Part shown: piece by piece, positions 1 through 64,000 of the stretch
Numbering within the stretch: position 1 is the stretch's first letter
Layout of the letters: each line of letters opens with the position of its first letter
Virus record (IMG/VR): IMGVR_UViG_3300037589_000184
Coordinates: 34,523-98,522 of that record
Strand: one strand, 5' to 3'
Source: a virus
Lineage: Duplodnaviria; Heunggongvirae; Uroviricota; Caudoviricetes
Length of the DNA: 64,000 bases
The notes under the pieces: generated by a model
Database searches by the model: none
Told to the model about the DNA's origin: nothing
Seen by the model: the letters and a program-made list of their open reading frames with translations, nothing else
Program-made: the position numbers and the translations under genes

Positions 1-285
1 GAGAGGCACATGTCACGATAATCCAAGATGGTCCATTGCATGGTGTGGAACACTGTGCAAGAGCAGTGTATGAAGATACTAGAGAAACATTTAAAGATGA
101 ATAAACGTTATGCAATACCGTTGATATGCACACTGTTGGGTGTGGCAATGCTCATCATGTTCTACATATCCTATGAAAACATCACAGCCGAGAGGTTCTG
201 GTGGATGTGGGGTACGGGCATGCTGCTGTTGATCATTTTACTGGTCATATCGTTCTATCAGATGAAAACCTAAAAAACAACCGTT

Positions 286-516
286 ATGAGAACACTATTG
301 TTGATAGCATTGTTCTCCCTGTTGACCTCCTGTACATTCTTTACCACTACGCACACAAATGAGTTCAAAGTGGTAAGGATAGAGGGGACCGAGAGGGGGT
401 CACAATGGTACACTGTCGAGGCAGTGAAGAACACCGACTGTACATTCCGTTTCAAATCCTCCGAGAGATTTGCAATAGGGGATGTACTTGAATTGACCAT
501 TAAACAATCGTTATGA
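286..516 (+). CDS. small lipoprotein (signal peptide ending LLTSC lipobox)
   Basis: N-terminus MRTLLLIALFSLLTSC is a typical signal peptide with lipobox Cys. The stop overlaps the next start in an ATGA arrangement. Confidence 0.3.
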   Translation: MRTLLLIALFSLLTSCTFFTTTHTNEFKVVRIEGTERGSQWYTVEAVKNTDCTFRFKSSERFAIGDVLELTIKQSL

Positions 517-954
517 GCTTGATAAAATTTGGCCCGAATATGGGCGAGCAGCACCCAACAATAGGTTCAGTCGAGAACTTTATCTATGATGGGTTCGGAT
601 GCGAGACAAAGAAAGGTTTCGCACCATTTGAGGTGAAAGAGTTCATTGAATGGACAGATGATCCGGGAATCGTACATGTGCTGTGCACTGACAATGTTCC
701 CAGACGTATCCCATCATGTCAACTTTCACGTGAACTGTTGGACACATTCCCGGAACCTCCCAAACTTGATCCCTTCAATGGTAAGGGTGTATTGTTTGGA
801 CTGCCCTCGACATCATGAAAAGAAAAGATTTTATAATGATGGTAATTTGGCTTATATGTTTACTGTCCATTGTTGCCATAATAGATGGAATGGTGGAAAT
901 TATAGCAGAAGAGACCTCAAAAAGGACAATTGAACTTTTAAAAAAAGAAAAGCC

Positions 955-1227
955 ATGTCAAGCAGAATAACGGGAGGACCTGTCTGTATGGACTGTGGAG
1001 GAAGGTACAATGGATCACACCCACAGGGTATGTGCTCTGATTGTGGGGCCGATAATTGGTTGGATGAACAAGATGTTATGGAACGGAATGAATATTTTGG
1101 GGAAATGGTGAAAAGAGTCCAATGTACGCCAAGAGACCTTGAAGAACTGTTCTTAATGACAAATTATAGTCTACAGGTGACAACTCAAAACAGAAAAACG
1201 AACAAAAGACTGTTATTGATATCATGA
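955..1227 (+). CDS. small zinc-ribbon protein (CxxC...CxxC)
   Basis: CMDCGG...CSDCG gives two CxxC pairs spaced about 13 aa apart. Confidence 0.3.
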   Translation: MSSRITGGPVCMDCGGRYNGSHPQGMCSDCGADNWLDEQDVMERNEYFGEMVKRVQCTPRDLEELFLMTNYSLQVTTQNRKTNKRLLLIS

Positions 1228-1982
1228 GTACAAGGATATTATTATGGGCACTCTTCATCGTAGGGGTGTTCTTTACCGTTATTGCCACTGTACTTGCGAA
1301 CAATGGTGCAACATTTATGTTGGTGCTCACATCATTTGTGTCCGGTGCATTCTATGGTATGTCGATACCCGCACTGGTCAACAGCTATCTTACCAAAAAA
1401 GAGGACGAATATTATGATGTACCATAACTTTGTGAACGACCTCAACGATATACTGTTCATAAACGGTGTCGTTGAGGTGGAAAGGATGACAAGCTCAAAT
1501 GTGGAGCATGAAAGAAATGTTGAACTTGCTTTGATATTGTCAGGGCAAGGTATAAATTTGTCAAAACCATAAAAAAGCTATTATTATGAAGACCATAAAA
1601 AAGCTTCTCAAAAAGTGGGACAGTTTCAAAAGGATTGAACAATGGAAGATATGGGATGCTCTTGGAGAGTGTGGCAGATCTGCAAGTTGGGCAATCCATA
1701 GATAAAAAATACAATGGAAAAAACAACAATAGTATTGGGTAATGGAGGAATTGCTGCACACAGTGCTGCAATAAGCTCTTTAATGAAAACTAATCCTGAT
1801 CTCATCATTGTTGATGACCTTGAACAATCTCAAAAAGAAAATATCATGACATTGAACAGTATTAGGGATTTTATCCCAGATTTAACACCAAGTGGTTATA
1901 TGATAGCCCCGGGGAGTCCATTTTATTCTCCTACAAAGAGCCAAAAAATCAAAAGGAAACGTCTGTTGGCACACAACCAACG

Positions 1983-2468
1983 ATGCAAAAGAAAAAAGAG
2001 ATGAGAACATTGTTCTTATTTCTTTTGTTACTACCCAGTATGATGAGTGCCCAAATCCACATGGAGGTGGGCACTTTGAATGTGTGGGACAGAGAGGATG
2101 GTGATCCTGTTACTTGGAGCATTGGCTATGGACAGGAGATTGTCCATGGATTTATATTGGATGCACAGATAAGGTATACCGGCATCCTTTGGGACACATA
2201 TTATTCCCCTGAACTATATCTCAAGCAGAGAATGGACATAGGGGATTTTATGGTTGAACCCGGAGTAGGTATGGGATACAATCTTGATGATTGGGACATT
2301 TACCCTATAATCGATACTAGATTGGGTGTGGACATTGATGATGGTATCTATATAATCGGCACTGTTGTACAAACCTTTAGAGACAAGAAAGAGACTTATT
2401 TCACAGTGGGCATCATGTTCAGAAGGCCGTTCATGAAAGGAAAGCGACAACCAAAAAGATTCTTCTGA
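1983..2468 (+). CDS. secreted hypothetical protein with signal peptide
   Basis: N-terminal MRTLFLFLLLLPSMMSAQ hydrophobic signal. Complete 161-aa ORF. Confidence 0.3.
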   Translation: MQKKKEMRTLFLFLLLLPSMMSAQIHMEVGTLNVWDREDGDPVTWSIGYGQEIVHGFILDAQIRYTGILWDTYYSPELYLKQRMDIGDFMVEPGVGMGYNLDDWDIYPIIDTRLGVDIDDGIYIIGTVVQTFRDKKETYFTVGIMFRRPFMKGKRQPKRFF

Positions 2469-2983
2469 TGAGAAAGTTCATATTCCTTGACATTGATGGT
2501 GTACTGAACCATCAAATTTGGTATCACATAAGAAAGAACATGCCCGAATGGTTGAACCTTGAAAAGAAAGGACAGGATTATGACCATCATTTTTGGGAGA
2601 TATGCCCAAAGACAATTGGAAATCTGAATGAACTTATATTCAATACAGGTGCAGAGGTCATTGTGTCATCGACTTGGAGACTTGGCAGAACTGCTGATGA
2701 TATCCAGAAAATCCTTGATAAGAGAGGGTTTGAGGGCAATATTATAGATGTGACCCCAAGATTGAGCTTTAACGGTGTTGGAGGAAGTGTGCCAAGGGGT
2801 TCCGAAATAGACCAATGGCTCAGAAACAACAATTTTGGTTGGCCGTTCAATAGATATGTCATATTGGACGACGATTCCGATATGCTCTTGAACCAAAGGG
2901 AAAACTTCTTTTGGTGTGATCCCTATTCAGGATTGACCCCCAATATAGCATATAAGGCAACTCATTTTCTAAATCGACCATAA
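2468..2983 (+). CDS. HAD-superfamily hydrolase, probable (deoxy)nucleotide 5'-phosphatase
   Basis: HAD motif I is FLDIDGVL (DxDx[TV]), motif II is VSST, and motif IV is ILDDDSD. Size of about 170 aa is typical of phage NT5C-like nucleotidases. Confidence 0.5.
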   Translation: MRKFIFLDIDGVLNHQIWYHIRKNMPEWLNLEKKGQDYDHHFWEICPKTIGNLNELIFNTGAEVIVSSTWRLGRTADDIQKILDKRGFEGNIIDVTPRLSFNGVGGSVPRGSEIDQWLRNNNFGWPFNRYVILDDDSDMLLNQRENFFWCDPYSGLTPNIAYKATHFLNRP

Positions 2984-3390
2984 TGAAACTTGTAAGCAAA
3001 AAATTGGCCATCTTGGCAAAGAGTGTTGGATACAATGAAGTGACCGATATGTTCTTCAATTCCTATTATCCAAATGGTACCGATAATATCAATGGTCTCA
3101 GAAACCATGACGATGCCCTTGGTACAAGGCCTGATTTTGTGTCATGGCCCTATCAATATGAACTGTTGGACTGGTTACGTGAAAAGCATTATATGTACAT
3201 AGTGTTGATGCCAAAGATAACTCCACAGAACAGTGTTATATGGTATAGGTTCACAGGAAAGTTGAAGAGGGATTGGAAAGGGTGTGAACCGGATTATAAT
3301 ATTCTGTTGGAGAAATGTCTGGAAAATGATCTTGAAGTTTTAAAATCAATGAAAAAACAGCAAAATGTACATACTCAACAGAAAGGGTAA
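2983..3390 (+). CDS. hypothetical protein
   Basis: 135-aa ORF with a TAATGA overlap to the upstream gene. Confidence 0.3.
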   Translation: MKLVSKKLAILAKSVGYNEVTDMFFNSYYPNGTDNINGLRNHDDALGTRPDFVSWPYQYELLDWLREKHYMYIVLMPKITPQNSVIWYRFTGKLKRDWKGCEPDYNILLEKCLENDLEVLKSMKKQQNVHTQQKG

Positions 3391-3730
3391 TTTTAAGACA
3401 ACCGAGTCACTCAACCAATGTAAGGATGTTGGCCATAATAATTATTTCTACCATCTACAGATTGTCACGAAAGGTCTTGATAAGGATGGGTTTGTCATTG
3501 AGCACCAAGAGGTTCAGGATGCAATCGAAGCAGCCCAACTCTATGGCAGTTGTGAGGAACTTTCAAAAAAGATCTTCAAAATTGTCAAAAGGCTCATGAA
3601 AGGACAGAAGTTCTATGCCTATAGGTCAACGATTGCCCCAAAGAGAGAGTTCGGGGCACTTGATTCCTATATGGAGTTCAAATGGTACAACAAAAAGATA
3701 GGGCCTGCTGCCCTATTGTACCTATCATAA
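3365..3730 (+). CDS. hypothetical protein (weak QueD/PTPS-like size and C..GH motif, not supported)
   Basis: 121 aa with CKDVGHNNY loosely resembling the QueD C-x-HGH motif, but the Zn-ligand histidines are absent. Confidence 0.25.
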   Translation: MYILNRKGNFKTTESLNQCKDVGHNNYFYHLQIVTKGLDKDGFVIEHQEVQDAIEAAQLYGSCEELSKKIFKIVKRLMKGQKFYAYRSTIAPKREFGALDSYMEFKWYNKKIGPAALLYLS

Positions 3731-4672
3731 GAATATAGGGGATAAAGCATACTTGGATGGATACAAGTAAAATATTTCCGTGCCTTAGGGTTTGAGGTGT
3801 CGCTGAGGTCTTTGACCAACTGGTGCGAATAAATTTGATGTACAAAAACCCATTCCTCTATTTTAGGACAAAGGTTAAACCTTGAAACCTTATAGTATAC
3901 GAAGCCGTGGAAACGGGGCACAGTATACTATGAAAGAAAGATAGATGAAAAATGTAAAGTTCGAGCATAGATAATATGTCATGAGGGTGCAACAACAGAC
4001 AAGGTCTTCTATGACCGTGTCTAGGGCCTCGATGTATTACATATAAATCTATTCAGTGTACCCCTGATATGCCATTTGAGGGGGAATAAGATAAGCCAGT
4101 AGCCATTGAGGATACTAGCCTATACGACTACAGGAACCTGCTATTCAGGTAAATGGTATCCAATATCATGGTTGTACGGATTGTAGTTGGTCCAGTACAA
4201 TGACCCTGTCTTTGATACACTGAGGAGTTGGCAGCTAGACTTCCATATTTCAGCTATCACACTTTAGTGTTGTGGTGTAAGCCAATATGGTGGTGCTAAA
4301 CAATATTATGGAATCCCCCTCCTGTCCCAGTCCCGTGAAGAACGGACCTGTATAATTACCGTGGTGACCAGATGTGAAGATTGGAAACTTGACATCCCTC
4401 CGGTGCCGGGGCAACACGTGGATAGGGGGGTTATGGAACATGGGTGTCCCATAATTGTCGTTGACAGCATTTTCGGAATGTAGGCCCCGAAGGTGTGGGA
4501 CATCCCATCTTTTTATGTCGGCACCATATCGTGAGCGTGGTGGGCATTGGATATGAAGGACAAAAAGTGAAGTCTTGGATGTGCAGTACAACTGGTCCAA
4601 GGAGGTGCTGTACTACCATTGTCCTTCTATTTTATGTATCTTTGGAATGTTTAACCAAAACATTAGAAAGAT

Positions 4673-4864
4673 ATGGAATTCAGTTTTTTAGGTTTTATCC
4701 TATACACTGCTATAATTGCAGTCGTGGGAGGTTTTATCGGCATCCTTGTATATCGCAACAACGAGAAGAAAATGGATGCACGGTTTGACAAAATAGATGA
4801 AAAGTACGATGAAAAGCTCAAGCATATTGTTGAGGACATCAAGGAGACTTTGAAAAAGAAGTAA
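4673..4864 (+). CDS. small membrane protein
   Basis: 63 aa with one hydrophobic helix (FLGFILYTAIIAVVGGFIGILVY) and a charged C-terminus. Confidence 0.3.
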   Translation: MEFSFLGFILYTAIIAVVGGFIGILVYRNNEKKMDARFDKIDEKYDEKLKHIVEDIKETLKKK

Positions 4865-4892
4865 TGCCGTGAATTTTTGAGATTGATGAGAG

Positions 4893-4920
4893 AAACCCCT
4901 ATAATTGGGGTTTCTTTTTG
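4893..4920 (+). terminator. rho-independent terminator hairpin
   Basis: GAAACCCC-TATAATT-GGGGTTTC followed by TTTTTG, directly after the 4864 stop. Confidence 0.5.
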
Positions 4921-5083
4921 TCAATAAAGAAAAAAGAACCAAAAAAGAAAGGCACTCTTATACTGGATTCATCTGTGATGAGGCCGGTTTCAAGGAATTG
5001 CTTCGCAATTGCCTGAAAGGCCGAGCCGAAGTTACACGATATCAGTGACAAAATCAAATTTTTAATCAAACACAACAAAAATT

Positions 5084-5731
5084 ATGGCACAGAAAGCAAG
5101 AATACTAGGTTATCTTGGTGATGATAGGTTTGTTATCGGGTTAAAGGAAAACCAACCTTCCGATGGATCCCCTGATCCCATAAAGATAAAATTGGCCCAT
5201 GACTATGTGGAAATAGAGGGTATGTCCAACTTTATGGTAGATGATAGCTCCGATTACAAATCAAGTAATGGAGTATCCAATTGGGTAAAAAGCCGGGCAT
5301 CCATCCAAATAGGTATCCGGGAGTTCAAGGATATCCTTTTGCCCCTGTTCATGAACGCCCATTATCTCTCTGATGAACATTTTAAGATGAGAAAACATGA
5401 GGAGGATGACAAATATTTTGAACGATATGGTCTGGAAAGTCCTAGATGGACAAAGGGAGAAGAATATCCTCCATATACTTTCAATTCCAGTGTGATAGAG
5501 TTCTTCAATGAGAGGACACAACAACAGATGGTGACTTTTCGTAGGGCACACAGTCTTGTATATGAGACTGTCACAAAGGATCTTTTTGATCTTATCCGGC
5601 CACAACTGGAACTCTATAAATCCGAGTGGGACATGAAAAAAGTGATCGGGACCACTGTGATCGAAGAAGAAAAGGTGGATGACAGTGCCGAGATTGTCAA
5701 CGAGGATGAAAACATCCCACCGGAAGCATAG
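5084..5731 (+). CDS. hypothetical protein
   Basis: 215-aa ORF with an ATG start, ending in TAG. Confidence 0.4.
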   Translation: MAQKARILGYLGDDRFVIGLKENQPSDGSPDPIKIKLAHDYVEIEGMSNFMVDDSSDYKSSNGVSNWVKSRASIQIGIREFKDILLPLFMNAHYLSDEHFKMRKHEEDDKYFERYGLESPRWTKGEEYPPYTFNSSVIEFFNERTQQQMVTFRRAHSLVYETVTKDLFDLIRPQLELYKSEWDMKKVIGTTVIEEEKVDDSAEIVNEDENIPPEA

Positions 5732-5752
5732 ATTTCTTTCTTATAGGTATAT

Positions 5753-5787
5753 GGGAACAGGTTTGTTTTGAACCTGTTCCCTTTTAT
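5753..5787 (+). terminator. rho-independent terminator hairpin
   Basis: Perfect 9-bp stem GGGAACAGG/CCTGTTCCC with an 11-nt loop, followed by TTTTAT. Confidence 0.55.
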
Positions 5788-5800
5788 CGTAACTTCCTCC

Positions 5801-5826
5801 CCTCAAGACCCTCACTAATTTATACC
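5801..5826 (+). promoter_or_regulatory. conserved promoter-like motif copy 1 (CCTCAAGACCCTCACTAATTTA), T3-promoter-like core
   Basis: One of three near-identical copies of CTCAARACCCTCACTAATyT. Its core ACCCTCACTAA equals the T3 RNAP promoter core. It sits between a terminator and the lipoprotein gene. Confidence 0.4.
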
Positions 5827-5851
5827 ATAAACATAATTGATAAAAAAGACC

Positions 5852-6454
5852 ATGAAAAAACTCATTATCGTGCCCCTGTTGGCACTTCTTGCATCATGTA
5901 CCATCTCCGAACAGTGTGATGGGTGCAAGGAACCAATCGTACAGACCATTGTGGATACTCTCTACATAGAGACACCACCTGTCATCGACACATTGTATGT
6001 GGAAGTCCCTGTAGTGGAGATCGACACTGTATATGTTGACAATATCATTGTGGATACCCTGTTATGCAAACAAGTGTCCAAAACCTTTGATTTCAAGGAT
6101 TTTCCAAAGGGGTGCACAGATGTCACGCTTGACGGTATTGTCATTGACAGTGATGCACAGTATTCCGTGGTGGACACCTATGCAGGACTAGGACTCTATG
6201 CGGAGGACGGAATCTCATTTGATTTTTCCTCCTATGGAGAGGGTACCGAGCTTGATTATATCTACTATAAGGCCGTGGACTGTCCCGGGGAATACATCTA
6301 TTGGGACAATGGACAGATGGAACTGCCACACAGGTCCTATGGACAACCTGTTTACCTTAACATTGACCAGATCACAGAGGGGTTTTATCTTGATATCAAG
6401 AAAAAGCTCATCCTGTTGGAATTTGGCATAAAAACCTATGAATGTGATGAATAG
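5852..6454 (+). CDS. lipoprotein
   Basis: MKKLIIVPLLALLASCT is a signal peptide with a lipobox. The track ORF starts at a TTG at 5837, and the ATG at 5852 is the likelier start. Confidence 0.45.
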   Translation: MKKLIIVPLLALLASCTISEQCDGCKEPIVQTIVDTLYIETPPVIDTLYVEVPVVEIDTVYVDNIIVDTLLCKQVSKTFDFKDFPKGCTDVTLDGIVIDSDAQYSVVDTYAGLGLYAEDGISFDFSSYGEGTELDYIYYKAVDCPGEYIYWDNGQMELPHRSYGQPVYLNIDQITEGFYLDIKKKLILLEFGIKTYECDE

Positions 6455-7454
6455 ACTCTTTATTATAATGCTCCTGTTTGTGTGCAGCATATCTGCACAG
6501 GAGTTCAAGCCGTGGACATTCGAGCTTGGAACAGGCCTCCACTGGGTGGATGGCCAATGTGACCTTTCATTGGATGACAATACAGTGGATGTAAAAGCAA
6601 GGGCAAGGTACAATTTCAACGAGACCTTCGGCCTACAGTTGTCGGCACAACATTCAGCCCTATCTTTTGAGGGATTTGGAAAAGTGCCATATCAAAGGGC
6701 GGCACTTGGTGTATCGACAAATCTCTGGAACATTCTTGACATACGTTCAAACACGTTCAAGGTACTGATGTACGGGGATGTGGGGTACTCAAGGATGACG
6801 GCAAAGGATTATATCGAGGCACAGAGGATGTTCTCCACTTCATTGTCCATTGCACCTGTTTTCAGGGTCAATGATGACATTTCCATAAAACTTGAGGCCA
6901 CTTCCATAATGAACCATGGAAAACATGCCTCCTTTGATTTCCAATCGGCTACCCAACACACCTTGGTCAATACCCTGCACATAGGGGTCATGTACCACAT
7001 AGGTAAAAAAGGTTCCCCCGCTGATTGGTACAAAAGAAGGGTAAAAGTGGACACTGTTGTGCTTGAGAGGCCCTCCACTGCCGTTGTCGAGAGGACAATA
7101 GTGGAAAAGGAGTGCATCAAATGTGATGCCCCATCCGATATCATGGAACATGTCTATTTCAGGTATGATGTGGACTCCATTGACAAGGATGGCCTTGATG
7201 CACTGCAACATATAGTGGAAGGGTGGAAATCTGGGGACAGTATCACTGTGACAGGTCATGCATGTCCTTCCGGAAATCCCGGGTACAACCTTGACCTTTC
7301 CCGAAGAAGGGCAACAAACGTAAAACAAAAACTACAAAGGGCAGGTATCCCTGAAAGTGCCATCTTACTTGAGTATAAAGGAGAGGACACCAATAAGGGG
7401 AAACATGACCATGATATGGCAAGAAGGGTGGACATTGTCCTGAAACGGAAATGA
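6438..7454 (+). CDS. OmpA-family protein (signal peptide plus C-terminal OmpA peptidoglycan-binding domain)
   Basis: Signal MNRLFIIMLLFVCSISAQ. C-terminus TVTGHACPSGNPGYNLDLSRRRATNV...ARRVDIVL matches the OmpA_C-like motif (TGHTD..G....N..LS..RA). Confidence 0.55.
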   Translation: MNVMNRLFIIMLLFVCSISAQEFKPWTFELGTGLHWVDGQCDLSLDDNTVDVKARARYNFNETFGLQLSAQHSALSFEGFGKVPYQRAALGVSTNLWNILDIRSNTFKVLMYGDVGYSRMTAKDYIEAQRMFSTSLSIAPVFRVNDDISIKLEATSIMNHGKHASFDFQSATQHTLVNTLHIGVMYHIGKKGSPADWYKRRVKVDTVVLERPSTAVVERTIVEKECIKCDAPSDIMEHVYFRYDVDSIDKDGLDALQHIVEGWKSGDSITVTGHACPSGNPGYNLDLSRRRATNVKQKLQRAGIPESAILLEYKGEDTNKGKHDHDMARRVDIVLKRK

Positions 7455-7484
7455 CCCTTCATGGTTGGTTAATTTAGTTGAAAA

Positions 7485-7512
7485 GGCAGATATCTTTATA
7501 TCTGCCTTTTTT
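7485..7512 (+). terminator. rho-independent terminator hairpin
   Basis: GGCAGATAT-CTTT-ATATCTGCC followed by TTTTTT. An A-tract upstream makes it potentially bidirectional. Confidence 0.55.
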
Positions 7513-7528
7513 GTTGATACCTCCCTCA

Positions 7529-7556
7529 CCTCAAAACCCTCACTAATTTAGGGACT
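7529..7556 (+). promoter_or_regulatory. conserved promoter-like motif copy 2 (CCTCAAAACCCTCACTAATTTAGGGA)
   Basis: Same motif as at 5801, immediately after a terminator and before a small gene. It includes a downstream TTTAGGGA reminiscent of the T3/T7 +1 GGGA. Confidence 0.4.
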
Positions 7557-7598
7557 TAGGTGCCGTGCAATCTTTATGGTGCCAAAAAACAGATAGCC

Positions 7599-7817
7599 AT
7601 GACCGAGTTTTTAAGAAAATTGGGCAATAACATAAAACCTGAGAGACAACATATATTGGATGCCAATCAAATGGCGGATGATATATTCTCAAGGGAACCT
7701 GCCCTCCATCTGGAAATGTTCGAGGCCATAGCAAAGAGGCTTGCCGCCAACTATGAGGTTGGACGCAACAATTTTGTAAACTTCAAAAAACCAGACACAG
7801 ATGAAGAAAAAAAGTAA
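7599..7817 (+). CDS. hypothetical small protein
   Basis: The track ORF starts at a GTG at 7560 overlapping the motif. The ATG at 7599 (MTEFLRK...) is the likelier start. Confidence 0.25.
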   Translation: MTEFLRKLGNNIKPERQHILDANQMADDIFSREPALHLEMFEAIAKRLAANYEVGRNNFVNFKKPDTDEEKK

Positions 7818-8044
7818 GTACACGGAATCAGGTGCCCTTGCCTCGTTGAGGAAAAAGGGTGTGGTTCCCGGAAAAAAGAAGAGATTGATCCTGAAAGACT
7901 CCTCTAGGGAGATAGGTTCGGGATCATGGGGAAAATTGGATTTCCTCACAGGAATAGGCTACACCGTTGTGGACAAGAGATCAGGTCAGTGATGGCCCAA
8001 TTCCCATATTGTGTAGAAAGTAGGTGGTTAGGTTTTTTGGGAAC

Positions 8045-8091
8045 AACAGGGCCACTATAAGACCATTTTTAGAAAGGCCCGTGGCCCTGTT
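8045..8091. repeat. perfect 11-bp inverted repeat (AACAGGGCCAC...GTGGCCCTGTT) with 25-nt spacer
   Basis: Seen directly in the intergenic region between the 7992 and 8119 ORFs. No U-tract follows it. Confidence 0.4.
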
Positions 8092-8118
8092 ATATTCAAC
8101 CTTAAAAGACCTTTTACC

Positions 8119-8454
8119 ATGACATTTAGACAATTGCCCAAATTTGTGCCGTACCTCAACCAGAATGGGCATCTATCCATGATAGTGGCCGAACATGGCA
8201 AGACTGCACATATAATGAACCACCATGGCAGTGTATGGTCCCTAAAGAGGGACAGTGCCTATGCCACAAACGTACATCTGTCCACTCCTGATATCACACC
8301 AGAGGAGTTTTTTGATGAAATGCCCCCCAATCTATTGGAAGGGTACAGTTCAAAATATTTCAAAAAGACCTTTGATATGGCAAAAGATGCCTATCTGAAA
8401 TCAAAAGGACAGCCCTTGCTTCCGTGTGCCCATAGATTGTTGTTAATTTGTTGA
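8119..8454 (+). CDS. hypothetical protein
   Basis: 111-aa ORF with an ATG start. Confidence 0.3.
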   Translation: MTFRQLPKFVPYLNQNGHLSMIVAEHGKTAHIMNHHGSVWSLKRDSAYATNVHLSTPDITPEEFFDEMPPNLLEGYSSKYFKKTFDMAKDAYLKSKGQPLLPCAHRLLLIC

Positions 8455-8663
8455 TCATGGACCATAACAACACAACCTATCAAGAGGCCCTGCTCAAGAG
8501 ACTGGAAAATAAGGAACAGTTCTACTTTGAAGCCTATGGTGGCATAGGTAAGGTTCCCTCCCCTGATGCATATTCCATACAGATGGCAATGTACATGAGG
8601 GTACAAAGGGCATTTGCCCATAAAAAATATCGACTATTATTAATCTGTTAAAAACCCGTTGAG

Positions 8664-8960
8664 ATGAAAATTTTGGAAATCCTTTCTCAGGACAAAGAGA
8701 CACTTGAAAAGAAAAAGGCCGAAAGAGTGGCCAAGGCCCTTGCCAGAAAGCAGGAGGCACTTATCGATAAATTGGAGGACCAGAAGGATACCCTCTTGGC
8801 CAAGAAGGACAGTCTGCTGTCCATCACGGTAAGTAGTGTCAACCAAGAGACTTGGAACGATCAGTTGCAAGAAACTCTGGTGGAGCTTACCACGCTCGAT
8901 AAGCAGATCGAGATTGCCAAGAATACCTCCGAGGAATTCTTCTCCGAAACACAGGCATAG
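8664..8960 (+). CDS. hypothetical coiled-coil protein
   Basis: 98 aa rich in K, E and L heptads. Ends in TAG. Confidence 0.3.
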   Translation: MKILEILSQDKETLEKKKAERVAKALARKQEALIDKLEDQKDTLLAKKDSLLSITVSSVNQETWNDQLQETLVELTTLDKQIEIAKNTSEEFFSETQA

Positions 8961-8962
8961 CC

Positions 8963-9493
8963 ATGGCTTCCCTAAAATGCTATCTCTCCGTGTCCAATCT
9001 AGTGGACACGGAGAGAGTGGATCAGGTCTCCAACTTTCTTGCCCCGAAGAACATACAGGTAAGTTTCCATAAGCGTGGAAAGAACTATGATGAATCAAAA
9101 TTGGTGAACTCAGATTTTGTACTGTTCATTCCTTGGGCCAAGACCGTTTCAAAGGACAGGTCACAATCAAAGAAGACATTCGAGAACGTGGTAGGCAAGG
9201 GGCAGTTCGGGGAGGCAACACACTGTTGTATGCTGAACAAGCCTGCTTTTGTCTTCCAAGGGTTCGATGATGATGGACAACTGCTCATGACCAAGCTCTA
9301 TGAAGAGGACCATGAGCACCTTGCCATCATGGAGGACTGGAAGAAGAGATGGGGATGGATAAGGAGCTATGTACGTGGCAATGGCCCCGTGCCACTTATC
9401 CAGTTCTTGGAAGGTTTCTTCGGTTGGTACTCACCTGTACCGGAACAACTTGATCTATTTGACAAGAATAAAAGATTTCTACTACTTTTGTAG
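8963..9493 (+). CDS. hypothetical protein
   Basis: 176-aa ORF ending in TAG. Confidence 0.3.
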   Translation: MASLKCYLSVSNLVDTERVDQVSNFLAPKNIQVSFHKRGKNYDESKLVNSDFVLFIPWAKTVSKDRSQSKKTFENVVGKGQFGEATHCCMLNKPAFVFQGFDDDGQLLMTKLYEEDHEHLAIMEDWKKRWGWIRSYVRGNGPVPLIQFLEGFFGWYSPVPEQLDLFDKNKRFLLLL

Positions 9494-9565
9494 AAGTGTT
9501 CATCGTGGGGAGGGACCTGCTTTCGTCACCCAGTGATGTCTTCCTCCCCTCTTTGAACCTATAAT

Positions 9566-9950
9566 GGGGCATACAGGCTTTGACAGGTGATATGACCTAT
9601 AATGTTCAGCCAAGAGAGATAACTTGTAAAAACTAAGGTGAATTTACTTAAACGGCAACGTAGAAGATCAAATTCAGGCCAACATGGACACAGTCCATGC
9701 AATTTTGGGAAGCGAAGTAGAAGTAGCTGCCTAAATTTGGCAAGGCCCGTACAAGGTCTCTAGGCATCGGCCATTGTACAATTTTAGGTTAAGTGAGTCA
9801 GGCCACTCGACTGGAAGTGGACAGAGGTTTCCATCTTTACTCTGGATCGTACAAGGATGGTGGTGGAACCCAACTTCGGTTGGCCCCTAAGCTGTATAAA
9901 ACATTGTAGTGATTACATTTTGGACCGGGGTTCGATTCCCCGATGCTCCA
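9566..9950 (+). ncRNA. ssrA: tmRNA (ssrA-like transfer-messenger RNA), phage-encoded
   Basis: 5' GGGGCAT pairs with 3' ATGCTCC to form a 7-bp acceptor stem carrying the G3:U70 wobble that is the alanine identity element, followed by discriminator A. The T-arm is CGGGG-TTCGATT-CCCCG. The 5' D-analog GGCTTTGACAGG resembles E. coli GGATTCGACGGG. The overall 3' end GGACCGGGGTTCGATTCCCCGATGCTCCA is close to E. coli GGACGCGGGTTCAACTCCCGCCAGCTCCA. An internal ORF ends ...GSEVEVAA-TAA at 9732-9734. Length is about 385 nt. Confidence 0.6.
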
Positions 9951-10481
9951 CAAAATATGGTGAATGTACATCATCATAGGAGAAAATTGAAGCAGAACAA
10001 AAAGCATAGGGAAGTTCGAAGAAGTTGACGCAGAGAAAGAACAGGCATCCGGATTGACTTTTGAACATCAATGGAACGTGGCTACTTACCACTTCAATTT
10101 TCTCACCTTATTAAAAGTCTGGCCACCCTTTAGGCTGAGTCCAACTTACGTTAGAGTAAGAAGAGGATAGTAATCGGGTGGCACAGCAACAATAGTGAAG
10201 ACCATATCGATCTGATGATACGTAAGCGAGGCTTTCATCTTAACTGGATTGAACTCGATGTGCATGGCAAGCCGTTAAACTCCTCCTCAGGATCAGCACC
10301 CCGAACATCACAATGATCTAGGTCTTTGTGGTCTTCCTATAAAGTATTCAAGATCAAACAGTCATCTGGGACACACTCAGTACCCATAATATAAGACAGC
10401 TTATTGTGGGGAACGTGGACACAGTGGCCAGTGTCATGTCCCGGATACTGTTTGTGTTATTATGGACAGTTCTGTCCTTAT

Positions 10482-10506
10482 CTCAAAACCCTCACTAATC
10501 TGGGGA
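10482..10506 (+). promoter_or_regulatory. conserved promoter-like motif copy 3 (CTCAAAACCCTCACTAATCTGGGGA)
   Basis: Third copy of the motif, preceded by a small hairpin (GGACAG..CTGTCC), upstream of the 10740 gene and the helicase gene. Confidence 0.35.
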
Positions 10507-10739
10507 ACAACATAAAGGAAAAGGCCCGGAGGTATGTGAAAGGCTGTGAGAACCATGTATACGAAAAATGTCACGGTACCCTGTGGACATGTAGTAGGTA
10601 CAAAGGGTGTCCAATCCGGTTAGGTGGAGATAAGACCATCGATGGAACATGTTTTCTTATCCATGTTCCCCTTTTCCTTTTCAATTTGGATTTAATTATC
10701 ATACATATTTTTATTAACATTTTTTAAAAGCGTTTTCAA

Positions 10740-11366
10740 ATGGAAACTACAGCAACAGAAAGCAGAATCAGGAAGGAAGTGTCCAAAAGTACACTGGACG
10801 TAAGCCGTGTGTACAGCAGTGATTATCAGAAAGAGGGCACCCAGACTGCCGAGCTTCGCCAGAAAGTGACCACTAAGTCCTTTTATCCCACAAAGGCCAT
10901 TGCCAATGACAAGCAGGACAATGTCTTCGGTATGGAGGAATTCGGGTTCGAGGAACAGGAGTATGTCAACGAGGAGAACCGTGTAGCTTGGATCGATGTC
11001 CCCGTAGGGACCACAATCGAACAGGTGAAGGCAAAATTGGCTGCCCATCCAACTGCGGGTCTGTACAGGATATTGGCCAACAAGCCCATCCTTACGGACA
11101 ACCAGAAGTATGCAGTGGAGAACAACATTGCCAGTTATGACACCTTTGCCAATAGCCAAGTGGTAAGGTTCCCGGAAGGTGCCGAGAGAGCAGGTGAACT
11201 TGCCCTTGACCAAAATGGCAAGCCACAGTACCGTGCAATCTTCTTCAAGAAGGAAGATCCTGTGGACCAAGATCTCCGTACCATGGACGAGGTTTTCTAT
11301 GCATCTCCCCAAATCCAAGAGGAGCTTAACGAGAACCCACATGTGGTAACAGGTCAGCAACTTTAG
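10740..11366 (+). CDS. hypothetical protein
   Basis: 208-aa ORF with an ATG start. The antisense 222-aa ORF is judged spurious because it is rich in L, C, H and W. Confidence 0.4.
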   Translation: METTATESRIRKEVSKSTLDVSRVYSSDYQKEGTQTAELRQKVTTKSFYPTKAIANDKQDNVFGMEEFGFEEQEYVNEENRVAWIDVPVGTTIEQVKAKLAAHPTAGLYRILANKPILTDNQKYAVENNIASYDTFANSQVVRFPEGAERAGELALDQNGKPQYRAIFFKKEDPVDQDLRTMDEVFYASPQIQEELNENPHVVTGQQL

Positions 11367-11377
11367 TTCAACCTAAG

Positions 11378-12808
11378 TTGAAAGGGACATCCGAGAGGGT
11401 GTTCCTTTCCTTTTTTAATACCAAGACAAAAATGCCATTGACACCACATCAACAAGAAGTGCAGGACAGTGCACTCAGTATCATAAAATCAGGGAACAGG
11501 CTCCTTATAAAGGGGAGTGCCGGTGTGGGAAAGACCTACCTGATGAACAGCTTCATAGAGGAGGCCAGAAAATATCTTTCCCCCTACAAGACGATATACT
11601 GTTCGGCCCCTACCAACAAGGCAGTGGCAGTTCTCAAATCGAAGGTGACCAATACGGACAATGTGGAGTTCATAACCCTACATTCCGCACTGAAATATAA
11701 GAGGATAGTGGACAGAAAAACAGGAGAGGTCTCCTTTGGCCCCGTGTTCTCCGAAAGGAACAAGCCATTGAAAGGGGTCTCCATGATAGTGGTGGACGAG
11801 GCTTCTATGGTGGGACATGACCTGCACAGGGACCTTGAGCACTTTGCCAACCTCATGGGGGTAAAGGTGGTGTTCGTCGGGGACCACAAGCAGCTCAATC
11901 CTGTCCAAGAAGAGATAAGCCCTGTCTTTATGGGAACGTCAAAGACCTATACACAGGAAGAGTACCAAGAGAAGGGGATTGTACCGGGACCTGATGAGAT
12001 TTTAATTGAAAAAGAGGGATCCATCACTGTTTCCACCCCATATCCCACAGTGGAGCTTACCGAGATTATAAGACAGGGGGACGGAAATCCCATTATAGAC
12101 CTCAGCAGGAACTTGAAAAGGATATGGACCTATGAGGACAACCTTGTATCCAATGAACCTAAGGTGGGGTATATGCACTCAAGGGACAAGGAGAGGGTCA
12201 TATCCACCCTTGCGGCAATCAATGGTTCGGATGAGCTGAAATACCTCGGTTATACCAATCAGGATGTCGATGCACTGAACACTGCCGTGAGGAAGAGAAT
12301 ATATGGCAATCCCAGAAAGGTCGAACCCGGGGAGAGCATTATATTCAATTCTCCCTATAAAGATCTGTACTATACCAACCAAGAGTTGAAGATAGAGGAG
12401 CTGACAGTCGTTGAGCAATTGTTCTACCTTCCCTATCAGGATAGATCCGATAAGGTAAAGCTCAAGGTGTATGTCATCAACGGGAAGGAGATGGAAGGTG
12501 GGTGGAACGGAGTATTCGTGGTGCACGAAGAGCATGAAAAGCAGTTCCGTACATTGGCCATGGTCACAAAAAGGGCCTGTGAGGCAAGGAACATGACTTG
12601 GGTGGACAGGGATGCATTCCTTTCCCAGTTTGCCGATATCAAGTACAACCATGCCATCACGGTGCACAAAAGTCAGGGCAGCACCTATAAACAGGTCATC
12701 CTGAACATTTCCAATCTCTCCATAAACAGGGATGAGATAGAGAAACAGAGACTCTTTTATACAGGGGTCACAAGAGCAAGTGAACTATTAATACTTTTTA
12801 ACAACTAA
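11378..12808 (+). CDS. Dda/RecD-like SF1 DNA helicase
   Basis: Walker A GSAGVGKTY, Walker B VVDEASMV, and C-terminal motif TVHKSQGSTY characteristic of the RecD/Dda/Pif1 family. The start may instead be the internal Met of MPLTPHQQ. Confidence 0.7.
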   Translation: MKGTSERVFLSFFNTKTKMPLTPHQQEVQDSALSIIKSGNRLLIKGSAGVGKTYLMNSFIEEARKYLSPYKTIYCSAPTNKAVAVLKSKVTNTDNVEFITLHSALKYKRIVDRKTGEVSFGPVFSERNKPLKGVSMIVVDEASMVGHDLHRDLEHFANLMGVKVVFVGDHKQLNPVQEEISPVFMGTSKTYTQEEYQEKGIVPGPDEILIEKEGSITVSTPYPTVELTEIIRQGDGNPIIDLSRNLKRIWTYEDNLVSNEPKVGYMHSRDKERVISTLAAINGSDELKYLGYTNQDVDALNTAVRKRIYGNPRKVEPGESIIFNSPYKDLYYTNQELKIEELTVVEQLFYLPYQDRSDKVKLKVYVINGKEMEGGWNGVFVVHEEHEKQFRTLAMVTKRACEARNMTWVDRDAFLSQFADIKYNHAITVHKSQGSTYKQVILNISNLSINRDEIEKQRLFYTGVTRASELLILFNN

Positions 12809-12811
12809 ATT

Positions 12812-13339
12812 ATGAAAATCGAAGAATATCAGGGACTTGCAGCAAGGACCCTACCGGATCTGGGATCACAGGAGAAAAATGGGGCACACATGGCCCTTGG
12901 GATAATGTCCGAACTGTTGGAACTATATCTGGCGGATGACAATGACATTGTCAACAAAATGGAGGAGCACGGGGACATGAACTGGTACATTGCCGGTATG
13001 TGCACCATTTATGGACTTGACTATGCAAAACTTTTCTCGGAAGCAGTAGTGCCCACATCCGATGCAGATGAGGAAGTGATCAAGGCCTTTGCCGATACTG
13101 TTGACCTTGTGAAGAGGGAACTTGCCTATGGTGCAAAGATGGAAGGGGAAAAACTGGCCTGTGTGGCCACATTGTTACTGTCCTTCTGTAAGGCCTATGC
13201 AAAACAGGAGAATTTTGACTATATTCACTCCCTCCAAAAAAATATCGAAAAGCTCAGGACAAGGTTTCCTGACAATTTTGATGCCGAAAAGGCCATCGAC
13301 AGGGATGTCGATAAGGAGAGAGAAACACTTGAATCTTAA
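12812..13339 (+). CDS. MazG-like all-alpha NTP pyrophosphohydrolase (tentative)
   Basis: About 175 aa, acidic and helical, with MALGIMSELLELYLADDND resembling the MazG EExxE region. Confidence 0.35.
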   Translation: MKIEEYQGLAARTLPDLGSQEKNGAHMALGIMSELLELYLADDNDIVNKMEEHGDMNWYIAGMCTIYGLDYAKLFSEAVVPTSDADEEVIKAFADTVDLVKRELAYGAKMEGEKLACVATLLLSFCKAYAKQENFDYIHSLQKNIEKLRTRFPDNFDAEKAIDRDVDKERETLES

Positions 13340-13344
13340 CAATT

Positions 13345-13623
13345 ATGGCACAGATACCTACAAAGCTAAGGGCACTCCTAAAGGAAAAAGGCCCTAAAAG
13401 GACCTTCAAGGAAGGTACTCTGGCAGAGTTCAGTAAAATGGTCCTAAGTCTTGTCACCGTTGATGACCAAATGTTGTTCGTGGAGGTAAGGAACAGAAGG
13501 ATAGAGGAACTTGACAATATTCCGGAAGGGGCCATTGTCAATGTTGACTTTATCTTTGCAGGCTCCGAGAAGAACGGGAAAAGATACAACAACCTCATAG
13601 TCACGAAAATATCAAGGATATGA
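13345..13623 (+). CDS. hypothetical protein
   Basis: 92-aa ORF. Confidence 0.3.
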   Translation: MAQIPTKLRALLKEKGPKRTFKEGTLAEFSKMVLSLVTVDDQMLFVEVRNRRIEELDNIPEGAIVNVDFIFAGSEKNGKRYNNLIVTKISRI

Positions 13624-13940
13624 GGGCACTTTCCCAGACCGAGTTCGATGCACTTTCGGACAGTGAGAAGAACGACTACCTTAAAAAGAGGGAGGACCAT
13701 CTCAACATGCTCATGCGTGGAACAGTGGTCCTTTCCTCTCTTTTAGTGGAATGGTTCGATGAACTTGAGAATGCAGGATATGCAAGACAGAGGCTCAAAC
13801 AGGTGCTGAAACTCTCGAAAAAGGAATCAGAGGCCTATCTTGACAGGATTTTTGACAAGTTGGAAAATACATTGCCATCCTCTTCCTATGTACAGGAGGT
13901 GTCCGGAAAGGTGGAGGAACTGCTGATAAAAAACCATTGA
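13620..13940 (+). CDS. hypothetical protein
   Basis: 106-aa ORF whose start overlaps the upstream stop. Confidence 0.3.
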   Translation: MRALSQTEFDALSDSEKNDYLKKREDHLNMLMRGTVVLSSLLVEWFDELENAGYARQRLKQVLKLSKKESEAYLDRIFDKLENTLPSSSYVQEVSGKVEELLIKNH

Positions 13941-13943
13941 CCT

Positions 13944-15848
13944 ATGGAATATACCATTTTTGATAAGGAGACAAACGGTCTCTACAGGGAAGTCACAAAG
14001 ATACATTGTATAAGCTATTCCGATTTCAGGGATGGTGAACTTGTGGGGAAGGGTGTCCTTACCGATTATGGTGACATGAAAGCTTTCTATTCCACCAGAC
14101 CTGTTCTGGTGGGCCATAACATCACCAGATATGACCTTCCAGTGGCAAAGAAGATATTGGGAGTGGAATATGGAGGGACCGTTGTGGACACACTCGGGAT
14201 TTCTTGGCAGATGTTCCCCATGAAAGGATATAAACATGGCCTTGAGGCTTGGGGGGAGAGATTGGGATTTCCCAAGCCCCCAATCGAGGATTGGAGGAAC
14301 CTTTCACTGGAAAGATACATTGAAAGGTGCAACGGGGATGTCGAGATAAACACACGGCTGTTCCATGAACAGTTGAAATACCTCAAGGAACTGTATGCCC
14401 ATGGTGGTGACCTTGCCTCATTGTTTTCCTATATACATTTCAAGATGCAGTGCCTTTGGGACCAAGAGCTTGAAGGGATACCATTGGATGAGGAAATGTG
14501 TATAAGGAGCAGGGATGCCGTACAGGCAGAGATCGATGAAAGAGTGGCAACATTGAGTGCCGAAATGCCCCCTGTACTTGATAAGACCGCACCAAAGAAG
14601 ATGTACAAACAGGATGGGATGTTGTCCAAACATGGTGAAAAGTGGATCGATTACATAACCGAGCTTGGATTGCCAGAGGATACCATGGAGACCTATGTTC
14701 CCGGAAATCCGGGGAGTCCGGACCAATTGAAATCTTGGTTGTTCAGCCTTGGATGGGAACCTATCACTTTCAAGACATCAAAGAATACAGGGGAGGAAAT
14801 TCCACAGATTTCACTTCCATTCGGTGGTGGGATATGCCCCAGTATCGAGGATATGTACGATGACCATCCAGTATTGGAGGCCCTTGGGGGATTCTATATG
14901 CTCAGGCATAGGTTGGGGCTGTTCAAGTCCTTTCTTGAGGCCAAACATGAAAACGGAAAGGTCTATGCCACTGCCCATGGGTTTACCAATACCATGAGAT
15001 TGAAGCACTCAAAGCCGATTGCCAATCTTCCCGGTGTGGACAAACCTTGGGGCAAGGAGATAAGGGGATGTTTCAAGATCCCCGACCACAACCATATCAT
15101 GTGCGGCTCCGATATCAGTGGACTTGAGGACAATACCAAACAGCACTATATCTACTTCTATGATCCAAAATATGTGGAGGAGATGAGGGTGCCGGGATTT
15201 GACCCCCACTTGGATATTGGAAAGCTTGCAGGTCTGATAACACAGGAAGAGGAGGATTTCTATAAAAGGGTGGACTCCCTGTCAAGGGAGGAATATGATT
15301 CCCTGTCGGAAGAGGATAAAAAGACCTTTAAGGCCATAAAGAAGAAACGGGGCACATCAAAGACAGTGAATTTCTCCGCTACTTATGGTGCAGGGGCAGC
15401 AAAGATAGCCATCACCGCAAAATGTGATGTACCCTTTGCACAAAAGCTCCACTCCATATATTGGCAAAGAAACTCGGCAGTAAAGAAAACTGCAAATGCC
15501 TGTGTGGTAAGGAAAATAAGGGGCCAAAAATGGCTCTATAATCCTGTTGCCAATCTCTGGATGTTCCTAAAGGCCGATAAGGACAGATTTTCGACACTCA
15601 ACCAATCCACAGGTGTCTTTGTGTTCGATTCTTGGCTCAGAAGGGTCAGGCAGAACCTAAAGCCCTATGGGATCAAGATCTTGATGCAGTACCATGATGA
15701 GATCATGTTGATACTGCCCAAAGGATATGAGGATGTGGTGGAGGCAGTGCTCAGGAAGAGTATGCAGGAGGTGAACGACCAGATAAGGCTCAACGTGGAG
15801 ATAGGCATATCCGTTGATTTTGGAAACAACTATGCCGATTGTCACTAA
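13944..15848 (+). CDS. family A DNA polymerase with N-terminal 3'-5' exonuclease (DnaQ-like) domain
   Basis: Exo I motif FDKETNGL. Pol A motif A GSDISGLED, motif B RGTSKTVNFSATYGAGAAKIA, and motif C QYHDEIMLI. Confidence 0.85.
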   Translation: MEYTIFDKETNGLYREVTKIHCISYSDFRDGELVGKGVLTDYGDMKAFYSTRPVLVGHNITRYDLPVAKKILGVEYGGTVVDTLGISWQMFPMKGYKHGLEAWGERLGFPKPPIEDWRNLSLERYIERCNGDVEINTRLFHEQLKYLKELYAHGGDLASLFSYIHFKMQCLWDQELEGIPLDEEMCIRSRDAVQAEIDERVATLSAEMPPVLDKTAPKKMYKQDGMLSKHGEKWIDYITELGLPEDTMETYVPGNPGSPDQLKSWLFSLGWEPITFKTSKNTGEEIPQISLPFGGGICPSIEDMYDDHPVLEALGGFYMLRHRLGLFKSFLEAKHENGKVYATAHGFTNTMRLKHSKPIANLPGVDKPWGKEIRGCFKIPDHNHIMCGSDISGLEDNTKQHYIYFYDPKYVEEMRVPGFDPHLDIGKLAGLITQEEEDFYKRVDSLSREEYDSLSEEDKKTFKAIKKKRGTSKTVNFSATYGAGAAKIAITAKCDVPFAQKLHSIYWQRNSAVKKTANACVVRKIRGQKWLYNPVANLWMFLKADKDRFSTLNQSTGVFVFDSWLRRVRQNLKPYGIKILMQYHDEIMLILPKGYEDVVEAVLRKSMQEVNDQIRLNVEIGISVDFGNNYADCH

Positions 15849-16304
15849 AAACCAAAAACAATATGATACAGTTCCAATGTAAGTTTTTTGCCCCTGCCCT
15901 GTTGACGGAGGACCAGAATTTTTCCGATATTTGTAAAGAACTGTACCAAGACCTTGCAATACCCATTATGCTCTTTGACGAGCATGAGATAATCAATAGT
16001 ATGCAAAAACAGTTCCCCAGAACAAAATTCAAACTGATGTTCGTGGCCATTGGCTATGACAAACCCTATGAAGCATGAGAGTAAGAGCAATTTTACATTC
16101 TCCTGACAAGAAGACCTTTTCCTTGGATATAGTCGATGATCAGGGGAACACCGTGAAGAAGGGAGCCTCATATCCAATGCACCAGATAAGGAAGAAGGGG
16201 GTCTCGTTCTATACCGAACTAGAGGATAAGTGTATTTTCAGGCTCACTGTCCTATCCTATGAAGGAGAATATGAAATAGTCTGTGTAAACCCGTATATAA
16301 ACAT

Positions 16305-17462
16305 TTGATCATGAACAACAAGGAAAAGACATTGTTACAGAAAGAAATAGTGGATTCCTTGGATCCCCATCCACATGGCAGATTGCTGTTGGCCCCAAGG
16401 GTGGGGAAATCGAAACTTGCAATCGACATTATAAAAAGGGAGAAACCAAAATCCATTACATGGGTGACCCCATCGACAAAATTGGCCGAAGAGGACATCC
16501 CACAGGAATTTGAGACTTGGGGGGCGAAGAGGTATCTTAAAAAGCTCACCACTGTCACTTGGGCATCCCTTGACAAGATAGAGGGCCACAGTGAACTGGT
16601 GATATTGGACGAAGAGCAGTTTGCAACCGAGAACAATCTTGAAAAACTGTTGAACGGAAAGCATACCTTCGACTATATCATCTCGATGACAGGCACTGCC
16701 ACAAAGCACAAGGAAAAACAGGAGCTTTATGATAAACTTGATCTTTCGGTACTCTACGAGCTGAACATCAATGATGCAGTGGACATAGGGCTGTTGAGCA
16801 ACTATGACCTGTTTGTACTGGAAGTGGACATGGGCAACCAGAAAACCATATTGGCAGGTACAAAGGCCAAGCCCTTTATGGTATCGGAAATCAGCCAGTA
16901 CCAGTATCTTGATAGGATGGCAAAACAGGCCATGTACCAAAAGAGAAGGGATGCCCAGTTCAGGATCTTGGCAAGGAGAAGGTTCATAGCCAATTCCATG
17001 TCCAAGTTCAATGCCGCAAAGTTCCTTATGGAAAACCTTGAAGGCAGGAAACTGCTGTTTGCGGGGAGTATAGCCCAAGCTGAGGACCTGTGCAAAAATG
17101 TGTACCACAGTAAATCCGACAACAAGGCACTCAAAGCTTTCCAGAAAGGGGAGATCAATGAGATTGCCATGGTGGATGCAGGGGGCACAGGATTCACCTA
17201 TAGGGCCATTGATCATTTGATAGTGGTCCAGACGGACAGTGACAAGAATGGCCGTACATCACAGAAGATCAGTAGGACACTGTTACAGCAAAAGGACTAC
17301 AAGGCCATCATCTGGCTTGTCTCCCTTACCGGCACCCAAGATGAAAAATGGGTGGAGAGTGCCCTTGAAAACTTTGACAGGTCAAAGGTGAGATATGAAA
17401 GGCTAAAGAATTTTCTAACAGGAGAAGAATATTTTAAGAAACATTTTATTAACAAGCTATGA
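16305..17462 (+). CDS. SF2 (DEAD/DEAH-like) helicase-family ATPase
   Basis: Walker A LAPRVGKSK, DExx box VILDEEQF, and motif III-like SMTGTAT. Confidence 0.4.
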   Translation: MIMNNKEKTLLQKEIVDSLDPHPHGRLLLAPRVGKSKLAIDIIKREKPKSITWVTPSTKLAEEDIPQEFETWGAKRYLKKLTTVTWASLDKIEGHSELVILDEEQFATENNLEKLLNGKHTFDYIISMTGTATKHKEKQELYDKLDLSVLYELNINDAVDIGLLSNYDLFVLEVDMGNQKTILAGTKAKPFMVSEISQYQYLDRMAKQAMYQKRRDAQFRILARRRFIANSMSKFNAAKFLMENLEGRKLLFAGSIAQAEDLCKNVYHSKSDNKALKAFQKGEINEIAMVDAGGTGFTYRAIDHLIVVQTDSDKNGRTSQKISRTLLQQKDYKAIIWLVSLTGTQDEKWVESALENFDRSKVRYERLKNFLTGEEYFKKHFINKL

Positions 17463-17998
17463 CTTTAAATCAGCAGATAAAGGAAAGGTTGAGGGAATAT
17501 AACATTCCTGTCGATGATGGTATAAATTTCCTGTTGGGAATCTATTATGGACATATCTCAGAATACTTTCCCTTGGTCTTTAAACTAAGAATCATGGCCA
17601 CAAAGATCTATGAAGGTGACCCAAAGGCCAGTAATACCATTAAATGGAACATTCCATTGTTCGATGACCAAGTCACTGGATATGAATGGGTAAGTGGTTG
17701 GATGGACATGTTCGGGGAAATAAATCCCGATAGAAGGGGGACCAAGTCCTTTGTAATGTCACGGATGAAGAAATTCTTTGTGGAGAACCCAACTGTCCGT
17801 GTTGACGATATCATGGGGGCCACAAAGATGTATTTCCGCAATGTGGACAATGCCAAGTTCCTGAAATCTTCACATAAGTTCATTATGGAGGGCAAAGGTG
17901 CCGATAGGTATTCACTGCTCTTGGAATGGGTGGAAAAGTACCAGAACTGGCAGAAGGCCGATAAGGAAAGGAACAGTATCAGTAACACGATGCAATGA
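17459..17998 (+). CDS. hypothetical protein
   Basis: 179-aa ORF. Confidence 0.35.
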   Translation: MTLNQQIKERLREYNIPVDDGINFLLGIYYGHISEYFPLVFKLRIMATKIYEGDPKASNTIKWNIPLFDDQVTGYEWVSGWMDMFGEINPDRRGTKSFVMSRMKKFFVENPTVRVDDIMGATKMYFRNVDNAKFLKSSHKFIMEGKGADRYSLLLEWVEKYQNWQKADKERNSISNTMQ

Positions 17999-17999
17999 T

Positions 18000-18350
18000 A
18001 TGACAGATTTAGCCATACTATCAAAGAATTCCATTATATCCTTAGTAAAGGATAAGCTTGACACCATTATAGAAAAGGATGTGCAGGTGAGGATAGAAGG
18101 GAAGGGAAATTGTTTTTCCCTTAGTCCATACTCCGATAAGATAGGTGTAAAAAATCTCTTGAGATACTATATGGGTAAAGAAGCTTCTGTCAGAGAGAAC
18201 AAATTTTCTTTGTCCATTATATCCCTTACAGGAGAAGACAGGGGCTTTCTTTCACTTGATTTTGATAAAGTAAGAGTCATATCCCTTGAGATGCATGGAG
18301 ACTGGACAGCAATAAGAATGGATGAACTTACAATAAATTTTAGATTATGA
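18000..18350 (+). CDS. hypothetical protein
   Basis: The ATG at 18000 overlaps the upstream stop in an ATGA arrangement. The track ORF at 17898 overlaps the previous gene. Confidence 0.3.
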   Translation: MTDLAILSKNSIISLVKDKLDTIIEKDVQVRIEGKGNCFSLSPYSDKIGVKNLLRYYMGKEASVRENKFSLSIISLTGEDRGFLSLDFDKVRVISLEMHGDWTAIRMDELTINFRL

Positions 18351-18584
18351 TTGAACTGTTGAAATTCGTGCTGTCAAGCTTTTGGAAATTTCTTGGCTTT
18401 TTTCTCATTCTTTTGGTGATCGGGGAATTTCTTGAAATTTATTTCACAATATTCTTTGATTGGCTCAAAAGTCTCAGCAGAAAAAAGTAACATTGCCCCC
18501 GTTCTGGTTATCGGGAATCTTCAAGGTTCCATATATCTATGAATGTTGGGGCAGTAAAAAGAACAATTTGACCTATTATTATCT

Positions 18585-19724
18585 ATGAACTTTATAGAGG
18601 AATTCAAAAAGGGCCAAGAGGGCCATAATGAGGGACTCCCCATGGGACCCGGACTCTACAGTGTCAGTAAGTCCATCAATGACCTTCAAAGAGGGATGCT
18701 CATAGGTGTGGCCTCTGCCCCAAAAGTGGGAAAGTCCACTTTGGTGGATTCCGGAATGGTCATACATCCATATCTATATGCCCTTGAACATGGTCTTGAG
18801 ATAGAGTTCAACTACTTCTCGTATGAGATAGACAGGGTAAGCAAGGAATTTGATTTTTGTGCCTTCTTCCTCCATTACGATTTCAATATTTCCCACATAA
18901 GGTTGGAAGGGGGCCGAAAATATCTTGGAAAGGATACCATAGAGGTCTCATCCACCTATCTCAGGGGCAGGTTGAAGGATGACAATGGACAGTTGATAGC
19001 TGTAAAGCCGGAGGTAATGGAGGCAGTGAAGACAACCTACACCAGAAGGATAGTGCCGCTGTTCGGGGAATACTCCATGACCGGCAAGATGCTAAAGAAA
19101 GGTGTGATAAACTTCATCGATTTCAGGGAAAATCCCACAGGGGTCAGGAACTGGCTCATTGCCTATGGGGAGAAGAACGGAAAATTCGTCTATGAGCATT
19201 TCAGGGACAAAAATGGCAAGAGTGGAAAAAGGACAGTAGGGTATATTCCCACCAATCCTGAAAAACATGTCATCATAATAATGGACCACCTTAGAAAGCT
19301 GATTCCCGAAAGGGGATTTCTGATGAAACAGACAGTGGACAAAATGGTGGAGTACTTTGTGGAGTTCAGGAACTGGTGTGCATGGACGATCATTGCCATC
19401 ATCCACTTGAACAGGGCCATGACGGATCCTGCAAGGTTGAAGATATATGGTGACATGCTCTACCCCAATGGTGACGATGTCAAGGACACCGGAAACTTTA
19501 GTGAGGAGTGTGACCACCTGTTCACGATGTTCAACCCGAATGACGAGAGGTACAATCTTCAAAAGCATTTTGGAAAGGTCATCAAGGACAGGCACAACAA
19601 TGAACTTTATCCAAACATGAGGACACTGCACCTTGTGGAGAGCAGACATGTCTACTTTCCACAACATTTCAGGGTCAATATGTTCGGGAACATCAAAAAA
19701 TTCGAGAAACTTGATATACAATAG
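18585..19724 (+). CDS. DnaB-like replicative helicase (RecA-fold C-terminal domain type)
   Basis: LQRGMLIGVASAPKVGKST matches the DnaB G.L.I.AARP.MGKT pattern. The Walker B-like region is IIIMDHLRKL, and IAIIHLNRAM resembles the H4 motif SQLNR. Confidence 0.55.
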   Translation: MNFIEEFKKGQEGHNEGLPMGPGLYSVSKSINDLQRGMLIGVASAPKVGKSTLVDSGMVIHPYLYALEHGLEIEFNYFSYEIDRVSKEFDFCAFFLHYDFNISHIRLEGGRKYLGKDTIEVSSTYLRGRLKDDNGQLIAVKPEVMEAVKTTYTRRIVPLFGEYSMTGKMLKKGVINFIDFRENPTGVRNWLIAYGEKNGKFVYEHFRDKNGKSGKRTVGYIPTNPEKHVIIIMDHLRKLIPERGFLMKQTVDKMVEYFVEFRNWCAWTIIAIIHLNRAMTDPARLKIYGDMLYPNGDDVKDTGNFSEECDHLFTMFNPNDERYNLQKHFGKVIKDRHNNELYPNMRTLHLVESRHVYFPQHFRVNMFGNIKKFEKLDIQ

Positions 19725-19935
19725 TTATGCCGGAAAAATTCATAGTGGCAGAGGTCACAAAAAATTGGGTGAGAGCAACCCCCGTGGAAGGGGATCTATT
19801 GAGCCAGAAGTTTGAAAAGGTCATAAATACCAATTTTAAGAGGGGGTATGATCTTATTGAATGGAAGATAACCTCCTTCATAAATGGAGATGTACTGACA
19901 GAAACAATAATAGCAATCTTTAAATTGAGAGAATA

Positions 19936-20283
19936 ATGGCAAAATTATCCATTAGGGAAATTCGGGCTTTAGCTGCTAAAATAAAGAAGGAGCTGAATGA
20001 GGCCATCAACGAACAGAACAAGAAGAATCGGGAAGAGGCCGAGAAAAAATTCTTTACCACTGCCATTGGAAAAAAAGTAAGGGCAGTAAGGGAATTTGAC
20101 AAAAGGCTCATAAGTACTTCCGAGCTTAGCAAACATCTTGATTATAAGCATAACAATACTTATGGAAGTTGGGGCGAATGTCCCATTGAAAGTGAACTCA
20201 TCATAGCACAGATAGACTCCAAGGACGACATCATGTCAAAGGTCGATGAAATCACAAAAAGATTAAAAGCTAAAATCAAATAA
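19936..20283 (+). CDS. hypothetical protein
   Basis: 115-aa ORF, charged and helical. Confidence 0.3.
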   Translation: MAKLSIREIRALAAKIKKELNEAINEQNKKNREEAEKKFFTTAIGKKVRAVREFDKRLISTSELSKHLDYKHNNTYGSWGECPIESELIIAQIDSKDDIMSKVDEITKRLKAKIK

Positions 20284-20284
20284 C

Positions 20285-20998
20285 ATGGCAACAACCTATC
20301 TTATCGTCGGTGAATCCGGCACAGGGAAATCCACATCCCTTGGAAAAGTGGACAGTCTTGGCCTTATAGGTCTCGACCCAAAGGAAACGGCCATCATAAA
20401 TGTGATGGACAAGCCTCTTCCCTTCAAGGGTAGCAAGGCCCAGTATGGTAACCTTATCAGTGCAGGGGGCAACTATGCCGCAGTATCCGATGGTGTCATC
20501 ATATTGAAGATACTTGCCTCCCTAAAGGAGAGACAGGACATCAAGAACATTGTCATTGACGATTTCCAGTACATCATGGCCGAAGAATTCATGGCCAAGG
20601 CACTGAAAAAGGGCTATGACAAGTTCAACGAGATCGGTAAACATGCCTATGATGTGATCACACAGGGCAAGAACCTAAGACCGGACCAGAACTTCATCTG
20701 TCTCACCCACTCCGATTTTGATGACAAGGCAGGCACCTATAAGCTCAAGACCATTGGAAAGATGCTCGATGACAAGGTAAACCTTGCCGGACTCTTCACG
20801 GTGATCCTGTACACACAGGTGGATGCAGTGACCAAGGACGGGGAGACAAAAGTGACGTACAACTTTGTCACCAACAAGTACAGCAACAATGCAGGGATAG
20901 AGATCCCCGCAAAATCCCCGATAGGGATGTTCGATGAGCTATTGATACCGAATGATCTCGGGCTTGTGGTGCAAAAAGCCTCCGAATACTATGGATAA
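20285..20998 (+). CDS. RecA-fold P-loop ATPase (Sak4-like recombination mediator, tentative)
   Basis: N-terminal Walker A GESGTGKST and Walker B IVIDDF. About 237 aa, sitting in a replication and recombination neighbourhood. Confidence 0.4.
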   Translation: MATTYLIVGESGTGKSTSLGKVDSLGLIGLDPKETAIINVMDKPLPFKGSKAQYGNLISAGGNYAAVSDGVIILKILASLKERQDIKNIVIDDFQYIMAEEFMAKALKKGYDKFNEIGKHAYDVITQGKNLRPDQNFICLTHSDFDDKAGTYKLKTIGKMLDDKVNLAGLFTVILYTQVDAVTKDGETKVTYNFVTNKYSNNAGIEIPAKSPIGMFDELLIPNDLGLVVQKASEYYG

Positions 20999-21201
20999 TC
21001 CAATTGAATTCGTTGCAGGACTGCTCATAGGGGCATTTGTAGGCTCCCTTTTCACACTGCTGCTTTGGATAAGGTCCAAGACAATGAAGAGGGACACAGA
21101 GAGTAAACTGTTGGAGGATGAGGCCAAGGAAATTGAACGTGGCCTCACGGACAGGAATTGAGAGTTTTTAATCAAGTTAACTTTATTAAATTTTTATTGA
21201 C

Positions 21202-21483
21202 ATGTCAAACGACAAACAACAGATCAAGGTATCCGATGTACTCAGGATGCTGAACGAGGGAAAGACAAGGGACGACATTGCCCAAGAGTACGGTCTCAGT
21301 AAGGCCGACACAAAGAGACTGTTCCTACATCCTGCATTGAAGGGCAAGAAGACCAAGGTGATAAAGGAACTTCCATTCGAGATAGTGGACGACTCCGAGG
21401 AGATGGCACAGGCCCCCGGGCCAGTTGCAGGTGCCCCTGAACCTGCTTCCGTAGAGGAAGGTGACCACGAGGAAGAAGAGTAG
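21202..21483 (+). CDS. small putative HTH DNA-binding protein
   Basis: DVLRMLNEGKTRDDIAQEYGLSKADTKRLF looks like helix-turn-helix. The C-terminus is acidic. Confidence 0.25.
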   Translation: MSNDKQQIKVSDVLRMLNEGKTRDDIAQEYGLSKADTKRLFLHPALKGKKTKVIKELPFEIVDDSEEMAQAPGPVAGAPEPASVEEGDHEEEE

Positions 21484-21536
21484 ATCAGGCCCTTTCGCAA
21501 AAAAAGCAAAATTAACATTATAATATCACATCTATT

Positions 21537-22289
21537 ATGAGTGAACAAGTATCGAAGATCGGTTTCGGATATGTGGATGACACCGATGAAAAGTTAAAGT
21601 CAAGGTCAGGTGGATCATTTGGTCTCAATCAGGCCCTGTTGACAAAATTTGAGTACAACCCGAATGCCGGTAAGGATGGTACTGCCGCAAATGCCATTGA
21701 CATTGTCTTCCAAGTGGGGGACAGGGAATTCAACAGCCGTATCTATGAGACCACAAAGGTCTATGACAAGAACAGCAACGAAATCACCGATGTCAACAGC
21801 AAGGAGTACATCGATGCCTACAATGCCGACTGGACACAGAAGAATGCAGTGATAGTGCACATATTGAAGGCATTCAGGACAGATGCAGAGGTAAAACAGG
21901 CCTTTTCGGCCCCGATTGCCGATTTTGCATCCTTTGCGAACATTGCCCAGTCCCTGCTGCCGGATGGTTTCAATACCAAGCCGTTGGATGTGTTCCTTGA
22001 GTACCAATGGAGCATTTCCGATGGTCAGGACAGAACCTATCTACAGCTTCCGAGGAACATGAAGGGGGGCTATTTTGTGGTCCCTGCACAGCCCGGAACT
22101 TGGAAAGAGGAAATTGCAGAGGATGGTTCCCTGTCCTATAAGAACGAATCAGGTGCAGAACATCCGTTCAAAAGGGACAAGAACTTCATGGAAGGCCCAA
22201 AGGCCAACCAACAAAAGGAGGGTGAGGAACTGCCTGCCCCCGGATCAGCATCTGGTGGTGCAGGTTCCGCCACTGCAAGTACTTGGTAA
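21537..22289 (+). CDS. hypothetical protein (possible ssDNA-binding protein)
   Basis: 250 aa with a Gly, Ser and Pro-rich flexible C-terminus. It sits between a Sak4-like ATPase and a primase. No definitive motif. Confidence 0.2.
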   Translation: MSEQVSKIGFGYVDDTDEKLKSRSGGSFGLNQALLTKFEYNPNAGKDGTAANAIDIVFQVGDREFNSRIYETTKVYDKNSNEITDVNSKEYIDAYNADWTQKNAVIVHILKAFRTDAEVKQAFSAPIADFASFANIAQSLLPDGFNTKPLDVFLEYQWSISDGQDRTYLQLPRNMKGGYFVVPAQPGTWKEEIAEDGSLSYKNESGAEHPFKRDKNFMEGPKANQQKEGEELPAPGSASGGAGSATASTW

Positions 22290-22310
22290 ACAATATCTTA
22301 GCTTCCCGTT

Positions 22311-23345
22311 ATGAATTTTGGATATAAATCGGACAGACCTGACATAAAAGGTTTCATAGATAGGGAGAACATTCTTGAAATGTTCGACGAAGAGGACATA
22401 TTCTCATTGGTGTTCGGGTTCAGGCCCAGACTCTATGAATATGTCCGATCACCTTTCAGAAGTGATTCCTCACCGGGCTGTTTCTTTACAATATCCCCTT
22501 CGGGACGTTTAAGGTTCGTTGATTTTGCCAATAAGGATGTGGTGTACGGCATCAAGATGTCCAACATGGACTGTTTTGATGCCGTACAGACATTCTTCAA
22601 GTTGCCCAATTTCTACCTTGCCCTCAGGTTCATCGAAAGGAATCTGACGAAAGGGGGCAAAAGGAGAAAAGTGTTGAAGAGAGGCCCCAGACCTGTAAAG
22701 GAGAAGGTCGAAATGTTGTTCCAAGGGAGGAACTTTGTGAGAAAGGATGCAGAGTTCTGGTCCCCCTATGGAATATCAAGGGTCAATCTATTGGAGGACA
22801 ATGTGTTCCCTGTCAGTAGGATACTTATGAGGAACACAAGGAACGGGGATGTGGACACATTGTTGAAAGAGACCTGCTATGCATATACAGGTTTTGAAGA
22901 GAGGATAAAGTTCTATTTTCCCTATAGAAAGGGAAGGGGCAAATTTGTCACCAACTGTACCATGGACGATATAGGGCACCTTGATAGGTTGCCCCCCTAT
23001 GGAAGACAGCTCATCTATACCAAGTCCTATAAGGACAGAAGGGTACTGGTCAACTCCGGCAGATATTCCGTGTGGAACCAGAACGAGGGCATGGAACCCT
23101 CCGATGATGTGCTCTTCCCGATGGTAAAGAGGTTTGACAGTTTTGTGATCCTGTACGACAATGATGCACAGGGTATAAAGGCCTCACTTGCACTTGCCCA
23201 GAGGGTGAATGCACAGTTCCCGCACAGGGCAAGGCCATTGTGGATACCCGAACATCTTCTGTCCAAAGGTCTCAAGGACCCTTCCGATCTTAGAAAACAC
23301 TCCCTTACGGATTATAATGAATTCCTTAAACACTCACTGATATGA
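22311..23345 (+). CDS. DNA primase (TOPRIM domain, DnaG-like)
   Basis: TOPRIM acidic motif VILYDNDAQG. The N-terminal region resembles a degenerate primase zinc finger. Confidence 0.5.
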   Translation: MNFGYKSDRPDIKGFIDRENILEMFDEEDIFSLVFGFRPRLYEYVRSPFRSDSSPGCFFTISPSGRLRFVDFANKDVVYGIKMSNMDCFDAVQTFFKLPNFYLALRFIERNLTKGGKRRKVLKRGPRPVKEKVEMLFQGRNFVRKDAEFWSPYGISRVNLLEDNVFPVSRILMRNTRNGDVDTLLKETCYAYTGFEERIKFYFPYRKGRGKFVTNCTMDDIGHLDRLPPYGRQLIYTKSYKDRRVLVNSGRYSVWNQNEGMEPSDDVLFPMVKRFDSFVILYDNDAQGIKASLALAQRVNAQFPHRARPLWIPEHLLSKGLKDPSDLRKHSLTDYNEFLKHSLI

Positions 23346-24058
23346 GCATCTTGAAGAATATACATCCCTCTTGGCAACCAGTGCTATACAAATTGCACGA
23401 GGCCCCGTTGAGGGAACTCAATACCAAAATACTCCCAAACATATCTTACCAACCAAGGCCGGAACATATCTTCCGTGCTCTTGAACAACCTGTGGATGCC
23501 ATAAAGGTCACCATACTTGGCCAAGACCCATATCCCACACCCGGAAATGCAATAGGACATGCCTTTGCAGTTCCCCAGAATCGGACAAAACCAAAGTCCC
23601 TCCAAATAATAGAGAGGGAAGTACTGAACACCGATCCACTGAATGTGAACAAGGGGAGTGAGATAGATATGAACTCTTGGCCCGATCAAGGTATATTATT
23701 GTTGAACACAGCACTTACTGTAGAGACTGGCAGGGCAGGTTCACACCTGAAATACTGGAAGGAATTCACGGGACACCTAATCAGGTTCCTGAGTGCCACC
23801 AGACCCTGTATATGGCTCCTTTGGGGCAAAAATGCCCAATCCTTTGAACAGATGGTGGCCAATCCAAGGCACCATGTCAAGGGATATAACAGGGAGACCA
23901 TAGAGACCATGCCGATGAATCCTGACTGGAACTATATCCTAAAGGCAAACCATCCGGCAGCAGAGGCCTACGGAAGTGGAGGGTTCTACAATCGTGACCA
24001 TTTTTATTTTGTTAACAGAATCCTTGCCCTACAGGGCAGGGGAACCATTGTTTGGTAA
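23342..24058 (+). CDS. ung: uracil-DNA glycosylase (family 1)
   Basis: ILGQDPYPTPGNAIGHAFAV matches the UDG water-activating loop and the GQDPYH motif. About 238 aa. Confidence 0.85.
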   Translation: MSILKNIHPSWQPVLYKLHEAPLRELNTKILPNISYQPRPEHIFRALEQPVDAIKVTILGQDPYPTPGNAIGHAFAVPQNRTKPKSLQIIEREVLNTDPLNVNKGSEIDMNSWPDQGILLLNTALTVETGRAGSHLKYWKEFTGHLIRFLSATRPCIWLLWGKNAQSFEQMVANPRHHVKGYNRETIETMPMNPDWNYILKANHPAAEAYGSGGFYNRDHFYFVNRILALQGRGTIVW

Positions 24059-24078
24059 ACCATTAATTTTTTAAACTC

Positions 24079-24813
24079 ATGAGTACAAGAACAATTACCG
24101 TTTTTTCCACAAAGGGAAAACAAAAAGCAAAGATTGACACTGACGTAAAAACTTGGGGAGAACTCAAGCCATTGGTAGAAGCGGAAGGTTATGACCTTTC
24201 AAAACTACATGCCACCGAGAATGTGAACCGCCATGACCTCAACCATAAGGATGGGTCATTGCCAGAGGGCAACTTCACATTGTTCCTGAGGCCCAAGAAG
24301 ACGAAGTCCGGACTTGATGTAAAGGGAAAGAGTTTCAAGGAACTTCGTGCCATGGTAAAGGAGCACCAAGATGAGGAGGGCTTCATCGAGCACCTCAACA
24401 AGACAGGTGTGAACTATACCCGGTTGAAGACAGAGGACCTTGCAAAAAGGTTGAAGTCTTGGAAACCAAAGGCAGGTAAGAAAACAGCCAGTGCCCCTAA
24501 ACCTGAAAAGGCCGCTGCAAAGGAGGAGTCCGCAAATGCAATCGAGGCCACTACCAATGCCGACAGAGTGGGACTGATCGAGAACCTTCTTGAGGAGATC
24601 CTTTCCAACAGTTCATCCGAGGATGTCACCGCAAGGGTGGAAATCATCCAAGATGAGGTGGCAGGCCTTAAAGTGGAAATCCAAGAAGAAGAGGACGAGA
24701 ACTCCGAAGAGGCCCAAAGAAGAAGGGAAGAAGAGGAGCAGAGAAAAGCTGACGAAGCCGAGACAGAGGAGCTTGCCAATGAGGCAGACGACTTTATGGA
24801 TGGGTTTGAATAG
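24079..24813 (+). CDS. hypothetical protein with basic N-domain and poly-acidic C-tail
   Basis: C-terminus EEEDENSEEAQRRREEEEQRKADEAETEE. Ends in TAG. Confidence 0.35.
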   Translation: MSTRTITVFSTKGKQKAKIDTDVKTWGELKPLVEAEGYDLSKLHATENVNRHDLNHKDGSLPEGNFTLFLRPKKTKSGLDVKGKSFKELRAMVKEHQDEEGFIEHLNKTGVNYTRLKTEDLAKRLKSWKPKAGKKTASAPKPEKAAAKEESANAIEATTNADRVGLIENLLEEILSNSSSEDVTARVEIIQDEVAGLKVEIQEEEDENSEEAQRRREEEEQRKADEAETEELANEADDFMDGFE

Positions 24814-24837
24814 GCACATTTTTTATGAACAACCAAA

Positions 24838-24866
24838 ATGGGCCACCACTGTATGGCCCATTTTTT
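24838..24866 (+). terminator. rho-independent terminator hairpin
   Basis: ATGGGCCA-CCACTGTA-TGGCCCAT followed by TTTTT. Confidence 0.5.
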
Positions 24867-24880
24867 AATATCGGATTTTT

Positions 24881-26128
24881 ATGAACCTAATTTCCAACAG
24901 TTCCCATCTTGAAGATTTTATGTTTGCTGCAAGATCTATGTCAAGAACAAAGAAAGTGTCTTGGATAACAAGGATGGCCATGCAGAACAGGCTCTGCTAC
25001 AGCAACGGTAAATGGGATGCCTTCTATATGGACAAGTACATAGAGTTCATGGAAAAGCTCGTGGACACCATGGACAGGGTGTTCGGCCAAGAGTGGGACA
25101 TGCATGCACAGTCCTTCATGGCAGAAGGGCCGGACAACTATGAAAGGGAGGACGTATATGAACTGTTCCCCGTGATCCGTTTCAAAAGGGTACTCCTCAA
25201 AAATTCAAAGGGACTTGAGAAACCCTTGAACGATATGTTCATGTCATTCAGGGTGGAGAAGTCACCGGAGGGCCATTTCTATTTAAGATACCCCACAGGG
25301 ACAAGGGCGACCTTCCCAGTGGAGGACATGAACACGGGCTTTGTCCACTCACACCTGAGGTACAGGAGCATCAACCGTTTTTCCGATGCCTTCATGCTAC
25401 AGGGGTTCTGTACCGGCAGTGGGGAGATAAACGATTTTCTTGCACAGATGAGGGGGGAGGACGTGGATTCCGGGTTTTTGGAATTTTTCTTTGTGTTCCT
25501 TGATACCTTCATCTCTTGGGAGAGCCTTGAAGGGACCCCCCATGCCTATATGAGCAAGACCCTGTCCGAATACGACAGGCAACAGGTCAATCCGGGAGAG
25601 GCCATGTGCAGGGAGTGCTATATGGGCCTTCGTGAAAAATTGGCCGAAAATCCCGAACTGTTCTCAAGCCCGGACTTTGTCTTCCACGATGGAAGATATA
25701 TCATAAAGGACAACCCAAAACTCGATATGCTGTTGAGAAGGGTGTCCATGTCCTCGGCCTTTATAAAGAAAAAAGTGCTCTGTAAGCTTTCCCCTGATGG
25801 AAAGTATTACTCCATGAAAAAGGGTTCCGCCTCACGGCAAGATCTCGGAGAGTACAACAGGAGCATGGAGAACAGCTTTGGTGAAAGACCATATTTCCTG
25901 TTACAGGGGGAGAAGGTCCATTACACCATTGTCCAGTCAAGACAGGAAAAGGACGACCCAGAAGAATTCAATGTTCACCCAAAATTCAAAGAATATGTCA
26001 AACAAAGAATGGAAGAGAAGTTATACAGCAGGGCAATTAGATATAGTGAACTTGCAGCCCAACGTCAAGGTAATGATGCCGGATCCAGTGTTGTTGAAGA
26101 TCAAGTACCTGTGCAAGAGCATTCCTGA
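24881..26128 (+). CDS. hypothetical protein
   Basis: 415-aa ORF directly upstream of the JAB and E1 pair. Confidence 0.4.
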   Translation: MNLISNSSHLEDFMFAARSMSRTKKVSWITRMAMQNRLCYSNGKWDAFYMDKYIEFMEKLVDTMDRVFGQEWDMHAQSFMAEGPDNYEREDVYELFPVIRFKRVLLKNSKGLEKPLNDMFMSFRVEKSPEGHFYLRYPTGTRATFPVEDMNTGFVHSHLRYRSINRFSDAFMLQGFCTGSGEINDFLAQMRGEDVDSGFLEFFFVFLDTFISWESLEGTPHAYMSKTLSEYDRQQVNPGEAMCRECYMGLREKLAENPELFSSPDFVFHDGRYIIKDNPKLDMLLRRVSMSSAFIKKKVLCKLSPDGKYYSMKKGSASRQDLGEYNRSMENSFGERPYFLLQGEKVHYTIVQSRQEKDDPEEFNVHPKFKEYVKQRMEEKLYSRAIRYSELAAQRQGNDAGSSVVEDQVPVQEHS

Positions 26129-27182
26129 TGTGGAATGGTCGGGCATACTTTTCTACTCAATAAAGGGCAGTATAAAAAAACCTGCCACCATGCAGATCAT
26201 ATTGGAGGACATCCTCCCAATGGACAAAGGATCAAAGACCTATACCGAATACAACATCGATGAGAGGTATATGGAGTACATCATGGAGGATGAGAGCAGG
26301 ATGGAGTGGAAAATGGGCCATATCCATTCACACAATACCATGAACGTGTACTTCTCGGGCACTGATATGTCCGAACTCAATGACAATGCCCCATCACACA
26401 ATTTCTATCTGTCCCTTATAGTGAACAACTATATGGACTTTACAGCAAAGGTTGCCTTTGTGGGCAGCATGAAGGAGAAAGTGAAAAAGCTCAATTACAT
26501 GGCCCTTGATGAAAATGGCCAAAAATATGTGATAGAGAAAAGGGACTTCACCATTGAGAAGGAAAAACTGTATGTTCTGGGATGTGACATAAGGCACAAT
26601 GCAGAGACCATAACAGTGGGGCAGGACTTTGCCGATAAGGTAAGGGAACTCCTCAAACCAAAAGTGGTGCAGCCCGTACAGACAACACAGCAAAAAAGAA
26701 ACCCGAACACCCCACTCTTACCTGCCCCGAAAACAAACATGAAGGACAGGCCGGGAAGAGGGGATGCCGTAAAGAAGAACGGGAAAAAGAACAAGAGCCT
26801 TGCCGAAATGTTCGATGAATGGGAGGCCGATGTGAACCTGTTCCAAAAGGCAACGGATTCCACACACGAGGGATTCTGTACCAGTGTCCTGAACTTTTCA
26901 CTGGGTGTCCCGGATGAAGTGGGGATAGAGGATATCCTCAGCAGTTACGAGGATCTCAACATGACACCACAGGAACTCGCAAGCAGTGTGATGCACGTGT
27001 ATGTGGCAGTCTATGAAGGATACTATGATGATGTGGACGATACTGAAATGTTCATTGAGAGGACACAGATTTTCTTGGAAAACCTTGAGGAGTGGGAAAG
27101 TGTGTTCCCCATAGTATCGGACACCATAGACGTAGTAAGGGAAATGTTAACCAAATTTGAAGAATATGGAACATCAGTATGA
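26073..27182 (+). CDS. JAB/MPN+ (JAMM) metalloprotease-domain protein
   Basis: HIHSHNTMNVYFSGTD matches HxHx7Sx2D, with an upstream Glu in ILEDILPMDKG. Start is assigned to the internal ATG at 26073, because the track ORF from 25878 overlaps the upstream gene in another frame. Confidence 0.55.
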   Translation: MMPDPVLLKIKYLCKSIPDVEWSGILFYSIKGSIKKPATMQIILEDILPMDKGSKTYTEYNIDERYMEYIMEDESRMEWKMGHIHSHNTMNVYFSGTDMSELNDNAPSHNFYLSLIVNNYMDFTAKVAFVGSMKEKVKKLNYMALDENGQKYVIEKRDFTIEKEKLYVLGCDIRHNAETITVGQDFADKVRELLKPKVVQPVQTTQQKRNPNTPLLPAPKTNMKDRPGRGDAVKKNGKKNKSLAEMFDEWEADVNLFQKATDSTHEGFCTSVLNFSLGVPDEVGIEDILSSYEDLNMTPQELASSVMHVYVAVYEGYYDDVDDTEMFIERTQIFLENLEEWESVFPIVSDTIDVVREMLTKFEEYGTSV

Positions 27183-27840
27183 CAGGTTCAAAGATGCCCC
27201 TTGGTTCCCAAGGAACGAGGAGGCCTGCCTCATAGGAGGAGCAGGTGGAATAGGCAGTTGGCTGACCTTCTTTTTGACAAAAGCGGGCTTCAAGCCCATT
27301 GTATATGATCACGACACCATAGAGGAGCACAACATAGGTGGTCAATTGTTCCGTGTAAAGGACATCGGAAAACCAAAAGTGGAGGCAATATCCTCCATAG
27401 TGAAGGAGTTCTGTGGTGATGACATATCCACTTTTGAGACAAAGGTGGACCTCAATTCCCCCACTCACCATTTCTGTTTCTCGGCATTCGATAACATGAA
27501 GGCCAGAAAGGATCTGTTCGAGGTGTGGAAGAGGTCCATTCCGGGATGTACGGTGATACCCCTGTTCATAGATGGCAGGCTCACCATGGAACAGTTGCAG
27601 ATATTTGCCGTGACCCCGGACAGGGTGGCACAATATGAGGAGCACCTGTTCGATGATTCGGAAGTGGAGGACGAGGCCTGTACATTGAGACAGACCTCAC
27701 ACACCGCTGCAATGATAGCCTCCCACATGACATCCATATTTACGAACCATCTCACCAATGTCTATGAACGTCAGGTATACAGGGACGTACCCTTTTTCTA
27801 TGAGTTCTATGGCCCGGTGAGCCTTACAAACATAGAGTGA
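27157..27840 (+). CDS. ThiF/MoeB/E1-like adenylyltransferase (ubiquitin-activating-enzyme-like Rossmann domain)
   Basis: GAGGIGS nucleotide-binding loop, YDHDTIEEHNIGGQ corresponding to DxDxVExxNLxRQ, DNMKARKDL, and CTLRQTSHTAAMIASHM. It overlaps the JAB gene stop. The likely start is the ATG at 27166. Confidence 0.6.
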   Translation: MKNMEHQYDRFKDAPWFPRNEEACLIGGAGGIGSWLTFFLTKAGFKPIVYDHDTIEEHNIGGQLFRVKDIGKPKVEAISSIVKEFCGDDISTFETKVDLNSPTHHFCFSAFDNMKARKDLFEVWKRSIPGCTVIPLFIDGRLTMEQLQIFAVTPDRVAQYEEHLFDDSEVEDEACTLRQTSHTAAMIASHMTSIFTNHLTNVYERQVYRDVPFFYEFYGPVSLTNIE

Positions 27841-27841
27841 T

Positions 27842-28903
27842 ATGAACCTTACCACAGCACATAGGGGCAGGGGAATGAAAAGGGACAGGTTCCAGATGGC
27901 CACCACTTCATCGAATGGATATTATCCATTCTATACAATGTGTGGTGACCTTCGACCTATAGGGAACGAATTTGTCTATCACAAACCCTCCATAAAAGGG
28001 TATTACAATGTGATAGGCAGATATGACCAACTCTTACAGGACCTGCACAGCTCCGATAGAATGGACAGGTTCGAGTTCGTATACTCGGATGTCATGTACC
28101 ATATATATGCAATGAAGCATTGTATCATGGATACGGAAGGTGACTTTCTGTTGTTGATGACCTTCAAGGAAAGGGAATTTTTCCAAGAGGCATCAAATGA
28201 AAGGAAGAGAGAGTTCAGGAAAGATGAAATGTGGTGCTTCAAGCTATTTGTTTCCACAAAACTGATGTTGGATGCAAGGTATACCAACCTTTGGAAAAAG
28301 CTTGATAAGGAATATGTGTCGGAATGCTACAAAAAAGGTGTGGCAGTGGAGTTCACCACATCGGAAGAGATCGATGTACAGGTGTTCTCCAACAATTTCA
28401 ACCCCACATACCCCACCATATCACAGTTCATGAGACACCTCAAGGAAGATGTGCCAAGATTGTTGATGGATGCCATGACAACCTCATTGGAGGATCCCGT
28501 GGAGGATGAGATGGAAGATGAAGGGGTCGAGATGTACACACACATGGGGGGAACCATCAGTGGTACGGATATCAGGATAAGCAGTCAGGATACCATACAA
28601 CTGTCAAACCTCAATGTGGAGCAGGCTTCCCCCGAGAGTTATACCGTCACATTGTCGAATGATGCGGGAGAACAACGGTACATAGCGGGAGTGGACAGTT
28701 TTACAAGCTCTGCTGATGCCGTTGTAAGAACCGAATATGTGGACATTGTATCCGATTCCACCGATATGCAGGAAGCAATCCGACAGGTGGATATGCCGAT
28801 TGTGGCCCCACAGGGATTCGAGATCATTGACGACACTGCCGAAGATTATCAGGAAATCGGTACCTTTGAGGCAGATGGCCAAGTCGAACCAGACAGCCAG
28901 TAA
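27842..28903 (+). CDS. hypothetical protein with acidic C-terminal half
   Basis: 353 aa. The ATG overlaps the E1 stop, indicating an operon. Confidence 0.4.
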   Translation: MNLTTAHRGRGMKRDRFQMATTSSNGYYPFYTMCGDLRPIGNEFVYHKPSIKGYYNVIGRYDQLLQDLHSSDRMDRFEFVYSDVMYHIYAMKHCIMDTEGDFLLLMTFKEREFFQEASNERKREFRKDEMWCFKLFVSTKLMLDARYTNLWKKLDKEYVSECYKKGVAVEFTTSEEIDVQVFSNNFNPTYPTISQFMRHLKEDVPRLLMDAMTTSLEDPVEDEMEDEGVEMYTHMGGTISGTDIRISSQDTIQLSNLNVEQASPESYTVTLSNDAGEQRYIAGVDSFTSSADAVVRTEYVDIVSDSTDMQEAIRQVDMPIVAPQGFEIIDDTAEDYQEIGTFEADGQVEPDSQ

Positions 28904-28922
28904 CCTTAAAAAAATCGATATT

Positions 28923-29312
28923 ATGGCAGGAGGAAACAACAAGAGAAAAGGCTCCGATGCCGAAAGATTATATGCCAAGGTCTTTAGGGACCTTGGTTTT
29001 TCTTTCGTGCAGACCTCTAGGTACGGGAGCAGGATACACGATGATGCGGGGATAGACCTGATAAATCTCCCCATCAATGTGCAGATCAAGGCCGGCAGGC
29101 AAAAGGGGATGAACCCCAGTGCAGTAATAGCGGACATCAAACAAAGAATTTCCCAGATGTTCCCAAAGAAGTCAGAAGAACATACCAACCCTCTTGTGGT
29201 GATACATAGGAAGGAAGTCGGTAGAGGTAAAAAAAGGGGAGAGGTGGACGACATTGTCCACATGAGTTTTGAAGATTTCAAAAAACTGTTAATTAGAATA
29301 AAATGGGAGTGA
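28923..29312 (+). CDS. Holliday-junction resolvase, Hjc-like (PD-(D/E)xK fold)
   Basis: KGSDAERLYAKVFRDLGFSF...DDAGIDLI resembles the archaeal Hjc GSxxER...GF...D.IA pattern. Start is assigned to the ATG at 28923, because the track ORF starts upstream inside the previous gene. Confidence 0.5.
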   Translation: MAGGNNKRKGSDAERLYAKVFRDLGFSFVQTSRYGSRIHDDAGIDLINLPINVQIKAGRQKGMNPSAVIADIKQRISQMFPKKSEEHTNPLVVIHRKEVGRGKKRGEVDDIVHMSFEDFKKLLIRIKWE

Positions 29313-30478
29313 TTATTGCCACAAAAGAGCAGATAGATGAATATTTTGCGTCCACTGCACTCAGCCAATCAAGTTTGAAGGCCCTTGCACAGGGCTTGGA
29401 CTCTTTTTTGGCAAACCAAACAGAGACAACCGAACTTTTTTATGAGGAAAAGGGCCATTTTGTGATAGGATCCGGGGTGGATTGCCTGCTCACGGGCCAA
29501 GAGGGCCAGTTCGACAATGAATATCATGTGTCCACTATGGAAAAAAAGCCAAGTGACACCATAATGAGCATAGTCAACCAGACCTTTGCCCTTGTCCTTG
29601 AACAATTTGAGATGGAAAGGGCAGACTATCCGGAGATGACCTTTGAATCCTTTATCCTTGATACAGGGAACGAACTACAGGTGTACCATGAGCATGTCCT
29701 CAGGGCATGTGATGACCATGAGTACCAGATGAGGTGGAAAACGGAGACAAGGGTGAACAAGATCTTGGAAGAGGGCAATATCTATTTTATAGATCTACAG
29801 GAAGGACATGGAAAACAGATCCTTGATGCCGAACAGCACAATAAGATCCGTGATATCGTAATGTCCCTTACCACCAATCCCTTAACGGCAAAATATTTTG
29901 ACAGGGAAATGCAGTCCAGACAGGAGAACATGGATTTTTACTATCAATTGCCCATCTACTTTACCTACAGGGGAATTGAATGTAAGGCCCTATTGGATTT
30001 TGTTGCCGTCACAAAGGACAAGGATGGAAAGATCATAAAGATCGAACCTTTTGACCTAAAGACAATGTCGGGCAATACCATAGGTTTTTCCCGTAGTGTC
30101 TCCTCAAGGAGATATGATATCCAAGGAGCTTGGTACACCATGGCCCTTTGGAACAAATTCATAGGAGAGGTCAATGACGGTGATGATGTCATCTCTCCCT
30201 TTACCTTTATAGTGGAGTCCACTACCCAAACCGGTAATCCTCTTGTCTATAGGTGCCATCCATCCCTTTTGGAAATGGGAAGAAATGGTAGGCCACCCTT
30301 GAAATTGGGGGATCCCCAGATCATCGAAAAGACCCCATATCTTGTAAGGAATGAGATAAAAGGGTATGAACAATTGTTGGAAGAGTATCTATGGTACGAA
30401 GAAAACGGTTGGGAAAAGGAGAGAAAGGTAGTGGAGAACCAAGGAGTTTTGGAACTGGACTGGAACGGAATCATTTGA
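29303..30478 (+). CDS. RecB/Cas4-like PD-(D/E)xK nuclease (tentative)
   Basis: ALLDFVAV...IEPFDLKTMSG matches the RecB-family motifs II and III (hhhD ... DxK-T-G). Confidence 0.4.
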   Translation: MGVIIATKEQIDEYFASTALSQSSLKALAQGLDSFLANQTETTELFYEEKGHFVIGSGVDCLLTGQEGQFDNEYHVSTMEKKPSDTIMSIVNQTFALVLEQFEMERADYPEMTFESFILDTGNELQVYHEHVLRACDDHEYQMRWKTETRVNKILEEGNIYFIDLQEGHGKQILDAEQHNKIRDIVMSLTTNPLTAKYFDREMQSRQENMDFYYQLPIYFTYRGIECKALLDFVAVTKDKDGKIIKIEPFDLKTMSGNTIGFSRSVSSRRYDIQGAWYTMALWNKFIGEVNDGDDVISPFTFIVESTTQTGNPLVYRCHPSLLEMGRNGRPPLKLGDPQIIEKTPYLVRNEIKGYEQLLEEYLWYEENGWEKERKVVENQGVLELDWNGII

Positions 30479-30481
30479 CAC

Positions 30482-31066
30482 ATGGAAATAGAGATTGGAA
30501 AGTATTATGTGAACAAAACGTGGAAATACCTGAGGCCCTGTCTAAGGGAGTATGGTCCCACCTTTGTCATAAAGTTCAATGCCCTTTTCAAACTCGCCAT
30601 GGGAATACATGATTGTGTACTGGATGGTACGGATTTCGAGAACCAAAGGCTCATCTATATGTTATTGGACAAAAAGTACAATCCAAGGGCATACGAGAGC
30701 TTCATGAACTGGATAAAGCACCAGAATTTCTATGTAACGGACTATTCCCATGATGTCACACTTGATGGAAGAAGGCACATGGTAGTAGTGAAGGTCCCGA
30801 AGAAATTTGAGGATGCCCATGAGCAGTTCATAAAAAGTAGATACAGCAGTATGTACCTCCCCGAAGAAATAGAGACCCTGTTCGAGGGAGAGGACTCAAG
30901 GAAGGTCAAGGAAATCCTATTACAATATGATTCGGCAAGGAAGGAGTTTGTTGATAAGGTCAACAACACCTTCAAGACTGCCATGAGAATCGAGGATACC
31001 TATGGTGGGGAACTGGATTTCCCCATAGAGAAGGAAAAAGAGTATTTTAACTATAGAGGGGGTTGA
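30482..31066 (+). CDS. hypothetical protein ending in C-terminal Gly-Gly
   Basis: 194 aa. The last residues are ...EYFNYRGG followed immediately by a stop. Confidence 0.35.
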   Translation: MEIEIGKYYVNKTWKYLRPCLREYGPTFVIKFNALFKLAMGIHDCVLDGTDFENQRLIYMLLDKKYNPRAYESFMNWIKHQNFYVTDYSHDVTLDGRRHMVVVKVPKKFEDAHEQFIKSRYSSMYLPEEIETLFEGEDSRKVKEILLQYDSARKEFVDKVNNTFKTAMRIEDTYGGELDFPIEKEKEYFNYRGG

Positions 31067-31425
31067 TGCCCCCTCTTCAAAAAACCATTACCATGATAAA
31101 TATTTTGATCCACTGCAAAGAGGACAGTAAGATTCTGGACAACTTCCAGAAAAATTGGAAACGGGAAACCTATACCTCAACAGATGATGAGGGGTATGAG
31201 GTGGAGCTTACAAAGGGAATCAGGCAAAGTGTCACAGGGGTCCCGGTAAGAACAGTGACGATAACATCAGGTGCCGAGAAGGTACAGTTGGTGGACACAA
31301 GGAAGGAGGACAGCCCACTGTTCACATTGGAAGGGCCAAAGGCCCTACAGCTTACAGTGTTGGAGGACTATCTGGTAGGACTGCTAAAAAGAGGGAAAAG
31401 CCATGGTAATAGGGATTTCAGGTAA
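31063..31425 (+). CDS. hypothetical protein
   Basis: 120-aa ORF. Confidence 0.3.
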   Translation: MMPPLQKTITMINILIHCKEDSKILDNFQKNWKRETYTSTDDEGYEVELTKGIRQSVTGVPVRTVTITSGAEKVQLVDTRKEDSPLFTLEGPKALQLTVLEDYLVGLLKRGKSHGNRDFR

Positions 31426-32182
31426 GATAGGGTCCGGAAAGGACCTTGTCGCCAAGATAATACAGGCACTGACCTGTCAACCAAGTTCCTTGGACAGGCT
31501 CAACAACCCGGATCTGGGGAATATCGATATCGAAAGATTCATAGAATCGAAGATATGGGACATTCCCAAATTCACCGTGCACAGGTTTGCGGATGCCTTG
31601 AAGGACAATGTGTGCAATATCATCGGGTGTACACGGGCACAGTTGGAGGACAGGGATTTCAAGGAGACCCCGTTGCCAGAGGAATGGTGGTGCTATAACA
31701 TTGGTGGAAACCTCCTTTCAAGAGGATATTACGATAATGAGGCCGACCATAAAATGGCAGAGGAGAGGTATCTTGTGAAGACAACCCCAAGGATGATACT
31801 CCAAAGACTTGGTACGGAAGGTGGAAGAATGTTGATACATCCAAATATCTGGGTCAATGCCCTGTTCAGTGGATATCAAACCAGACCTGTGACCTTACCT
31901 GATGAAACTACTTTTATCAAGGATGAGGAAAAGTGGTTTGAGGATAGAACTTCACACTGGATAATCCCGGATGTAAGATTCCCCAATGAGCTTGAGGCAA
32001 TCCAAAAACGAGAGGGGATTACCATCAGGATTGAAAGGCCCGGTTATGAGGCCACAGGAAATCACCTATCCGAGACTTCCCTTGACGATGCCCTGTTCGA
32101 TTATACCATACAGAACGATTCCAGTATAGAGGATCTTGTACACACTGTGAGGTTGATACTGAACAAGGAAAAAATCCTATGA
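31403..32182 (+). CDS. deoxynucleoside monophosphate kinase-like P-loop kinase
   Basis: N-terminal GISGKIGSGKD resembles the phage dNMP kinase GxSGxxxSGKDT loop. Confidence 0.45.
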   Translation: MVIGISGKIGSGKDLVAKIIQALTCQPSSLDRLNNPDLGNIDIERFIESKIWDIPKFTVHRFADALKDNVCNIIGCTRAQLEDRDFKETPLPEEWWCYNIGGNLLSRGYYDNEADHKMAEERYLVKTTPRMILQRLGTEGGRMLIHPNIWVNALFSGYQTRPVTLPDETTFIKDEEKWFEDRTSHWIIPDVRFPNELEAIQKREGITIRIERPGYEATGNHLSETSLDDALFDYTIQNDSSIEDLVHTVRLILNKEKIL

Positions 32183-32371
32183 AATGGAAGGAATGAATTG
32201 GAAACAGGCCAGAGAGGCATTTCAGGCTGCGGAACAGACCATGCACGCTGCGGATGTGATAGCCGATGACATGGCAAGGATGTTGGTGGGCAGGCTCAGA
32301 AAGGTGAGGTCCAAACATATTCTTGACAGATTGAAAAAAGAACTTTCGAAGTATAACATGAAAACCAAAAC

Positions 32372-33853
32372 TTGGAACAAATGATAGCAAGCAACAGACA
32401 AAGGGCTGTTTATGAGACTTGGGACAATACCGATAAAAATATGCTGATAGAGGCAGTGGCAGGGAGTGGAAAGACCACTACCCTGTTGGAGCTTTTGAGA
32501 AGGTGCAACCACAGGACACTGTTCCTTGCATTCAACAAATCCATACAGGAGGAGATCCAAGGTGTGATAAACAATAGGGGACTTGCACAGGGTAAGGCCC
32601 TTACCATGCATGCCATGGGACTGTCCGCAATCAGGAAGGTGTCAAAGTTCCGTATCAACAATAAAAAGAACTTTGATATGATCAAAGTATTGCAGGAGAG
32701 GAACAGACATTGGTTCAACACCCTTACATGGGAAAAGAAGGTGAGATTGTCCTTTACGTTAATGGACTTCAACGATACCTCAAGGCTGTTCCTTACGGAT
32801 GATATAGACCAGATCACAGAATATATGAGAAATATGGACAAGTCCTATTTTGAGGTTGATTGGTTGGATGATCTTTGGGAACAGATGTTGGAACTGAGGG
32901 AAGAGTACCACAATGAAAGGGTATTGGAAGTGGATTTCCATGACATGATATTCATTCCCCTACAGAAGGATCTTGAAATTCCCGTGTACTGTACCTATTT
33001 GATGGTGGACGAGGCACAGGACCTCAACCTTGCACAGCATTATCTGATTGATAAACTGTTGTCACAGGGGCATATCCAAAGATGGATAGCAGTAGGGGAC
33101 AGTAGGCAGAGCATCTATGGTTTCAGTGGAGCCTATGAATCCTCCTTTCAAAGGTTCAGGGAAAAGGAGAACACTGTACAACTGCCACTCGATATCTGTT
33201 ATAGGTGTCCCGTGAGTGTTATAGAATCGGCAAACGAGGTATATGATGTGATGCAGGGATATAAAGCGGATGAAGGTGTGGTAGAGACAATCTCCGACCC
33301 ACACCTGATCAAAGAAGGTTCCATGGTCATCTGTAGGAACACCACTCCCCTAATAGAACTGTATTTCAACCTTCTTGGACAGGGAAGGAAAGTGTTTTTG
33401 AAAGGTGAGGACATCATCCCACTTGTAAAGAAATTCTTGAAACCCCACACCTATAAGACCATAGGCACTGCTCTTTCAAAATTGAACGATGAGCTTATAC
33501 AGTTGGAGGAAAGGAAGGATGAGTCCGATAATGATAGGATGAGGTACTATTGGTTCAAACAACAGCTCTCTAATGTGAGGGTACTGACAAGCCACCTGTC
33601 CTCTCCGGGGGACAAGGTACAGGATCTGTTCGATCAATTGGACAATATGTTCAGTGAGGAAGGGCCGGATGCAGTGACCCTTTGTACGATACACAAGTCA
33701 AAGGGACTTGAAGCAGATGTGGTATATATACTCAACGAGTATCTGATACCCTCAAAATTCGCAGTCTCCGACCAACAGTTGAAACAGGAGAAGAACCTGA
33801 AATATGTTGCAAGGACACGGGCAAAGGAAGAACTTTATTTTTTGAATCTATGA
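32372..33853 (+). CDS. UvrD/PcrA-like SF1 helicase
   Basis: Walker A AGSGKTTT, motif II VDEAQDLN, and TIHKSKGLEADVVYIL as a motif VI-like region. Confidence 0.8.
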   Translation: MEQMIASNRQRAVYETWDNTDKNMLIEAVAGSGKTTTLLELLRRCNHRTLFLAFNKSIQEEIQGVINNRGLAQGKALTMHAMGLSAIRKVSKFRINNKKNFDMIKVLQERNRHWFNTLTWEKKVRLSFTLMDFNDTSRLFLTDDIDQITEYMRNMDKSYFEVDWLDDLWEQMLELREEYHNERVLEVDFHDMIFIPLQKDLEIPVYCTYLMVDEAQDLNLAQHYLIDKLLSQGHIQRWIAVGDSRQSIYGFSGAYESSFQRFREKENTVQLPLDICYRCPVSVIESANEVYDVMQGYKADEGVVETISDPHLIKEGSMVICRNTTPLIELYFNLLGQGRKVFLKGEDIIPLVKKFLKPHTYKTIGTALSKLNDELIQLEERKDESDNDRMRYYWFKQQLSNVRVLTSHLSSPGDKVQDLFDQLDNMFSEEGPDAVTLCTIHKSKGLEADVVYILNEYLIPSKFAVSDQQLKQEKNLKYVARTRAKEELYFLNL

Positions 33854-34118
33854 TAGGAGTAATAAGACATCAGGATATGTCACCGAATGGAAACCACATG
33901 ATAAAGTTCTATGGTTCCCTTCTTGATTTTGCAATACAGGAAGCCAATTTAAAAGTACATTCAAATGGTACTGTAGAGGCTTTTGGAAGACCTTTGCCAC
34001 ATTCCTATATAATGGAGCAATGGACAGAGGAAGAAATAATAAGGGATGTTGCCCGTACCACAAAATTCAAGGAAGTGGCAAAGGCCAATTTCTACACTTT
34101 TTATAAAATGGAAAAATT

Positions 34119-34655
34119 ATGAGCACAGAAACAGAAGTCAAAAAGCATTTCAAATTACCGGAGCCATTTTTTACAAACTGGTTGGAGGCTTTGAGGTCAG
34201 GGGGCTATGACCAAGGTGATGAGTTCTTGGCCACAGAGGGGGTAGATGAAGACGACCAATATGATGGAACCTATAAATATTGTTGTCTAGGTGTTGCAGG
34301 AGCTATTTGTAAAGTTCCCCTTCCTTTGATGACGGGAGTACCTTTATTGACCCCTGAGGAAATGTCACAAGATGTTTCAGAAAATTATGGGATACCAAAA
34401 ATATTGACAGAACAGGGGACTACTGCACCTTTAAAATATTCCCTTGTTGAGATACTTACATCATTGAATGATGGAAATCTAGCAGAAAAACTTTACCACA
34501 CCCTTGAGGAATACCCCGGAATATGGTATCCAGAGAATATCCTAAGAGAGATAAAGGAAGCCTCCAAAAAGCGTGTAAGCTTGGATTTCAAGGGGATAGC
34601 AGAGTTTTTGGAAAGAAATGTCGAACCTATAAAGGAAACAGATGATATTGCTTAA
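34119..34655 (+). CDS. hypothetical protein
   Basis: 178-aa ORF. Confidence 0.3.
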   Translation: MSTETEVKKHFKLPEPFFTNWLEALRSGGYDQGDEFLATEGVDEDDQYDGTYKYCCLGVAGAICKVPLPLMTGVPLLTPEEMSQDVSENYGIPKILTEQGTTAPLKYSLVEILTSLNDGNLAEKLYHTLEEYPGIWYPENILREIKEASKKRVSLDFKGIAEFLERNVEPIKETDDIA

Positions 34656-34905
34656 AGATTATATTGCCGAGCTACAGAAAGTAGCTGAAACACATCCATC
34701 ATTCGGTGAACTTCCGGTCATATATGCAGAGGATGATGAGGGCAACGGATATCAGTTGGTATCCAATCTTCCTTCCCTGTTCTCTGTTGTGGACATAAAA
34801 GAAAGGAATTTGGAACCGGACCTCGGTACCTTACAAAAGGCACAGCAGGGGTTGGATACCGAATCAAAGGATTTTAAAAAGTTGAACTGTGTAATTGTAA
34901 ATTAA
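34642..34905 (+). CDS. hypothetical protein
   Basis: 87-aa ORF. Confidence 0.25.
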   Translation: MILLKDYIAELQKVAETHPSFGELPVIYAEDDEGNGYQLVSNLPSLFSVVDIKERNLEPDLGTLQKAQQGLDTESKDFKKLNCVIVN

Positions 34906-35183
34906 TGAGAACAGAAGAAGAAAAACAGGAAATGCTCGACAAGCTTGAGCAGATGAAAGGGACCCTACCAGAGTTCAGTGCCTTTGGGGACAATAACTGG
35001 CAGAGGTTGGATGACCAGAAAAGGGTCATTGTCGAGGAGATGGACGAAGATGATGTCTATGGTATGTACGAAGGGGAAAGTGAGGACTGGGAAGAAGAAT
35101 TTTCGGAGGATATATCTACCTGTCTTACAGTAGTCCAATGGTTAAGTGGACAGGATGTTGAAGATGAAATCATCGAACTATGA
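34905..35183 (+). CDS. hypothetical acidic protein
   Basis: 92-aa ORF, very acidic. Confidence 0.25.
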   Translation: MRTEEEKQEMLDKLEQMKGTLPEFSAFGDNNWQRLDDQKRVIVEEMDEDDVYGMYEGESEDWEEEFSEDISTCLTVVQWLSGQDVEDEIIEL

Positions 35184-36328
35184 GTCAAATAGACGTTACC
35201 TATAACAGATTGTTGGATTCCATCTTAAAGATGGGGTACAATTACAGGACTGCGAACAGACCTGATATCGATTGCAGACAGATAGCCTCCGTGAACATGG
35301 AAGTTACCTTGGAGACATTCCCATTGATCACGACAAAGGAAATGTACTGGAAGGGGATCGTGGCAGAGCTGATATGGTTCCTCCGTGGGGATCAGAACAT
35401 CAAGTTCCTTGTGGACAATGACGTGCACATCTGGGACAAGGATGCCTACAACTGGTACAAGAAACTTTGCTCTGAACAGGACACTGTTGCCATAGACTTC
35501 ATTGATTTTCTGACAGAAGTCAAGGCAGGTACCAAAAATGTGGCCCTCGGTGACTATACCTATGGGGATGTTGGCCTCAACTATGGGGTACAATGGAGGA
35601 AATGGGCAGGGCATGAGAAGTTTCCTGCCGGACCAAGGGATTATATAGATTTGGTGGAATTTGATCAGATCAAAAATCTCATTGTCAACCTGAACAAGAC
35701 CAACCCCATTAACCGTAGACACATTGTCACTGCTTGGAACCCTGATGAGGTGAACGATACCGCACTTCCACCATGCCACTGGTCATGGGAGATCATACCA
35801 AGGCCACTGTTCCTACATGATAGGATAAACCTATGCAGACAAGAGGACCAAGAGCCTTTGGCAGAGCTGTGGGGGGAAATGTCAAAGGGTAACAAGGAAG
35901 CCGAGGAAAAGTTGAGGAAAAGCCTTGTTCACATACCCAAGTATGCCTTTACATTGAAGTGGCACCAAAGAAGTGTGGACACATTTTTGGGACTCCCCTT
36001 CAACATTGCATCCTATGCACTGCTTGCACACATCATAGGGGAACTGACGGAAATGCTCCCTCTTGAGCTTATAGGTGATCTCAGCAATGTGCACATCTAT
36101 GGCCCCCACAATGAAATGGTCACCGAACAACTGTCAAGAAATCCCTTGGAATATCCGGGATGCCATCTTGAACTCAGTGAGAGGTTTGTGGCCGATGTGG
36201 AAAAATTTAAGAAAGGAAAGCTCTCTATTGATCTGTTGTTCAAACAGTTACAGATTTCAGATTTTCAAGTTCCGGATTATGAGTCCTTTGGAAAATTGAA
36301 GGCCGAAATGTTTGAACCAACGGAATAA
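35180..36328 (+). CDS. thyA: thymidylate synthase ThyA family (with about 40-aa insertion, possibly a dUMP-modifying paralogue)
   Basis: FPLITTKEMYWKGIVAELIWFLRGD, active-site LPPCH, and QRSVDTFLGLPFNIASYALLAHI with the dUMP-specifying Asn retained. A large insertion lies between the PCH and QRS motifs. The protein is 382 aa, where 264-320 aa is typical. Confidence 0.8.
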   Translation: MSQIDVTYNRLLDSILKMGYNYRTANRPDIDCRQIASVNMEVTLETFPLITTKEMYWKGIVAELIWFLRGDQNIKFLVDNDVHIWDKDAYNWYKKLCSEQDTVAIDFIDFLTEVKAGTKNVALGDYTYGDVGLNYGVQWRKWAGHEKFPAGPRDYIDLVEFDQIKNLIVNLNKTNPINRRHIVTAWNPDEVNDTALPPCHWSWEIIPRPLFLHDRINLCRQEDQEPLAELWGEMSKGNKEAEEKLRKSLVHIPKYAFTLKWHQRSVDTFLGLPFNIASYALLAHIIGELTEMLPLELIGDLSNVHIYGPHNEMVTEQLSRNPLEYPGCHLELSERFVADVEKFKKGKLSIDLLFKQLQISDFQVPDYESFGKLKAEMFEPTE

Positions 36329-36423
36329 AATCTCTATATTTGCTTTCCCCAGAAATATTTCAGAAGCCAGAAAGTATGTCAAGCAGACCCTCAGAATTTT
36401 TATTTCTATTATACATTCAGGAA

Positions 36424-36460
36424 AATCCCTGTCCATAGATTTTGGACAGGGATTTTTATT
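36424..36460 (+). terminator. rho-independent terminator hairpin
   Basis: 12-bp perfect stem AATCCCTGTCCA/TGGACAGGGATT followed by TTTATTT. Confidence 0.5.
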
Positions 36461-36473
36461 TAATCAAACGACC

Positions 36474-37451
36474 ATGAAAAGAAGTCTATTGAAAAGGAGG
36501 GACAGTATCCTCCCAGAAGAGTATCCGGAATTTCTACCCTTTCTGGATGCCATAAACAGTACAATGTGGTTCGTCAACAAATGGGATTTCTCCTCCGATA
36601 AGAATGATTTTCTCCATTTTATGACAGAGCAGGAAAAGATGGTGACCATCCGTGGACTGTTGTGCATAGCACAGCAGGAGATAAAGGTAAAAAGAAGTTG
36701 GGTGAACCTCCATGGTATGTTCCCCAAGCCAGAGATAGATGCAGTGGGCATCTCCTTTGGGGAAAGTGAGGTAAGGCACCAAAGGGGATATAAAAAATTA
36801 TTACAGGTACTTGGACTGGAACAGGAGTTCCTTGATCTTGAGAGGCATCCTTCCCTTTTCAACAGGATGAACTATCTCGATAAATACCTGAAAAAGAGCA
36901 AGGGGGATGTGAAGGACTATGTGATGTACCTTACCCTGTTCACCTTGGCAGTGGAGAACTCCTCACTGTTCGGCCTGTTTGCCATATTCAAGGTCATCAA
37001 CAAGGAAAGGAATTTCTTGAAGGATACCGATAACGTGATAATGGATACTACCAAGGAAGAGAACATACATGCCCTGTTCGGGGTATTCCTTATAAACCTG
37101 TTGAGAGAGGAGGAACCCGAACTGTTCCCAGAGGACTTTGGGGATGTGGTATCCTCTGCCATGGCCAAATCATATCAGGCAGAGTCCGATATAATCGATT
37201 GGGTCTTTGAGCACGGGGAACTTCCATACCTCACAAAGGACCAGATAAAGACCTATATCAAGTACAGGATCAACTATTCCCTTGAACTGTTGGATCTTCC
37301 AAAAATCTATACACTCGATCAACAGCAACTGGAAAAATTTGACTTTTTTGAGCTTGAGCAGGATTCCACGATACATGTGGACTTCTTCCACAAGACAAGT
37401 CCCAATTATAACAAGCACAGTAGAACTGAAACTAAAGACAGCTTATTTTGA
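36474..37451 (+). CDS. nrdB: ribonucleotide reductase small subunit (NrdB/R2-like, ferritin-like di-iron)
   Basis: ExxH pairs SEVRH and EENIH, with a typical helical ferritin-like composition. Start is assigned to the ATG at 36474 after the terminator. Confidence 0.55.
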   Translation: MKRSLLKRRDSILPEEYPEFLPFLDAINSTMWFVNKWDFSSDKNDFLHFMTEQEKMVTIRGLLCIAQQEIKVKRSWVNLHGMFPKPEIDAVGISFGESEVRHQRGYKKLLQVLGLEQEFLDLERHPSLFNRMNYLDKYLKKSKGDVKDYVMYLTLFTLAVENSSLFGLFAIFKVINKERNFLKDTDNVIMDTTKEENIHALFGVFLINLLREEEPELFPEDFGDVVSSAMAKSYQAESDIIDWVFEHGELPYLTKDQIKTYIKYRINYSLELLDLPKIYTLDQQQLEKFDFFELEQDSTIHVDFFHKTSPNYNKHSRTETKDSLF

Positions 37452-37452
37452 T

Positions 37453-39153
37453 ATGAAGGAACATACATACGACTGGATAAACGAGGCCTCTATGGCCTAT
37501 CTCAATGATGGTGACAAAGGATATCTCCTCCCGGGTGAGACCCCGGCACACAGATTTGAGGCCATTGCCGATACAATACAGGAGACCCTCCCCAAGAACC
37601 CCGAGTTCAAGGAAAGGTTCCTACATTACCTTGATGGTGGATATTATGCCCTGTCCACACCTTTCATCACGAGTATAGGGAGAAAATCGGCACTCCCGTT
37701 TTCCTGTAGCAACCAATATATAGGTGACTCACTCGGTGAGATTGCCTTTGCAAAGGGAGAATCCTCCATTATGACAAAGGTGGGCATGGGATGTTCCGGT
37801 TATATGGACCTTCGTGGAAAGGGGGCCAGTATCACCAACAGTTCGATACCCTCTCCCGGATCCCTTTATTTTGCAGAGGGCTTCAACCAGATAATCAAAG
37901 AGGTCAACCAAGGTGTGAGAAGGGGGTACATGGCCCTGTACTGGGATGTGGACCATCCGGACATACTTGAGGTCCTCGACATACAGAGGGACAACCACCC
38001 CATTGACAAGCTCAACTATGGTGTGTGCCTTGACAAGGATTTCCTGCAAAGGGCAAAGGACAATCCCGAGGGAAAGGAGAGGGATGTACTCTTCAAGATA
38101 CATGAATCAAGGTCCATGACAGGATTGCCCTATATATTCTTCAAGGACAATGTCAACAATGCAAGGAACGATGTATATATGGCCAATGGGTATGAGATAA
38201 AATCATCCAACCTGTGCACGGAGATACTTGAGGTCTCGAATGAGAAATATTCCTTTGTGTGTGACATTGCCGCAATGAATGCCACAAAGTTCGGGTCCGA
38301 AGGTTTTGAGGAGGCCGTCAGGATATTGGCAATGGCCCTTGACGGTCTACATACCATATTCCAGACTACCATTGAATCTTGGAGGGACAGTGAACTGAAA
38401 GAGGATAGATATAAATGGATGTTCTTGGAGAAGGCCTACAATTCCTCGAAAGATTTCAGGGACATAGGTATCGGATGTACAGGCTATCATACCCTGTTGC
38501 AACAGAAAATGATAGCATTTGAATCCATGGAGGCAAAGTTCATCAACAGTGCCCTGTTCCGTACCATACAAAAGGAGACACTTGCAGCCTCAAAGATCAT
38601 GGCAGGAATATATGGGGAACCAAAAAAACTTAGGGGCTTTGGAAGAAGGAACTGTCTGCTCAATGCAGTGGCCCCGAACACTTCCTCGGCATTTATCCTC
38701 GGACAGGTGTCACAAGGAGTGGAACCCATTTTCAGCAACCATTATATCAAGGACATTGCAGGGGGGAAACATGTGATCAAAAACCCACAGTTGGAGGAAC
38801 TGTTGGAGAGCCTTGGCCAGAATACAAGGGAAACATGGATGTCCATTGGCAAACATGATGGTTCCGTACAGCACCTTGATTTTTTGGATGACCATCAAAA
38901 GAATGTCTTTAAGACATTTCAGGAGATAAGTCCGGCAGAGATTCTTATACAGGCATCCCAGAGACAGCAGTTCATAGATCAGGGACAGTCCACCAACCTC
39001 ATGATAAACCAAGAGGTCGGGTACAAACAGATGAACGAACTGTTGTTCATGGCCTCCGATCTTGGTATCAAGACCCTATATTACCAACATGGTACCAATG
39101 CCGCACAACAATTAAAGAAGAACATCACCGAGTGTGAGAGTTGTGCAGGCTGA
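37453..39153 (+). CDS. nrdA: ribonucleotide reductase large subunit (class I NrdA-like, no ATP cone)
   Basis: Thiyl-radical loop SSNLCTEI, C-terminal YY pair (TLYYQHG) and C-terminal CESC redox pair. Start is assigned to the ATG at 37453 just after the nrdB stop. Confidence 0.85.
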   Translation: MKEHTYDWINEASMAYLNDGDKGYLLPGETPAHRFEAIADTIQETLPKNPEFKERFLHYLDGGYYALSTPFITSIGRKSALPFSCSNQYIGDSLGEIAFAKGESSIMTKVGMGCSGYMDLRGKGASITNSSIPSPGSLYFAEGFNQIIKEVNQGVRRGYMALYWDVDHPDILEVLDIQRDNHPIDKLNYGVCLDKDFLQRAKDNPEGKERDVLFKIHESRSMTGLPYIFFKDNVNNARNDVYMANGYEIKSSNLCTEILEVSNEKYSFVCDIAAMNATKFGSEGFEEAVRILAMALDGLHTIFQTTIESWRDSELKEDRYKWMFLEKAYNSSKDFRDIGIGCTGYHTLLQQKMIAFESMEAKFINSALFRTIQKETLAASKIMAGIYGEPKKLRGFGRRNCLLNAVAPNTSSAFILGQVSQGVEPIFSNHYIKDIAGGKHVIKNPQLEELLESLGQNTRETWMSIGKHDGSVQHLDFLDDHQKNVFKTFQEISPAEILIQASQRQQFIDQGQSTNLMINQEVGYKQMNELLFMASDLGIKTLYYQHGTNAAQQLKKNITECESCAG

Positions 39154-39374
39154 TGGTATATGATGATATCTTGGAAACGGCAAAGAGCTGTGCACAGATC
39201 TGCCTTATCAACATGCAGCATGAGGCAGATATCCACAGTGGATATGTACCGTTTCCAAATGGGCTGATGACAGAGAACGGGGAGTATACAAAAGAAGCAA
39301 GATTAAAGTTCAATGAAATGTTGGTACATTTCATAGCAGTTTTGGAAGAAAGTGTAAAGTAAAAGAAAGAACAG

Positions 39375-39839
39375 ATGAGCAATAAAGTACAGGTCAAGGT
39401 CGGAAACTATGAGAACCTTGAGGATTTTTGCAATGTGGATACCATGGACTGCATATTGCCGGTAAAGGTGAAGCATCTTGTATCGGCATACAAGGGATCG
39501 AGTGAGATGCCCGAAGACAAAAGGAACAAGATGGCCAAGGGATTTTCCGAGAGGGGCTATATCAAGATAAGGGAACAGGAGAGACTCTTGTTCTCAACCG
39601 GTATGTACCTTGAAATACCAAAAGGTGTAAAGGGCCATATCAATACCCATCCAAACATTTCCATATTCAAGGGACTCAGGGTAGTGGGTCCCGAACTGAT
39701 AGTGTCAGGAAATGGTGAGTTACAAGTACTGGTGCACAACGACAGTCTGCACCTGTCCCAGATAGATATGGACGAGGTCCTTGCAATGGTTACCTTTAGT
39801 CCGGTGATGAACCTTGACTTTTCAATCAAAGAGCCATGA
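39375..39839 (+). CDS. dUTPase-fold (beta-barrel) protein with degenerate catalytic motifs
   Basis: Overall pattern L.STG.YLEIP.GV.G.....-....KGL.V...-IVSG.GELQVLVHN...L.....D..L.MV follows trimeric dUTPase topology. The RSG, GxIDxDYRG and C-terminal RGxxGFGS motifs are absent. Confidence 0.3.
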   Translation: MSNKVQVKVGNYENLEDFCNVDTMDCILPVKVKHLVSAYKGSSEMPEDKRNKMAKGFSERGYIKIREQERLLFSTGMYLEIPKGVKGHINTHPNISIFKGLRVVGPELIVSGNGELQVLVHNDSLHLSQIDMDEVLAMVTFSPVMNLDFSIKEP

Positions 39840-40333
39840 TGTTTTCAGAGGACAGGGAATTTGCAGCAAGATTGAAAGCCTTTTTATCCTTGGAGGACGG
39901 AGTTTACAGAAGGTCTGGTAGAACTACGTTATTGGCAAGGATATTTGTGGAAATAGCATTGGAGACAGGAAGGGAGATAAATGTCTTTGACCACTACATA
40001 GCCTTTGGGAATGAACAGAGAAAAGTACATGAGATGCTCAGGGCATGTGAAAGATACTGGATGGAATTGAAAGAGCATACCCCTTATATGAAACTGATGG
40101 TAGACCCAAAAAGGGGAACCATTAAGTTTGCACAGCTACAGCCACACCCTGTTGTCCCTCCTTATTATCTGAGGAACAGAATAGAGCCTAGGGGACATGT
40201 TATGGAAATGGTGCCCAAGACAGTCTTTGCTCCCTATGATGAGACTGCCGGTATATTTCCAATCAAGGAACTGAAAGAGCAGTTGAAAAAACTGGAATCA
40301 AATAACAAAAAACTATTATTGATATGTTGTTGA
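39836..40333 (+). CDS. hypothetical protein
   Basis: 165-aa ORF. Confidence 0.3.
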   Translation: MMFSEDREFAARLKAFLSLEDGVYRRSGRTTLLARIFVEIALETGREINVFDHYIAFGNEQRKVHEMLRACERYWMELKEHTPYMKLMVDPKRGTIKFAQLQPHPVVPPYYLRNRIEPRGHVMEMVPKTVFAPYDETAGIFPIKELKEQLKKLESNNKKLLLICC

Positions 40334-41034
40334 ACAAAAATCTTATGTGGGTCTTGGGGACCATTTTAGTGTTTTCCCTGATTTCAAATGGCCTATTGAT
40401 AAAGGATGCCTATGATAGGGAAGATGTCATAGAGGGGCTTGGAAAAGAACTCAAGGTCTATAGGAACAAGGATGGCCAACAGGTTGCAAGGATAGAGTAC
40501 CTTGAGCAGAAGGACCTGAAAGCTCTGTTGGACATCAAGACCAAGGATGCACAAGTGGTCGAAATGCAACAGCTTGTCGAAAAGTACAGGAAGGAACTCA
40601 AGAAAGGTGGCACTGCCACTATCATAGAGGGGACTACAAAAGTAGATACTGTCACCACAGAGGTGATAGTCAAAGGTGACAGTATTTTCCCCACCTATAT
40701 AGGGGGCATAGACCTTGGGGAGTGGGTAATGGCACGGATAGAGGCCAATAGGGACTCCATTTCACTGGATCTTGACATCAGGAACAAATATTCCGTGGTG
40801 TTCGGTAAAGAAAAGACAGGTTTTCTTGGTCTAGGTAAAAGGAAGCCGTTTGCAGAAGTCACCAACCATAACCCATATTCGGAGACCAGTATGATCAAAA
40901 CATACTCCGTGACCCCTCCACGACCATCTAGGTGGGGAGTGGGGCCGTTAGTAGGCTATGGACTGACAGCAGGAGAAGAAGACCCGGGACTAATTCTGGG
41001 TGTGGGATTAAGTTATCATCTTTTTAAATTTTAA
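40324..41034 (+). CDS. membrane-anchored hypothetical protein
   Basis: N-terminal TM helix LMWVLGTILVFSLISNGLLI. 236 aa. Confidence 0.35.
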   Translation: MLLNKNLMWVLGTILVFSLISNGLLIKDAYDREDVIEGLGKELKVYRNKDGQQVARIEYLEQKDLKALLDIKTKDAQVVEMQQLVEKYRKELKKGGTATIIEGTTKVDTVTTEVIVKGDSIFPTYIGGIDLGEWVMARIEANRDSISLDLDIRNKYSVVFGKEKTGFLGLGKRKPFAEVTNHNPYSETSMIKTYSVTPPRPSRWGVGPLVGYGLTAGEEDPGLILGVGLSYHLFKF

Positions 41035-41036
41035 AT

Positions 41037-41498
41037 ATGGACTTTAAAGAACTTAGAAAACAATTGATCATCTTGGACAATACAACCGAGATGTTGTATC
41101 CCAGTGATGAAATGATGTTGGTCCAAATGTACATCAAGGAAGCATCAATGCTGTCCGGAAAGATGTTGGGGGCATTGGGGATTTCCCCTTCCCCATATAT
41201 CAACGATGGGAACAGGGTAGGTACAAAGGATATTGAACCAAAGGTGGATGATACACAGGAGACACTTCCTCCCACCACAATCTCAAAAGGTACCGTGGGA
41301 ATTGTGGACACTATGAGGGAAATGCTCAAAAAGCAGTTCGAGGAACTTGTGGAATGGGAACTCCATGCTGTACGTGGTGATGTGGACAATTATGAACGTG
41401 ACCTCATCCTCAACAACATAAGCTCAAGACTTGTGCTTGCAAGGTTATGGTTGGGGGCCGAACTCGGTAGAATCAGGAAAGAGGCTGTAGGGGATTAA
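41037..41498 (+). CDS. hypothetical protein
   Basis: 153-aa ORF. Confidence 0.35.
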   Translation: MDFKELRKQLIILDNTTEMLYPSDEMMLVQMYIKEASMLSGKMLGALGISPSPYINDGNRVGTKDIEPKVDDTQETLPPTTISKGTVGIVDTMREMLKKQFEELVEWELHAVRGDVDNYERDLILNNISSRLVLARLWLGAELGRIRKEAVGD

Positions 41499-41516
41499 AA
41501 ATTTTTTTGTAATTTA

Positions 41517-41588
41517 GGCCCGTTAGCTCAGTGGCTAGAGCAATGGTCTCTAAAACCGTGGTCATGGGTTCAATTCCCATACGGGCCT
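41517..41588 (+). tRNA. tRNA with anticodon CUA (amber/UAG suppressor tRNA); amino-acid identity undetermined
   Basis: Full cloverleaf: acceptor GGCCCGT/ACGGGCC, U8, D-stem GCTC/GAGC with an AGTGGCTA loop, anticodon stem ATGGT/ACCGT, loop C-U-CUA-A-A (U33, anticodon CUA, A37), 4-nt variable loop, T-stem ATGGG/CCCAT with loop TTCAATT, and discriminator U. Confidence 0.85.
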
Positions 41589-41661
41589 CTTAACATTAAT
41601 TAATTGTATTATGAAAAAAGATACAGAATACTAGGTAAACAAAGGGGACTTTATCACAGTA

Positions 41662-41964
41662 GTGGTAAAGGAACACCTCACACCGGGCCAAAAAGTGGTC
41701 CAGACCTCACATGCACTTGCTGACTTTGCAGTGCAGTTTCCGCAAGAATTTACATCATGGCAGAGCAGTTCCAACTATCTATGTTGTCTGGAACAGCCTG
41801 ATTTTAAGTTTGATAGGCTCATAGATCTTCTTGAGCTGTTAGAGATCAAGTATTCCGTCTTCTACGAACCTGACATTGACCAAAATACTGCCGTTGCAGT
41901 AGGACCATTGAACAGGACAGAACACAGAAAAATCTTTAAAAATTTTAAACTTACATTATCATGA
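41662..41964 (+). CDS. peptidyl-tRNA hydrolase, PTH2 family
   Basis: PGQKVVQTSHALADFA matches the PTH2 GK[IV]AAQ.SHA motif. C-terminus NTAVAVGPL matches the T[VI]L.IGP motif. The track start is a GTG, and an in-frame TAG at 41632 limits any N-terminal extension. Confidence 0.55.
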   Translation: MVKEHLTPGQKVVQTSHALADFAVQFPQEFTSWQSSSNYLCCLEQPDFKFDRLIDLLELLEIKYSVFYEPDIDQNTAVAVGPLNRTEHRKIFKNFKLTLS

Positions 41965-42245
41965 AAAAATTCGAATTGATCAGAACGGAGGTAAAAAGAG
42001 TGGCAGAACAACAGAGACCACTCAAGTTGCAAAGGAAGACCAAGACCTTTAAAGGAAAAAGGGAGGTCGAGGCACCAAGGGCGGCATGGCTCGTAAAGGA
42101 CAACAAAACCTATTTGATGCATCTTTACCATGCCTATGCAAAGATGAGGGGAATCGAGCTTGAGGCCCCGAAGAAAAAAGGGCTTTCAGCCGATATGGTA
42201 AGAAAGCTCATGGAGAAATTTGCTCCGAAGGTAGAAACAGTTTAA
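41961..42245 (+). CDS. hypothetical basic protein
   Basis: 94-aa ORF. Confidence 0.3.
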   Translation: MKKFELIRTEVKRVAEQQRPLKLQRKTKTFKGKREVEAPRAAWLVKDNKTYLMHLYHAYAKMRGIELEAPKKKGLSADMVRKLMEKFAPKVETV

Positions 42246-42268
42246 CCGGAACAATAGTGTTCCACAGA

Positions 42269-42308
42269 CGGGCCAAGGGAATTTACGGGACCTTGGCCCG
42301 TTCTTTTT
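42269..42308 (+). terminator. rho-independent terminator hairpin
   Basis: 10-bp stem CGGGCCAAGG/CCTTGGCCCG followed by TTCTTTTT. Confidence 0.5.
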
Positions 42309-42323
42309 AATGAACAATGTTAC

Positions 42324-42869
42324 ATGGGACAGCTTAGAGAATTCCTAGAGTACATCTTCAAGATCTTTAAGATCTGGGTGATAGTACAGCCTTGGGAGCA
42401 AGCCTTGATAGTAAGGTATGGAAAGAGAATCAGAAAGAAAGAGGGGGGAATCTATTTCAAGCTTCCCTATCTCGACAGTGTATATGTACAGGAGGTCAGG
42501 TTAAGGGTGGTCGAGATGCCCATACAGACCTTGACCTTAAAGGACAAGAACACTGTTACCCTCAGAGGATCCTTGGGATATAGGATAACCGATCTGGAAA
42601 AATTGTACAATACCCTTTACCACCCGGAAAAGACCGTACAGAACATTCTTATGGCCAATATTGCAGAAGTGATATATGGTATGGATGTGAAGGACATTTC
42701 CCCAAAGATATTGGAGGAAAAGATGACAAAGGTACTTGAGGACACTGACTATGGGTTAAAGTTCGAGTACTGTAAGATAACCGATTTTGCAATCGTGAAG
42801 ACCTTTAGGCTCATACAGGACCAAAGTTGGTTGAGTGAAGAAATTGACATTGAGAAAAAACGTGAATAA
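42324..42869 (+). CDS. SPFH/band-7 (stomatin/HflC-like) domain protein
   Basis: VIVQPWEQALIVRYGKRIRKKEGGIYFKLPYLDSVYVQEVRLRVVEMPIQTLTLKDKNTVTLRGSLGYRITD follows the SPFH consensus (V.EGE.AVV.RFGK...G.HF.IP.ID.V..VD.R.Q...TKD...V.VD..V.YRI.D). Confidence 0.5.
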   Translation: MGQLREFLEYIFKIFKIWVIVQPWEQALIVRYGKRIRKKEGGIYFKLPYLDSVYVQEVRLRVVEMPIQTLTLKDKNTVTLRGSLGYRITDLEKLYNTLYHPEKTVQNILMANIAEVIYGMDVKDISPKILEEKMTKVLEDTDYGLKFEYCKITDFAIVKTFRLIQDQSWLSEEIDIEKKRE

Positions 42870-43132
42870 TGAGAGTAGAAACTATAAAACAGGTACTCAA
42901 AAAGCTGATTGGTCCCATAACACCTGTAGCAGATGCTACTATAGATTCAGAAAGAGGAGAAAATATGGACACTTTTATTACATTGTTTCATGATATGTAC
43001 AGGGACTTAGAGTACATAGCAAGAGAAAAAGAAAAAAGTATCTATGCATCTGAAAAAAGGTTGGGGCAAAAAGCTAGAAGAGCTTTGGATCTTATAAAGG
43101 AAAGTTTTGAAAATTCTGAACAAGGCTTATAA
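42869..43132 (+). CDS. hypothetical protein
   Basis: 87-aa ORF. Confidence 0.3.
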   Translation: MRVETIKQVLKKLIGPITPVADATIDSERGENMDTFITLFHDMYRDLEYIAREKEKSIYASEKRLGQKARRALDLIKESFENSEQGL

Positions 43133-43533
43133 TGGGAATACTTAAAAAGAAAATCATCTATGGATGCGAGGAACGTGGGGATTTTGACAGTCCGTACCTG
43201 ACAAGGTATTATCTGATCAACACGGAGAGACTTCGATTGTGCCTACATATTTTCCATAGATTCGATGCGGATGATCTCCATGACCATCCTTGGAACTTTG
43301 TTACCTTTATCCTATGGAGAGGTTATATAGAACATACCCCGAAAGGAAAAAGAAGGGTGTGGCCATTGTTCCTGTTGTATAGAAAGGCAACACACCGACA
43401 CAGAGTGGAACTGGTGAATGGCAAGAAGGCTGTGACCCTTGTGTTGATGGGCAAGTATGTAAGGGACTGGGGCTTTATCACCAAGAAGGGGTGGAAACAG
43501 TGGCAAGAATATTTTCGTGAACTGGGGTGTTGA
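43132..43533 (+). CDS. hypothetical protein (His-rich HxxxDxxxHDHPW motif)
   Basis: 133-aa ORF. A possible metal-binding motif is noted, but no fold is assigned. Confidence 0.3.
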   Translation: MGILKKKIIYGCEERGDFDSPYLTRYYLINTERLRLCLHIFHRFDADDLHDHPWNFVTFILWRGYIEHTPKGKRRVWPLFLLYRKATHRHRVELVNGKKAVTLVLMGKYVRDWGFITKKGWKQWQEYFRELGC

Positions 43534-43728
43534 TTATGATGATAGGAAAATATTATCCTTTATTCACTTCCATAGGATGGGTAGCAGGATACAAATATGT
43601 AAGTAAGATCACAGGGAAGAAGACAGAAAAAATGTTCCGGGATTTTTTGGGAGATGTCCTTATCTTTGATTCAGAGGAAACAGCCATTGAATGGTGCAGC
43701 GCAAAAAATATTATTGATGAACAGTTAT

Positions 43729-43757
43729 AAGGTAGGTTTCGGCCTACCTTTTTTTAA
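43729..43757. terminator. bidirectional rho-independent terminator between convergent blocks
   Basis: AAGGTAGG-TTTCGG-CCTACCTT flanked by an A-tract and TTTTTT. It overlaps the stops of the last + gene (43730) and of the 1549-aa - gene (43754). Confidence 0.55.
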
Positions 43758-46700
43758 TCGCTACCAATATATTGCTGCTCGTCATCGTATAGGTACCTTG
43801 CAGGATATGGGGCAGTTGCATTTATCTCCTTGTTGATGAGCTTTGTGATCACGGCATCAAGTTCCTTTTGTGTGGGGATGTCCTGATTGTCGTAATCAAA
43901 TTCCGATTTCCAATATTCCAACAGTTTTGACCTCTCTATGCTCCTGTCCACCCTTGCTTTCTTTCTGTCCTTCTTATAGTCCGTGAAGAACCAAGAATCC
44001 ATGTTCTCATTGGGATCGAACTCCCTTTCCAACATCCTCTCGAAACCAAGTGAACCCTGTCCTATGGAGGGCACGAATGTCCTTTGCAGTTCATTGAGCA
44101 ACCTTGATTCCCCTGCATTTGGCCCGGTGGAAATCTCATCAAGTCCCTGTGATGCCTTATTGATGGCACCACTGATTCCCTTTATCCTTTCCAACCAAGT
44201 CATAAGTGAAGTGGTGGTCATGGAATTGTACATTGCATCCGGGTTCATGTACAGGGTGACATCATTGAGTGTCTTGCTGATCTGGTTCTCCATAAGGTTG
44301 TAGAACTGTTTCTCCTGCTCTGTCCTTGAGTTTTTTCCAAGATATGGATTGGGCACCCCTTTTGCCAAGGTCTTCGGCTCCTCGTCATCATTTGGCCCGA
44401 AGGAGGCCTTTATGATGATCTTTGCAAGGGCAAGCCCCAATAGTACCGAGATTTCGGTCACCAGTGACTGTAGGTTCTGCCTTTCGGCCTCCGATACCTG
44501 TAACCTGTCAAATTGGTGGGCCTTTACGATATCCTTGCCCGTGATGGTGTTGATGGGGAGGCCTATCATTTTTTTCAGGATTGCAATACCTGCATCCGCA
44601 AGCTGTTCTGCAATGAGGAGTTCCTCCCCTCCTGCCCTTGCCTTCCTGTTCAGGTATACATTTCCTGCAATTGCCCCCAGTGCAAGTGCACCTCCCATTC
44701 CCACTCCGAGTCCCATCACACCTGCTGCCATGAATCCTGTCGTGAACAGTGCAGTGGATGCAGTGGATGTCTTGGGAGAGGTGTAGGCACCTGTATAGAT
44801 ACCATCAAAATTCTCCTTGTCAAGTGCAAGGTCCCTTTGGCCATAGGCAAATCTTTGCCAGATCTGGTTGGGGAGCCAAGTCTTAAAGGTCATTACTGTC
44901 TTTCCAAGATTACTGGACTTTATGTACGTGGAACCTGTACGTGAGTAGTCCCCGTTGAGGATGGCTATCATCTCACTTATCCTCGATTTTATATCAGCGG
45001 ACCTATCATTTGAAAAGTCCTGCCAAGTTGCCCTGTTATCAGGGGTATCGAATTCCGGTTTTAGGACTATTTCCCCGTTCTCATCTATTCTATGTGCAGG
45101 GAATGATGTCCCATCGAACACTGGAACTTGGTTTCCATCCTTGTCAATGACCCTCTCGTCCATCAACATGGACAATATCTGTGGGGTCTGGTTATGCCAT
45201 TCCGTATACTCTGTAAGGTAGAATGGATTGAGCTTCTTCACTGTTCCCGTAAATCCGGAATCGTTCCTTGCCCTGTCGATCTCATTGGTGGCATCCTGTA
45301 TGATGTTGAGCTTGTCGATGAAGAGCCTTGTCTTCTTGATCTCGTTCTTGTACTTGTTGTTCCCGGGGATATGTCGTAATCCCTTCTTGTTTATAAAGGA
45401 GTTGGACACTGTAAAGTTCCCTGCCGTCCAATACTTGCCGGTATCATTGATGGCACCGGAGTACCAACCTTGGAACCTGTTGGTAATGTTGGAAGGGATG
45501 TTCCAAGCAAGTCCCACGAATATCCTGAACTTGTTGAACACTGCATTGTACATCTCGGCAAGTGTATAGTTCTTTCCAAGATTCGCAATGGTGTCGTCCA
45601 CTTCAAAGAGTTCGGTCTCATACCTGTCCCTTTGTTGCTCGGTGATCTCACTGCTCTCCAATAGTGAGGACAGCCTTTTCTTTTCCTCCTGTGCCGCTTT
45701 CAGGTATTCCTTCTCGTTTTTGTCATAGAACTTTCCGAATGTGACCCAGTATTCCTTGTCCTCAAGGTTCATCACATTTTTGTTGAACCAGTGGTCCATT
45801 CTTTTATTGGCCCTCATCCTCTTGTCCTGTATCCCGTTCTCCCTAGACCTTGACCTGATGGAATTGGCAATCTTGCTCACCGGATCAAAGCTGTTCTTCT
45901 TTTCAAGACGGATGTTCTCGTACAGGTTCTTGAAGACGGATATCTTTGGCAATGAATCCCTTTGTGATTTGTACTCGGACACCATGTCCAGATAGGCCCT
46001 GATGATCACGGGAAGGTTGAATGACTGCTCCATGGCCACATCATGGGTGACCTCCTCCCTCAATTTATCCAACACCTTTCTTGGTATAGGTTTGTTACCA
46101 TATTCCTGTTTCAGTTTCAGGAGTTCGGTCTTATAGCGAAGACCTACCCTATCCTGTATGTGCTGTATGTTCGAGTTGTTGATATCCTCTATATCACTGG
46201 CCTTGATGTCCCTTATCCTAGTGGAGAAAAGGTTGCCTATGGTCTCCCTTGTATTGGACAACAGTGTGGAGAATTTCGAGGCAGTGCCCATTTCCTTGTC
46301 CAACAGGATATCCGTGGTGAACTTCTGCATGTACGGCAAAGAACTGTGCACCAGTTTTTTAGAGGCATCACTCAAGGTCATGTTCATAAAGGTGACACTA
46401 TCATTGAGGATTTCCCAAAATTCCAATAGATCTTGGTCCTCCTTTATCTGGTTGAAATTGGGATCAAAATATCCACTGTCACTGCTTGTCCTGTTCCCTG
46501 AATTGAAGTCCACCTTTTCAACCGTGGACTTTGGGTAGAACACATTGTACTTTAGGTGTGACTGATATTGGTTGCCCGTGTTGCCTATGGTATAGTCCAC
46601 CCTTCCCTGTTGTCCCCTTTTATGGGAGGACAGGAACTCAAAGGGGCTGTTCCTCATCAATGTGATGTTGAGGGAGTGCTGTACATTATCAGGGAGGTCG

Positions 46701-48403
46701 GATACCTTTGCAACACCATGGGAGGCCAACAGTGTGGAGATCTCATGTGTGGCCATGTCCACAAAATCCTCAAGCTTTTCGGCCTGCTCCTCGACCAATC
46801 TGTCATAGTTCTGCCTACCTATCTTGGATATGGTCTCCTGTCTATAGTCATCACTGGCTGAAAAATGTGGTGCAAATCTCTGGAACCGGGCATCCTCTGC
46901 AAGTTCCGGGATTTTGGTAATATCAAGGAACTCCGTGTTGTCATTGAGCCAAGAATATTTTTCCACAAGGGAGGTGTTCACCTCTTCCCAGTTCCTTGCC
47001 ATAATGGCCTCACTGTACTTTTTGTTGAACTTACGGAAAAAATTTGCCTGTGCTTTGTACCATTTGTTTGAGTAGGGGCCTACCAATCTTCCTGTCCTGT
47101 TACCATTCTCCGTTTTCTGGTAGAACAAATCATAGCTCACTTCGGAAAAGAGGGAGTTCAGGGGTCTCCAAGATATTCCATATCCCTTTTCCAAAAGCTT
47201 CCTCTTTACCTTGGGGACAAGTGCATTCATCTTCTGTACCTGTTCTGCGGCATAGGACTTGTTCTTGCTCCTACTGTTCTCAAGTTCCAACTTTATAAGC
47301 TGCCCCAACAATGAGTCCTGTCTTGTGAACTGTTTGTCTATGGTCCCGAAGAACTGTGATACCACACCTATGTCATCCTTGTCACTTAGGATCTCGTCCC
47401 TTATCTCCTTTGCCTGTTGTCCGGGGAATATGCTCTTTACCTTTGGTGAGGACTCTATAAGGTCCAACAGATATTTTTTCTTTGCATCGTACACCTTTGT
47501 CTTATGCTCGGTGACAGTGGCCCTCAACTTGTCAAGGGTCTTCTTTATCATGGGGTCCAGTTTTGTGGGGTCGGAGGTGTCCACGAACTGGTTCAATGTG
47601 TTCGATGAGGAATAGTCCGATATGATATCAAAATAGGATATCATGTACTCTGCCGTATGTATGTCCTCTATGGCAGGCCTGTCACCGGACAATAGTTCGT
47701 TTATAAGGGAAAGGTCGTCATTGAAGATGGACATGGTGGTCTCGAAGATATTGTCGGAATTGGTAAGGTCATGTACCTCTTTTTCCAGTCTCTCGGCAAT
47801 CTTCCTTACTTTCTGTATCTCCGATTTTATATCCTTCCCGGATTCATACTTTCTCCTTGCCAATAGGGTCTCCAATCTGGTGGTCACCTTTTTCAGGAGG
47901 TTTTTCTTTGCATTCAGGTAGTCGTTGAAATTTGTACTGTCCTGTCCATTGTCAAACGAGGGGAGCATATCGGAATCCATTTCCATGGCATGTTGCATGT
48001 CCTCCACTGTGGGGTACACCTGTCCGGCATAGACATATTCATTGGAGAGTGTCCTTTGTTCGTACATCTCGGCAAGGCTTTTCTCATTGTCCAGTTTCTG
48101 CTCATAGGCCTTCAACAGTACGGGAGGAAAATTGACTTCCAGACCAACGGTATTGCCAAGTTCCAACAACCTTGTCCAACCTCCGTACCTTTTGTCACCA
48201 AAGGTTTCCTCTGACCATTTCTCCACGGCCTGCTGCTTTTTTTGTGCTACCGCAAGTGCCTGCTCCTTGGTCCTGATCTTTTTCCCCGTCAGTTTAAAGG
48301 TGGCAACATTCCCCTCGAACACTATGTTCCTTGCCTTCCCCTTTATCAGTTCCCTTACCTTTTGGGTCCCACGGTCCTTGATTTCATTTATGTTGCATGC
48401 CAT
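43754..48403 (-). CDS. giant virion-associated protein (1549 aa) with Gly-zipper membrane segment
   Basis: Uninterrupted 4.65-kb ORF. Its ATG is 1 nt after the upstream gene's TGA. It has a central hydrophobic Gly-zipper, LFTTGFMAAGVMGLGVGMGGALALGAIAG. Confidence 0.6.
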   Translation of the reverse strand: MACNINEIKDRGTQKVRELIKGKARNIVFEGNVATFKLTGKKIRTKEQALAVAQKKQQAVEKWSEETFGDKRYGGWTRLLELGNTVGLEVNFPPVLLKAYEQKLDNEKSLAEMYEQRTLSNEYVYAGQVYPTVEDMQHAMEMDSDMLPSFDNGQDSTNFNDYLNAKKNLLKKVTTRLETLLARRKYESGKDIKSEIQKVRKIAERLEKEVHDLTNSDNIFETTMSIFNDDLSLINELLSGDRPAIEDIHTAEYMISYFDIISDYSSSNTLNQFVDTSDPTKLDPMIKKTLDKLRATVTEHKTKVYDAKKKYLLDLIESSPKVKSIFPGQQAKEIRDEILSDKDDIGVVSQFFGTIDKQFTRQDSLLGQLIKLELENSRSKNKSYAAEQVQKMNALVPKVKRKLLEKGYGISWRPLNSLFSEVSYDLFYQKTENGNRTGRLVGPYSNKWYKAQANFFRKFNKKYSEAIMARNWEEVNTSLVEKYSWLNDNTEFLDITKIPELAEDARFQRFAPHFSASDDYRQETISKIGRQNYDRLVEEQAEKLEDFVDMATHEISTLLASHGVAKVSDLPDNVQHSLNITLMRNSPFEFLSSHKRGQQGRVDYTIGNTGNQYQSHLKYNVFYPKSTVEKVDFNSGNRTSSDSGYFDPNFNQIKEDQDLLEFWEILNDSVTFMNMTLSDASKKLVHSSLPYMQKFTTDILLDKEMGTASKFSTLLSNTRETIGNLFSTRIRDIKASDIEDINNSNIQHIQDRVGLRYKTELLKLKQEYGNKPIPRKVLDKLREEVTHDVAMEQSFNLPVIIRAYLDMVSEYKSQRDSLPKISVFKNLYENIRLEKKNSFDPVSKIANSIRSRSRENGIQDKRMRANKRMDHWFNKNVMNLEDKEYWVTFGKFYDKNEKEYLKAAQEEKKRLSSLLESSEITEQQRDRYETELFEVDDTIANLGKNYTLAEMYNAVFNKFRIFVGLAWNIPSNITNRFQGWYSGAINDTGKYWTAGNFTVSNSFINKKGLRHIPGNNKYKNEIKKTRLFIDKLNIIQDATNEIDRARNDSGFTGTVKKLNPFYLTEYTEWHNQTPQILSMLMDERVIDKDGNQVPVFDGTSFPAHRIDENGEIVLKPEFDTPDNRATWQDFSNDRSADIKSRISEMIAILNGDYSRTGSTYIKSSNLGKTVMTFKTWLPNQIWQRFAYGQRDLALDKENFDGIYTGAYTSPKTSTASTALFTTGFMAAGVMGLGVGMGGALALGAIAGNVYLNRKARAGGEELLIAEQLADAGIAILKKMIGLPINTITGKDIVKAHQFDRLQVSEAERQNLQSLVTEISVLLGLALAKIIIKASFGPNDDEEPKTLAKGVPNPYLGKNSRTEQEKQFYNLMENQISKTLNDVTLYMNPDAMYNSMTTTSLMTWLERIKGISGAINKASQGLDEISTGPNAGESRLLNELQRTFVPSIGQGSLGFERMLEREFDPNENMDSWFFTDYKKDRKKARVDRSIERSKLLEYWKSEFDYDNQDIPTQKELDAVITKLINKEINATAPYPARYLYDDEQQYIGSD

Positions 48404-48404
48404 A

Positions 48405-51400
48405 TCAAATACAATCTGGTAGTTTCTTATGATTCGATTCAGGAAGCAGGTCCGTCACCGGTTCCTGTGGTGTCTGTGTATCAGGATCGAAGTCCGTGTC
48501 CACATTCTTCTTGAATGTATCAAAGGTATTGTTTTTTTGTCTTTTGAGGGTCTCTTCCTCTATAAAAACAAGGGTGTCCAACAATGCGGACTCTGCAAGT
48601 GAGCCTGATTTTATATCTGGGTTCAACGCTCTCAATATCCTCATAACTGCCTCCCTGAATTTATCAACGAGGGTCATATTGGACCTTTTGTACATTACCT
48701 TTGACATTTCCTCTTGGAACTTGGGTTCCGTAAGGGCAGTGGTAACAAATTCAAATATGTTCACGGAACCATATATATAGGCATCGTTCTCGTTGAACTC
48801 CGTGGGCAATCCAGGTTTTCTGTCATCCAGTTTCTTTTTCAGTACCTCTGTGGCCTCTGCCCCTATATGTTTCTTGAATTCGTTGAACACAAGGTGCAGA
48901 TTGGTCACATATCCGGGAACGGTGATGTCCGATCTCAATGTATTGCCGTCACTCTCATAGTATTTCCTCAGTTCCGTAGATGTTACCGAATGTACCGATT
49001 CATGTACAAAGGTACGGGCAGTCTTTTCTGGCCCCTTCATAAGGGAGTTGTCCACGTCAAGATAAATGGTGTCCTCTTTCCTGTTGTACCTCCCCGAGGC
49101 ATTGGTGCCCCTCCTTACCTTTATGTTCGTACTCTCCTTCAATACGGGAATCAGTGCCCTTGCGGCCTCTGGAAGGTTCTTGTACCTCTCGAACTTTGTG
49201 TTGGAGATCATTTCCATCACATCGGCAGGAAGACTGTCATCCGTTATGTCAAAAGGGTTGGTCAACATCTTGGCAGTGGCCTTCTTTATATTTGGCTCTT
49301 TTTTCGGCCTTGTGTCCACATTGTCCAAAAGGGACTTTGCATCCTGTTCATTGTACTGGTACTCCGACATACCATGTGTTCCCAAGATGGATATCCTTTT
49401 ATAAAGGGAGTTGCCCTGATGCTCAAACAAATGGAACTTGTCCTGTTTTCTTTTGCTCTTGGTGGGTACCCTCATCGATATGAACTTTGGCCTGTCATCA
49501 CTGTTCAAAATGAACGATGTCATCTTACTGCCCTTTCCCTCCTGTGGGGAAAACAGTTGTTTCTGTTGTTCCTTACTATACTGCCTTGCCTTTTCGGGAA
49601 AATGCTGTATATACTGTTTGGTGAACAGGTGGGTACTGTTTTCAGTGGTCTCCCTGTGCCCCAATACTTTTTGGAATATATCGGGCCTTCTGTTAGAGTT
49701 ATAGGACTGCATCACATTGGCAGCGGAAACAAACCTGTCCCCTGATCTTACGCCCACGGACTCAAGATACTCTATGGGCACATATTTTATGAACTGGATG
49801 GCCTCCTGTATCCCTCCCTCTATGTAGGCATAGGTTATAAGATCCTGTGCAAGTTCCCTAGTGGAATATGGTGATCCATTGAGGTCTGGCAATGGCCTGT
49901 CCTCCACTATCAGTTCGGCAAAGGAATTGTAAAGGTACTCCTCATCAAAATTGTCGTTGGATGTATTGTTGAACTTTATCAATGAAGGTTCCCCCATATT
50001 GCCCAGTGAGTATGAGAACTTGTTCAACAACCTGTTTTCCTTTACTGCATTTGTCCCCTGTGAGAATCCCCCGAACTTTTTGCCCCTGTTGGTGATGTCA
50101 TTGAGGTACCTTGCCAAGGAAACATTGGTGTCCGAGTCCATAAACAATCTTTTTCTTTCATTGTTGGCAGTATCGGTGAACAATCCATTGTTCTTCCTTG
50201 AATAGATATACTTCTTGATTTCCCTGATGACTTCCTGTCTTCCCTCGATTTCCTTAAAGCTGCTCTCTGTGTCCGTGTTCGAGACAATAAGGGTCTCATT
50301 GACCACTGAGTTGAAATATCTGTCATTATATGGGAAATATGAGTTCCAGAGACTGTTGCCCAATCTTGTGCCCTCAAGGACTATCTGTCCCTGTGGTGTC
50401 CTTGCCTGCATATAATTGTCACCGACTATATGGTATCCCTCTGGGGCCTCCCCTCCCTCTATCGGCCTACTGTCACCTATAAGGGAGAAGGCATTGGCCA
50501 CTCTCTGGTTGTTGGGGAGATCTGCAAGGTTGCGGAAAAGTACAGCGGATTCCACTATGGACTTTCCTAGATTGTTGGTATTCAGTACAGACTGTAACCT
50601 TGATATGCTCCTTGCATAGGTATCGAGTTCAAGGAACTTTGCCAATGCGGCCAACTGTACCTTTTTGTCCTCTCCGAAGGAACTTATTCCCTCCAACATA
50701 TTATCCCCCGTCAACATGGTGGACCAATCCACTTCCTCGTATGTATCGGATGTCAATAGACTGCCCTCCGAATATACAAGGTTTCCATTTGAATATGTTG
50801 ACACAAGGTCTGCCACTGTCCTTTCCTGTAGGTCACGGACATAGTCGGACACTATCCCCTTCCCGTTCTCCATACGGGATACATATTCCCTCAATATGGG
50901 CTGTGAGAGCAACAGATAGGAAATGGAGTTCCCATTGCTGTCCTTGTCAAAACCAAGTGCAGTGAGCAGGGAATCCACATTGATGGTAGTGGAGTTTATG
51001 TTCACCCTACCAAGTATCTGTTCCTTCTCATTGTCAGTGGCAGTGTTCTGCCTTTCGGCAAACACTTCTGCAACGGATCTTTCCCCATCCAATGTCCTTT
51101 CCCTTCCAAGTGTGCCATCCGATCTTAGATTGCCCATCACCACTTCTTTTGGAACCATTTCATCCTCTCCTACATTCTCCATCAATCTCAATGGATCCGG
51201 AACCTGTTGTGAAAGTCCGTGGAAGGTCACATAGTTTGAGTAGACACCAATGGCAAGCTTACCTGCCGCACCAAGTCCCATCTTCTTTTTCTGGTACTCA
51301 TCGGACAACATGGTAAAGGACGTAACATCCTGATTATCAGACAATGCTTCTATCATATCTGCCTGTCCGGATGCAAACTTCATTGAAAGTACCTTATTGA

Positions 51401-54400
51401 TCTTCTTCTGAACCTCTGTGTCCGGATTGGAGAACACGGCCATGTGGATCTTTATGAACTCGTTCTCAAGGAGCTTCTCATCGAACTTTTCATTTACAAG
51501 GTCTATCTTCTCCTGTATGTTGGTCAACTTATCATTTATTGCCTCTTCATAGGCATCCCCCAACATTGCCCTCATCAACCTGTCCTCTGGGCTGTCCTTT
51601 ATCAATTGCTCCTTTTCAAGGGCATCCAACAGACCTTTCAACCTGCTTTCCCTGTGCTCCTCGGAGAGTATGGAAATCTTGCCATTGGTCTCCACTATGT
51701 GGTTCAACTGATATGCGGTCTCCTTATCGATATCATAGTCAAGTCCCTTCTGTTTTGTAAAGTTTTTTGGTACTATCATAAGATCCCCTACCTCTGGTGG
51801 GAGAATACCCACTATCTCTATGTTGGATCCGGACACATGTGAGGATGTGGGGGTACGGAAACTGAAATTTCTGAGCAATGCCGGGTCCACCATATCCATG
51901 TTGAGACCAAATGTGCCATCTTCGTTTTCCACAAGATAGACATAAGCACCATTCTTTTTCTGGTATAGGTCCATAAGGTTTCCATTGGCATCCTTGAACT
52001 TTGATGGCATCAATACCTGTGCAGGCTGCATCTTTCCATCCACTTCTTTTGCCCCTTGTAGCTCCTGTCCATTCCACCCCTGTAACCTTATTATACGGGA
52101 CCTGTCCATATCATCGAGTGTGGAGAGTGTTGCAAAACCTGTCTCAGATCCTGCAACAAAGGAATTTCCGGGTATCTTGAAATTCATCAACCTGTTGGAC
52201 ACAATGGAATTCAAAAGGGATTCGTACCTATTACTGTTGGTGGAGAGCCATAATGGGACCTTGAATTCCTGATAGGTGTTTCCATTGATATCCGCTTTCT
52301 CCTCAAGTTCCAATCCCTTGATATCCTGTATGGGGTATCCCCTTTTCTCGGCCTCGGATTTCAAAAGGGACTGTAACTTTTCCATTGTCACAGAGCTGTC
52401 CACTGGCTCCCCGTTGTCATCCAATCCAAGCTCACGGAAAAGTTTTTTTCTTTTTGAAGCAACCAGATCCGTGAACACTGAGTTGTACCTGTCATATAGC
52501 TGTTGGCCATCAAGTTCTTCTCCATTGTACGCAAACCCCTTTGCCTTCATGACCCCATCACCGAACAACAATTTGAACATCTGTGTCCCCATTGAAACCT
52601 TATCTTCCTTGACCTGATCGGATTTGAAGGGCACATCCTGCTGTATCCTGAAACTGTCCCTTGATAGTTCCAACATGGTCTCCTCTATGTCCTCAAGTTC
52701 ATCGGAGAAGATATCCTTTGCATTTGACATTGCCCCTACTTTATTGGCAGTCTGGTAGGACAATCTCACGGGTTTTCCATGTTTGGCCTCAAGTTCCTCC
52801 ATCTTCTCCCTGACCCTGTCAAGTGAGGTGCCTGCCGTAAGTTGTGGGATCAGGGGGAATGAGGAGGACTTTATGTACACTGTCCTCATCACATCCTGTA
52901 CAGGATCATATACCTGCCCGGTGAACACGGGCTTTATGGGCTGTAATACAAGCCCCATCTGTTCCTTTGTCAAAGGTCTCTCCGCCAAGAGTGCATCCTT
53001 TATTTCCGACATCTGGGAATCGGACAGCCTTCCTTGGTTCTGTAGTATATGTACATGTTCCCAAACAGTGGTATATTCCTGTGCATCCGTGGACTCTATG
53101 TCAAAGTAATCCGAAAGTTGTGGAAACGTGTCGGCAAGAGTGTCCCTTACCTTTGCGGCCTCTTCCTTTCTTCCATTTGACACAAGGTCCGAGTAGGTCT
53201 GCAACAACGGTCTTGCTTTTTGTACCCCTTCCTGCCCATAGAACAGGGATACCAGATATTCGGAGTTTTCCGAGATGTCCACGGAATCCTTTGCAAACAG
53301 TTGTATGTAGGCATCATTGAGGGAATTGGCCAACTTGTTCCCGGGGGCTATCAAGAGGGCCAACCTCTTTCCAATATTGGTACCTATCTTCTTTGAGGTA
53401 TCTATATAGAACTGGTCATTTGCGGAATGTACCAAAGGTCTGATGTTCAGTTTCAGTTCATTGTACATTTCACGGCTTATGGCACCTGTGGACACAAGAC
53501 CATCGATTCCCTTCAAGAAACTTGAATGGTCGGCATAATGGGAGAAAAGTCCCTCTTTTCCATAGGCCTGTGCAATTGCCCTTATCCTTTGGTTGTCCAC
53601 TCCCAGTTTTGAGAACAGTTTATCCTGTGAATAAAGGGCGGGATCCCCTGCAAAAAGATAGAAGGAATTTGCATTTGCCACCATGGAATTGAGCACAAAA
53701 TCATAGGTTCCCAACCTGAACTTTTTATCAAGGTCCCCCTTGCCCATGGAAAGATACTTTTTGTCGAACAGATCTAAGGATGTGATCTTTCCACTGCTGT
53801 CCCTTTCGACAAGGCCATTTTCCCAAAGGGCCATTTTTTCGTTCACCAATTCGGATATAGTGGTCTCCATGGTGTCCAACATCTGCTCTTTGAAGTTCTG
53901 TTCCACATAGTCCAAAGTGACCTTATCGGAAACGGAGATGTATTTTATCAACCTTATCCCACCCTTGTCCTTCACATTGTTGAGCTGTGGCAATAGGTGG
54001 AACATCTGGGCACCGAGGTCATAGCCCTCTATATCGGTCCCATTGACATCTTTTGAAAACTTCAACATACGTTTCAGTTCCGGCAATATCAATTGGTCGT
54101 ACATAAGCTCCCTCAATGACTGTGACAACTTTACATTACCGGTAAGGTCATCTACCAAAAATGCTGAATCGGCCTCTTCCAAAAAGTTGAACACCCCTGT
54201 CTTGAGCATCAACATCTGGGATTTGTCCGACATTGTGGGAAGGAACATGTTGGCCATCCTCATTCCATAACCCTTGTACTTTCTTTTTATGGTGCCCTGT
54301 TGTGTATCCTGAAACCCCGTAAGCTTTGCAAGATCATGGTCCATGGTGTTGAGGTCGGTGATGGAAGAAAAATTGGAAGATGATTTTCCCAATTGTTTCA

Positions 54401-57400
54401 ATGCCGTGATACCATTATGACTGATGCCGAACTTCTCGGCAAAATTTGGCTCGTTCTGCAAAAGGTCGAGTACCAATGAATTGGATGAGAAGGAAATGTT
54501 CCCGAACTCCCCCAACAATCTTTTATCCGTAAGTGCAGATCTCTTTAGATCGTTTACCCTGTCCGTCACAAATTTTGTGGGGACCTGTCCGGATACCTGT
54601 TTGCCCCCGTCCCTAAAAGTAAGGGTCATTGATTGTGGGGTATACTTTGCCTCTATCTTGGAGAGTGTGTTCAATACCCCTTGCATATCGGTAAAGGGGT
54701 GGTTCTTCTCATTTTCCTCAAACTCCGTGTTCCTTACATGATCCTTGGTGATATTGTCCAGATATTCCCTGAGCAGGGAGAAGATGCCAGTTTTGGTATA
54801 GAACTGCTCGTCGTATTTTTTATATGAACTGTCATAATAGAACTTTCCGTCCTTTAGTTCCCCCCAAGTCTGGTCCGAGACCTCCAATCCAAAATTTGAT
54901 AGCCATTCCCTTATCCTTATATCGTCCACCAAATGTTTTTCGGCCCCCCAAGAATCATAGGTATCCAACAGCTTCTTTGCAAATACCTTGTTGATGGTGG
55001 CAGTTTCCTTGCTCTGGTCAACGAGTTTGGTGACCATGAAATTGTTCCTCCATTTATCCCTTACCAATCTTGTGACCTCGTTTGCATTGGTATCGAATAT
55101 CTTCAATGTTGTCCCATTGTTACCAGTACTGTACATGGCAAACTTCATCTGCAACGCATGTTTTGTGTAGTTGTACACAAATTCCCTTTTTATCTGGTCA
55201 TCGGCAGCTTCCAATTTTTCGATCAATTCCGATACCCATGGCTCGGTCTGTTCCATTTCCCTCAGTTTCCCCAACATCGTGTGGTAATCGGACTGTATGT
55301 CCACTCCTGTACCAAAGTATTGGGCCACACTGTTGTACACATCGTTGAAGCCTATATAGGTGGGGAGTCCCAAAAAGCCCCTTTTAATGTTGCCATTGGG
55401 AGAGTACTTTCTTATCCCGGCCATGAACCTTCTCAATCTATAGGAGGTCTTCTGTTTTCCATTTTCCTCTATGGAGGATTTGTTGTAGTCCTTTTCCCTT
55501 ATGGACATATCCTCCTCAAGTTTTGCCTCATCGTCCAAGGTCTCGGTGATGCCCGTATATTTGCCTACTTTCTGTAATGCCTTGTCCTCTATGGATTTCC
55601 AGTTGTCCTCTATGCTCTGATACACATCAAGTGCATTTCTGTAATCCTTGATGAGCTTTGAGAGCCTTTCCTGTTGGGAGGGGTTTGCATCATAAAGTTC
55701 CTGCAATTTTGGCAAAACCTCCTGTATCTGTTTTTTTGAAGATCCCGTGATGGTGCTATAGGATCCCTTGAGTTCTTCCAACAACAACTTCTTGTTTATC
55801 TTTGCACCATATTTGAGGTCCACACTGGTCAGTAGATTATTGAACAGGAAGTCCACTATCTGGCTTTCCTGTAATATGGAAAGTCCCGGGGCAATGTTGA
55901 ATATGTTCGAGAGCCTATCGACACTGTCCAGTTCGGCAGGCAGTTCATCCATATCCTCGGAAAGGTTGAAACCTATGTCCTTGATAAGATCCTCATAGCC
56001 CTTGATCGTTCCCTCTATGTCATCTTCCACTGTGGCAGGGATTTCCGGAACCTGTACCTCAGAAGATGCTCTTTCTTTGAAATCCTCTATCGGGGCCTGT
56101 TCGGTATCAATGTTGAAAGTGACCACTGGTTGTATGGAGGTTGCATATATAGGATTCTCCTGTGTACCAACATTGAAGGATTTTATGTTGGTGGTGAGGA
56201 CCGTCTTCAAATAGTCGGGGTACCCCATCTCCATATCCTCCACAATACCATCCTTTATATTGGCCATGGACATCTTTCTTGAAATGAACCTCAACTGTGT
56301 CAGTTGTCTGAAACCTTCCTCATTTGATGTGAACAGGGTCTTTCCATATTGGGTCAGGGTGTTTGAGTTCCCCTGTGGTACACCATAGGCATTCATAAGG
56401 TCAACGGCATCCCTACCTATCCTAATATCGGTACCGGTGATCTTTTTCACGTCTTCAACTATTTTAGAGGCCTTTTTTTCCTCCATATCATAAGGGGTCC
56501 CCGCAACATACTGTTCATACATGGATCTTACCCTTTCATTGTCAAGGTTCAACCTTGCCTGTGCGGCCCATATCCACCTAAGGGTCTCAAGGGCCTCTGT
56601 ATGTATACCATTATTACCAAGGTTGTTCCTTCTGGTCACAGGAAATGCCCTCCATGTCTCTTTCCCCGTTTCCGGGTCCGTACCTATTCTCCTGATGTCC
56701 CAAGTATGTCCATCGGTCCTATATCTACTTTTTTCGTTTATCTGTTTGAAATCCTTTGCCCTATCGTTGACCAACATCCTGTTCTCGTTCTCAAATGGGA
56801 CATTATAATCAAGTTCAAGTGAGGACCCTCTTTGTACGGCAATGATGGACTGTGGATTTGCTTCCGAGATGGATATCTCGGGCCTGTCCATGGGTATCCT
56901 ATAAAAGGCCCCCTCCCTTTTGGAGGTCACCTTCAATGTGGAGGTACTGCCGTCAATAATGCTGTTCCTCAATGTCGATACATTGTCCTTGCCCTTCTGT
57001 ATCAATTCGGCATGTGATGGGGAAATGTTCGAAAGGTCCACAGTATCCATGTCACTGGTAGGGTCGGACACATTGAAAGGGTTGTACCAGTCCACATCAT
57101 GTATGTATGCCATGGGCACACCTTTTTCATTAAGGGCAAAGATCGGCACCCTGTCCCTGAACTCCTGTGTATCCCTGAAATTTCTGTCGGACAGTTCCCT
57201 CTCAGAGACCCAGTCCGAAAAGGGTTTTACGATTGCTGAACCATCCGGGTTCCTGCCAACTGTGAGCTTTATCTTTTGCCACATGTCCTCCGGGGCCACC
57301 ATTACCTGTATGCTGCTGCCCTCATTGAACTTATCAGGGTGTAAAAGATCGGAGAAGTCCACTATGCTGTCGGCATCTATGTTGAGCCTTCCATCATCTG

Positions 57401-60400
57401 CCTGTACCCTTTTCCAGTTTCCTTCCTCGTCCACAACTTCATTGTAGGCAATGGCATTGAACCCCAGTTTGGTGTCCGCAATGGCCACCCTTTTTCCACT
57501 TACTTTCTTGATAGGGACATTCTGATCTGTGAACCCGACTATGGGAGCAGCTTTCTCCCCTATCCTCTCCTCCTGTGAGTCGAGATGCTGTGAGACTTCC
57601 TGTTGTCTTTCGGGAAGGGTCTGTGAGAATATGTTGTTTATGGCATCCAATGCCTGCTGTGTCACTCTTTTCAATGGGTCGAACAGCTCATCATATATGG
57701 CCTCGAAGTCAGGCTCCTGATAAGAGTTGCCCTCCCATCCCAATCTATAGGCATTGAAGTTCTCCTCTATCATTTCCTGTGGGGCATAGGCCAATAGATG
57801 GTGCATGAACTCCTTGAAGTCCGGTTTTCTGTTGTTCTTCTTTTCAAGTGCCCCATAGATGTTGGCCACACTGTCAACAATGGTCTGTCTCTGCTCGGGG
57901 GTCAGGCCCTCCGTACTGTTGGGAAGTTCATCAAAATTGTCCAGAACATCATCCCTGACAACGAATGCGGAATTTATTTCGGATACATTGTCATTGATTT
58001 CTTTCCCGATATCCGGATCCAAGGGTTCCTCAACGACCTCTGCCGGAGTTTCCTCTATAGGTGTCCCGGATACGTTCCTGTCTATGGTGTCCTCCTGTTT
58101 CTGTTGATCGGCATCTGCTTTGAGCTTTACCTGTTGTTTGAAAAAGTCGGATATCTGTTTCCTTTCGTTCTTTGTAAGCCCCTGTCCAAAATTCTTTGAT
58201 GCCGTGGACATTACTGTGTCCACTGTGGCCTCGTCCACTTCTTCCATCAGGTTCAACTGTTTGGCAACCTCTGATGAAAGTTCTTTTTTCTGTCTCTCGC
58301 TCTCTTGGAATTTTGGTGATACCTGTCTGTTGAACTCGACAAGGGAATCGTCCACTGTCCTCTGCACCTCTTCTTCCACTGTATTCAAGAGGTCATAGGT
58401 CTGTACAGAGGCAATGTCCTCTTTTTCCAGTACATCCAAGAACTTTTTATAGTTTGCTTTCTCTGTCCCGTCCACAAACTCGTTCTTTGTATAGAGATCA
58501 TCAAGGGTATAGGATACATTGAGGTTCTTCCGTTTGATAAGTGCATCAAGGTCCTCCCTCACATCATCGGAGATCTCCACCTTTCTCTGGGAAAGGTCGT
58601 TTAATGTCCTTCTTCCAATAATCTTGTTTGACTGTAACTGTACTATGTCCCCGATATTTGGAAGGTGCCTGTACCTGTCATATACTGTTTTCAGTTTATC
58701 CACATCCTGCTTTGCAAGTTGTGCATTCATCCTTGTGCTTTCCGATACATCTGTATTGGTTGACAATCTGTCAAGGGAACTTATGAACTCATCCGCAGTG
58801 TTTGTCTTAAAGGATTTGACGGCAAGATTGTAGAACATCTTTTGTTCCACCTTATCTGCCTGATCGTTTTTACCCTCATTTCTCAGTTGCTGTACCTTCA
58901 ATCTCTGGTCAGCTATGGTAAATCCCGATTGGGCAGTGGAGAAGTCAATGATCGAGGATACCTCTTCATCTGATACGGCATTCCTCAATTGTGACATTCT
59001 TTTTCTAATCTCTTCCCTGTTTCTGTAGAATTCTGGATTGTTGATCCTACTGGGCAGTGTCAATCCGGCCCCAAATGCCCTGAACCCCACTCCCATAAGG
59101 GCAGTCTGCCCAAGTATGTCTATATGGGTATCAGCGGAACCAAGGGCCTTTATCTCGTCAAGGTTCCCACTGTTCAGGGAGTTCAAGGGAGCGACAAAGA
59201 GTTCCTCAAAATATTCCCCGGGGATACTGTTCAGACCTATGGCATCGGAGAACTTCGATGTCCCCTCCTTTATGTTCTTATAGACTTTTCCCAACCTTGT
59301 GTTGACAAAGTTCCCACTTGCCCTTTTCAATACGGGGAGCTTTGCCAGTCCCGAATCAAAAAGTTTTCCACCAAACTTTTCGGATACCAGTTCATTTGCG
59401 GTATCAAAGAATCCCTGTCTTATGGCCTTGCCCACACTTACGGGTACCATTCTGTCCAACATCTCGTCGTATGAGATAGTCCCCGGAACATCCTTTGTGC
59501 CCAATCTCCCATCTATCTCATCAAGCTCTATTGAAAGTTCTTCGGAAAGGTCCCCGGAAATAGACAATATTTCCTGTCTCCTCTTTTCATCGGCCTTCCT
59601 CAATATGGCCACTTCATCTTTTGTCCTGTTATAGAGGTCATCCCTGAAATACACCTTTGACACACTTCCATTGTCATCAAAATCGACCTCCATTGCACCT
59701 TTGTACCTATCAACCATATTGCTATAGGTCAAGGGCATGGCAAGGGCCTGTGTGCCCACTGCAAGTGTGTTTGCGGCAGTTCCCGATATTCCAGTGGCAA
59801 CGGATCTCCTTACCCCCTGTTTGATAAGCTGCTTGGCACCCCCCTGTACACCTGTCCTGACACTGTTCGACACTCCACTTGTAGCTGCCATCTGTGCAAG
59901 AAAGGGCAGGGATTTCATGGTCCCATCGACTATCCTATAGCCACGGGAGTGTTGCATGTCACTTGAGGACTGTATCTGTTCCGTTAGGGCAGTGGCCTTG
60001 AACAGGGCATCTTCGGAGGGTTCCAGTTGTGACCCCTTTTCAGCCTTTAACAATACTGGCAAGGTGAACATCACATCCTGTACGAACCCGTACATTCCCA
60101 GTGTGCCCAGTTCCCTGTCCATTCCATCAAGGGCAGCCTGCCACCCAGAGGATTTGTTTATCACGGCATCCACCGATTCCATGGATTCCTCCAACTTGTT
60201 CATGGCCATCTTGAACTCCCCTCTTTTATGTGAAAGGAGCTTGTCCTCCCCCTCCCCATACTCAAATTCAAGGAATGCCATACGGGCATCACTCAGGTTC
60301 CTGTTCAATCTTTCTTTTATTTCATTGAGGACCGGAAGGGATTTTGCATGGATGCTCTCATTTATTTCGTTGACCCTTTTTGCATTCTCACCCGACATAC

Positions 60401-60935
60401 CAGAGGTCTCTGAAAGGAAGAACCTTCCTGCACCCAACAACATGTTCTCAAGGAACTTTGGTTGTCCCGACAATGTAGGCTCGTACCATTTCTTTGCGAT
60501 CAGGTCATTTGTTTCCTGTCTTTCCTTTAAGACCTGTGAGTGGGAGGGGTCCTCTCTGAGAATCTCATCCTTTCTCTTTTTCAGGTCCTTCAAATTATTG
60601 TAGTCCTCCTTGGCAAGGATCTCCTGTGCCACTGTCTCCACATAATCATTTGGTCTATAGGACACCTGTTTCTCGATGGCCTGTGCAGCTTCCCTCTCTA
60701 TCCGGAGGTCCTCTTCGGACTTTTTGACAAGGTTCTTCAACAGTTCGTCATTGGAATAGTTTCCGGATGTTGCACGTTGGGCATTCTCCAATGTACTTTC
60801 ACTGGAAGTCGTGCCACCTGTCTCCACTTCTGTCAGAGTGGATGGCCTGCTCAAGGGATTTTCCTTGGCATCACGGTACATTTTCAGGATTTCGTCCTGA
60901 GTCAAAGGAGCTGAAATTTCGTTCTTCTTGCCCAT
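48405..60935 (-). CDS. giant multidomain virion protein (4176 aa), candidate virion RNA polymerase or polyvalent ejected protein, with C-terminal zincin-like HExxH domain
   Basis: Uninterrupted 12.5-kb ORF. DYDID (DxDxD) is encoded at about 51726-51740 in the context KQKGLDYDIDKETAY. HESVH (HExxH) is encoded at about 48990-49004. It is flanked by other large - strand genes with 1-2 nt intergenic gaps. Confidence 0.65.
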   Translation of the reverse strand: MGKKNEISAPLTQDEILKMYRDAKENPLSRPSTLTEVETGGTTSSESTLENAQRATSGNYSNDELLKNLVKKSEEDLRIEREAAQAIEKQVSYRPNDYVETVAQEILAKEDYNNLKDLKKRKDEILREDPSHSQVLKERQETNDLIAKKWYEPTLSGQPKFLENMLLGAGRFFLSETSGMSGENAKRVNEINESIHAKSLPVLNEIKERLNRNLSDARMAFLEFEYGEGEDKLLSHKRGEFKMAMNKLEESMESVDAVINKSSGWQAALDGMDRELGTLGMYGFVQDVMFTLPVLLKAEKGSQLEPSEDALFKATALTEQIQSSSDMQHSRGYRIVDGTMKSLPFLAQMAATSGVSNSVRTGVQGGAKQLIKQGVRRSVATGISGTAANTLAVGTQALAMPLTYSNMVDRYKGAMEVDFDDNGSVSKVYFRDDLYNRTKDEVAILRKADEKRRQEILSISGDLSEELSIELDEIDGRLGTKDVPGTISYDEMLDRMVPVSVGKAIRQGFFDTANELVSEKFGGKLFDSGLAKLPVLKRASGNFVNTRLGKVYKNIKEGTSKFSDAIGLNSIPGEYFEELFVAPLNSLNSGNLDEIKALGSADTHIDILGQTALMGVGFRAFGAGLTLPSRINNPEFYRNREEIRKRMSQLRNAVSDEEVSSIIDFSTAQSGFTIADQRLKVQQLRNEGKNDQADKVEQKMFYNLAVKSFKTNTADEFISSLDRLSTNTDVSESTRMNAQLAKQDVDKLKTVYDRYRHLPNIGDIVQLQSNKIIGRRTLNDLSQRKVEISDDVREDLDALIKRKNLNVSYTLDDLYTKNEFVDGTEKANYKKFLDVLEKEDIASVQTYDLLNTVEEEVQRTVDDSLVEFNRQVSPKFQESERQKKELSSEVAKQLNLMEEVDEATVDTVMSTASKNFGQGLTKNERKQISDFFKQQVKLKADADQQKQEDTIDRNVSGTPIEETPAEVVEEPLDPDIGKEINDNVSEINSAFVVRDDVLDNFDELPNSTEGLTPEQRQTIVDSVANIYGALEKKNNRKPDFKEFMHHLLAYAPQEMIEENFNAYRLGWEGNSYQEPDFEAIYDELFDPLKRVTQQALDAINNIFSQTLPERQQEVSQHLDSQEERIGEKAAPIVGFTDQNVPIKKVSGKRVAIADTKLGFNAIAYNEVVDEEGNWKRVQADDGRLNIDADSIVDFSDLLHPDKFNEGSSIQVMVAPEDMWQKIKLTVGRNPDGSAIVKPFSDWVSERELSDRNFRDTQEFRDRVPIFALNEKGVPMAYIHDVDWYNPFNVSDPTSDMDTVDLSNISPSHAELIQKGKDNVSTLRNSIIDGSTSTLKVTSKREGAFYRIPMDRPEISISEANPQSIIAVQRGSSLELDYNVPFENENRMLVNDRAKDFKQINEKSRYRTDGHTWDIRRIGTDPETGKETWRAFPVTRRNNLGNNGIHTEALETLRWIWAAQARLNLDNERVRSMYEQYVAGTPYDMEEKKASKIVEDVKKITGTDIRIGRDAVDLMNAYGVPQGNSNTLTQYGKTLFTSNEEGFRQLTQLRFISRKMSMANIKDGIVEDMEMGYPDYLKTVLTTNIKSFNVGTQENPIYATSIQPVVTFNIDTEQAPIEDFKERASSEVQVPEIPATVEDDIEGTIKGYEDLIKDIGFNLSEDMDELPAELDSVDRLSNIFNIAPGLSILQESQIVDFLFNNLLTSVDLKYGAKINKKLLLEELKGSYSTITGSSKKQIQEVLPKLQELYDANPSQQERLSKLIKDYRNALDVYQSIEDNWKSIEDKALQKVGKYTGITETLDDEAKLEEDMSIREKDYNKSSIEENGKQKTSYRLRRFMAGIRKYSPNGNIKRGFLGLPTYIGFNDVYNSVAQYFGTGVDIQSDYHTMLGKLREMEQTEPWVSELIEKLEAADDQIKREFVYNYTKHALQMKFAMYSTGNNGTTLKIFDTNANEVTRLVRDKWRNNFMVTKLVDQSKETATINKVFAKKLLDTYDSWGAEKHLVDDIRIREWLSNFGLEVSDQTWGELKDGKFYYDSSYKKYDEQFYTKTGIFSLLREYLDNITKDHVRNTEFEENEKNHPFTDMQGVLNTLSKIEAKYTPQSMTLTFRDGGKQVSGQVPTKFVTDRVNDLKRSALTDKRLLGEFGNISFSSNSLVLDLLQNEPNFAEKFGISHNGITALKQLGKSSSNFSSITDLNTMDHDLAKLTGFQDTQQGTIKRKYKGYGMRMANMFLPTMSDKSQMLMLKTGVFNFLEEADSAFLVDDLTGNVKLSQSLRELMYDQLILPELKRMLKFSKDVNGTDIEGYDLGAQMFHLLPQLNNVKDKGGIRLIKYISVSDKVTLDYVEQNFKEQMLDTMETTISELVNEKMALWENGLVERDSSGKITSLDLFDKKYLSMGKGDLDKKFRLGTYDFVLNSMVANANSFYLFAGDPALYSQDKLFSKLGVDNQRIRAIAQAYGKEGLFSHYADHSSFLKGIDGLVSTGAISREMYNELKLNIRPLVHSANDQFYIDTSKKIGTNIGKRLALLIAPGNKLANSLNDAYIQLFAKDSVDISENSEYLVSLFYGQEGVQKARPLLQTYSDLVSNGRKEEAAKVRDTLADTFPQLSDYFDIESTDAQEYTTVWEHVHILQNQGRLSDSQMSEIKDALLAERPLTKEQMGLVLQPIKPVFTGQVYDPVQDVMRTVYIKSSSFPLIPQLTAGTSLDRVREKMEELEAKHGKPVRLSYQTANKVGAMSNAKDIFSDELEDIEETMLELSRDSFRIQQDVPFKSDQVKEDKVSMGTQMFKLLFGDGVMKAKGFAYNGEELDGQQLYDRYNSVFTDLVASKRKKLFRELGLDDNGEPVDSSVTMEKLQSLLKSEAEKRGYPIQDIKGLELEEKADINGNTYQEFKVPLWLSTNSNRYESLLNSIVSNRLMNFKIPGNSFVAGSETGFATLSTLDDMDRSRIIRLQGWNGQELQGAKEVDGKMQPAQVLMPSKFKDANGNLMDLYQKKNGAYVYLVENEDGTFGLNMDMVDPALLRNFSFRTPTSSHVSGSNIEIVGILPPEVGDLMIVPKNFTKQKGLDYDIDKETAYQLNHIVETNGKISILSEEHRESRLKGLLDALEKEQLIKDSPEDRLMRAMLGDAYEEAINDKLTNIQEKIDLVNEKFDEKLLENEFIKIHMAVFSNPDTEVQKKINKVLSMKFASGQADMIEALSDNQDVTSFTMLSDEYQKKKMGLGAAGKLAIGVYSNYVTFHGLSQQVPDPLRLMENVGEDEMVPKEVVMGNLRSDGTLGRERTLDGERSVAEVFAERQNTATDNEKEQILGRVNINSTTINVDSLLTALGFDKDSNGNSISYLLLSQPILREYVSRMENGKGIVSDYVRDLQERTVADLVSTYSNGNLVYSEGSLLTSDTYEEVDWSTMLTGDNMLEGISSFGEDKKVQLAALAKFLELDTYARSISRLQSVLNTNNLGKSIVESAVLFRNLADLPNNQRVANAFSLIGDSRPIEGGEAPEGYHIVGDNYMQARTPQGQIVLEGTRLGNSLWNSYFPYNDRYFNSVVNETLIVSNTDTESSFKEIEGRQEVIREIKKYIYSRKNNGLFTDTANNERKRLFMDSDTNVSLARYLNDITNRGKKFGGFSQGTNAVKENRLLNKFSYSLGNMGEPSLIKFNNTSNDNFDEEYLYNSFAELIVEDRPLPDLNGSPYSTRELAQDLITYAYIEGGIQEAIQFIKYVPIEYLESVGVRSGDRFVSAANVMQSYNSNRRPDIFQKVLGHRETTENSTHLFTKQYIQHFPEKARQYSKEQQKQLFSPQEGKGSKMTSFILNSDDRPKFISMRVPTKSKRKQDKFHLFEHQGNSLYKRISILGTHGMSEYQYNEQDAKSLLDNVDTRPKKEPNIKKATAKMLTNPFDITDDSLPADVMEMISNTKFERYKNLPEAARALIPVLKESTNIKVRRGTNASGRYNRKEDTIYLDVDNSLMKGPEKTARTFVHESVHSVTSTELRKYYESDGNTLRSDITVPGYVTNLHLVFNEFKKHIGAEATEVLKKKLDDRKPGLPTEFNENDAYIYGSVNIFEFVTTALTEPKFQEEMSKVMYKRSNMTLVDKFREAVMRILRALNPDIKSGSLAESALLDTLVFIEEETLKRQKNNTFDTFKKNVDTDFDPDTQTPQEPVTDLLPESNHKKLPDCI

Positions 60936-60936
60936 A

Positions 60937-63141
60937 TTATTTATTGATTATGGTGTTCAACAACCCTTTCATCCTTGGGTCGTCGAGACTTTCGGTGATA
61001 TATCCCCCCTGTCCATTCGGGATAAGGAGTTCCTGTCTTTTGAGGCTTCCATCGGAGTTCCTCACGTTCTTGACCTTTACCCCCTGTCCTCCGGGAATGG
61101 TGACCTCGGAGGCATTGCTTATCTTGGTAAGGTAATAGTTTGTCCTGAGCATGTCACTGTTGACGTTCTCAAAACCTTTTAATTTTGTACTGGTGATGTC
61201 ATCTATCTTGGCAATCCTTTTCTCCCCCCTGAAATCGACTATCATCCCAAGTTCAAGCTTTCTGTCATCATCATAGGAAGTGGCAGGTGCAATGGATTCA
61301 GGGGATACCGAGAAACCTATATACCCAGAACCATCCACCATTTTGTACCTTACCTCATATTCATCCGGGGTGATCTGTAGGCCTTCCTTGTTCTTGAGTC
61401 CGGGAGTGACATGTTCATAAGGGATCTTTACAGGTTCCCTCTCCACTATCCCCTTTCTCAACATCTGGTCAAGGCTCATATTGGAGATGTCCACTTCCCT
61501 TCCATTCTTGTCAGTTGCAGTGGCCCCTTGTGGAAAATCTATGTTGTACAACCTGTACATACCACTTTCCACTATCCTTTTTGAAAAAGAGGCTGCCTCT
61601 TTCGGAGTAACACCCGTGCCCTCCCAAGTAAATTTCTGTGGTACTGAGATCTTTTCGGTCTCGTTAAGGTATCTATTGAAATCCGGTTCCTGTTGTTGTA
61701 CATATTCTTCCAATGTGAGGCCCTGTGGGGACCTGTTGTTGTATTCTTTTTCCTTTTCCCTTTCCCAATCCGATCTTATTGCCTGTATTGCCGACATGTT
61801 CAACCTCTCCTCTTTGTAACCATCCTCAAGCTTTGCTATTGTGCCGGACTCGAACATAGGGGTACCATCGGGATTTTTCAAGCTGTACAGATATGAGAAG
61901 TTTCCCTTCTCTATGGCCACTTCGGCCTCCAATGGAAGATTGGTGTCCATACCAAGGCCAAGTTCCCTCTTGACAATCTCACGGGCATCGTCCTTGATGT
62001 TCTGCATCTTCTTCTGGGTGAACAGGATGTTCTGGTTATACTCCTCTATATTGCCCCCTGCAACACTGTTGAGGGTACTGTTGGAGACATACTGTACGAA
62101 ATCATCTTGTTTATTGTCCTCCCATTCCTTATATTTTTTCTTGTTCTCAAGCTCTTGGTTCTTGAGGGCAAATGGGCTGGCCTTTATTCTTTCGGAACTC
62201 TCAGTGCTCTCAAATCCGAATTTTTCCACTCCTGCCCTAAATGCACTTCCAAGAATATTGTCACTGAACCCCAGTGTGGGCACCTTTACCACATTCCCTT
62301 TGTCATCCACCATTTCCACATCCCTGATGGATGAGATGGGGTTTATGTTCCCGTCAGTGGAAATTCCATTGAACCCGTCCATTCCCAGTTCCTCCCTTTG
62401 TAGGATGGCCCTTTGCAGTTCGGTATCGGCATTGAAGGAGTTGGTAAGGATATCATTGAGTTCCCCTGCCGTCATAGTCTTTGTCCCCTCTTTCGTGGTC
62501 ACTATCCATCCTCCTGAATTGACATCCCTTTCAACTGATTGTGCATCCGGGATGGCATCCTTCAACCTTTCGTCCACCCATTCATTGAGATTGCCAAGAC
62601 CATGTACACTGTTTGCGGAGTAGGGGGTGTAGTCGTTGTTGCCCTTGTATGATACCGTTCCAGATTCCTCAAGGTTCCTTCTTCTCAACCTTCTCAGATA
62701 GTCATCCGTATAGAGCTGTGGATCTTTTTTCTGTAGTTCCTTTGCATCCTTCCACCACTGGGCATCCTCATTGAAACGTTTTTCTATTGCGGCCACCTCA
62801 CCTGTACCGAAATCGGATCTTATCTGTCTTCCAAGGTTTCTGATGTCCCCAAGCTTTCTTGAGTATTCCAAGGGGTTTTTCTGTATCTCCGATACAAGGT
62901 CGTCCACCTGTCCCTCATAGCCTTGTACTATCTCCCGTAATCTTGGAGTATCGGCAACCAAGGAATTGGCATCTAATTTATCATATAGGGAGACTGCCGT
63001 ATCTATGGTATCATCCACATTTTTATCTGCGTTCAGGACCACCTTTGACATAAGGTCATAGGGGAGTTCCAACATTTTGTCGGCCACGAAGTTTGATTGG
63101 GCCGTTTGATAGAATCTAGCCATTTTTCTCTTCCTTGACAC
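60937..63141 (-). CDS. large virion-associated hypothetical protein (734 aa)
   Basis: Its TAA stop lies 1 nt before the ATG of the 4176-aa gene. No recognisable motif. Confidence 0.55.
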   Translation of the reverse strand: MSRKRKMARFYQTAQSNFVADKMLELPYDLMSKVVLNADKNVDDTIDTAVSLYDKLDANSLVADTPRLREIVQGYEGQVDDLVSEIQKNPLEYSRKLGDIRNLGRQIRSDFGTGEVAAIEKRFNEDAQWWKDAKELQKKDPQLYTDDYLRRLRRRNLEESGTVSYKGNNDYTPYSANSVHGLGNLNEWVDERLKDAIPDAQSVERDVNSGGWIVTTKEGTKTMTAGELNDILTNSFNADTELQRAILQREELGMDGFNGISTDGNINPISSIRDVEMVDDKGNVVKVPTLGFSDNILGSAFRAGVEKFGFESTESSERIKASPFALKNQELENKKKYKEWEDNKQDDFVQYVSNSTLNSVAGGNIEEYNQNILFTQKKMQNIKDDAREIVKRELGLGMDTNLPLEAEVAIEKGNFSYLYSLKNPDGTPMFESGTIAKLEDGYKEERLNMSAIQAIRSDWEREKEKEYNNRSPQGLTLEEYVQQQEPDFNRYLNETEKISVPQKFTWEGTGVTPKEAASFSKRIVESGMYRLYNIDFPQGATATDKNGREVDISNMSLDQMLRKGIVEREPVKIPYEHVTPGLKNKEGLQITPDEYEVRYKMVDGSGYIGFSVSPESIAPATSYDDDRKLELGMIVDFRGEKRIAKIDDITSTKLKGFENVNSDMLRTNYYLTKISNASEVTIPGGQGVKVKNVRNSDGSLKRQELLIPNGQGGYITESLDDPRMKGLLNTIINK

Positions 63142-64000
63142 TAAGTTGATAATCCTTGTCCAGAGTGATCCCGTATTTGGAAAGTTGGTCTATGAGTGCC
63201 TTTACGATCTTTCTCTGTTCCACTGCATTGAGATCCTTTCCAATTTGCTGTATCCCCGTACCCATAGTGGAAATGTCCCTTCCCCTTTGGGTATAGAAAT
63301 TGTCCTTGTCCTGTCTGTCGGCAAGGTCCCTCTGCTGTTCACCTGCCATGACGACCCTGTCCTGTTGGTTCTCAAGGCCTGCCCTTTCGGAGAGAAGTCC
63401 CAACATTGTCCTTGCAAAGGCATCCTGTGCATCCAATCTTGCCCTGTTTGCCTGCATCTCGGCACCAAGGTCAAGTGCCCTTGCGGCATTCACGCCCCTT
63501 ACGGAATTTCTCCCCCTTTTGATGAGGGCATCCCTTGAAAGGTCTATTTTTCTTTCGGTGTTCGTCTTCAATGAGGCTGCCTGCTCCTGTGCCTGTTCAT
63601 TGGTGTCCAGTGCATCTTTTCCAAAGTCCTTGAAGGCATTTATGTTCGGAGTATCCGTTGCACGGTTCTTCAAAGTGTTCCTCAAAGGTCCAAAAGCACT
63701 GACCAGATCCCCCAAGATACCAACGGCATCCCCTGCCGTGACCTCACTGTTTCCGAACAGATTGTCCAAGAAGGTGCTTGCTGCACCACTGTTGGAGGTT
63801 TCAATGGAGTCCCCACCTGAAAAGTCGGTGATTCCGGGGATGGAGACATCGGACATTCCAAGATCGTTACTTGCATTATCCGATTCCATGATATCGAAGT
63901 CCTTGAACTTTGGGTCCCTTTTCTTAAAGAGATTGGAGAATATCCCGTCACCAAAAGCTGACTCCCCCTCTTTTCCAAAGAACATGTCCACCATCTGTTG
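63116..64000 (-). CDS. hypothetical protein, 5'-truncated by window end (at least 292 aa)
   Basis: The ORF is still open at the window edge. The first in-window Met is at 63994. Coiled-coil-like and Ala, Arg and Gln-rich. Confidence 0.45.
   Translation of the reverse strand, partial: QQMVDMFFGKEGESAFGDGIFSNLFKKRDPKFKDFDIMESDNASNDLGMSDVSIPGITDFSGGDSIETSNSGAASTFLDNLFGNSEVTAGDAVGILGDLVSAFGPLRNTLKNRATDTPNINAFKDFGKDALDTNEQAQEQAASLKTNTERKIDLSRDALIKRGRNSVRGVNAARALDLGAEMQANRARLDAQDAFARTMLGLLSERAGLENQQDRVVMAGEQQRDLADRQDKDNFYTQRGRDISTMGTGIQQIGKDLNAVEQRKIVKALIDQLSKYGITLDKDYQLSVKEEKNG

What the first reader, a model, noticed from the sequence alone, without database searches (positions are those of the whole stretch)
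5801..10506. Three copies of a conserved 20-nt motif whose core is identical to the T3 RNA polymerase promoter core
CCTCAAGACCCTCACTAATTTA at 5801, CCTCAAAACCCTCACTAATTTAGGGA at 7529 and TCTCAAAACCCTCACTAATCTGGGGA at 10482 share CTCAARACCCTCACTAATyT. The 11-mer ACCCTCACTAA is the specificity core of the T3 promoter AATTAACCCTCACTAAAGGGAGA. All copies are on the + strand. Each is preceded by a hairpin, two of them strong terminators, and followed by genes. This is classic single-subunit-RNAP phage promoter architecture. No T7-like RNAP gene is evident in this window. The motif may be read by an RNAP encoded elsewhere in the genome, or by the giant virion protein.
Basis: seen in the sequence. 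Interest (0 to 1): 0.65.

Follow-up and report, generated by a model that had tools for sequence, protein, structure and literature searches.

The report
Candidate early promoters, crAss-like phage
The three repeats are real copies of a 20-25-base, strand-specific start signal placed in front of the first genes of a crAss-like Flavobacteria phage. The signal is conserved and co-evolves across dozens of related phage genomes, and it is most likely the so-far-unknown promoter read by the phage's giant injected RNA polymerase, not by a T3/T7-type enzyme.

Summary
CTCAARACCCTCACTAATYT occurs three times (5802, 7530, 10482), all on the + strand, against 0.01 expected. The window is a crAss-like phage. 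Its 4176-aa ORF is a phi14:2 gp66-type two-barrel virion RNA polymerase, with DYDID aligned on the catalytic DFDID. No T7-like polymerase is detectable in the window or in the complete related genome FpV4.

The motif is a family-wide element:
- In 37 homologous loci, 95 PWM sites lie on the gene strand upstream of the replication module, none downstream and none on the other strand.
- The copies begin at the divergent junction between the late and early modules. The window's own 98-kb genome has three more copies there.
- The copies are intergenic, never less than 29 nt from the next ATG, sometimes in tandem, and unstructured.
- All copies within a genome share lineage-specific substitutions, which points to a phage-encoded reader.
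- Cellular genomes hold only chance-level hits.

Best reading: early promoters of the virion polymerase. The 12-nt identity with the T3 promoter is real but appears coincidental or convergent. No such motif is reported in the searchable literature, and none was found for phi14:2. Start sites and the reading enzyme remain untested.

The parts
5796..5825 (+). Motif copy (fourth of six in the genome). Core TCAAGACCCTCACTAAT at 5803-5819. Candidate start site A5824, the invariant purine 5 nt after TAAT.
   Evidence: 37.2 bits; purine at this position in 78/79 family sites
7524..7553 (+). Motif copy. Core TCAAAACCCTCACTAAT at 7531-7547. Candidate start site G7552.
   Evidence: (37.4 bits)
10476..10505 (+). 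Motif copy heading the replication module. Core at 10483-10499. Candidate start site G10504.
   Evidence: 38.6 bits; orthologous copy upstream of the phrog_16309 gene in relatives
5753..5786 (+). Intrinsic-terminator-like hairpin (13 pairs) plus TTTT. It closes the upstream unit 17 nt before the motif core.
7481..7512 (+). Intrinsic-terminator-like hairpin (13-14 pairs) plus a T-run, 18 nt before the motif core.
10429..10477 (+). Two overlapping weaker hairpins before copy 3, with no clear T-run.
5852..7454 (+). Unit behind copy 1: a lipoprotein-like ORF (5852-6454) and an OmpA-domain membrane protein (6438-7454). The latter is homologous to the phi14:2 early gene g002.
   Evidence: E 4e-21; Pfam OmpA
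7599..9953 (+). Unit behind copy 2: small ORFs, then a phage tmRNA gene (9566-9953).
10557..43730 (+). Unit(s) behind copy 3: a 56-aa ORF, the phrog_16309 gene, then the replication and nucleotide-metabolism module. That module holds Dda helicase, PolA-type DNA polymerase, Sak4, primase, UDG, ExoVIII, dNMP kinase, helicase, ThyA and RNR. It is collinear with the FpV4 early module.
48405..60935 (-). 4176-aa virion RNA polymerase homologue, the proposed reader. Residues 2606-3354 align to phi14:2 gp66 (PDB 6VR4), with DYDID (aa 3066) on the catalytic DFDID.

Best explanation
The three repeats are copies 4-6 of a set of six early promoters in a ~98-kb crAss-like phage of Flavobacteriia. The element is about 25-30 bp long, asymmetric and free of G on the top strand: C-Y-C-n-n-C TCAAAACCCTCACTAAT T-W-n-K-R-G. 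Transcription probably starts at the invariant purine 5 nt after TAAT (A5824, G7552, G10504) and runs rightward into the early genes.

The proposed reader is the phage's own injected two-barrel virion RNA polymerase, the 4176-aa gp66 homologue, alone or with a co-injected phage partner. It would act immediately after DNA entry, as shown for the early (replicative) module of phi14:2.

Shown here: the sequence conservation, position, orientation and co-evolution of the element, the identity of the polymerase, and the absence of a T7-like enzyme. Inferred: promoter activity, the start site, and which enzyme reads the element.
For: 1. The element is real and specific. The window holds three copies at 37-39 bits and no other site.

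2. It is family-wide.
- 79 unique sites lie in 31 multi-site IMG/VR loci, and 30 of those 31 loci have all sites on one strand.
- The 29 Fipvunavirus GenBank genomes carry it, unannotated.
- FpV4 (27% GC) has five copies, all at the head of its replication-strand module.

3. Position and polarity are strict. In 37 loci anchored on the phrog_16309 gene, 95 sites lie upstream on the gene strand. There are 0 sites in 349 kb downstream, 0 on the opposite strand, and 1 in shuffles.

4. It behaves as a promoter rather than a terminator or an RNA element.
- Clusters begin in the divergent intergenic region between the leftward late module and the rightward early module, where no co-oriented upstream gene exists.
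- The window's own genome confirms this, with three extra copies at window -2661, -2365 and -1970.
- Tandem copies lie 42-117 nt apart.
- 53 of 55 sites are intergenic, and the distance from the TAAT end to the ATG is never below 29 nt.
- Strong terminators lie 17-18 nt upstream of copies 1 and 2.

- All copies within a genome share lineage-specific substitutions: CAACACCC, TAAAAACCC, ACCCCCAC, CAAATCCC, CACTTAT and TCACAGCCC.
- The exact 17-mer gives only 43 scattered single hits in 596 Gb of cellular genomes, against about 69 expected by chance, and those hits have unrelated flanks.
- There is no match to the Bacteroidota -33/-7 promoter.

6. Only one polymerase is found in these genomes, the gp66-type vRNAP. 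At least 11 IMG/VR contigs hold both that vRNAP and the motif.

7. The genes behind the motif are homologous to phi14:2 early genes: g002 (OmpA), Sak4, primase, UDG, ThyX and RNR. In phi14:2 those genes are transcribed by gp66 in a rifampicin-resistant way (bioRxiv 10.1101/2020.03.07.982082).
Against: - There are no transcript data, so promoter activity and the start site are inferred.
- In phi14:2, the only crAss-like phage studied, early transcripts showed no common upstream motif, and purified gp66 used only single-stranded DNA. The first 50 kb of phi14:2 lack this motif.
- The concerted variants follow phylogeny. They fit any phage-encoded or co-injected reader, not specifically the vRNAP.
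- Terminator-like hairpins at 11380-11409 and 28974-28997 are not followed by the motif. Either read-through occurs or a second promoter type exists.
- One homologous locus (L239) has no copy in 6.5 kb upstream.
- About 15.7 kb of the source genome, the capsid/portal region by synteny, was not examined.
Confidence: 0.6

Rival explanations
1. The motif is a promoter read by the host RNA polymerase after redirection by a phage-encoded sigma-like or appropriator protein, either made early or co-injected. That would make it a 'middle-type' promoter rather than a virion-polymerase promoter.
For: - Concerted lineage-specific variants need only some phage-encoded reader.
- In phi14:2 the vRNAP-dependent early transcripts had no motif, whereas host-RNAP promoters did.
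- crAss001 separates an immediate-early class from the replication genes (PMC10136315).
Against: - The first copy sits in the divergent intergenic region, before any co-oriented gene. No earlier gene in the module could supply the factor.
- No sigma-like or RNAP-binding family was hit in PHROG/Pfam scans of the early ORFs.
- The element is one contiguous block of about 28+ bits, not a bipartite -35/-10 signal.
- The homologous genes are rifampicin-resistant in phi14:2.
Confidence: 0.18
2. The motif is a T3/T7-type promoter read by a single-subunit RNA polymerase encoded elsewhere in the genome.
For: There is a 12-nt identity with the T3 promoter consensus at -13 to -2. GGGA follows shortly after copies 2 and 3. 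The block is contiguous and high in information, as in T7-group promoters.
Against: - phmmer with T7 RNAP, N4 gp15, N4 gp16 and N4 mini-vRNAP against six-frame translations of the window and the complete FpV4 genome found nothing. The positive control was weak (E 0.011), so sensitivity is limited.
- PHROG/Pfam scans of the + strand proteins found no RNAP family.
- The regions flanking the window hold crAss ring/muzzle genes and small early genes.
- The copies are confined to the early head and are absent before late genes.
- The +1 GGGAGA region and the AT-rich -17 to -13 region are not conserved in the family.
Confidence: 0.03
3. The motif acts at the RNA level or as a stop signal. It could be an endonuclease processing site, a leader or translation element within polycistronic early RNA, or a sequence-specific terminator like the 26-nt motif at P23-45 vRNAP termination sites.
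For: The position is intergenic and co-oriented, and the sequence is strongly conserved. A conserved termination motif for a virion two-barrel RNAP has a precedent (PMC10770324).
Against: - Copies occur at the very head of the module, with no upstream co-oriented gene.
- Tandem copies 42-117 nt apart have no ORF between them.
- Copies sit just after canonical hairpin/T-run terminators, which would exclude them from upstream transcripts.
- The motif region has no structure: mean MFE -2.2 against -1.6 kcal in shuffles.
Confidence: 0.07
4. The motif is an ordinary host promoter or a host-factor binding site, such as a Bacteroidota sigma-A or ECF sigma promoter or a host regulator operator, borrowed by the phage.
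For: It lies upstream of genes. T-rich tracts upstream could act as UP-like elements. Hosts of this clade are all Flavobacteriia-like, so a conserved host factor is conceivable.
Against: - It does not match TTTG-N19-21-TAnnTTTG. None of the three intergenic regions holds such a promoter.
- The exact 17-mer is at chance level and taxonomically scattered in 185,579 cellular genomes, with unrelated flanks.
- The element is asymmetric and non-palindromic.
- Genome-wide concerted substitutions occur within single phage lineages.
Confidence: 0.04

Closest known systems
T3/T7-group phage promoters (23-bp class III promoters read by single-subunit RNAP)
   Same: Both are a contiguous, asymmetric, high-information block repeated in one orientation, often just after a terminator. 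Each phage lineage carries its own variant. There is a literal 11-12-nt identity with T3 at -13/-12 to -2.
   Different: No T7-like RNAP is encoded. The copies lie only at the head of the early module. The initiation region (GGGAGA) and the AT-rich upstream part are not shared. The proposed reader belongs to an unrelated fold (two-barrel).
Coliphage N4 early promoters P1-P3, read by the giant injected vRNAP
   Same: Both are a handful of promoters clustered at the early end of the genome. Genome layout is similar: early and replication genes on one strand, the vRNAP block on the other.
   Different: N4 promoters are DNA hairpins (5-7 bp stem, 3-nt loop; established knowledge) read by a T7-like domain. 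Here the motif region has no hairpin potential, and the polymerase is a gp66-type two-barrel enzyme.
phi14:2 gp66-dependent early transcription (Drobysheva et al., bioRxiv 10.1101/2020.03.07.982082; Nature 2021)
   Same: The polymerase is homologous (6VR4, E 2e-20, catalytic DxDxD aligned). The early genes are homologous and the module layout matches.
   Different: That study found no common motif upstream of early transcripts, and phi14:2 lacks this motif. Here the polymerase is twice as long (4176 against 2180 aa), and a 17-nt core is nearly invariant.
Thermus phage P23-45 gp96 (tape-measure-fused two-barrel vRNAP) pre-early promoters (PMC10770324)
   Same: A strongly conserved motif is clustered at one genome end. 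It is linked to a virion two-barrel RNAP and is present only in relatives that encode that polymerase.
   Different: The P23-45 motif is AT-rich and unrelated in sequence, and its link to the polymerase rests on ChIP-seq and TSS mapping. Here the link is inferred from genomics only.

Membership tests
T3/T7-type single-subunit RNAP promoter | A cognate T7-like RNAP is encoded by the same genome | tested here: not met
   phmmer with T7 RNAP and N4 gp15, gp16 and mini-vRNAP against six-frame translations of the window and the complete FpV4 genome gave no hit below E 0.04. PHROG/Pfam scans found no RNAP family. About 15.7 kb of the source genome was not seen.
T3/T7-type single-subunit RNAP promoter | A 23-bp consensus from -17 to +6, including the AT-rich -17 to -13 region and the +1 GGGAGA | tested here: not met
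   Only -13/-12 to -2 is shared. Family positions after TAAT read T-W-n-K-R-G, and GGGA appears only in window copies 2 and 3.
T3/T7-type single-subunit RNAP promoter | Copies are distributed before middle and late genes across the genome | tested here: not met
   All copies lie at the head of the early module in FpV4, in 37 homologous loci and in the source genome.
N4-type vRNAP hairpin promoter | A promoter hairpin (5-7 bp stem, 3-nt loop) within the element | tested here: not met
   Mean MFE of the motif region is -2.2 kcal against -1.6 kcal in shuffles, and there is no conserved pairing.
   The giant protein aligns to the two-barrel gp66 (6VR4) and not to N4 mini-vRNAP.
Early promoter of a crAss-like (gp66-type) virion RNAP | The genome encodes a gp66-type RNAP with the catalytic DxDxD motif, in a crAss-like virion gene set | tested here: met
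   6VR4 match at E 2.4e-20 with DYDID on DFDID. The adjacent genes hit the Pfam families CrAss_Ring_1, CrAss_Ring_2 and crAss_MUZ.
Early promoter of a crAss-like (gp66-type) virion RNAP | Located upstream of, and co-oriented with, the early (replicative) module | tested here: met
Early promoter of a crAss-like (gp66-type) virion RNAP | Rifampicin-resistant primary 5' ends just downstream, and specific initiation by the vRNAP | not testable with these tools
   No transcript or biochemical data exist for this clade. No literature was found.
Bacteroidota sigma-A promoter (-33 TTTG / -7 TAnnTTTG) | A bipartite TTTG-N19-21-TAnnTTTG signal | tested here: not met
   None is present in the three motif-bearing intergenic regions. 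Only 3 such sites exist on the + strand of the window.
Sequence-specific or intrinsic terminator | Lies at the 3' end of a co-oriented transcription unit | tested here: not met
   The first copies lie in the divergent intergenic region with no upstream co-oriented gene, and tandem copies occur.

The most novel reading that the evidence does not exclude
This is the first sequence-defined promoter class for the two-barrel virion RNA polymerases of crAss-like phages. It is a contiguous ~25-bp element that co-evolves with the polymerase lineage. Its core has converged on the same 12 nt that the unrelated single-subunit T3 polymerase recognises. The giant (>4000 aa) polymerases of this clade would then carry their own sequence-specific promoter-recognition module, which the 2180-aa phi14:2 enzyme lacks or uses differently.
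Probability: 0.5. Interest if true: 0.8.

Novelty: new variant of a known kind. Interest (0 to 1): 0.7.

Why it matters
How crAss-like phages start their infection programme is an open question. Their injected polymerase is known structurally, but no promoter for it is known. The purified phi14:2 enzyme works only on single-stranded DNA and showed no recognisable early promoter motif.

A nearly invariant, lineage-co-evolving element at the head of the early module gives a concrete DNA ligand to test. It occurs in a clade that includes culturable phages: FpV4 and relatives on Flavobacterium psychrophilum. Possible tests include TSS mapping, in vitro initiation, and cryo-EM of a promoter complex.

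The element also offers a simple marker for early-gene boundaries when annotating environmental crAss-like genomes. The 12-nt identity with the T3 promoter is a curious case of possible convergence between unrelated polymerase folds.

Tried and rejected
- Megablast of 5-12 kb of the window against GenBank phages gave no match. Relatives were reached through protein searches instead.
- N4-like identity of the giant ORF was rejected. It matches 6VR4 (gp66) and not the N4 vRNAP.
- A hairpin (N4-type) promoter was rejected because the motif region is unstructured.
- A Bacteroidota -33/-7 promoter was rejected.
- A host-genome regulon was rejected, since hits in 596 Gb of cellular genomes are at chance level.
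- A search for sigma- or RNAP-like proteins among the small early ORFs and the unknown replication-module proteins found nothing.
- phi14:2 was scanned for the motif and has none in its first 50 kb.
- A conserved host-type promoter upstream of the tmRNA genes was not consistently found.
- Locus L239 has no motif and no alternative repeated motif. This is unexplained.
- Literature searches for the literal motif, for crAss early promoters, and for FpV4 or Fipvunavirus transcription found nothing relevant.
- The look-up of the last ORF of the window failed because that ORF is truncated by the window end.
- The capsid/portal part of the source genome (~15.7 kb) could not be fetched.

Full report
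**Observation**

The 20-mer CTCAARACCCTCACTAATYT occurs at 5802, 7530 and 10482, all on the + strand. There is no further match at up to 3 mismatches, and shuffles give 0.01 expected. The copies align over about 33 nt.

Each copy is preceded by a hairpin. Those before copies 1 and 2 are strong hairpin/T-run terminators, at 5753-5781 and 7481-7510. Each copy is followed by an ORF.

The T3 comparison was checked on the annotated T3 genome. ACCCTCACTAA is in 13 of 14 annotated T3 promoters at -12 to -2, and copies 2 and 3 share 12 nt with the T3 consensus.

**What the window is**

[quoted passage not shown] The match has E 2.4e-20 over 750 residues, with DYDID (aa 3066) aligned on the catalytic DFDID. 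It also matches phrog_16227.

Genes next to this block in the source contig hit the Pfam families CrAss_Ring_1, CrAss_Ring_2 and crAss_MUZ.

The + strand from 10.7 to 43.7 kb is a replication and nucleotide-metabolism module.

The closest cultured relatives are the Flavobacterium psychrophilum phages FpV4 and Fpv1-3 (Fipvunavirus, 88-92 kb, 27% GC):
- Their helicase is 46% identical to the window's.
- Their vRNAP is 34.5% identical over 4258 aa.
- Their early module is collinear with the window's.

The window is identical over 10.8 kb to a ~98.3-kb metagenomic contig.

**No T7-like polymerase**

phmmer with T7 RNAP and with N4 gp15, gp16 and mini-vRNAP found nothing in six-frame translations of the window and of the complete FpV4 genome. 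The positive control was weak, so sensitivity is limited. PHROG and Pfam scans of the + strand proteins gave no RNAP or sigma family.

**The motif is a family-wide element**

Exact scans of IMG/VR returned loci with 2-5 copies each. Allowing 2 mismatches or fewer gives 79 unique sites in 31 multi-site loci. In 30 of those 31 loci all sites are on one strand.

The consensus has three parts:
- A T-rich tract at about -25 to -17.
- C-Y-C-n-n-C followed by the core TCAAAACCCTCACTAAT.
- T-W-n-K-R-G downstream, where the R is a purine in 78 of 79 sites.

The top strand is G-free across the core.

In GenBank phages the motif occurs only in 29 Fipvunavirus records, and it is never annotated there. FpV4 has five copies, all on the replication-module strand within the first 5 kb of that module.

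**Position and polarity**

In relatives the clusters start in the divergent intergenic region between the leftward late module (terminase, portal) and the rightward early module. Copies point into the early genes, often 45-80 nt before ~90-aa ORFs, and sometimes in tandem 42-117 nt apart.

Of 55 sites, 53 are intergenic, and the distance from the TAAT end to the next ATG is never below 29 nt.

In 37 loci anchored on the phrog_16309 gene and all oriented alike, 95 PWM sites of at least 14 bits lie upstream on the gene strand. None lies in the 349 kb downstream, none on the opposite strand, and shuffles give 1.

The prediction that the window's own genome should carry further copies at the divergent junction was borne out. 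The source contig has three more, at window coordinates -2661, -2365 and -1970. The first lies in the divergent intergenic region, before any + strand gene.

No site occurs in the 22 kb covering the vRNAP block and the ring/muzzle genes. The window itself has no further site apart from one weak antisense partial match in thyA.

**Who reads it**

The motif region is unstructured, so it is not an N4-type hairpin promoter. It does not fit the Bacteroidota -33/-7 promoter.

The exact 17-mer gives 43 single hits in 596 Gb of cellular genomes. These are scattered over all phyla and have unrelated flanks, and about 69 hits are expected by chance. It is therefore not a cellular promoter class.

Within each phage genome all copies share the same lineage-specific substitutions. 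This includes the orthologous copy before the tmRNA/phrog_16309 genes:
- CAACACCC in L243
- TAAAAACCC in L251
- ACCCCCAC in L265
- CAAATCCC in L272/L273
- CACTTAT in the FpV4 group
- TCACAGCCC in L271

This concerted change is the pattern expected when a genome-encoded protein reads the sites, as in the T7/T3/SP6 group.

The only polymerase found in these genomes is the gp66-type vRNAP, and at least 11 IMG/VR contigs hold both it and the motif.

The genes behind the motif are homologues of phi14:2 early genes. Those genes are transcribed by gp66 in a rifampicin-resistant manner (bioRxiv 10.1101/2020.03.07.982082).

**Mechanism proposed**

On ejection, the vRNAP, possibly with co-injected partners, binds these six promoters and initiates at the invariant purine 5 nt after TAAT (A5824, G7552, G10504). 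It then transcribes three units:
- A lipoprotein/OmpA unit.
- A unit of small genes plus the tmRNA.
- The replication module.

Conservation, placement, co-evolution and polymerase identity are shown. Promoter activity, the start site and the reading enzyme are inferred.

**Caveats**

- phi14:2 early transcripts showed no motif, and gp66 used only ssDNA in vitro.
- phi14:2 lacks this motif.
- Two terminator-like hairpins inside the module are not followed by the motif.
- One related locus lacks the motif.
- A co-injected or very early phage factor acting with host RNAP cannot be excluded.

**Comparison and novelty**

The element works like a T7-group or N4 early promoter set but fails the membership tests for both:
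- No cognate single-subunit RNAP is encoded.
- The -17 to -13 and +1 regions are not shared with T3.
- There is no hairpin.
- Copies occur only in the early module.

The nearest precedent is the AT-rich motif tied to the virion two-barrel RNAP of Thermus phage P23-45 (PMC10770324).

Neither the literal motif nor any crAss-like early promoter was found in the searchable literature.

I rate the element a new variant of a known kind, namely a phage-polymerase-specific promoter, for a polymerase class with no known promoter. The 12-nt identity to the T3 promoter is real but best read as coincidence or convergence.

Noticed in passing
window 9566-9953 (+); also L002 5709-6083, L008 2549-2952, L006 8634-9052, L012 4641-5047, L023 11524-11952, FpV4 record 81947-82361; phi14:2 (L029) 4031-4502: The phage encodes a tmRNA gene (ARAGORN plus Rfam RF00023, 65.7 bits). 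It is conserved across the clade, including FpV4, where it lies in an unannotated 2.3-kb gap. phi14:2 has a tmRNA-like gene (46 bits, E 7.6e-16, also called by ARAGORN). That gene lies inside the g005-g006 intergenic region reported as a very highly transcribed long non-coding RNA of unknown function.
   Followed up: partly
window 41517-41589 (+): A tRNA with anticodon CTA (amber suppressor type) is called by ARAGORN and Rfam. TAG is still used as the stop codon in 7 of 49 + strand genes, so no recoding is evident in the early module. The late structural genes lie outside the window.
   Followed up: partly
window 3731-4578 (+), next to 2468-2983: An 848-nt ORF-free, relatively GC-rich stretch has no Rfam hit. 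It lies downstream of a HAD_SAK_2 ('Swiss Army Knife' RNA-repair) domain gene. It may encode a structured non-coding RNA.
   Followed up: no
L276 6827 (window -2661); FpV4 - strand 396; L243 1263; L244 30; L266 6410; L019 1011: The first motif copy of each genome is a distinct conserved variant (ACAAnCCCCCCACTnAT). It is followed about 20 nt later by a conserved purine-rich stretch and a C-run. This suggests a special first promoter or a conserved short leader or small RNA.
   Followed up: no
window 13944-15848 (+): The PolA-type DNA polymerase has homologues in several IMG/VR relatives but no tblastn hit in FpV4, although the flanking genes are collinear. This looks like a DNA polymerase swap within the clade.
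   Followed up: no
window 11380-11409 and 28974-28997 (+): Two strong terminator-like hairpins with T-runs lie inside the replication-strand module and are not followed by the motif. Either read-through occurs or there is a second, unrecognised promoter type.
   Followed up: no
window 9458-9490 (+): A canonical Bacteroidota-type promoter (TTTG-N21-TACTTTTG) lies 76 nt upstream of the tmRNA gene. A comparable box is seen in only some relatives.
   Followed up: partly
window 25878-27840 (+): A ThiF-family (E1-like) gene follows an ORF with a weak Prok-JAB match, and both are conserved in FpV4. This may be a ubiquitin-like conjugation or deconjugation pair within the replication module.
   Followed up: no
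L002 613-885, 1261-1536, 2057-2332 and equivalents in L006, L012, L005, L007: Relatives carry 2-3 paralogous ~91-aa early ORFs, 65-71% identical to each other. Each sits behind its own motif copy, followed by AGTATTAAT. The family is absent from the window.
   Followed up: partly
window ~36172-36189 (-), inside thyA: There is a weak antisense partial match to the motif (CACAAACCTCTCACTGAG, 14.8 bits, against 32-38 bits for the real copies). It is probably chance.
   Followed up: yes

What the first reader, a model, noticed from the sequence alone, without database searches (positions are those of the whole stretch)
9566..9950. Complete tmRNA (ssrA-like) gene embedded among phage genes
The 5' end GGGGCAT and the 3' end ATGCTCC-A form a 7-bp acceptor stem with the G3:U70 wobble required for alanylation. 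The T-arm CGGGG-TTCGATT-CCCCG and the 5' D-analog GGCTTTGACAGG closely mimic the E. coli tmRNA termini. Total length is about 385 nt. An internal reading frame ends ...A-I-L-G-S-E-V-E-V-A-A-TAA at 9732-9734. This is a degradation-tag-like Ala-Ala terminus with a possible GCA resume codon at 9699 or GCC at 9678. The flanking genes on both sides look phage-like. The same promoter-like motif occurs on both sides at 5801, 7529 and 10482. This points to a phage-borne tmRNA rather than a host ssrA used as an attachment site. Phage-encoded tmRNAs are rare.
Basis: partly seen in the sequence, partly recalled or inferred. Interest (0 to 1): 0.75.

Follow-up and report, generated by a model that had tools for sequence, protein, structure and literature searches.

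The report
Phage tmRNA with conserved long tag
This is a genuine ribosome-rescue RNA (tmRNA) carried by a lytic-type phage of Flavobacteria-like bacteria, and it belongs to a large phage-only tmRNA lineage whose appended peptide tag is three to five times longer than the host's and is conserved as a peptide, suggesting these phages tune the host's protein quality-control system.

Summary
ARAGORN and Rfam RF00023 (65.7 bits against a cut-off of 47) both call a complete one-piece tmRNA at 9566-9951(+). It has a 7-bp acceptor stem with G3:U70, a T-arm and a tag ORF ending AA-TAA. The resume codon is GGC at 9654, not 9678 or 9699, so the tag is GNVEDQIQANMDTVHAILGSEVEVAA (26 aa).

The gene is phage-borne. 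The whole window is phage replication and virion genes related to the 88-92 kb Flavobacterium psychrophilum FpV4 phages, which carry an unannotated tmRNA in the same position. No integrase or SmpB is present.

The characteristic PK1 block occurs in at least 120 viral contigs. It occurs once in one genome per 185,579 bacterial and archaeal species, on a 4.9-kb MAG contig, and in 0 of 99 host-type Bacteroidota ssrA genes.

Family tags are 24-49 aa (host: 9 aa, GENNYALAA). They share a core Q[IV]xANMxxV[FH]x[LI][LI] and a hydrophobic-Ala-Ala end. Codon-position patterns and frame-preserving indels show selection on the peptide.

Phage tmRNAs are already known (about 2% of phage genomes), so the gene itself is a new member of a known kind. 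I found no description of the conserved long-tag clade. What the tag does is unknown.

The parts
9566..9951 (+). Complete one-piece tmRNA gene. The 3' CCA is not encoded; the gene ends ...CTCC-A-CAA.
   Evidence: ARAGORN; Rfam RF00023 at 65.7 bits against GA 47, full model 1-374; CCA check.
9566..9572 (+). Acceptor stem 5' strand GGGGCAT. It pairs with 9943-9949 and G3 forms the G3:U70 wobble.
   Evidence: Sequence. In the family alignment G3:U70 is present in 39/39 sequences and pairs 5-7 show compensatory changes.
9926..9950 (+). T-arm (CGGGG/TTCGATT/CCCCG, 9926-9942), acceptor 3' strand ATGCTCC (9943-9949) and discriminator A (9950).
   Evidence: Sequence. The T-arm is 100% paired across the family, with 13-18 double changes at three pairs.
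9585..9610 (+). P2 helix 5' strand, ending in UCAGC (9606-9610). UCAGC closes on GCUG 9891-9894. The 3' strand lies at about 9891-9925.
   Evidence: RNAalifold and explicit pair counts give family helices 2-4 at 92-100% paired, with 14 of 17 pairs showing double changes.
9611..9642 (+). PK1-equivalent block: stem CAAG 9611-9614 / CTTG 9623-9626 around loop AGAGAUAA, followed by AAACUAAGGUGAA 9630-9642. This is the signature of the phage clade.
   Evidence: The pattern is found in at least 120 viral contigs, in 1 genome contig and in 0/99 host-type ssrA genes. The stem is 3-4 bp with compensating extensions. The second pseudoknot stem was not identified.
9654..9734 (+). Tag reading frame: resume codon GGC 9654-9656, stop TAA 9732-9734. 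It encodes GNVEDQIQANMDTVHAILGSEVEVAA.
   Evidence: ARAGORN; Rfam alignment of the resume codon; conserved resume context.
9669..9707 (+). Conserved tag core QIQANMDTVHAIL, matching the family motif Q[IV]xANMxxV[FHY][SN][LI][LI].
   Evidence: In 84 unique family CDS the residues Q, A, N and M are invariant (V in 83 of 84) while their third codon positions vary. 37% of codon differences are synonymous in frame, against 12% and 5% in the shifted frames. All indels preserve the frame.
9831..9883 (+). Two post-tag hairpins: CCATC 9831-9835 / GATGG 9856-9860 and CCAAC 9870-9874 / GTTGG 9879-9883 (UUCG loop). They correspond to the two covarying hairpins of the family.
   Evidence: Family helices 7-9 have 10 of 11 pairs with double changes. 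The window's coordinates come from inspection of the sequence.
9744..9860 (+). Candidate pseudoknots PK2-PK4: 9744-9779, 9796-9820 and 9822-9860.
   Evidence: Interleaved 4-6 bp stems were found, but 116 of 500 shuffles give as many, so these are not established.
7530..7547 (+). Nearest upstream copy of the phage promoter-like motif CTCAAAACCCTCACTAAT. Other copies lie at 5802-5819 and 10482-10499. It probably drives the transcription unit that ends with the tmRNA.
   Evidence: The 30-nt motif is conserved in 12 copies across 7 phage genomes; in each of the related loci a copy lies on the tmRNA strand, upstream of the tmRNA. No terminator was predicted between 8900 and the tmRNA.

Best explanation
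The feature is a functional one-piece tmRNA encoded by a lytic-type phage related to the Flavobacterium FpV4 phages. The host is probably Flavobacteriia or another Bacteroidota lineage.

Proposed mechanism:
- The gene is transcribed with the rightward early/replication genes, probably from the T3-like phage promoter 2 kb upstream.
- The transcript is trimmed like a tRNA, and CCA is added by the host enzyme because it is not encoded.
- Host AlaRS charges it with alanine through G3:U70.
- It acts with host SmpB and EF-Tu, since no phage SmpB was seen in the window.
- It enters ribosomes stalled on broken mRNAs, and translation resumes at GGC 9654.
- The nascent chain receives Ala plus GNVEDQIQANMDTVHAILGSEVEVAA and terminates at TAA, which frees the ribosome.

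The gene belongs to a phage-only tmRNA clade derived from a Bacteroidota-type ssrA. In this clade the 9-aa host tag has been replaced by a 24-49 aa tag with two parts. One is a conserved core with the hydrophobic spacing of an amphipathic helix (Q[IV]xANMxxV[FH]x[LI][LI]). The other is a hydrophobic-Ala-Ala end typical of protease degrons.

Shown here: gene identity, phage location, clade membership, RNA helices supported by covariation, and selection on the tag as a peptide. Inferred, not shown: expression, charging, SmpB use, and what the conserved core binds. My best guess for the core is a host or phage adaptor or protease that sets the fate of rescued chains during infection.
For: Identity:
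- ARAGORN and Rfam above the gathering score both call the gene.
- G3:U70, the T-arm, P2, PK1 stem 1 and two post-tag hairpins are supported in a 39-sequence family alignment. 93.4% of cells are paired against 36-47% with slid partners, 33 of 47 pairs show double changes, and 0 of 500 shuffles reach this.

Phage location:
- The replication, nucleotide-metabolism and virion genes give PHROG hits.
- The giant virion protein is 33% identical to that of the FpV4 group.
- Synteny with FpV4 is conserved.
- Rfam finds the tmRNA in FpV4 and Fpv3.

Phage-only clade:
- The PK1 block is in at least 120 viral contigs, against 1 small MAG contig in 185,579 species' genomes and 0 of 99 host-type ssrA genes.
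- The first 95 nt are 78% (median) identical to the phage family and 62% to the host type.

Bacteroidota ancestry:
- The 5' strand GACUGGUUUUGACAG, the UAAAC|GGC resume context and the non-encoded CCA are shared with host-type genes.

Tag translated and selected as a peptide:
- There are 85 distinct tags with Q, A, N and M invariant (V in 83 of 84).
- Codon-position entropy is 11.0/7.7/15.9 for positions 1/2/3.
- The synonymous fraction is 37% in frame, against 12% and 5% out of frame.
- Eight different resume-to-core distances are all multiples of 3.
- The C-termini are VAA, LAA, IAA or MAA in 71 of 85 tags.

The host tag GETNYALAA is a strong degron in Bacteroides.
Against: - There are no expression, charging or tagging data.
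- The second stem of PK1 could not be identified, and PK2-PK4 in the window are no better than chance.
- The nested-fold z-score is only -1.56.
- No SmpB is in the window, so dependence on the host protein is assumed.
- No protein partner is consistently linked to the tmRNA (at most 21 of 124 loci), and no natural protein carries the tag motif, so the role of the conserved core is unsupported by any direct evidence.
- Part of the ANM codons may also be constrained by a 4-bp RNA helix (GCUA/UAGC).
- The family was collected with an exact PK1 pattern, so the invariance of that block is by construction.
Confidence: 0.82

Rival explanations
1. It is a host ssrA gene, or a fragment captured at a prophage attachment site. 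The window would then be a prophage junction and the tmRNA bacterial.
For: Many temperate elements integrate into ssrA and carry its 3' end (general knowledge, also noted in PMC9004378). The 5' tRNA-like strand and resume context resemble Bacteroidota host ssrA.
Against: The gene is full length with its own tag. Both flanks and all 64 kb are phage genes, with no integrase. The same position is occupied in the isolated phages FpV4 and Fpv3. The PK1 block is absent from 99 host-type ssrA genes and occurs once in 185,579 species' genomes.
Confidence: 0.02
2. The RNA is not used for tagging. It is a decaying relic, or a decoy that titrates host SmpB or ribosomes to inhibit host trans-translation, as proposed for the TLD-only RNA of mycobacteriophage DS6A.
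For: A TLD-only phage tmRNA inhibits tmRNA in E. coli (PMC4131195 and PMC11915505). No phage SmpB is present. The pseudoknots in the window are unproven.
Against: The tag frame is intact in 123 loci. Its amino acids are conserved through synonymous changes, and its indels always keep the frame. That pattern is not expected if the frame were never translated. The resume context and stop codon are conserved.
Confidence: 0.06
3. It is a working tmRNA, but the long tag has no special role. Its apparent conservation would reflect RNA-structure constraints plus recent common ancestry, and only the C-terminal Ala-Ala degron would matter.
For: A 4-bp helix pairs GCUA of the Ala-Asn codons with UAGC near the tag end (97% paired, one covarying pair). 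Many family members are closely related. Tag regions outside the core vary in length and sequence.
Against: The invariant residues Q, A, N and V use 2-4 codons each, and the Leu/Ile positions use six codons. The third-position entropy excess and the 3- to 7-fold higher synonymous fraction in frame point to peptide-level selection. The core is kept across at least four large unrelated gene contexts and three phage taxa.
Confidence: 0.08

Closest known systems
Bacteroidota chromosomal tmRNA (SsrA, Rfam RF00023; tags GENNYALAA / GETNYALAA)
   Same: One-piece architecture, G3:U70 acceptor stem, T-arm, the 5' strand GACUGGUUUUGACAG, a Gly (GGC) resume codon in a UAAAC|GGC context, a non-encoded CCA and a tag ending in Ala-Ala.
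   Different: The PK1 block differs (0 of 99 host genes have it). The tag is 26 aa here and 24-49 aa in the clade, against 9 aa in the host, and has a conserved internal ANM core that host tags lack. The gene is located in phage genomes. The first 95 nt are only about 62% identical.
tmRNAs of isolated Flavobacteriaceae phages: Cellulophaga phages Calle_1-3, phi38:1 and phi40:1 (Pervagoviridae), phi14:2 (Crassvirales) and the Flavobacterium psychrophilum FpV4/Fpv/FPSV group
   Same: Same clade: the same PK1 block, resume context and tag core (Calle GNNTNAVNAQIEANMEAVNAILNLEVAVGV; phi14:2 GNDTDNTQLKANMTVVHNILNG...MVA; Fpv3 GNTNNSVVSLEDNAQVEANMNMAFSLIREDVAVAA). The genomic position matches that in FpV4.
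   Different: The window's tmRNA is at most 70% identical overall to any of them, and the phage has no near DNA match in the phage collection. Only the Calle records annotate the gene as a tmRNA. In the FpV4 group it is unannotated, and the phi38:1, phi40:1 and phi14:2 records carry 'hypothetical protein' CDSs over it.
Mycobacteriophage cluster C tmRNA (Bxz1 and relatives)
   Same: A phage-encoded one-piece tmRNA with an unusually long tag (ATDTDATVTDAEIEAFFAEEAAALV, 25 aa). The genome also carries a CUA-anticodon tRNA and is listed as a phage with ssrA.
   Different: The host phylum is unrelated and there is no sequence relationship. The tag has no ANM core and ends in ALV. The gene sits inside a large tRNA array.
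Two-piece (permuted) tmRNAs of marine myophages (Melnitz, pelagimyophages, cyanophages)
   Same: These are phage-borne tmRNAs in lytic phages. The proposed roles are keeping hijacked ribosomes running or tagging host proteins for recycling (PMC9004378).
   Different: Those are circularly permuted, alpha-proteobacterial or cyanobacterial in type, and some are riboswitch-controlled. This one is a standard one-piece gene of Bacteroidota type.
TLD-only tmRNA-like RNA of mycobacteriophage DS6A
   Same: It is phage-encoded and interacts with the trans-translation system.
   Different: DS6A lacks a tag frame and is thought to be inhibitory. Here the tag frame is intact and under peptide-level selection.

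Membership tests
tmRNA (SsrA, Rfam RF00023) | Covariance-model score above the curated gathering threshold over the full model | tested here: met
   65.7 bits against 47, model positions 1-374 of 374, E = 2e-23. ARAGORN agrees independently.
tmRNA (SsrA, Rfam RF00023) | tRNA-like domain: 7-bp acceptor stem with the G3:U70 alanine identity pair, T-arm with a GTTCGAnTC-type loop, and no anticodon arm | tested here: met
   Sequence. G3:U70 is present in 39/39 relatives, and both the acceptor stem and the T-arm are 100% paired with compensatory changes.
tmRNA (SsrA, Rfam RF00023) | Long P2 helix connecting the tRNA-like domain to the mRNA-like domain | tested here: met
   Family helices 2-4 are 92-100% paired, and 14 of 17 pairs show changes on both sides.
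tmRNA (SsrA, Rfam RF00023) | Internal reading frame with a defined resume codon (no start codon or SD needed), an in-frame stop, and a tag ending in hydrophobic/Ala-Ala residues | tested here: met
   Resume GGC 9654, stop TAA 9732, tag ending ...EVEVAA. The resume context UAAAY|G[GA]N is conserved in 123 loci and in host genes. All indels preserve the frame.
tmRNA (SsrA, Rfam RF00023) | Pseudoknot PK1 immediately upstream of the resume codon | tested here: inconclusive
   Stem 1 (CAAG/CTTG; 3-4 bp in relatives, with compensating extension) is supported. A second interleaved stem was not found. The block is invariant by construction of the search, so covariation cannot be assessed.
tmRNA (SsrA, Rfam RF00023) | Pseudoknots PK2-PK4 downstream of the tag (variable, and reduced in many lineages) | tested here: inconclusive
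   Three interleaved candidates lie at 9744-9860, but 116 of 500 shuffles do as well. Two hairpins in this region are supported by family covariation. Short family members (about 320 nt) clearly have fewer elements.
tmRNA (SsrA, Rfam RF00023) | Alanylation, SmpB binding, and tagging of stalled nascent chains | not testable with these tools
   No SmpB was found among the window ORFs. Use of host SmpB and AlaRS is inferred.
Flavobacteriia-phage long-tag tmRNA clade (defined here) | PK1 block AGAGAGAUAACU-N(1-8)-AAACUAAGGUGAA | tested here: met
   Window 9613-9642. The block is in at least 120 viral contigs, 1 genome contig and 0/99 host ssrA genes.
Flavobacteriia-phage long-tag tmRNA clade (defined here) | Tag of at least 24 aa containing Q[IV]xANMxxV[FHY][SN/A][LI][LI] | tested here: met
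   The window tag has QIQANMDTVHAIL. 84 of 85 complete unique family tags contain ANM.
Flavobacteriia-phage long-tag tmRNA clade (defined here) | Location in a phage genome of a Bacteroidota host | tested here: met
   The phage context is shown. The host is inferred from relatives, all of which infect Flavobacterium or Cellulophaga. The window's own host is not known.
Host ssrA serving as prophage attachment site | Chromosomal flank on at least one side, an adjacent integrase, and a duplicated 3' ssrA fragment | tested here: not met
   No integrase or bacterial housekeeping genes were found among the ORFs scanned across the window. ARAGORN and Rfam find a single full-length tmRNA. Synteny matches lytic-type isolates.

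The most novel reading that the evidence does not exclude
The conserved 13-residue core of the tag is a dedicated recognition module. By out-competing or supplementing host tmRNA, these phages would re-label every rescued nascent chain in the infected cell with a phage-specified peptide. That peptide would route the chains to a particular adaptor, protease or other fate different from that of the host's 9-aa tag. This would amount to a phage takeover of trans-translation rather than a simple top-up of rescue capacity. The co-occurrence of an amber-suppressor tRNA here and in Bxz1 might add a link between stop-codon read-through and demand for rescue.
Probability: 0.35. Interest if true: 0.75.

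Novelty: new variant of a known kind. Interest (0 to 1): 0.55.

Why it matters
Phage tmRNAs are usually listed in genome papers without comment, and their purpose is unknown. This finding defines a large clade that is easy to recognise and is found almost only in phages. Its one translated product, the tag, is clearly under selection as a peptide and differs systematically from the host tag. That turns the vague question of why phages carry a tmRNA into testable ones: what binds the ANM core, and does the tag speed up, slow down or redirect proteolysis?

Culturable systems carrying clade members already exist, namely F. psychrophilum with FpV4 and Cellulophaga baltica with phi38:1 or phi14:2. 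There is also a practical annotation point. The gene is unannotated in all 29 FpV4-group records, and the phi38:1, phi40:1 and phi14:2 records carry 'hypothetical protein' CDSs over it.

If the tag turns out to be an ordinary degron, the finding reduces to one more phage-borne tmRNA.

Tried and rejected
- Near-identity DNA search of 20 kb around the gene against the phage collection found no match. An exact 32-mer of the window's tag was not found in IMG/VR.
- TAG recoding, suggested by the CUA-anticodon tRNA, was rejected for this window. All ORFs that TAG read-through would merge lie antisense to real genes.
- Suppressor tRNAs near the tmRNA were absent from the other family loci, but only 5-7 kb flanks were available.
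- I looked for a conserved protein partner (SmpB, adaptor or protease) next to the tmRNA. No family is present in more than 21 of 124 loci. The commonest are a MoxR AAA+/vWA-like pair, a PD-(D/E)XK nuclease and small unknown proteins.
- I asked whether the tag mimics a natural protein. Only miscalled 30-78 aa ORFs over tmRNA genes were found.
- PK2-PK4 by interleaved-stem search were not above chance. The nested MFE z-score was -1.56.
- I considered that the TATAAT at 9560-9565 abutting G1, or the shared CTTCCTCCCCTC 12-mer, marks a dedicated promoter that starts transcription at G1. The region aligns only loosely to the three promoter copies. By my own estimate, a repeated 12-mer is expected about 120 times in 64 kb by chance. 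Other family members have no conserved element abutting G1. I therefore kept this only as a weak possibility.
- The published Bacteroides tag DNA was used as a probe and gave no hit, so it is evidently a synthetic design. I replaced it with a degenerate probe.
- ARAGORN's resume-codon choices are inconsistent among relatives, for example 11 aa for phi14:2. I replaced them by reading from the conserved context.
Full report
**1. The observation**

- GGGGCAT 9566-9572 pairs with ATGCTCC 9943-9949, giving a G3:U70 wobble, followed by discriminator A at 9950.
- The T-arm is CGGGG/TTCGATT/CCCCG at 9926-9942.
- The D-loop analogue GGCTTTGACAGG lies at 9576-9587.
- A reading frame ends ...AILGSEVEVAA-TAA at 9732-9734.

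Two independent programs call the gene. ARAGORN finds a tmRNA at 9566-9951. Rfam RF00023 matches the full model (1-374) with 65.7 bits against a gathering score of 47, E = 2e-23.

One detail is wrong. The resume codon is GGC at 9654-9656, not GCC 9678 or GCA 9699.
- ARAGORN chooses GGC 9654.
- The Rfam alignment places it on the consensus resume codon.
- The context UUAAAC|GGC is the same as in host-type Bacteroidota ssrA genes and matches the UAAAY|G[GA]N context of 123 related loci.

The encoded tag is therefore GNVEDQIQANMDTVHAILGSEVEVAA (26 aa), preceded in the product by the charged Ala.

**2. The gene is phage-borne**

The window is densely packed with phage genes.
- On the + strand there are small early ORFs followed by a replication and nucleotide-metabolism module. 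It holds a Dda-like helicase, a MazG-like pyrophosphatase, a family-A DNA polymerase, a primase, a Sak4-like annealing protein, an exonuclease, a dNMP kinase, a second helicase, a thymidylate synthase and both RNR subunits.
- On the - strand there are giant virion genes, including a 4,176-aa ORF matching phrog_16227 'virion structural protein'.
- None of the ORFs scanned matched an integrase, SmpB or RNA polymerase family.

There is no near DNA match in 50,697 phage records. The core of the giant protein is 33% identical to that of 29 Flavobacterium psychrophilum podophages of 88-92 kb (FpV4, Fpv1-3, the FPSV series).

In FpV4 a tmRNA lies in a 2.3-kb unannotated gap (Rfam 58.2 bits). Its position matches the window: after the small early genes and before the homologous 216-aa protein and the polymerase module. 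This is vertical inheritance within a phage lineage, not a host gene at a junction.

**3.

The PK1-region block AGAGAGAUAACU-N(1-8)-AAACUAAGGUGAA (window 9613-9642) was scanned against one genome for each of 185,579 bacterial and archaeal species. It occurs once, on a 4.9-kb contig of a Flavobacteriales MAG.

Many of those contigs are 90-117 kb.

I retrieved 99 host-type ssrA genes from metagenome contigs of up to 1.6 Mb with a degenerate probe for the canonical tag. Their tags are GENNYALAA (83) and GETNYALAA (8), with a median length of 397 nt. None contains either half of the block.

Those host genes do share several features with the phage RNAs.
- The 5' strand GACUGGUUUUGACAG.
- The Gly resume codon and its context.
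- The absence of an encoded CCA.

The phage clade therefore most likely derives from a Bacteroidota ssrA. Over the first 95 nt the window's gene is 78% (median) identical to the phage family and 62% to the host type. Overall it is at most 70% identical to anything retrieved.

**4. The clade and its RNA structure**

Among isolates, the clade occurs in three groups.
- All 29 FpV4-group phages.
- Seven Cellulophaga Pervagoviridae records (Calle_1-3, phi38:1, phi40:1).
- The crAss-like Cellulophaga phage phi14:2.

All of these hosts are Flavobacteriaceae. Only the Calle records annotate the gene as a tmRNA. Elsewhere it is unannotated or overlaid by 'hypothetical protein' CDSs.

ARAGORN finds the gene in 75 of the 123 sequences. 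Rfam recovers 13 of 16 that ARAGORN missed.

I tested an explicit structure on a 39-sequence alignment: acceptor stem, T-arm, P2, PK1 stem 1, two post-tag hairpins, and a short helix within the tag frame.
- 93.4% of cells are paired, against 36-47% when partners are slid.
- 33 of 47 pairs show changes on both sides.
- None of 500 shuffles reaches the observed values.
- G3:U70 is invariant (39/39).

Two things are not established. The second stem of PK1 could not be identified. PK2-PK4 in the window have candidates at 9744-9779, 9796-9820 and 9822-9860, but 116 of 500 shuffles do as well. The nested-fold z-score is -1.56.

**5. The tag**

Reading every locus from the conserved resume context gives 85 distinct tags of 24-49 aa, with a median of 35. 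The host tag is 9 aa. The 2025 tmRNA database paper gives 10 aa as the most frequent tag length (PMC11915505).

All but one of the 85 contain the core Q[IV]xANMxxV[FHY][SN][LI][LI]. 71 of 85 end in VAA, LAA, IAA or MAA.

The family was collected through the PK1 block, not through the tag, so the tag's conservation is an independent observation.

Three results show that the conservation acts on a translated peptide.
- Q, A, N and M are invariant (V in 83 of 84), yet Q, A, N and V use 2, 4, 2 and 4 codons. The Leu/Ile positions use six codons. Summed entropy by codon position is 11.0/7.7/15.9.
- 37% of pairwise codon differences are synonymous in frame, against 12% and 5% in the two shifted frames.
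- The distance from the resume codon to the core takes eight values between 15 and 51 nt, all multiples of three in a frame-agnostic search.

The conservation upstream of the invariant AUG argues against that AUG being an independent start codon.

RNAalifold also pairs GCUA of the Ala-Asn codons with UAGC near the tag end. This is 4 bp and 97% paired, with one covarying pair. Part of the ANM conservation may therefore be structural. In the window that helix has a C-A mismatch.

The hydrophobic spacing of the core (positions 2, 6, 9 and 12/13) fits an amphipathic helix. That is my inference and was not tested.

**6. Function**

The steps common to all tmRNAs follow from the conserved features and from established knowledge of trans-translation. 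They are processing, CCA addition, alanylation through G3:U70, SmpB/EF-Tu-dependent entry into stalled ribosomes, resumption at the resume codon and termination at the tag stop. None of them is shown here.

Published ideas for phage tmRNAs are keeping hijacked ribosomes running and tagging host proteins for recycling (PMC9004378). Huge phages carry tmRNA together with SmpB (PMC7162821).

What is specific to this clade is the conserved core of the tag. I found nothing that identifies a partner for it.
- No protein family is linked to the tmRNA in more than 21 of 124 loci, which fall into 19 gene contexts.
- No natural protein carries the motif.

The retained hydrophobic-Ala-Ala end suggests that the tag is still a protease degron. 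GETNYALAA is a strong degron in Bacteroides. The core may add or change adaptor recognition. I hold this at moderate confidence only.

Mycobacteriophage Bxz1 also encodes a long tag (25 aa, ATDTDATVTDAEIEAFFAEEAAALV). Long tags may therefore be a recurrent feature of phage tmRNAs.

**7. Transcription context**

It is conserved in 12 copies across the window and six related viral contigs. In each of those contigs a copy lies on the tmRNA strand, upstream of the tmRNA.

From my own memory of the T3 promoter, its core matches 12 of 13 positions (AACCCTCACTAA). That suggests a phage single-subunit RNAP, which is not encoded in this window.

The nearest upstream copy is at 7530-7547, and no terminator was predicted between 8900 and the tmRNA. 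The tmRNA is therefore probably the distal part of that transcription unit.

A TATAAT at 9560-9565 abuts G1. Comparable elements are absent from most relatives, so I do not rely on it.

**8. Novelty and verdict**

Phage-encoded tmRNAs are known.
- Mycobacteriophages and Bacillus phage G are listed in PMC4131195.
- 402 of 18,146 phage genomes carry one according to PMC9004378.
- RefSeq viruses are included in the 2025 database.

Members of this very clade sit in GenBank. As a gene, the window's tmRNA is a new and divergent member of a known kind.

In my literature searches I found no description of three points.
- That Flavobacteriaceae phages of three unrelated taxa share one phage-only tmRNA lineage.
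- That its tag is three to five times longer than the host's.
- That the tag core is under peptide-level selection.

I therefore rate it a new variant of a known kind, of moderate interest. I did not show that no such description exists outside the held library.

Noticed in passing
window 41517-41589 (+): A tRNA with a CUA anticodon (amber suppressor; ARAGORN labels it 'Pyl'; Rfam tRNA 67.5 bits). No real gene in this window contains an in-frame TAG, so its purpose is unexplained. Mycobacteriophage Bxz1 likewise pairs a tmRNA with a CUA-anticodon tRNA (L245 5437-5509 and 10060-10494).
   Followed up: partly
window 5794-5824, 7522-7552, 10474-10504 (+); also L003, L007, L039, L044, L059, L075, L078: A conserved promoter-like motif of about 30 nt, CCTCCTCTCAAAACCCTCACTAATTTGTAG, with each window copy following a terminator-like hairpin. 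Its core is nearly identical to the phage T3 RNA polymerase promoter, which implies a single-subunit phage RNAP that is not encoded in this window. FpV4 and Fpv3 lack the motif.
   Followed up: partly
GenBank records KT876724 (FpV4; L124 5948-6362) and 28 related F. psychrophilum phages; KC821612, KC821614 and KC821624: The tmRNA is unannotated in all FpV4-group records. The phi38:1, phi40:1 and phi14:2 records carry short 'hypothetical protein' CDSs over it. ARAGORN misses many clade members, and where it calls them it often picks a late resume codon, for example 11 aa for phi14:2 where the frame reads 38 aa.
   Followed up: yes
about 16-21 related viral loci (e.g. L086, L090), directly upstream of the tmRNA; not in the window: A MoxR-type AAA+ ATPase (Pfam bpMoxR/AAA_5) and a 458-aa protein with a vWA-like MIDAS motif (DYSGSM) sit immediately upstream of the tmRNA in one gene context. 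Any functional link to the tag is untested.
   Followed up: partly
window 48405-60935 (-) and 43754-48403 (-): Two giant ORFs of 4,176 aa and 1,549 aa. The larger matches phrog_16227 'virion structural protein', and its core is 33% identical to the FpV4-group structural protein.
   Followed up: partly
window 9748-9756 and 9848-9856 (+): An exact 9-nt direct repeat, CGTACAAGG, spaced exactly 100 nt apart inside the post-tag region of the tmRNA. It may be a trace of a duplicated pseudoknot module. I did not test it against chance.
   Followed up: no
window 9954-10403 (+): A stretch of about 450 nt between the tmRNA and the next convincing gene contains no ORF longer than 59 aa on either strand. 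It ends in a terminator-like hairpin at 10429-10450, just before the promoter motif at 10482. Its content is unexplained.
   Followed up: no
window 43132-43533 (+): A 133-aa ORF matches a PHROG annotated as cysteine dioxygenase (phrog_4786, E = 2e-35), an unusual auxiliary gene for a phage.
   Followed up: no
L010 (IMGVR_UViG_3300012909_000001, 100 kb) and L035: In some clade members the tmRNA lies next to large tRNA arrays, with about 20 tRNAs in L010. L010 and L011 carry the PK1 block and an intact long tag frame, yet neither ARAGORN nor Rfam calls a tmRNA there, so the gene may be interrupted or rearranged.
   Followed up: no

What the first reader, a model, noticed from the sequence alone, without database searches (positions are those of the whole stretch)
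41517..41588. Phage-encoded amber-suppressor tRNA (anticodon CUA) although the window itself uses TAG as a normal stop
The sequence folds into a textbook cloverleaf: a 7-bp acceptor stem, U8, D-arm with GG, a 5-bp anticodon stem, a U33-CUA-A37 loop, a GTTCAATTCC T-arm and a discriminator base. The anticodon CUA decodes UAG. Suppressor tRNAs are a hallmark of phages that recode TAG, as in crAss-like and other gut or marine phages. However, every gene in this 64-kb window is intact under the standard code, including 4.6-kb and 12.5-kb ORFs. Several + strand genes terminate with TAG, at 5731, 8960, 9493, 11366, 19724, 21483 and 24813. So the tRNA may serve recoded late genes outside this window, act on host translation, or produce programmed C-terminal extensions.
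Basis: seen in the sequence. Interest (0 to 1): 0.8.

Follow-up and report, generated by a model that had tools for sequence, protein, structure and literature searches.

The report
Suppressor tRNA gating its neighbour gene
A virus of bacteria that otherwise uses the normal genetic code carries a stop-codon-reading tRNA placed next to a tRNA-recycling enzyme gene that has a matching stop codon near its start, an arrangement found in dozens of unrelated phages that looks like a built-in translational switch nobody seems to have described.

Summary
The tRNA is real (Rfam 67.5 bits; ARAGORN anticodon CUA). It is the only tRNA in a complete, circular ~98.3-kb crAss-like phage genome that I reassembled. 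That genome uses the standard code: coding density is 96% and all late genes are intact. This refutes "recoded late genes outside the window".

Twenty-two nt downstream, a PTH2-like peptidyl-tRNA hydrolase gene starts at ATG 41611 and has an in-frame TAG at codon 8 (41632-41634). Gene callers hide this by starting at a GTG inside the conserved first strand.

The same short-leader-stop-ORF layout occurs in 58 of 78 dereplicated family lineages. These include crAss-like phages, jumbo phages and the cultured Tenacibaculum phage pT24; mycobacteriophage Bxz1 is ambiguous. The leader stop matches the nearby suppressor's anticodon: TAG with CUA 47 times, TAA with UUA 3 times in three separate clades, and no TAA with a CUA-only tRNA (Fisher p = 2e-4).

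Best reading: a suppressor-gated translation cassette of tRNA, PTH2-like gene and a ~95-aa partner gene. Read-through, the inserted amino acid and the physiological purpose are inferred, not shown. I found no prior description in the searchable literature.

The parts
41517..41588 (+). tRNA with anticodon CUA (amber suppressor); discriminator U at 41588; no encoded CCA. It is the only tRNA in the complete phage genome.
   Evidence: ARAGORN; Rfam RF00005 67.5 bits; fold z=-3.4; identical in independent assemblies L007 and L008.
41589..41610 (+). 22-nt A/T-rich spacer between the tRNA 3' end and the leader ATG. Co-transcription of the tRNA and the mRNA is inferred.
   Evidence: Read from the sequence; no sigma-70-like promoter match in between.
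41611..41631 (+). Seven-codon leader (MKKDTEY) of the PTH2-like ORF, starting at the only ATG in this reading frame.
   Evidence: One search shows no ATG anywhere in the 109 codons after the TAG. MKKD-type leaders recur in L051, L053 and L059.
41632..41634 (+). In-frame TAG (codon 8), the gate codon, cognate to the CUA anticodon of the adjacent tRNA.
   Evidence: The position is conserved, 13-18 residues (mostly 17) before the invariant Gly in 54 of 58 gated lineages. The stop type covaries with the anticodon.
41635..41964 (+). PTH2-like peptidyl-tRNA hydrolase domain (109 aa plus TGA stop). Public gene calls start at GTG 41662, inside the conserved first beta-strand (DFITVVVK).
   Evidence: Pfam PF01981 E=4.7e-4, covering profile 6-114 of 115 with the extended N-terminus; 9 of 10 family members hit PF01981, best E=3.7e-6. 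The family profile against PDB hits only peptidyl-tRNA hydrolase 24bt_A, E=3.8e-6, and the alignment includes the first strand. Distant homologs in cluster C mycobacteriophages are annotated 'peptidyl tRNA hydrolase'.
41961..42245 (+). 94-aa basic partner ORF overlapping the PTH2-like stop by 4 nt (ATGA); function unknown; probably translationally coupled.
   Evidence: Homolog follows the PTH2-like gene in 14 of 14 close lineages with downstream sequence. No Pfam, NCBIfam or PDB match.
42285..42311 (+). Terminator-like hairpin (ACGGG-ACCTTGG-CCCGT) followed by a T-run; probable 3' end of the cassette transcript.
   Evidence: consensus match only.
9566..9953 (+). Phage-encoded tmRNA (tag peptide GNVEDQIQANMDTVHAILGSEVEVAA). 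Possibly functionally related as ribosome rescue after read-through; it is not physically part of the cassette.
   Evidence: ARAGORN; Rfam RF00023 65.7 bits against a gathering score of 47.

Best explanation
The element is a functional amber-suppressor tRNA that forms a compact cassette with its neighbour. The cassette is tRNA(CUA), a 22-nt spacer, an ORF that starts at ATG 41611, runs 7 codons, meets an in-frame UAG and continues into a PTH2-like peptidyl-tRNA hydrolase, then an overlapping 94-aa ORF and a terminator-like hairpin. Full-length hydrolase, including its first beta-strand, can only be made when the UAG is decoded by the suppressor in competition with RF1. Hydrolase output, and by coupling that of the 94-aa protein, is therefore set by the level of active, charged suppressor tRNA. 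The stop lies in the unstructured N-terminal tail, so the identity of the inserted residue should not matter: the codon works as a gate, not as coding information.

Shown: the tRNA gene; the standard code of the whole genome; the conserved leader stop; the co-localisation; and the covariation of stop type with anticodon across many phage lineages.

Inferred: read-through itself; co-transcription; hydrolase activity; the amino acid inserted (Gln or Lys by E. coli amber-suppressor rules, from my own knowledge).

My preferred purpose (about 45%) is a feed-forward safety circuit. Suppression makes ribosomes run past stops, which produces non-stop complexes and dropped peptidyl-tRNA. The phage would make its extra hydrolase in proportion to the suppression actually achieved. 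The tmRNA in this genome and in Bxz1-type phages fits that idea. A negative-feedback 'governor', in which the hydrolase acts on the suppressor's own acylated form, is the main alternative (about 20%).
For: The tRNA is real and is the only one in the genome.

The genome is not recoded. The PTH2-like gene is the only real gene in it with a short ATG leader, a TAG and then the ORF, and it has no ATG after the TAG.

The same layout occurs in L051/52, L049/50, L047/48, L054/55, L053, L056-L062 and L069-L071. It also occurs in distant homologs in pT24, LR756500 and LR745206; Bxz1 is ambiguous. A second IMG/VR subclade of 80 loci shows it too.

After dereplication there are 78 lineages, of which 58 are gated: 55 with TAG, 3 with TAA, none with TGA. 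TAG with CUA occurs 47 times, TAA with UUA 3 times, TAA with CUA-only never, and TAG with UUA-only once, which is compatible by wobble (Fisher p=1.9e-4). A suppressor lies within the locus in 51 of 58 gated lineages against 7 of 20 ungated (p=1.3e-5).

The three TAA/UUA lineages (L053, L056, L099) each have TAG/CUA lineages as nearest relatives.

TAG opens only 16% of comparable frames in the carrier loci, against 17 of 19 leaders in the first survey (p=4e-12).

In 9 of 19 lineages there is no ATG, GTG or TTG between the stop and the conserved Gly.

PTH2 homology is supported. The cassette is identical in independent assemblies.

In three of three checked cases, database proteins show 'Q' where the DNA has TAG.
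Against: There is no experimental evidence of read-through, and no N-terminal peptide or tRNA charging data.

The codon after the stop is often ATT, ATA, GTA, ATG or GTG, so termination followed by re-initiation at a near-cognate start is conceivable. In L047 and Bxz1 a canonical start directly follows the TAG.

Seven gated lineages show no suppressor within the fetched +/-2.5 kb, and three ungated ones (L136, L144, L148) have a CUA tRNA nearby.

The lineages are phylogenetically related, so the p-values overstate independence. The firm count is three stop/anticodon switches.

Our protein's own Pfam score (20.8 bits) is below the gathering cut-off of 23, and the AlphaFold model was poor (pLDDT 56).

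Gating alone does not explain why a phage would need a suppressor in the first place.
Confidence: 0.75

Rival explanations
1. Incipient or pre-emergent code change. The suppressor was acquired by a standard-code phage and has no dedicated client yet; it merely opens the path to later TAG recoding. This is the explanation given in the literature for such cases.
For: Yutin et al. (PMC7886860) and Borges et al. (10.1101/2021.08.26.457843) describe suppressor tRNAs in standard-code crAss-like and Agate phages and interpret them this way. TAG is the rarest stop in this genome, about 11% of genes.
Against: The one in-frame TAG in the genome lies 43 nt from the tRNA, in a gene family that carries the same leader stop in 58 of 78 lineages with matching anticodons. 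That is a long-conserved arrangement, not a fresh acquisition. GC content is 44%, not the low GC proposed to precede recoding. The two ideas are compatible, though: the cassette could be the vehicle that seeds recoding.
Confidence: 0.1
2. The leader is an ordinary upstream mini-ORF. Ribosomes terminate at the stop and re-initiate on the hydrolase ORF at an adjacent canonical or near-cognate start. tRNA proximity arises only because PTH2-like genes live in tRNA clusters.
For: The codon after the stop is ATG or GTG in L047 and Bxz1, and ATT, ATA or GTA in many others. Many carriers have large tRNA arrays.
Against: This does not explain why 55 of 58 leader stops are TAG when TAG opens only 16% of comparable frames. 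It does not explain why the only TAA leaders sit next to UUA tRNAs in three separate clades. In several carrier loci the suppressor is the only tRNA present; this is genome-wide for our phage and holds within the fetched loci for L051, L061, L062 and many loci.
Confidence: 0.1
3. The tRNA's main role is as a host-directed weapon. It causes read-through of host TAG stops to damage host proteins, including defence proteins, and the neighbouring gene is incidental.
For: Proposed for crAss-like phages by Yutin et al.. The phage's own TAG-terminated genes would gain only short tails of 1-35 codons.
Against: There is no direct evidence, and it does not account for the conserved cognate stop in the neighbouring gene. 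It is compatible with the best explanation if the gated hydrolase is the safety device for such a weapon.
Confidence: 0.05
4. One reading: the tRNA serves TAG-recoded late genes elsewhere in the genome, or produces programmed C-terminal extensions of TAG-terminated genes.
For: Recoded crAss-like phages exist. Eleven genes or so end in TAG.
Against: The complete genome is assembled and every late gene is intact under code 11. Read-through tails are short and not protein-like. The only in-frame neighbour pair separated by TAG, the 112-aa and 100-aa genes, is at the chance level seen for TGA and TAA and looks like two separate genes.
Confidence: 0.02

Closest known systems
Phage suppressor-tRNA-based stop-codon recoding (code 15 TAG->Gln in crAss-like, Lak and other gut phages; Borges et al., Yutin et al., Peters et al.)
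   Same: A phage-encoded tRNA with anticodon CUA in a crAss-like phage that infects a standard-code host. Translation of a phage gene is proposed to depend on it, giving post-transcriptional control.
   Different: Here the genome is standard-code. Exactly one gene carries the in-frame stop, at a fixed leader position before the folded domain, and it is physically linked to the tRNA. The arrangement is conserved across unrelated phage groups, and an ochre (TAA/UUA) version exists. In recoded phages many late structural and lysis genes carry scattered in-frame stops that stand for a specific amino acid.
prfB (RF2) autoregulation by an early in-frame UGA with +1 frameshift
   Same: A translation-termination-related gene whose own synthesis is gated by an in-frame stop codon near the 5' end. 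Output depends on competition between termination and a recoding event.
   Different: prfB uses frameshifting and senses its own product, RF2. Here the bypass is by a dedicated cis-encoded suppressor tRNA, the frame is kept, and whether the product feeds back on the gate is unknown.
Suppressor tRNAs of standard-code phages with no known target (for example the two CUA tRNAs of Xanthomonas jumbo phage XacN1, and tRNA-Sup of pT24)
   Same: CUA tRNA in a standard-code phage. XacN1 tRNA-Sup 1 is 82% identical to ours, with the same acceptor stem and anticodon loop. The XacN1 authors could not find target genes (PMC5852040).
   Different: In our phage and in pT24 a target can now be proposed. In XacN1 the adjacent ORF088 is not PTH2-like and has no leader stop. 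I did not examine XacN1's annotated peptidyl-tRNA hydrolase, ORF295.
Canonical PTH2 peptidyl-tRNA hydrolases (Pfam PF01981; archaeal and eukaryotic Pth2)
   Same: Domain-length homology, with invariant Lys in G-x-K-x-x-Q, His, and Asp in E-P-D.
   Different: This is a divergent phage clade with its own SNYLCCLE motif and sub-threshold Pfam scores. Activity and substrate are untested. Cellular PTH2 genes are not known to me to carry leader stop codons.

Membership tests
tRNA (Rfam RF00005) | Covariance-model score above the gathering threshold over the full cloverleaf | tested here: met
   67.5 bits against 29, model positions 1-71 of 71; ARAGORN agrees.
Nonsense (amber) suppressor tRNA | Positions 34-36 are CUA in a 7-nt anticodon loop with U33 and a purine at 37 | tested here: met
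   Loop C32-U33-C34-U35-A36-A37-A38 in the Rfam alignment; ARAGORN gives anticodon cta at position 34.
Nonsense (amber) suppressor tRNA | Is aminoacylated and decodes UAG on the ribosome | not testable with these tools
   Indirect support only: a conserved cognate in-frame stop in the neighbouring gene, and covariation of stop with anticodon.
tRNA-Pyl (ARAGORN's label) | Atypical pyrrolysine tRNA architecture (6-bp anticodon stem, 3-nt variable loop, small D-loop lacking GG, no T-psi-C consensus) | tested here: not met
   Canonical 5-bp anticodon stem, 4-nt variable loop GGUC, D-loop AGUGGCUA with GG, T-loop UUCAAUU. The description of Pyl features is from my own knowledge.
Stop-codon-recoded (code 15) phage genome | Low coding density under code 11 that is restored by reading TAG as sense; many genes with in-frame TAG | tested here: not met
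   Coding fraction 0.964 (code 11) against 0.969 (TAG as sense), the same as the TGA and TAA controls; no real ORF merges; late genes intact.
crAss-like phages (Crassvirales-type) | Hallmark virion proteins (crAss capsid, Ring_1, Ring_2, muzzle) and a genome of about 100 kb with opposed replication and structural blocks | tested here: met
   Precomputed Pfam hits PF23898 Crass_capsid, PF24228 Ring_1, PF25702 Ring_2 and PF25731 crAss_MUZ on the same contig; 98,284-bp circular genome; strand blocks.
PTH2 peptidyl-tRNA hydrolase (PF01981) | Significant profile match over the whole domain | tested here: inconclusive
   Our protein scores 20.8 bits, E=4.7e-4, below the cut-off of 23, but covers profile 6-114 of 115. 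Nine of 10 family members match, best E=3.7e-6. The family profile against PDB hits only a peptidyl-tRNA hydrolase, E=3.8e-6.
PTH2 peptidyl-tRNA hydrolase (PF01981) | Hydrolyses the ester bond of peptidyl-tRNA | not testable with these tools
   Only conservation of the Lys, His and Asp positions.
Suppressor-gated PTH2-like cassette (proposed here) | Short ATG leader, then an in-frame stop 13-18 residues (mostly 17) before the invariant Gly, cognate to a suppressor tRNA in the same locus | tested here: met
   Window: a 7-codon leader, TAG 17 residues before the Gly, CUA tRNA 43 nt upstream of the TAG. The pattern is present in 58 of 78 lineages.

The most novel reading that the evidence does not exclude
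The tRNA, stop-gated PTH2-like gene and 95-aa gene form a mobile, self-regulating 'suppression module'. The hydrolase and its partner would act on the suppressor's own acylated or peptidyl form, or on the products of read-through. The level of stop-codon read-through in an infected cell would then be set homeostatically. In this reading the module is the portable device that lets standard-code phages tolerate a suppressor, and it would be the evolutionary seed from which full TAG or TAA recoding of late genes repeatedly arises.
Probability: 0.2. Interest if true: 0.9.

Novelty: new variant of a known kind. Interest (0 to 1): 0.8.

Why it matters
Suppressor tRNAs in phages that are not recoded have been a loose end. 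The XacN1 authors found no targets for theirs, and crAss-like cases were put down to incipient code change. This result gives such suppressors a concrete, conserved, cis-linked client: a translation-quality-control enzyme whose synthesis is gated by the cognate stop codon.

If confirmed, it is a natural two-component translational switch spread across crAss-like, jumbo and possibly mycobacterial phages. The family has about 1,600 clusters at 50% identity. It would link nonsense suppression to peptidyl-tRNA recycling and suggest how phages tolerate a suppressor before recoding evolves. It is directly testable in at least one cultured system (pT24 on Tenacibaculum; Bxz1-type phages on M. smegmatis, where the leader stop is ambiguous).

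There is also a practical consequence. Gene callers systematically mis-start this gene. Some public translations put Q at the single gated TAG (seen on the short contigs L054/L055, L069 and L070/L071), which suggests an alternative code table was applied to those contigs.

Tried and rejected
**Finding the source and the tRNA's relatives**
- Megablast of the region against GenBank phages found nothing.
- An exact search and a degenerate search for the tRNA in IMG/VR found nothing. Two searches of 185,579 GTDB species genomes also found nothing, so no cellular donor was identified.
- The gene immediately upstream (153 aa) has no relatives in IMG/VR.
- The syntenic regions of three crAss-like relatives (L044-L046) and 13 other related loci have no tRNA, so the tRNA is lineage-specific in this phage group.
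- The single metagenome scan, with a chimeric query, showed the source genome is not in that collection.
- A chimeric query of four flanking proteins in the search for homologous proteins returned nothing and wasted one search.

**Candidates for recoding that I rejected**
- The frame 3839-4534 with 7 in-frame TAGs does not translate to anything protein-like and lies in a structured non-coding gap.
- The 112-aa-TAG-100-aa in-frame pair in the lysis region is at the chance level seen for TGA and TAA neighbours, and the second gene has its own ATG.
- Read-through tails of TAG-terminated genes are short and not protein-like.

**Other dead ends**
- XacN1 ORF088, next to its two CUA tRNAs, is not PTH2-like.
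- L127 (TGA with two UCA tRNAs) is ambiguous and was not counted.
- The AlphaFold2 model of the post-TAG protein had pLDDT 56, too poor for a fold search.
- The inserted amino acid could not be inferred. Every apparent 'Q' homolog I could check was a TAG in the DNA.
- The 94-aa partner has no Pfam, NCBIfam or PDB match.
- Five literature searches and four papers read turned up no description of a stop-gated PTH2-like gene. The library holds only open-access papers and bioRxiv preprints.

Full report
**1. The observation**

ARAGORN finds two RNA genes in the window: a tRNA at 41517-41589 (+) with anticodon CUA, and a tmRNA at 9566-9951. Rfam confirms both. The tRNA scores 67.5 bits against a gathering score of 29, over the full model length. 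It has a canonical cloverleaf, the anticodon loop C-U-CUA-A-A, discriminator U and no encoded CCA. Its fold is more stable than shuffled sequences, z=-3.4. ARAGORN's 'Pyl' label only reflects the anticodon, because the architecture is canonical.

**2. What genome this is**

The + strand up to about 43.6 kb is a replication module: Dda-like helicase, DNA polymerase, primase, a second helicase and RNR. The - strand from 43754 holds giant proteins.

Exact-protein look-ups placed the window on 98.3-98.5-kb contigs from several JGI and SRA samples. These contigs carry Pfam crAss Ring_1, Ring_2, muzzle and capsid domains. I reached the last pieces by getting protein ids from the listing of cluster members.

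The overlapping loci assemble without gaps into JGI contig Ga0394807_000311 (98,411 bp). It has a 127-bp terminal overlap, so the circular genome is 98,284 bp, and it differs from the window at one base. ARAGORN on the whole genome finds only the CUA tRNA and the tmRNA. TerL relatives at 45-67% identity come largely from marine samples such as TARA.

**3. Is the phage recoded? No.**

- With a greedy ORF cover, the coding fraction is 0.964 under code 11, 0.969 with TAG as sense, 0.965 with TGA as sense and 0.966 with TAA as sense.
- TerL (718 aa), the likely portal (799 aa), the major capsid protein (495 aa), Ring_1/2, the muzzle protein (1843 aa) and the 485-, 734-, 4176- and 1549-aa proteins are all called intact.
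- TAG ends about 11 genes, including Ring_1.
- Read-through tails are 1-35 codons and look random.
- The only coding-strand ORF pair that would merge through a TAG is a 112-aa and a 100-aa gene near the amidase. This is no more frequent than the equivalent TGA and TAA cases, and they look like two genes.
- A 232-codon frame with seven TAGs (3839-4534) is not protein-like.

**4. The neighbour gene**

The 100-aa ORF that public pipelines call at 41662-41964 (GTG start) gave a borderline Pfam PTH2 hit. Its only PDB hit was a peptidyl-tRNA hydrolase.

Its nine close homologs include three with precomputed PF01981. They lie in tRNA regions of other phages, with a CUA tRNA just upstream in several and a conserved ~95-aa ORF just downstream.

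Reading upstream in frame shows that the real ORF starts at ATG 41611, 22 nt after the tRNA. It encodes MKKDTEY, then TAG (41632-41634), then VNKGDFITVVVKEHLTPGQKVVQ.... The called GTG lies inside the conserved first strand. No ATG exists anywhere after the TAG in this ORF, and no other real gene in the genome has this layout.

With the extended N-terminus, the Pfam match reaches profile position 6 of 115. Nine of 10 family members hit PF01981. The family profile matches solved peptidyl-tRNA hydrolase 24bt_A at E=3.8e-6, including the first strand. Distant homologs in cluster C mycobacteriophages are annotated as peptidyl tRNA hydrolase.

**5. Conservation and covariation**

The same leader-stop layout is present in every close lineage examined:

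| Lineage | Leader and stop | Adjacent or nearby suppressor |
|---|---|---|
| L051/52 | MKKDFDGI-TAG | CUA |
| L049/50 | MKNM-TAG | CUA |
| L047/48 | MTKTGI-TAG | 66-nt CUA tRNA seen only by Rfam |
| L054/55 | MKKGGTGI-TAG | CUA |
| L057-L062 | TAG | CUA |
| L069 | MK-TAG | none on the 766-bp contig |
| L070/71 | MT-TAG | CUA |
| L053 | MKKDLTMG-TAA | **UUA** |
| L056 | MKKG-TAA | **UUA** |

Three database proteins that appeared to have Gln at this position turned out to have TAG in the DNA.

Distant homologs at about 30-35% identity also have it: the cultured Tenacibaculum phage pT24 (MK-TAG, with tRNA-CUA 2.6 kb upstream), and the huge phages LR756500 and LR745206. Mycobacteriophage Bxz1 is ambiguous, because TAG directly precedes the annotated GTG start, with a CUA tRNA 0.3 kb downstream.

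A second IMG/VR survey with a different subclade gave 80 more loci. Pooling and dereplicating at about 90% identity gives 78 lineages:

- 58 are gated: 55 with TAG, 3 with TAA, none with TGA.
- The stop lies 13-18 residues, mostly 17, before the invariant Gly in 54 of the 58.
- Leaders are mostly 2-3 codons.
- Among gated lineages with a suppressor in the fetched locus: TAG with CUA 47, TAG with UUA-only 1 (compatible by wobble), TAA with CUA-only 0, TAA with UUA 3 (Fisher p=1.9e-4).
- A suppressor is in the locus for 51 of 58 gated lineages against 7 of 20 ungated (p=1.3e-5).

The three TAA/UUA lineages each have TAG/CUA lineages as nearest relatives: L053 with L057, L056 with L058, and L099 with L103. 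That points to three independent coordinated switches.

TAG opens only 16% of comparable frames in the carrier loci. The suppressor tRNAs themselves are very divergent. What is conserved is the match between anticodon and leader stop. The wider family has 1,606 clusters at 50% identity with E<=1e-3, and many representatives begin 'M-x(1-4)-Q-(I/V)'. Ungated members with ordinary starts also exist.

**6. Mechanism**

*Shown:* a genuine CUA tRNA; a standard-code genome; a conserved, position-constrained in-frame stop in the adjacent PTH2-like gene; and covariation of that stop with the anticodon.

*Inferred:*
- The tRNA and the mRNA are co-transcribed, given the 22-nt spacer and a terminator-like hairpin at 42285-42301.
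- The suppressor is charged by a host synthetase. By E. coli amber-suppressor rules this would be Gln or Lys (my own knowledge). The tRNA body is closest to Ile2/Met/Lys-type tRNAs and to XacN1 tRNA-Sup.
- It reads the leader UAG in competition with RF1.
- Hydrolase output, and that of the coupled 94-aa ORF, therefore tracks suppressor activity.

Because the stop precedes the folded domain, the inserted residue is probably irrelevant, so the codon acts as a gate.

The purpose I favour is a feed-forward safety circuit that supplies peptidyl-tRNA recycling capacity in proportion to read-through. The tmRNA in this phage and in Bxz1-type phages (PMC10281172) fits this. A negative-feedback governor acting on the suppressor itself is the main alternative. 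Neither is tested.

**7. Comparison with what is known**

Suppressor tRNAs in standard-code phages are documented. They have been explained as incipient recoding (Yutin et al.; Borges et al.) or left without targets (XacN1).

The present arrangement works like phage stop-codon recoding, because a phage suppressor enables translation of a phage gene. It also recalls prfB autoregulation, where an early in-frame stop gates a termination-related gene. It differs from both: there is one dedicated, cis-linked client, a fixed leader position, it occurs in at least one fully standard-code genome (ours; pT24 is annotated under the standard code), and both amber and ochre versions exist.

I found no description of it in the searchable library. 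That library excludes most subscription journals.

**8. Caveats**

- There is no expression data.
- Near-cognate or canonical starts follow the stop in some lineages.
- Some gated loci lack a suppressor within the fetched 2.5-kb flanks, and three ungated loci have one.
- The lineages are not independent, so the p-values are only indicative.
- The PTH2 assignment rests on weak but consistent homology, and the AlphaFold model was poor.
- I could not assess whether the other carrier phages are recoded, apart from pT24, which is annotated densely under the standard code.

**Verdict**

The real finding is a suppressor-gated PTH2-like cassette: a new variant of phage nonsense suppression, widespread and testable.

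Noticed in passing
window 9566-9953 (+): Phage-encoded tmRNA (ARAGORN; Rfam RF00023 65.7 bits against a gathering score of 47) with an unusually long tag peptide, GNVEDQIQANMDTVHAILGSEVEVAA. Together with the suppressor tRNA and the PTH2-like gene, the phage carries three elements linked to translation termination or ribosome rescue. Cluster C mycobacteriophages, which have a distant PTH2-like homolog and a CUA tRNA, also encode a tmRNA (PMC10281172).
   Followed up: partly
window 3731-4672 (folded 3760-4640, +): A gene-free gap of about 940 bp in the early region. The 881-nt stretch folds at -282 kcal/mol against -248 +/- 7 for shuffles (z=-4.7), with no Rfam match. It may be a large structured RNA or an origin region.
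   Followed up: partly
L040 3310-3954 (genome-equivalent coordinates 92730-93374, - strand, outside the window): A Cys-rich 112-aa gene ends in TAG and is followed, one codon later and in frame, by a 100-aa gene with a GCGC motif, just upstream of the Amidase_3 lysis gene. Suppression would fuse them. I judged this to be chance, but it lies in the lysis region where Borges et al. report recoded stops to be enriched.
   Followed up: partly
L054/L055, L069, L070/L071 (proteins P0136, P0129, P0130): Public database translations of these short contigs show Q where the DNA has TAG. This suggests the source pipelines applied a TAG=Gln table to contigs whose only in-frame TAG is the leader stop of this gene. 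A single gated gene may therefore cause false 'code 15' calls on short contigs.
   Followed up: partly
L047 5766-5831: A 66-nt tRNA with a CUA-type loop (UUCUAAA) and an apparently reduced D-arm. Rfam detects it (33.2 bits) but ARAGORN misses it. Non-canonical suppressors like this may explain some of the 'gated but no suppressor found' loci.
   Followed up: partly
L064 / L068 (Tenacibaculum phage pT24, LC168164.1 about 194090-195036): In pT24 the PTH2-like domain continues without a stop into a longer C-terminal region (314 aa after the TAG). The GenBank CDS BPT24_235 starts at 194218, downstream of the N-terminal part of the domain. The gene is probably mis-annotated because of the leader TAG.
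   Followed up: no
L065 2148-2220 (Mycobacterium phage Bxz1, 95436-95509): The feature annotated 'tRNA-OTHER, tRNA-like product' is called by ARAGORN as a tRNA with anticodon CUA. It lies 0.3 kb downstream of gp154, the PTH2-like gene, whose annotated GTG start is immediately preceded by ATG-TAG.
   Followed up: partly
window 63116-63141 (-): The 485-aa late gene (63116-64573) ends in TAG and overlaps the start of the 734-aa gene by 26 nt. Read-through would add 19 codons. I did not examine whether this matters.
   Followed up: no
window 43754-60935 (-): Two giant adjacent genes (1549 aa and 4176 aa) with no Pfam domain on record, downstream of the muzzle protein and the next two late genes (485 and 734 aa). 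By position they may correspond to the virion-packaged RNA polymerase or cargo proteins of crAss-like phages (my own knowledge); I did not test this.
   Followed up: no
L127 (IMGVR_UViG_3300032782_000001): A GC-rich huge-phage locus where the PTH2-like gene is preceded by two in-frame TGAs and two UCA (opal) tRNAs lie 2.5 kb downstream. It could be an opal version of the gate or simply a TGA-recoded phage.
   Followed up: partly
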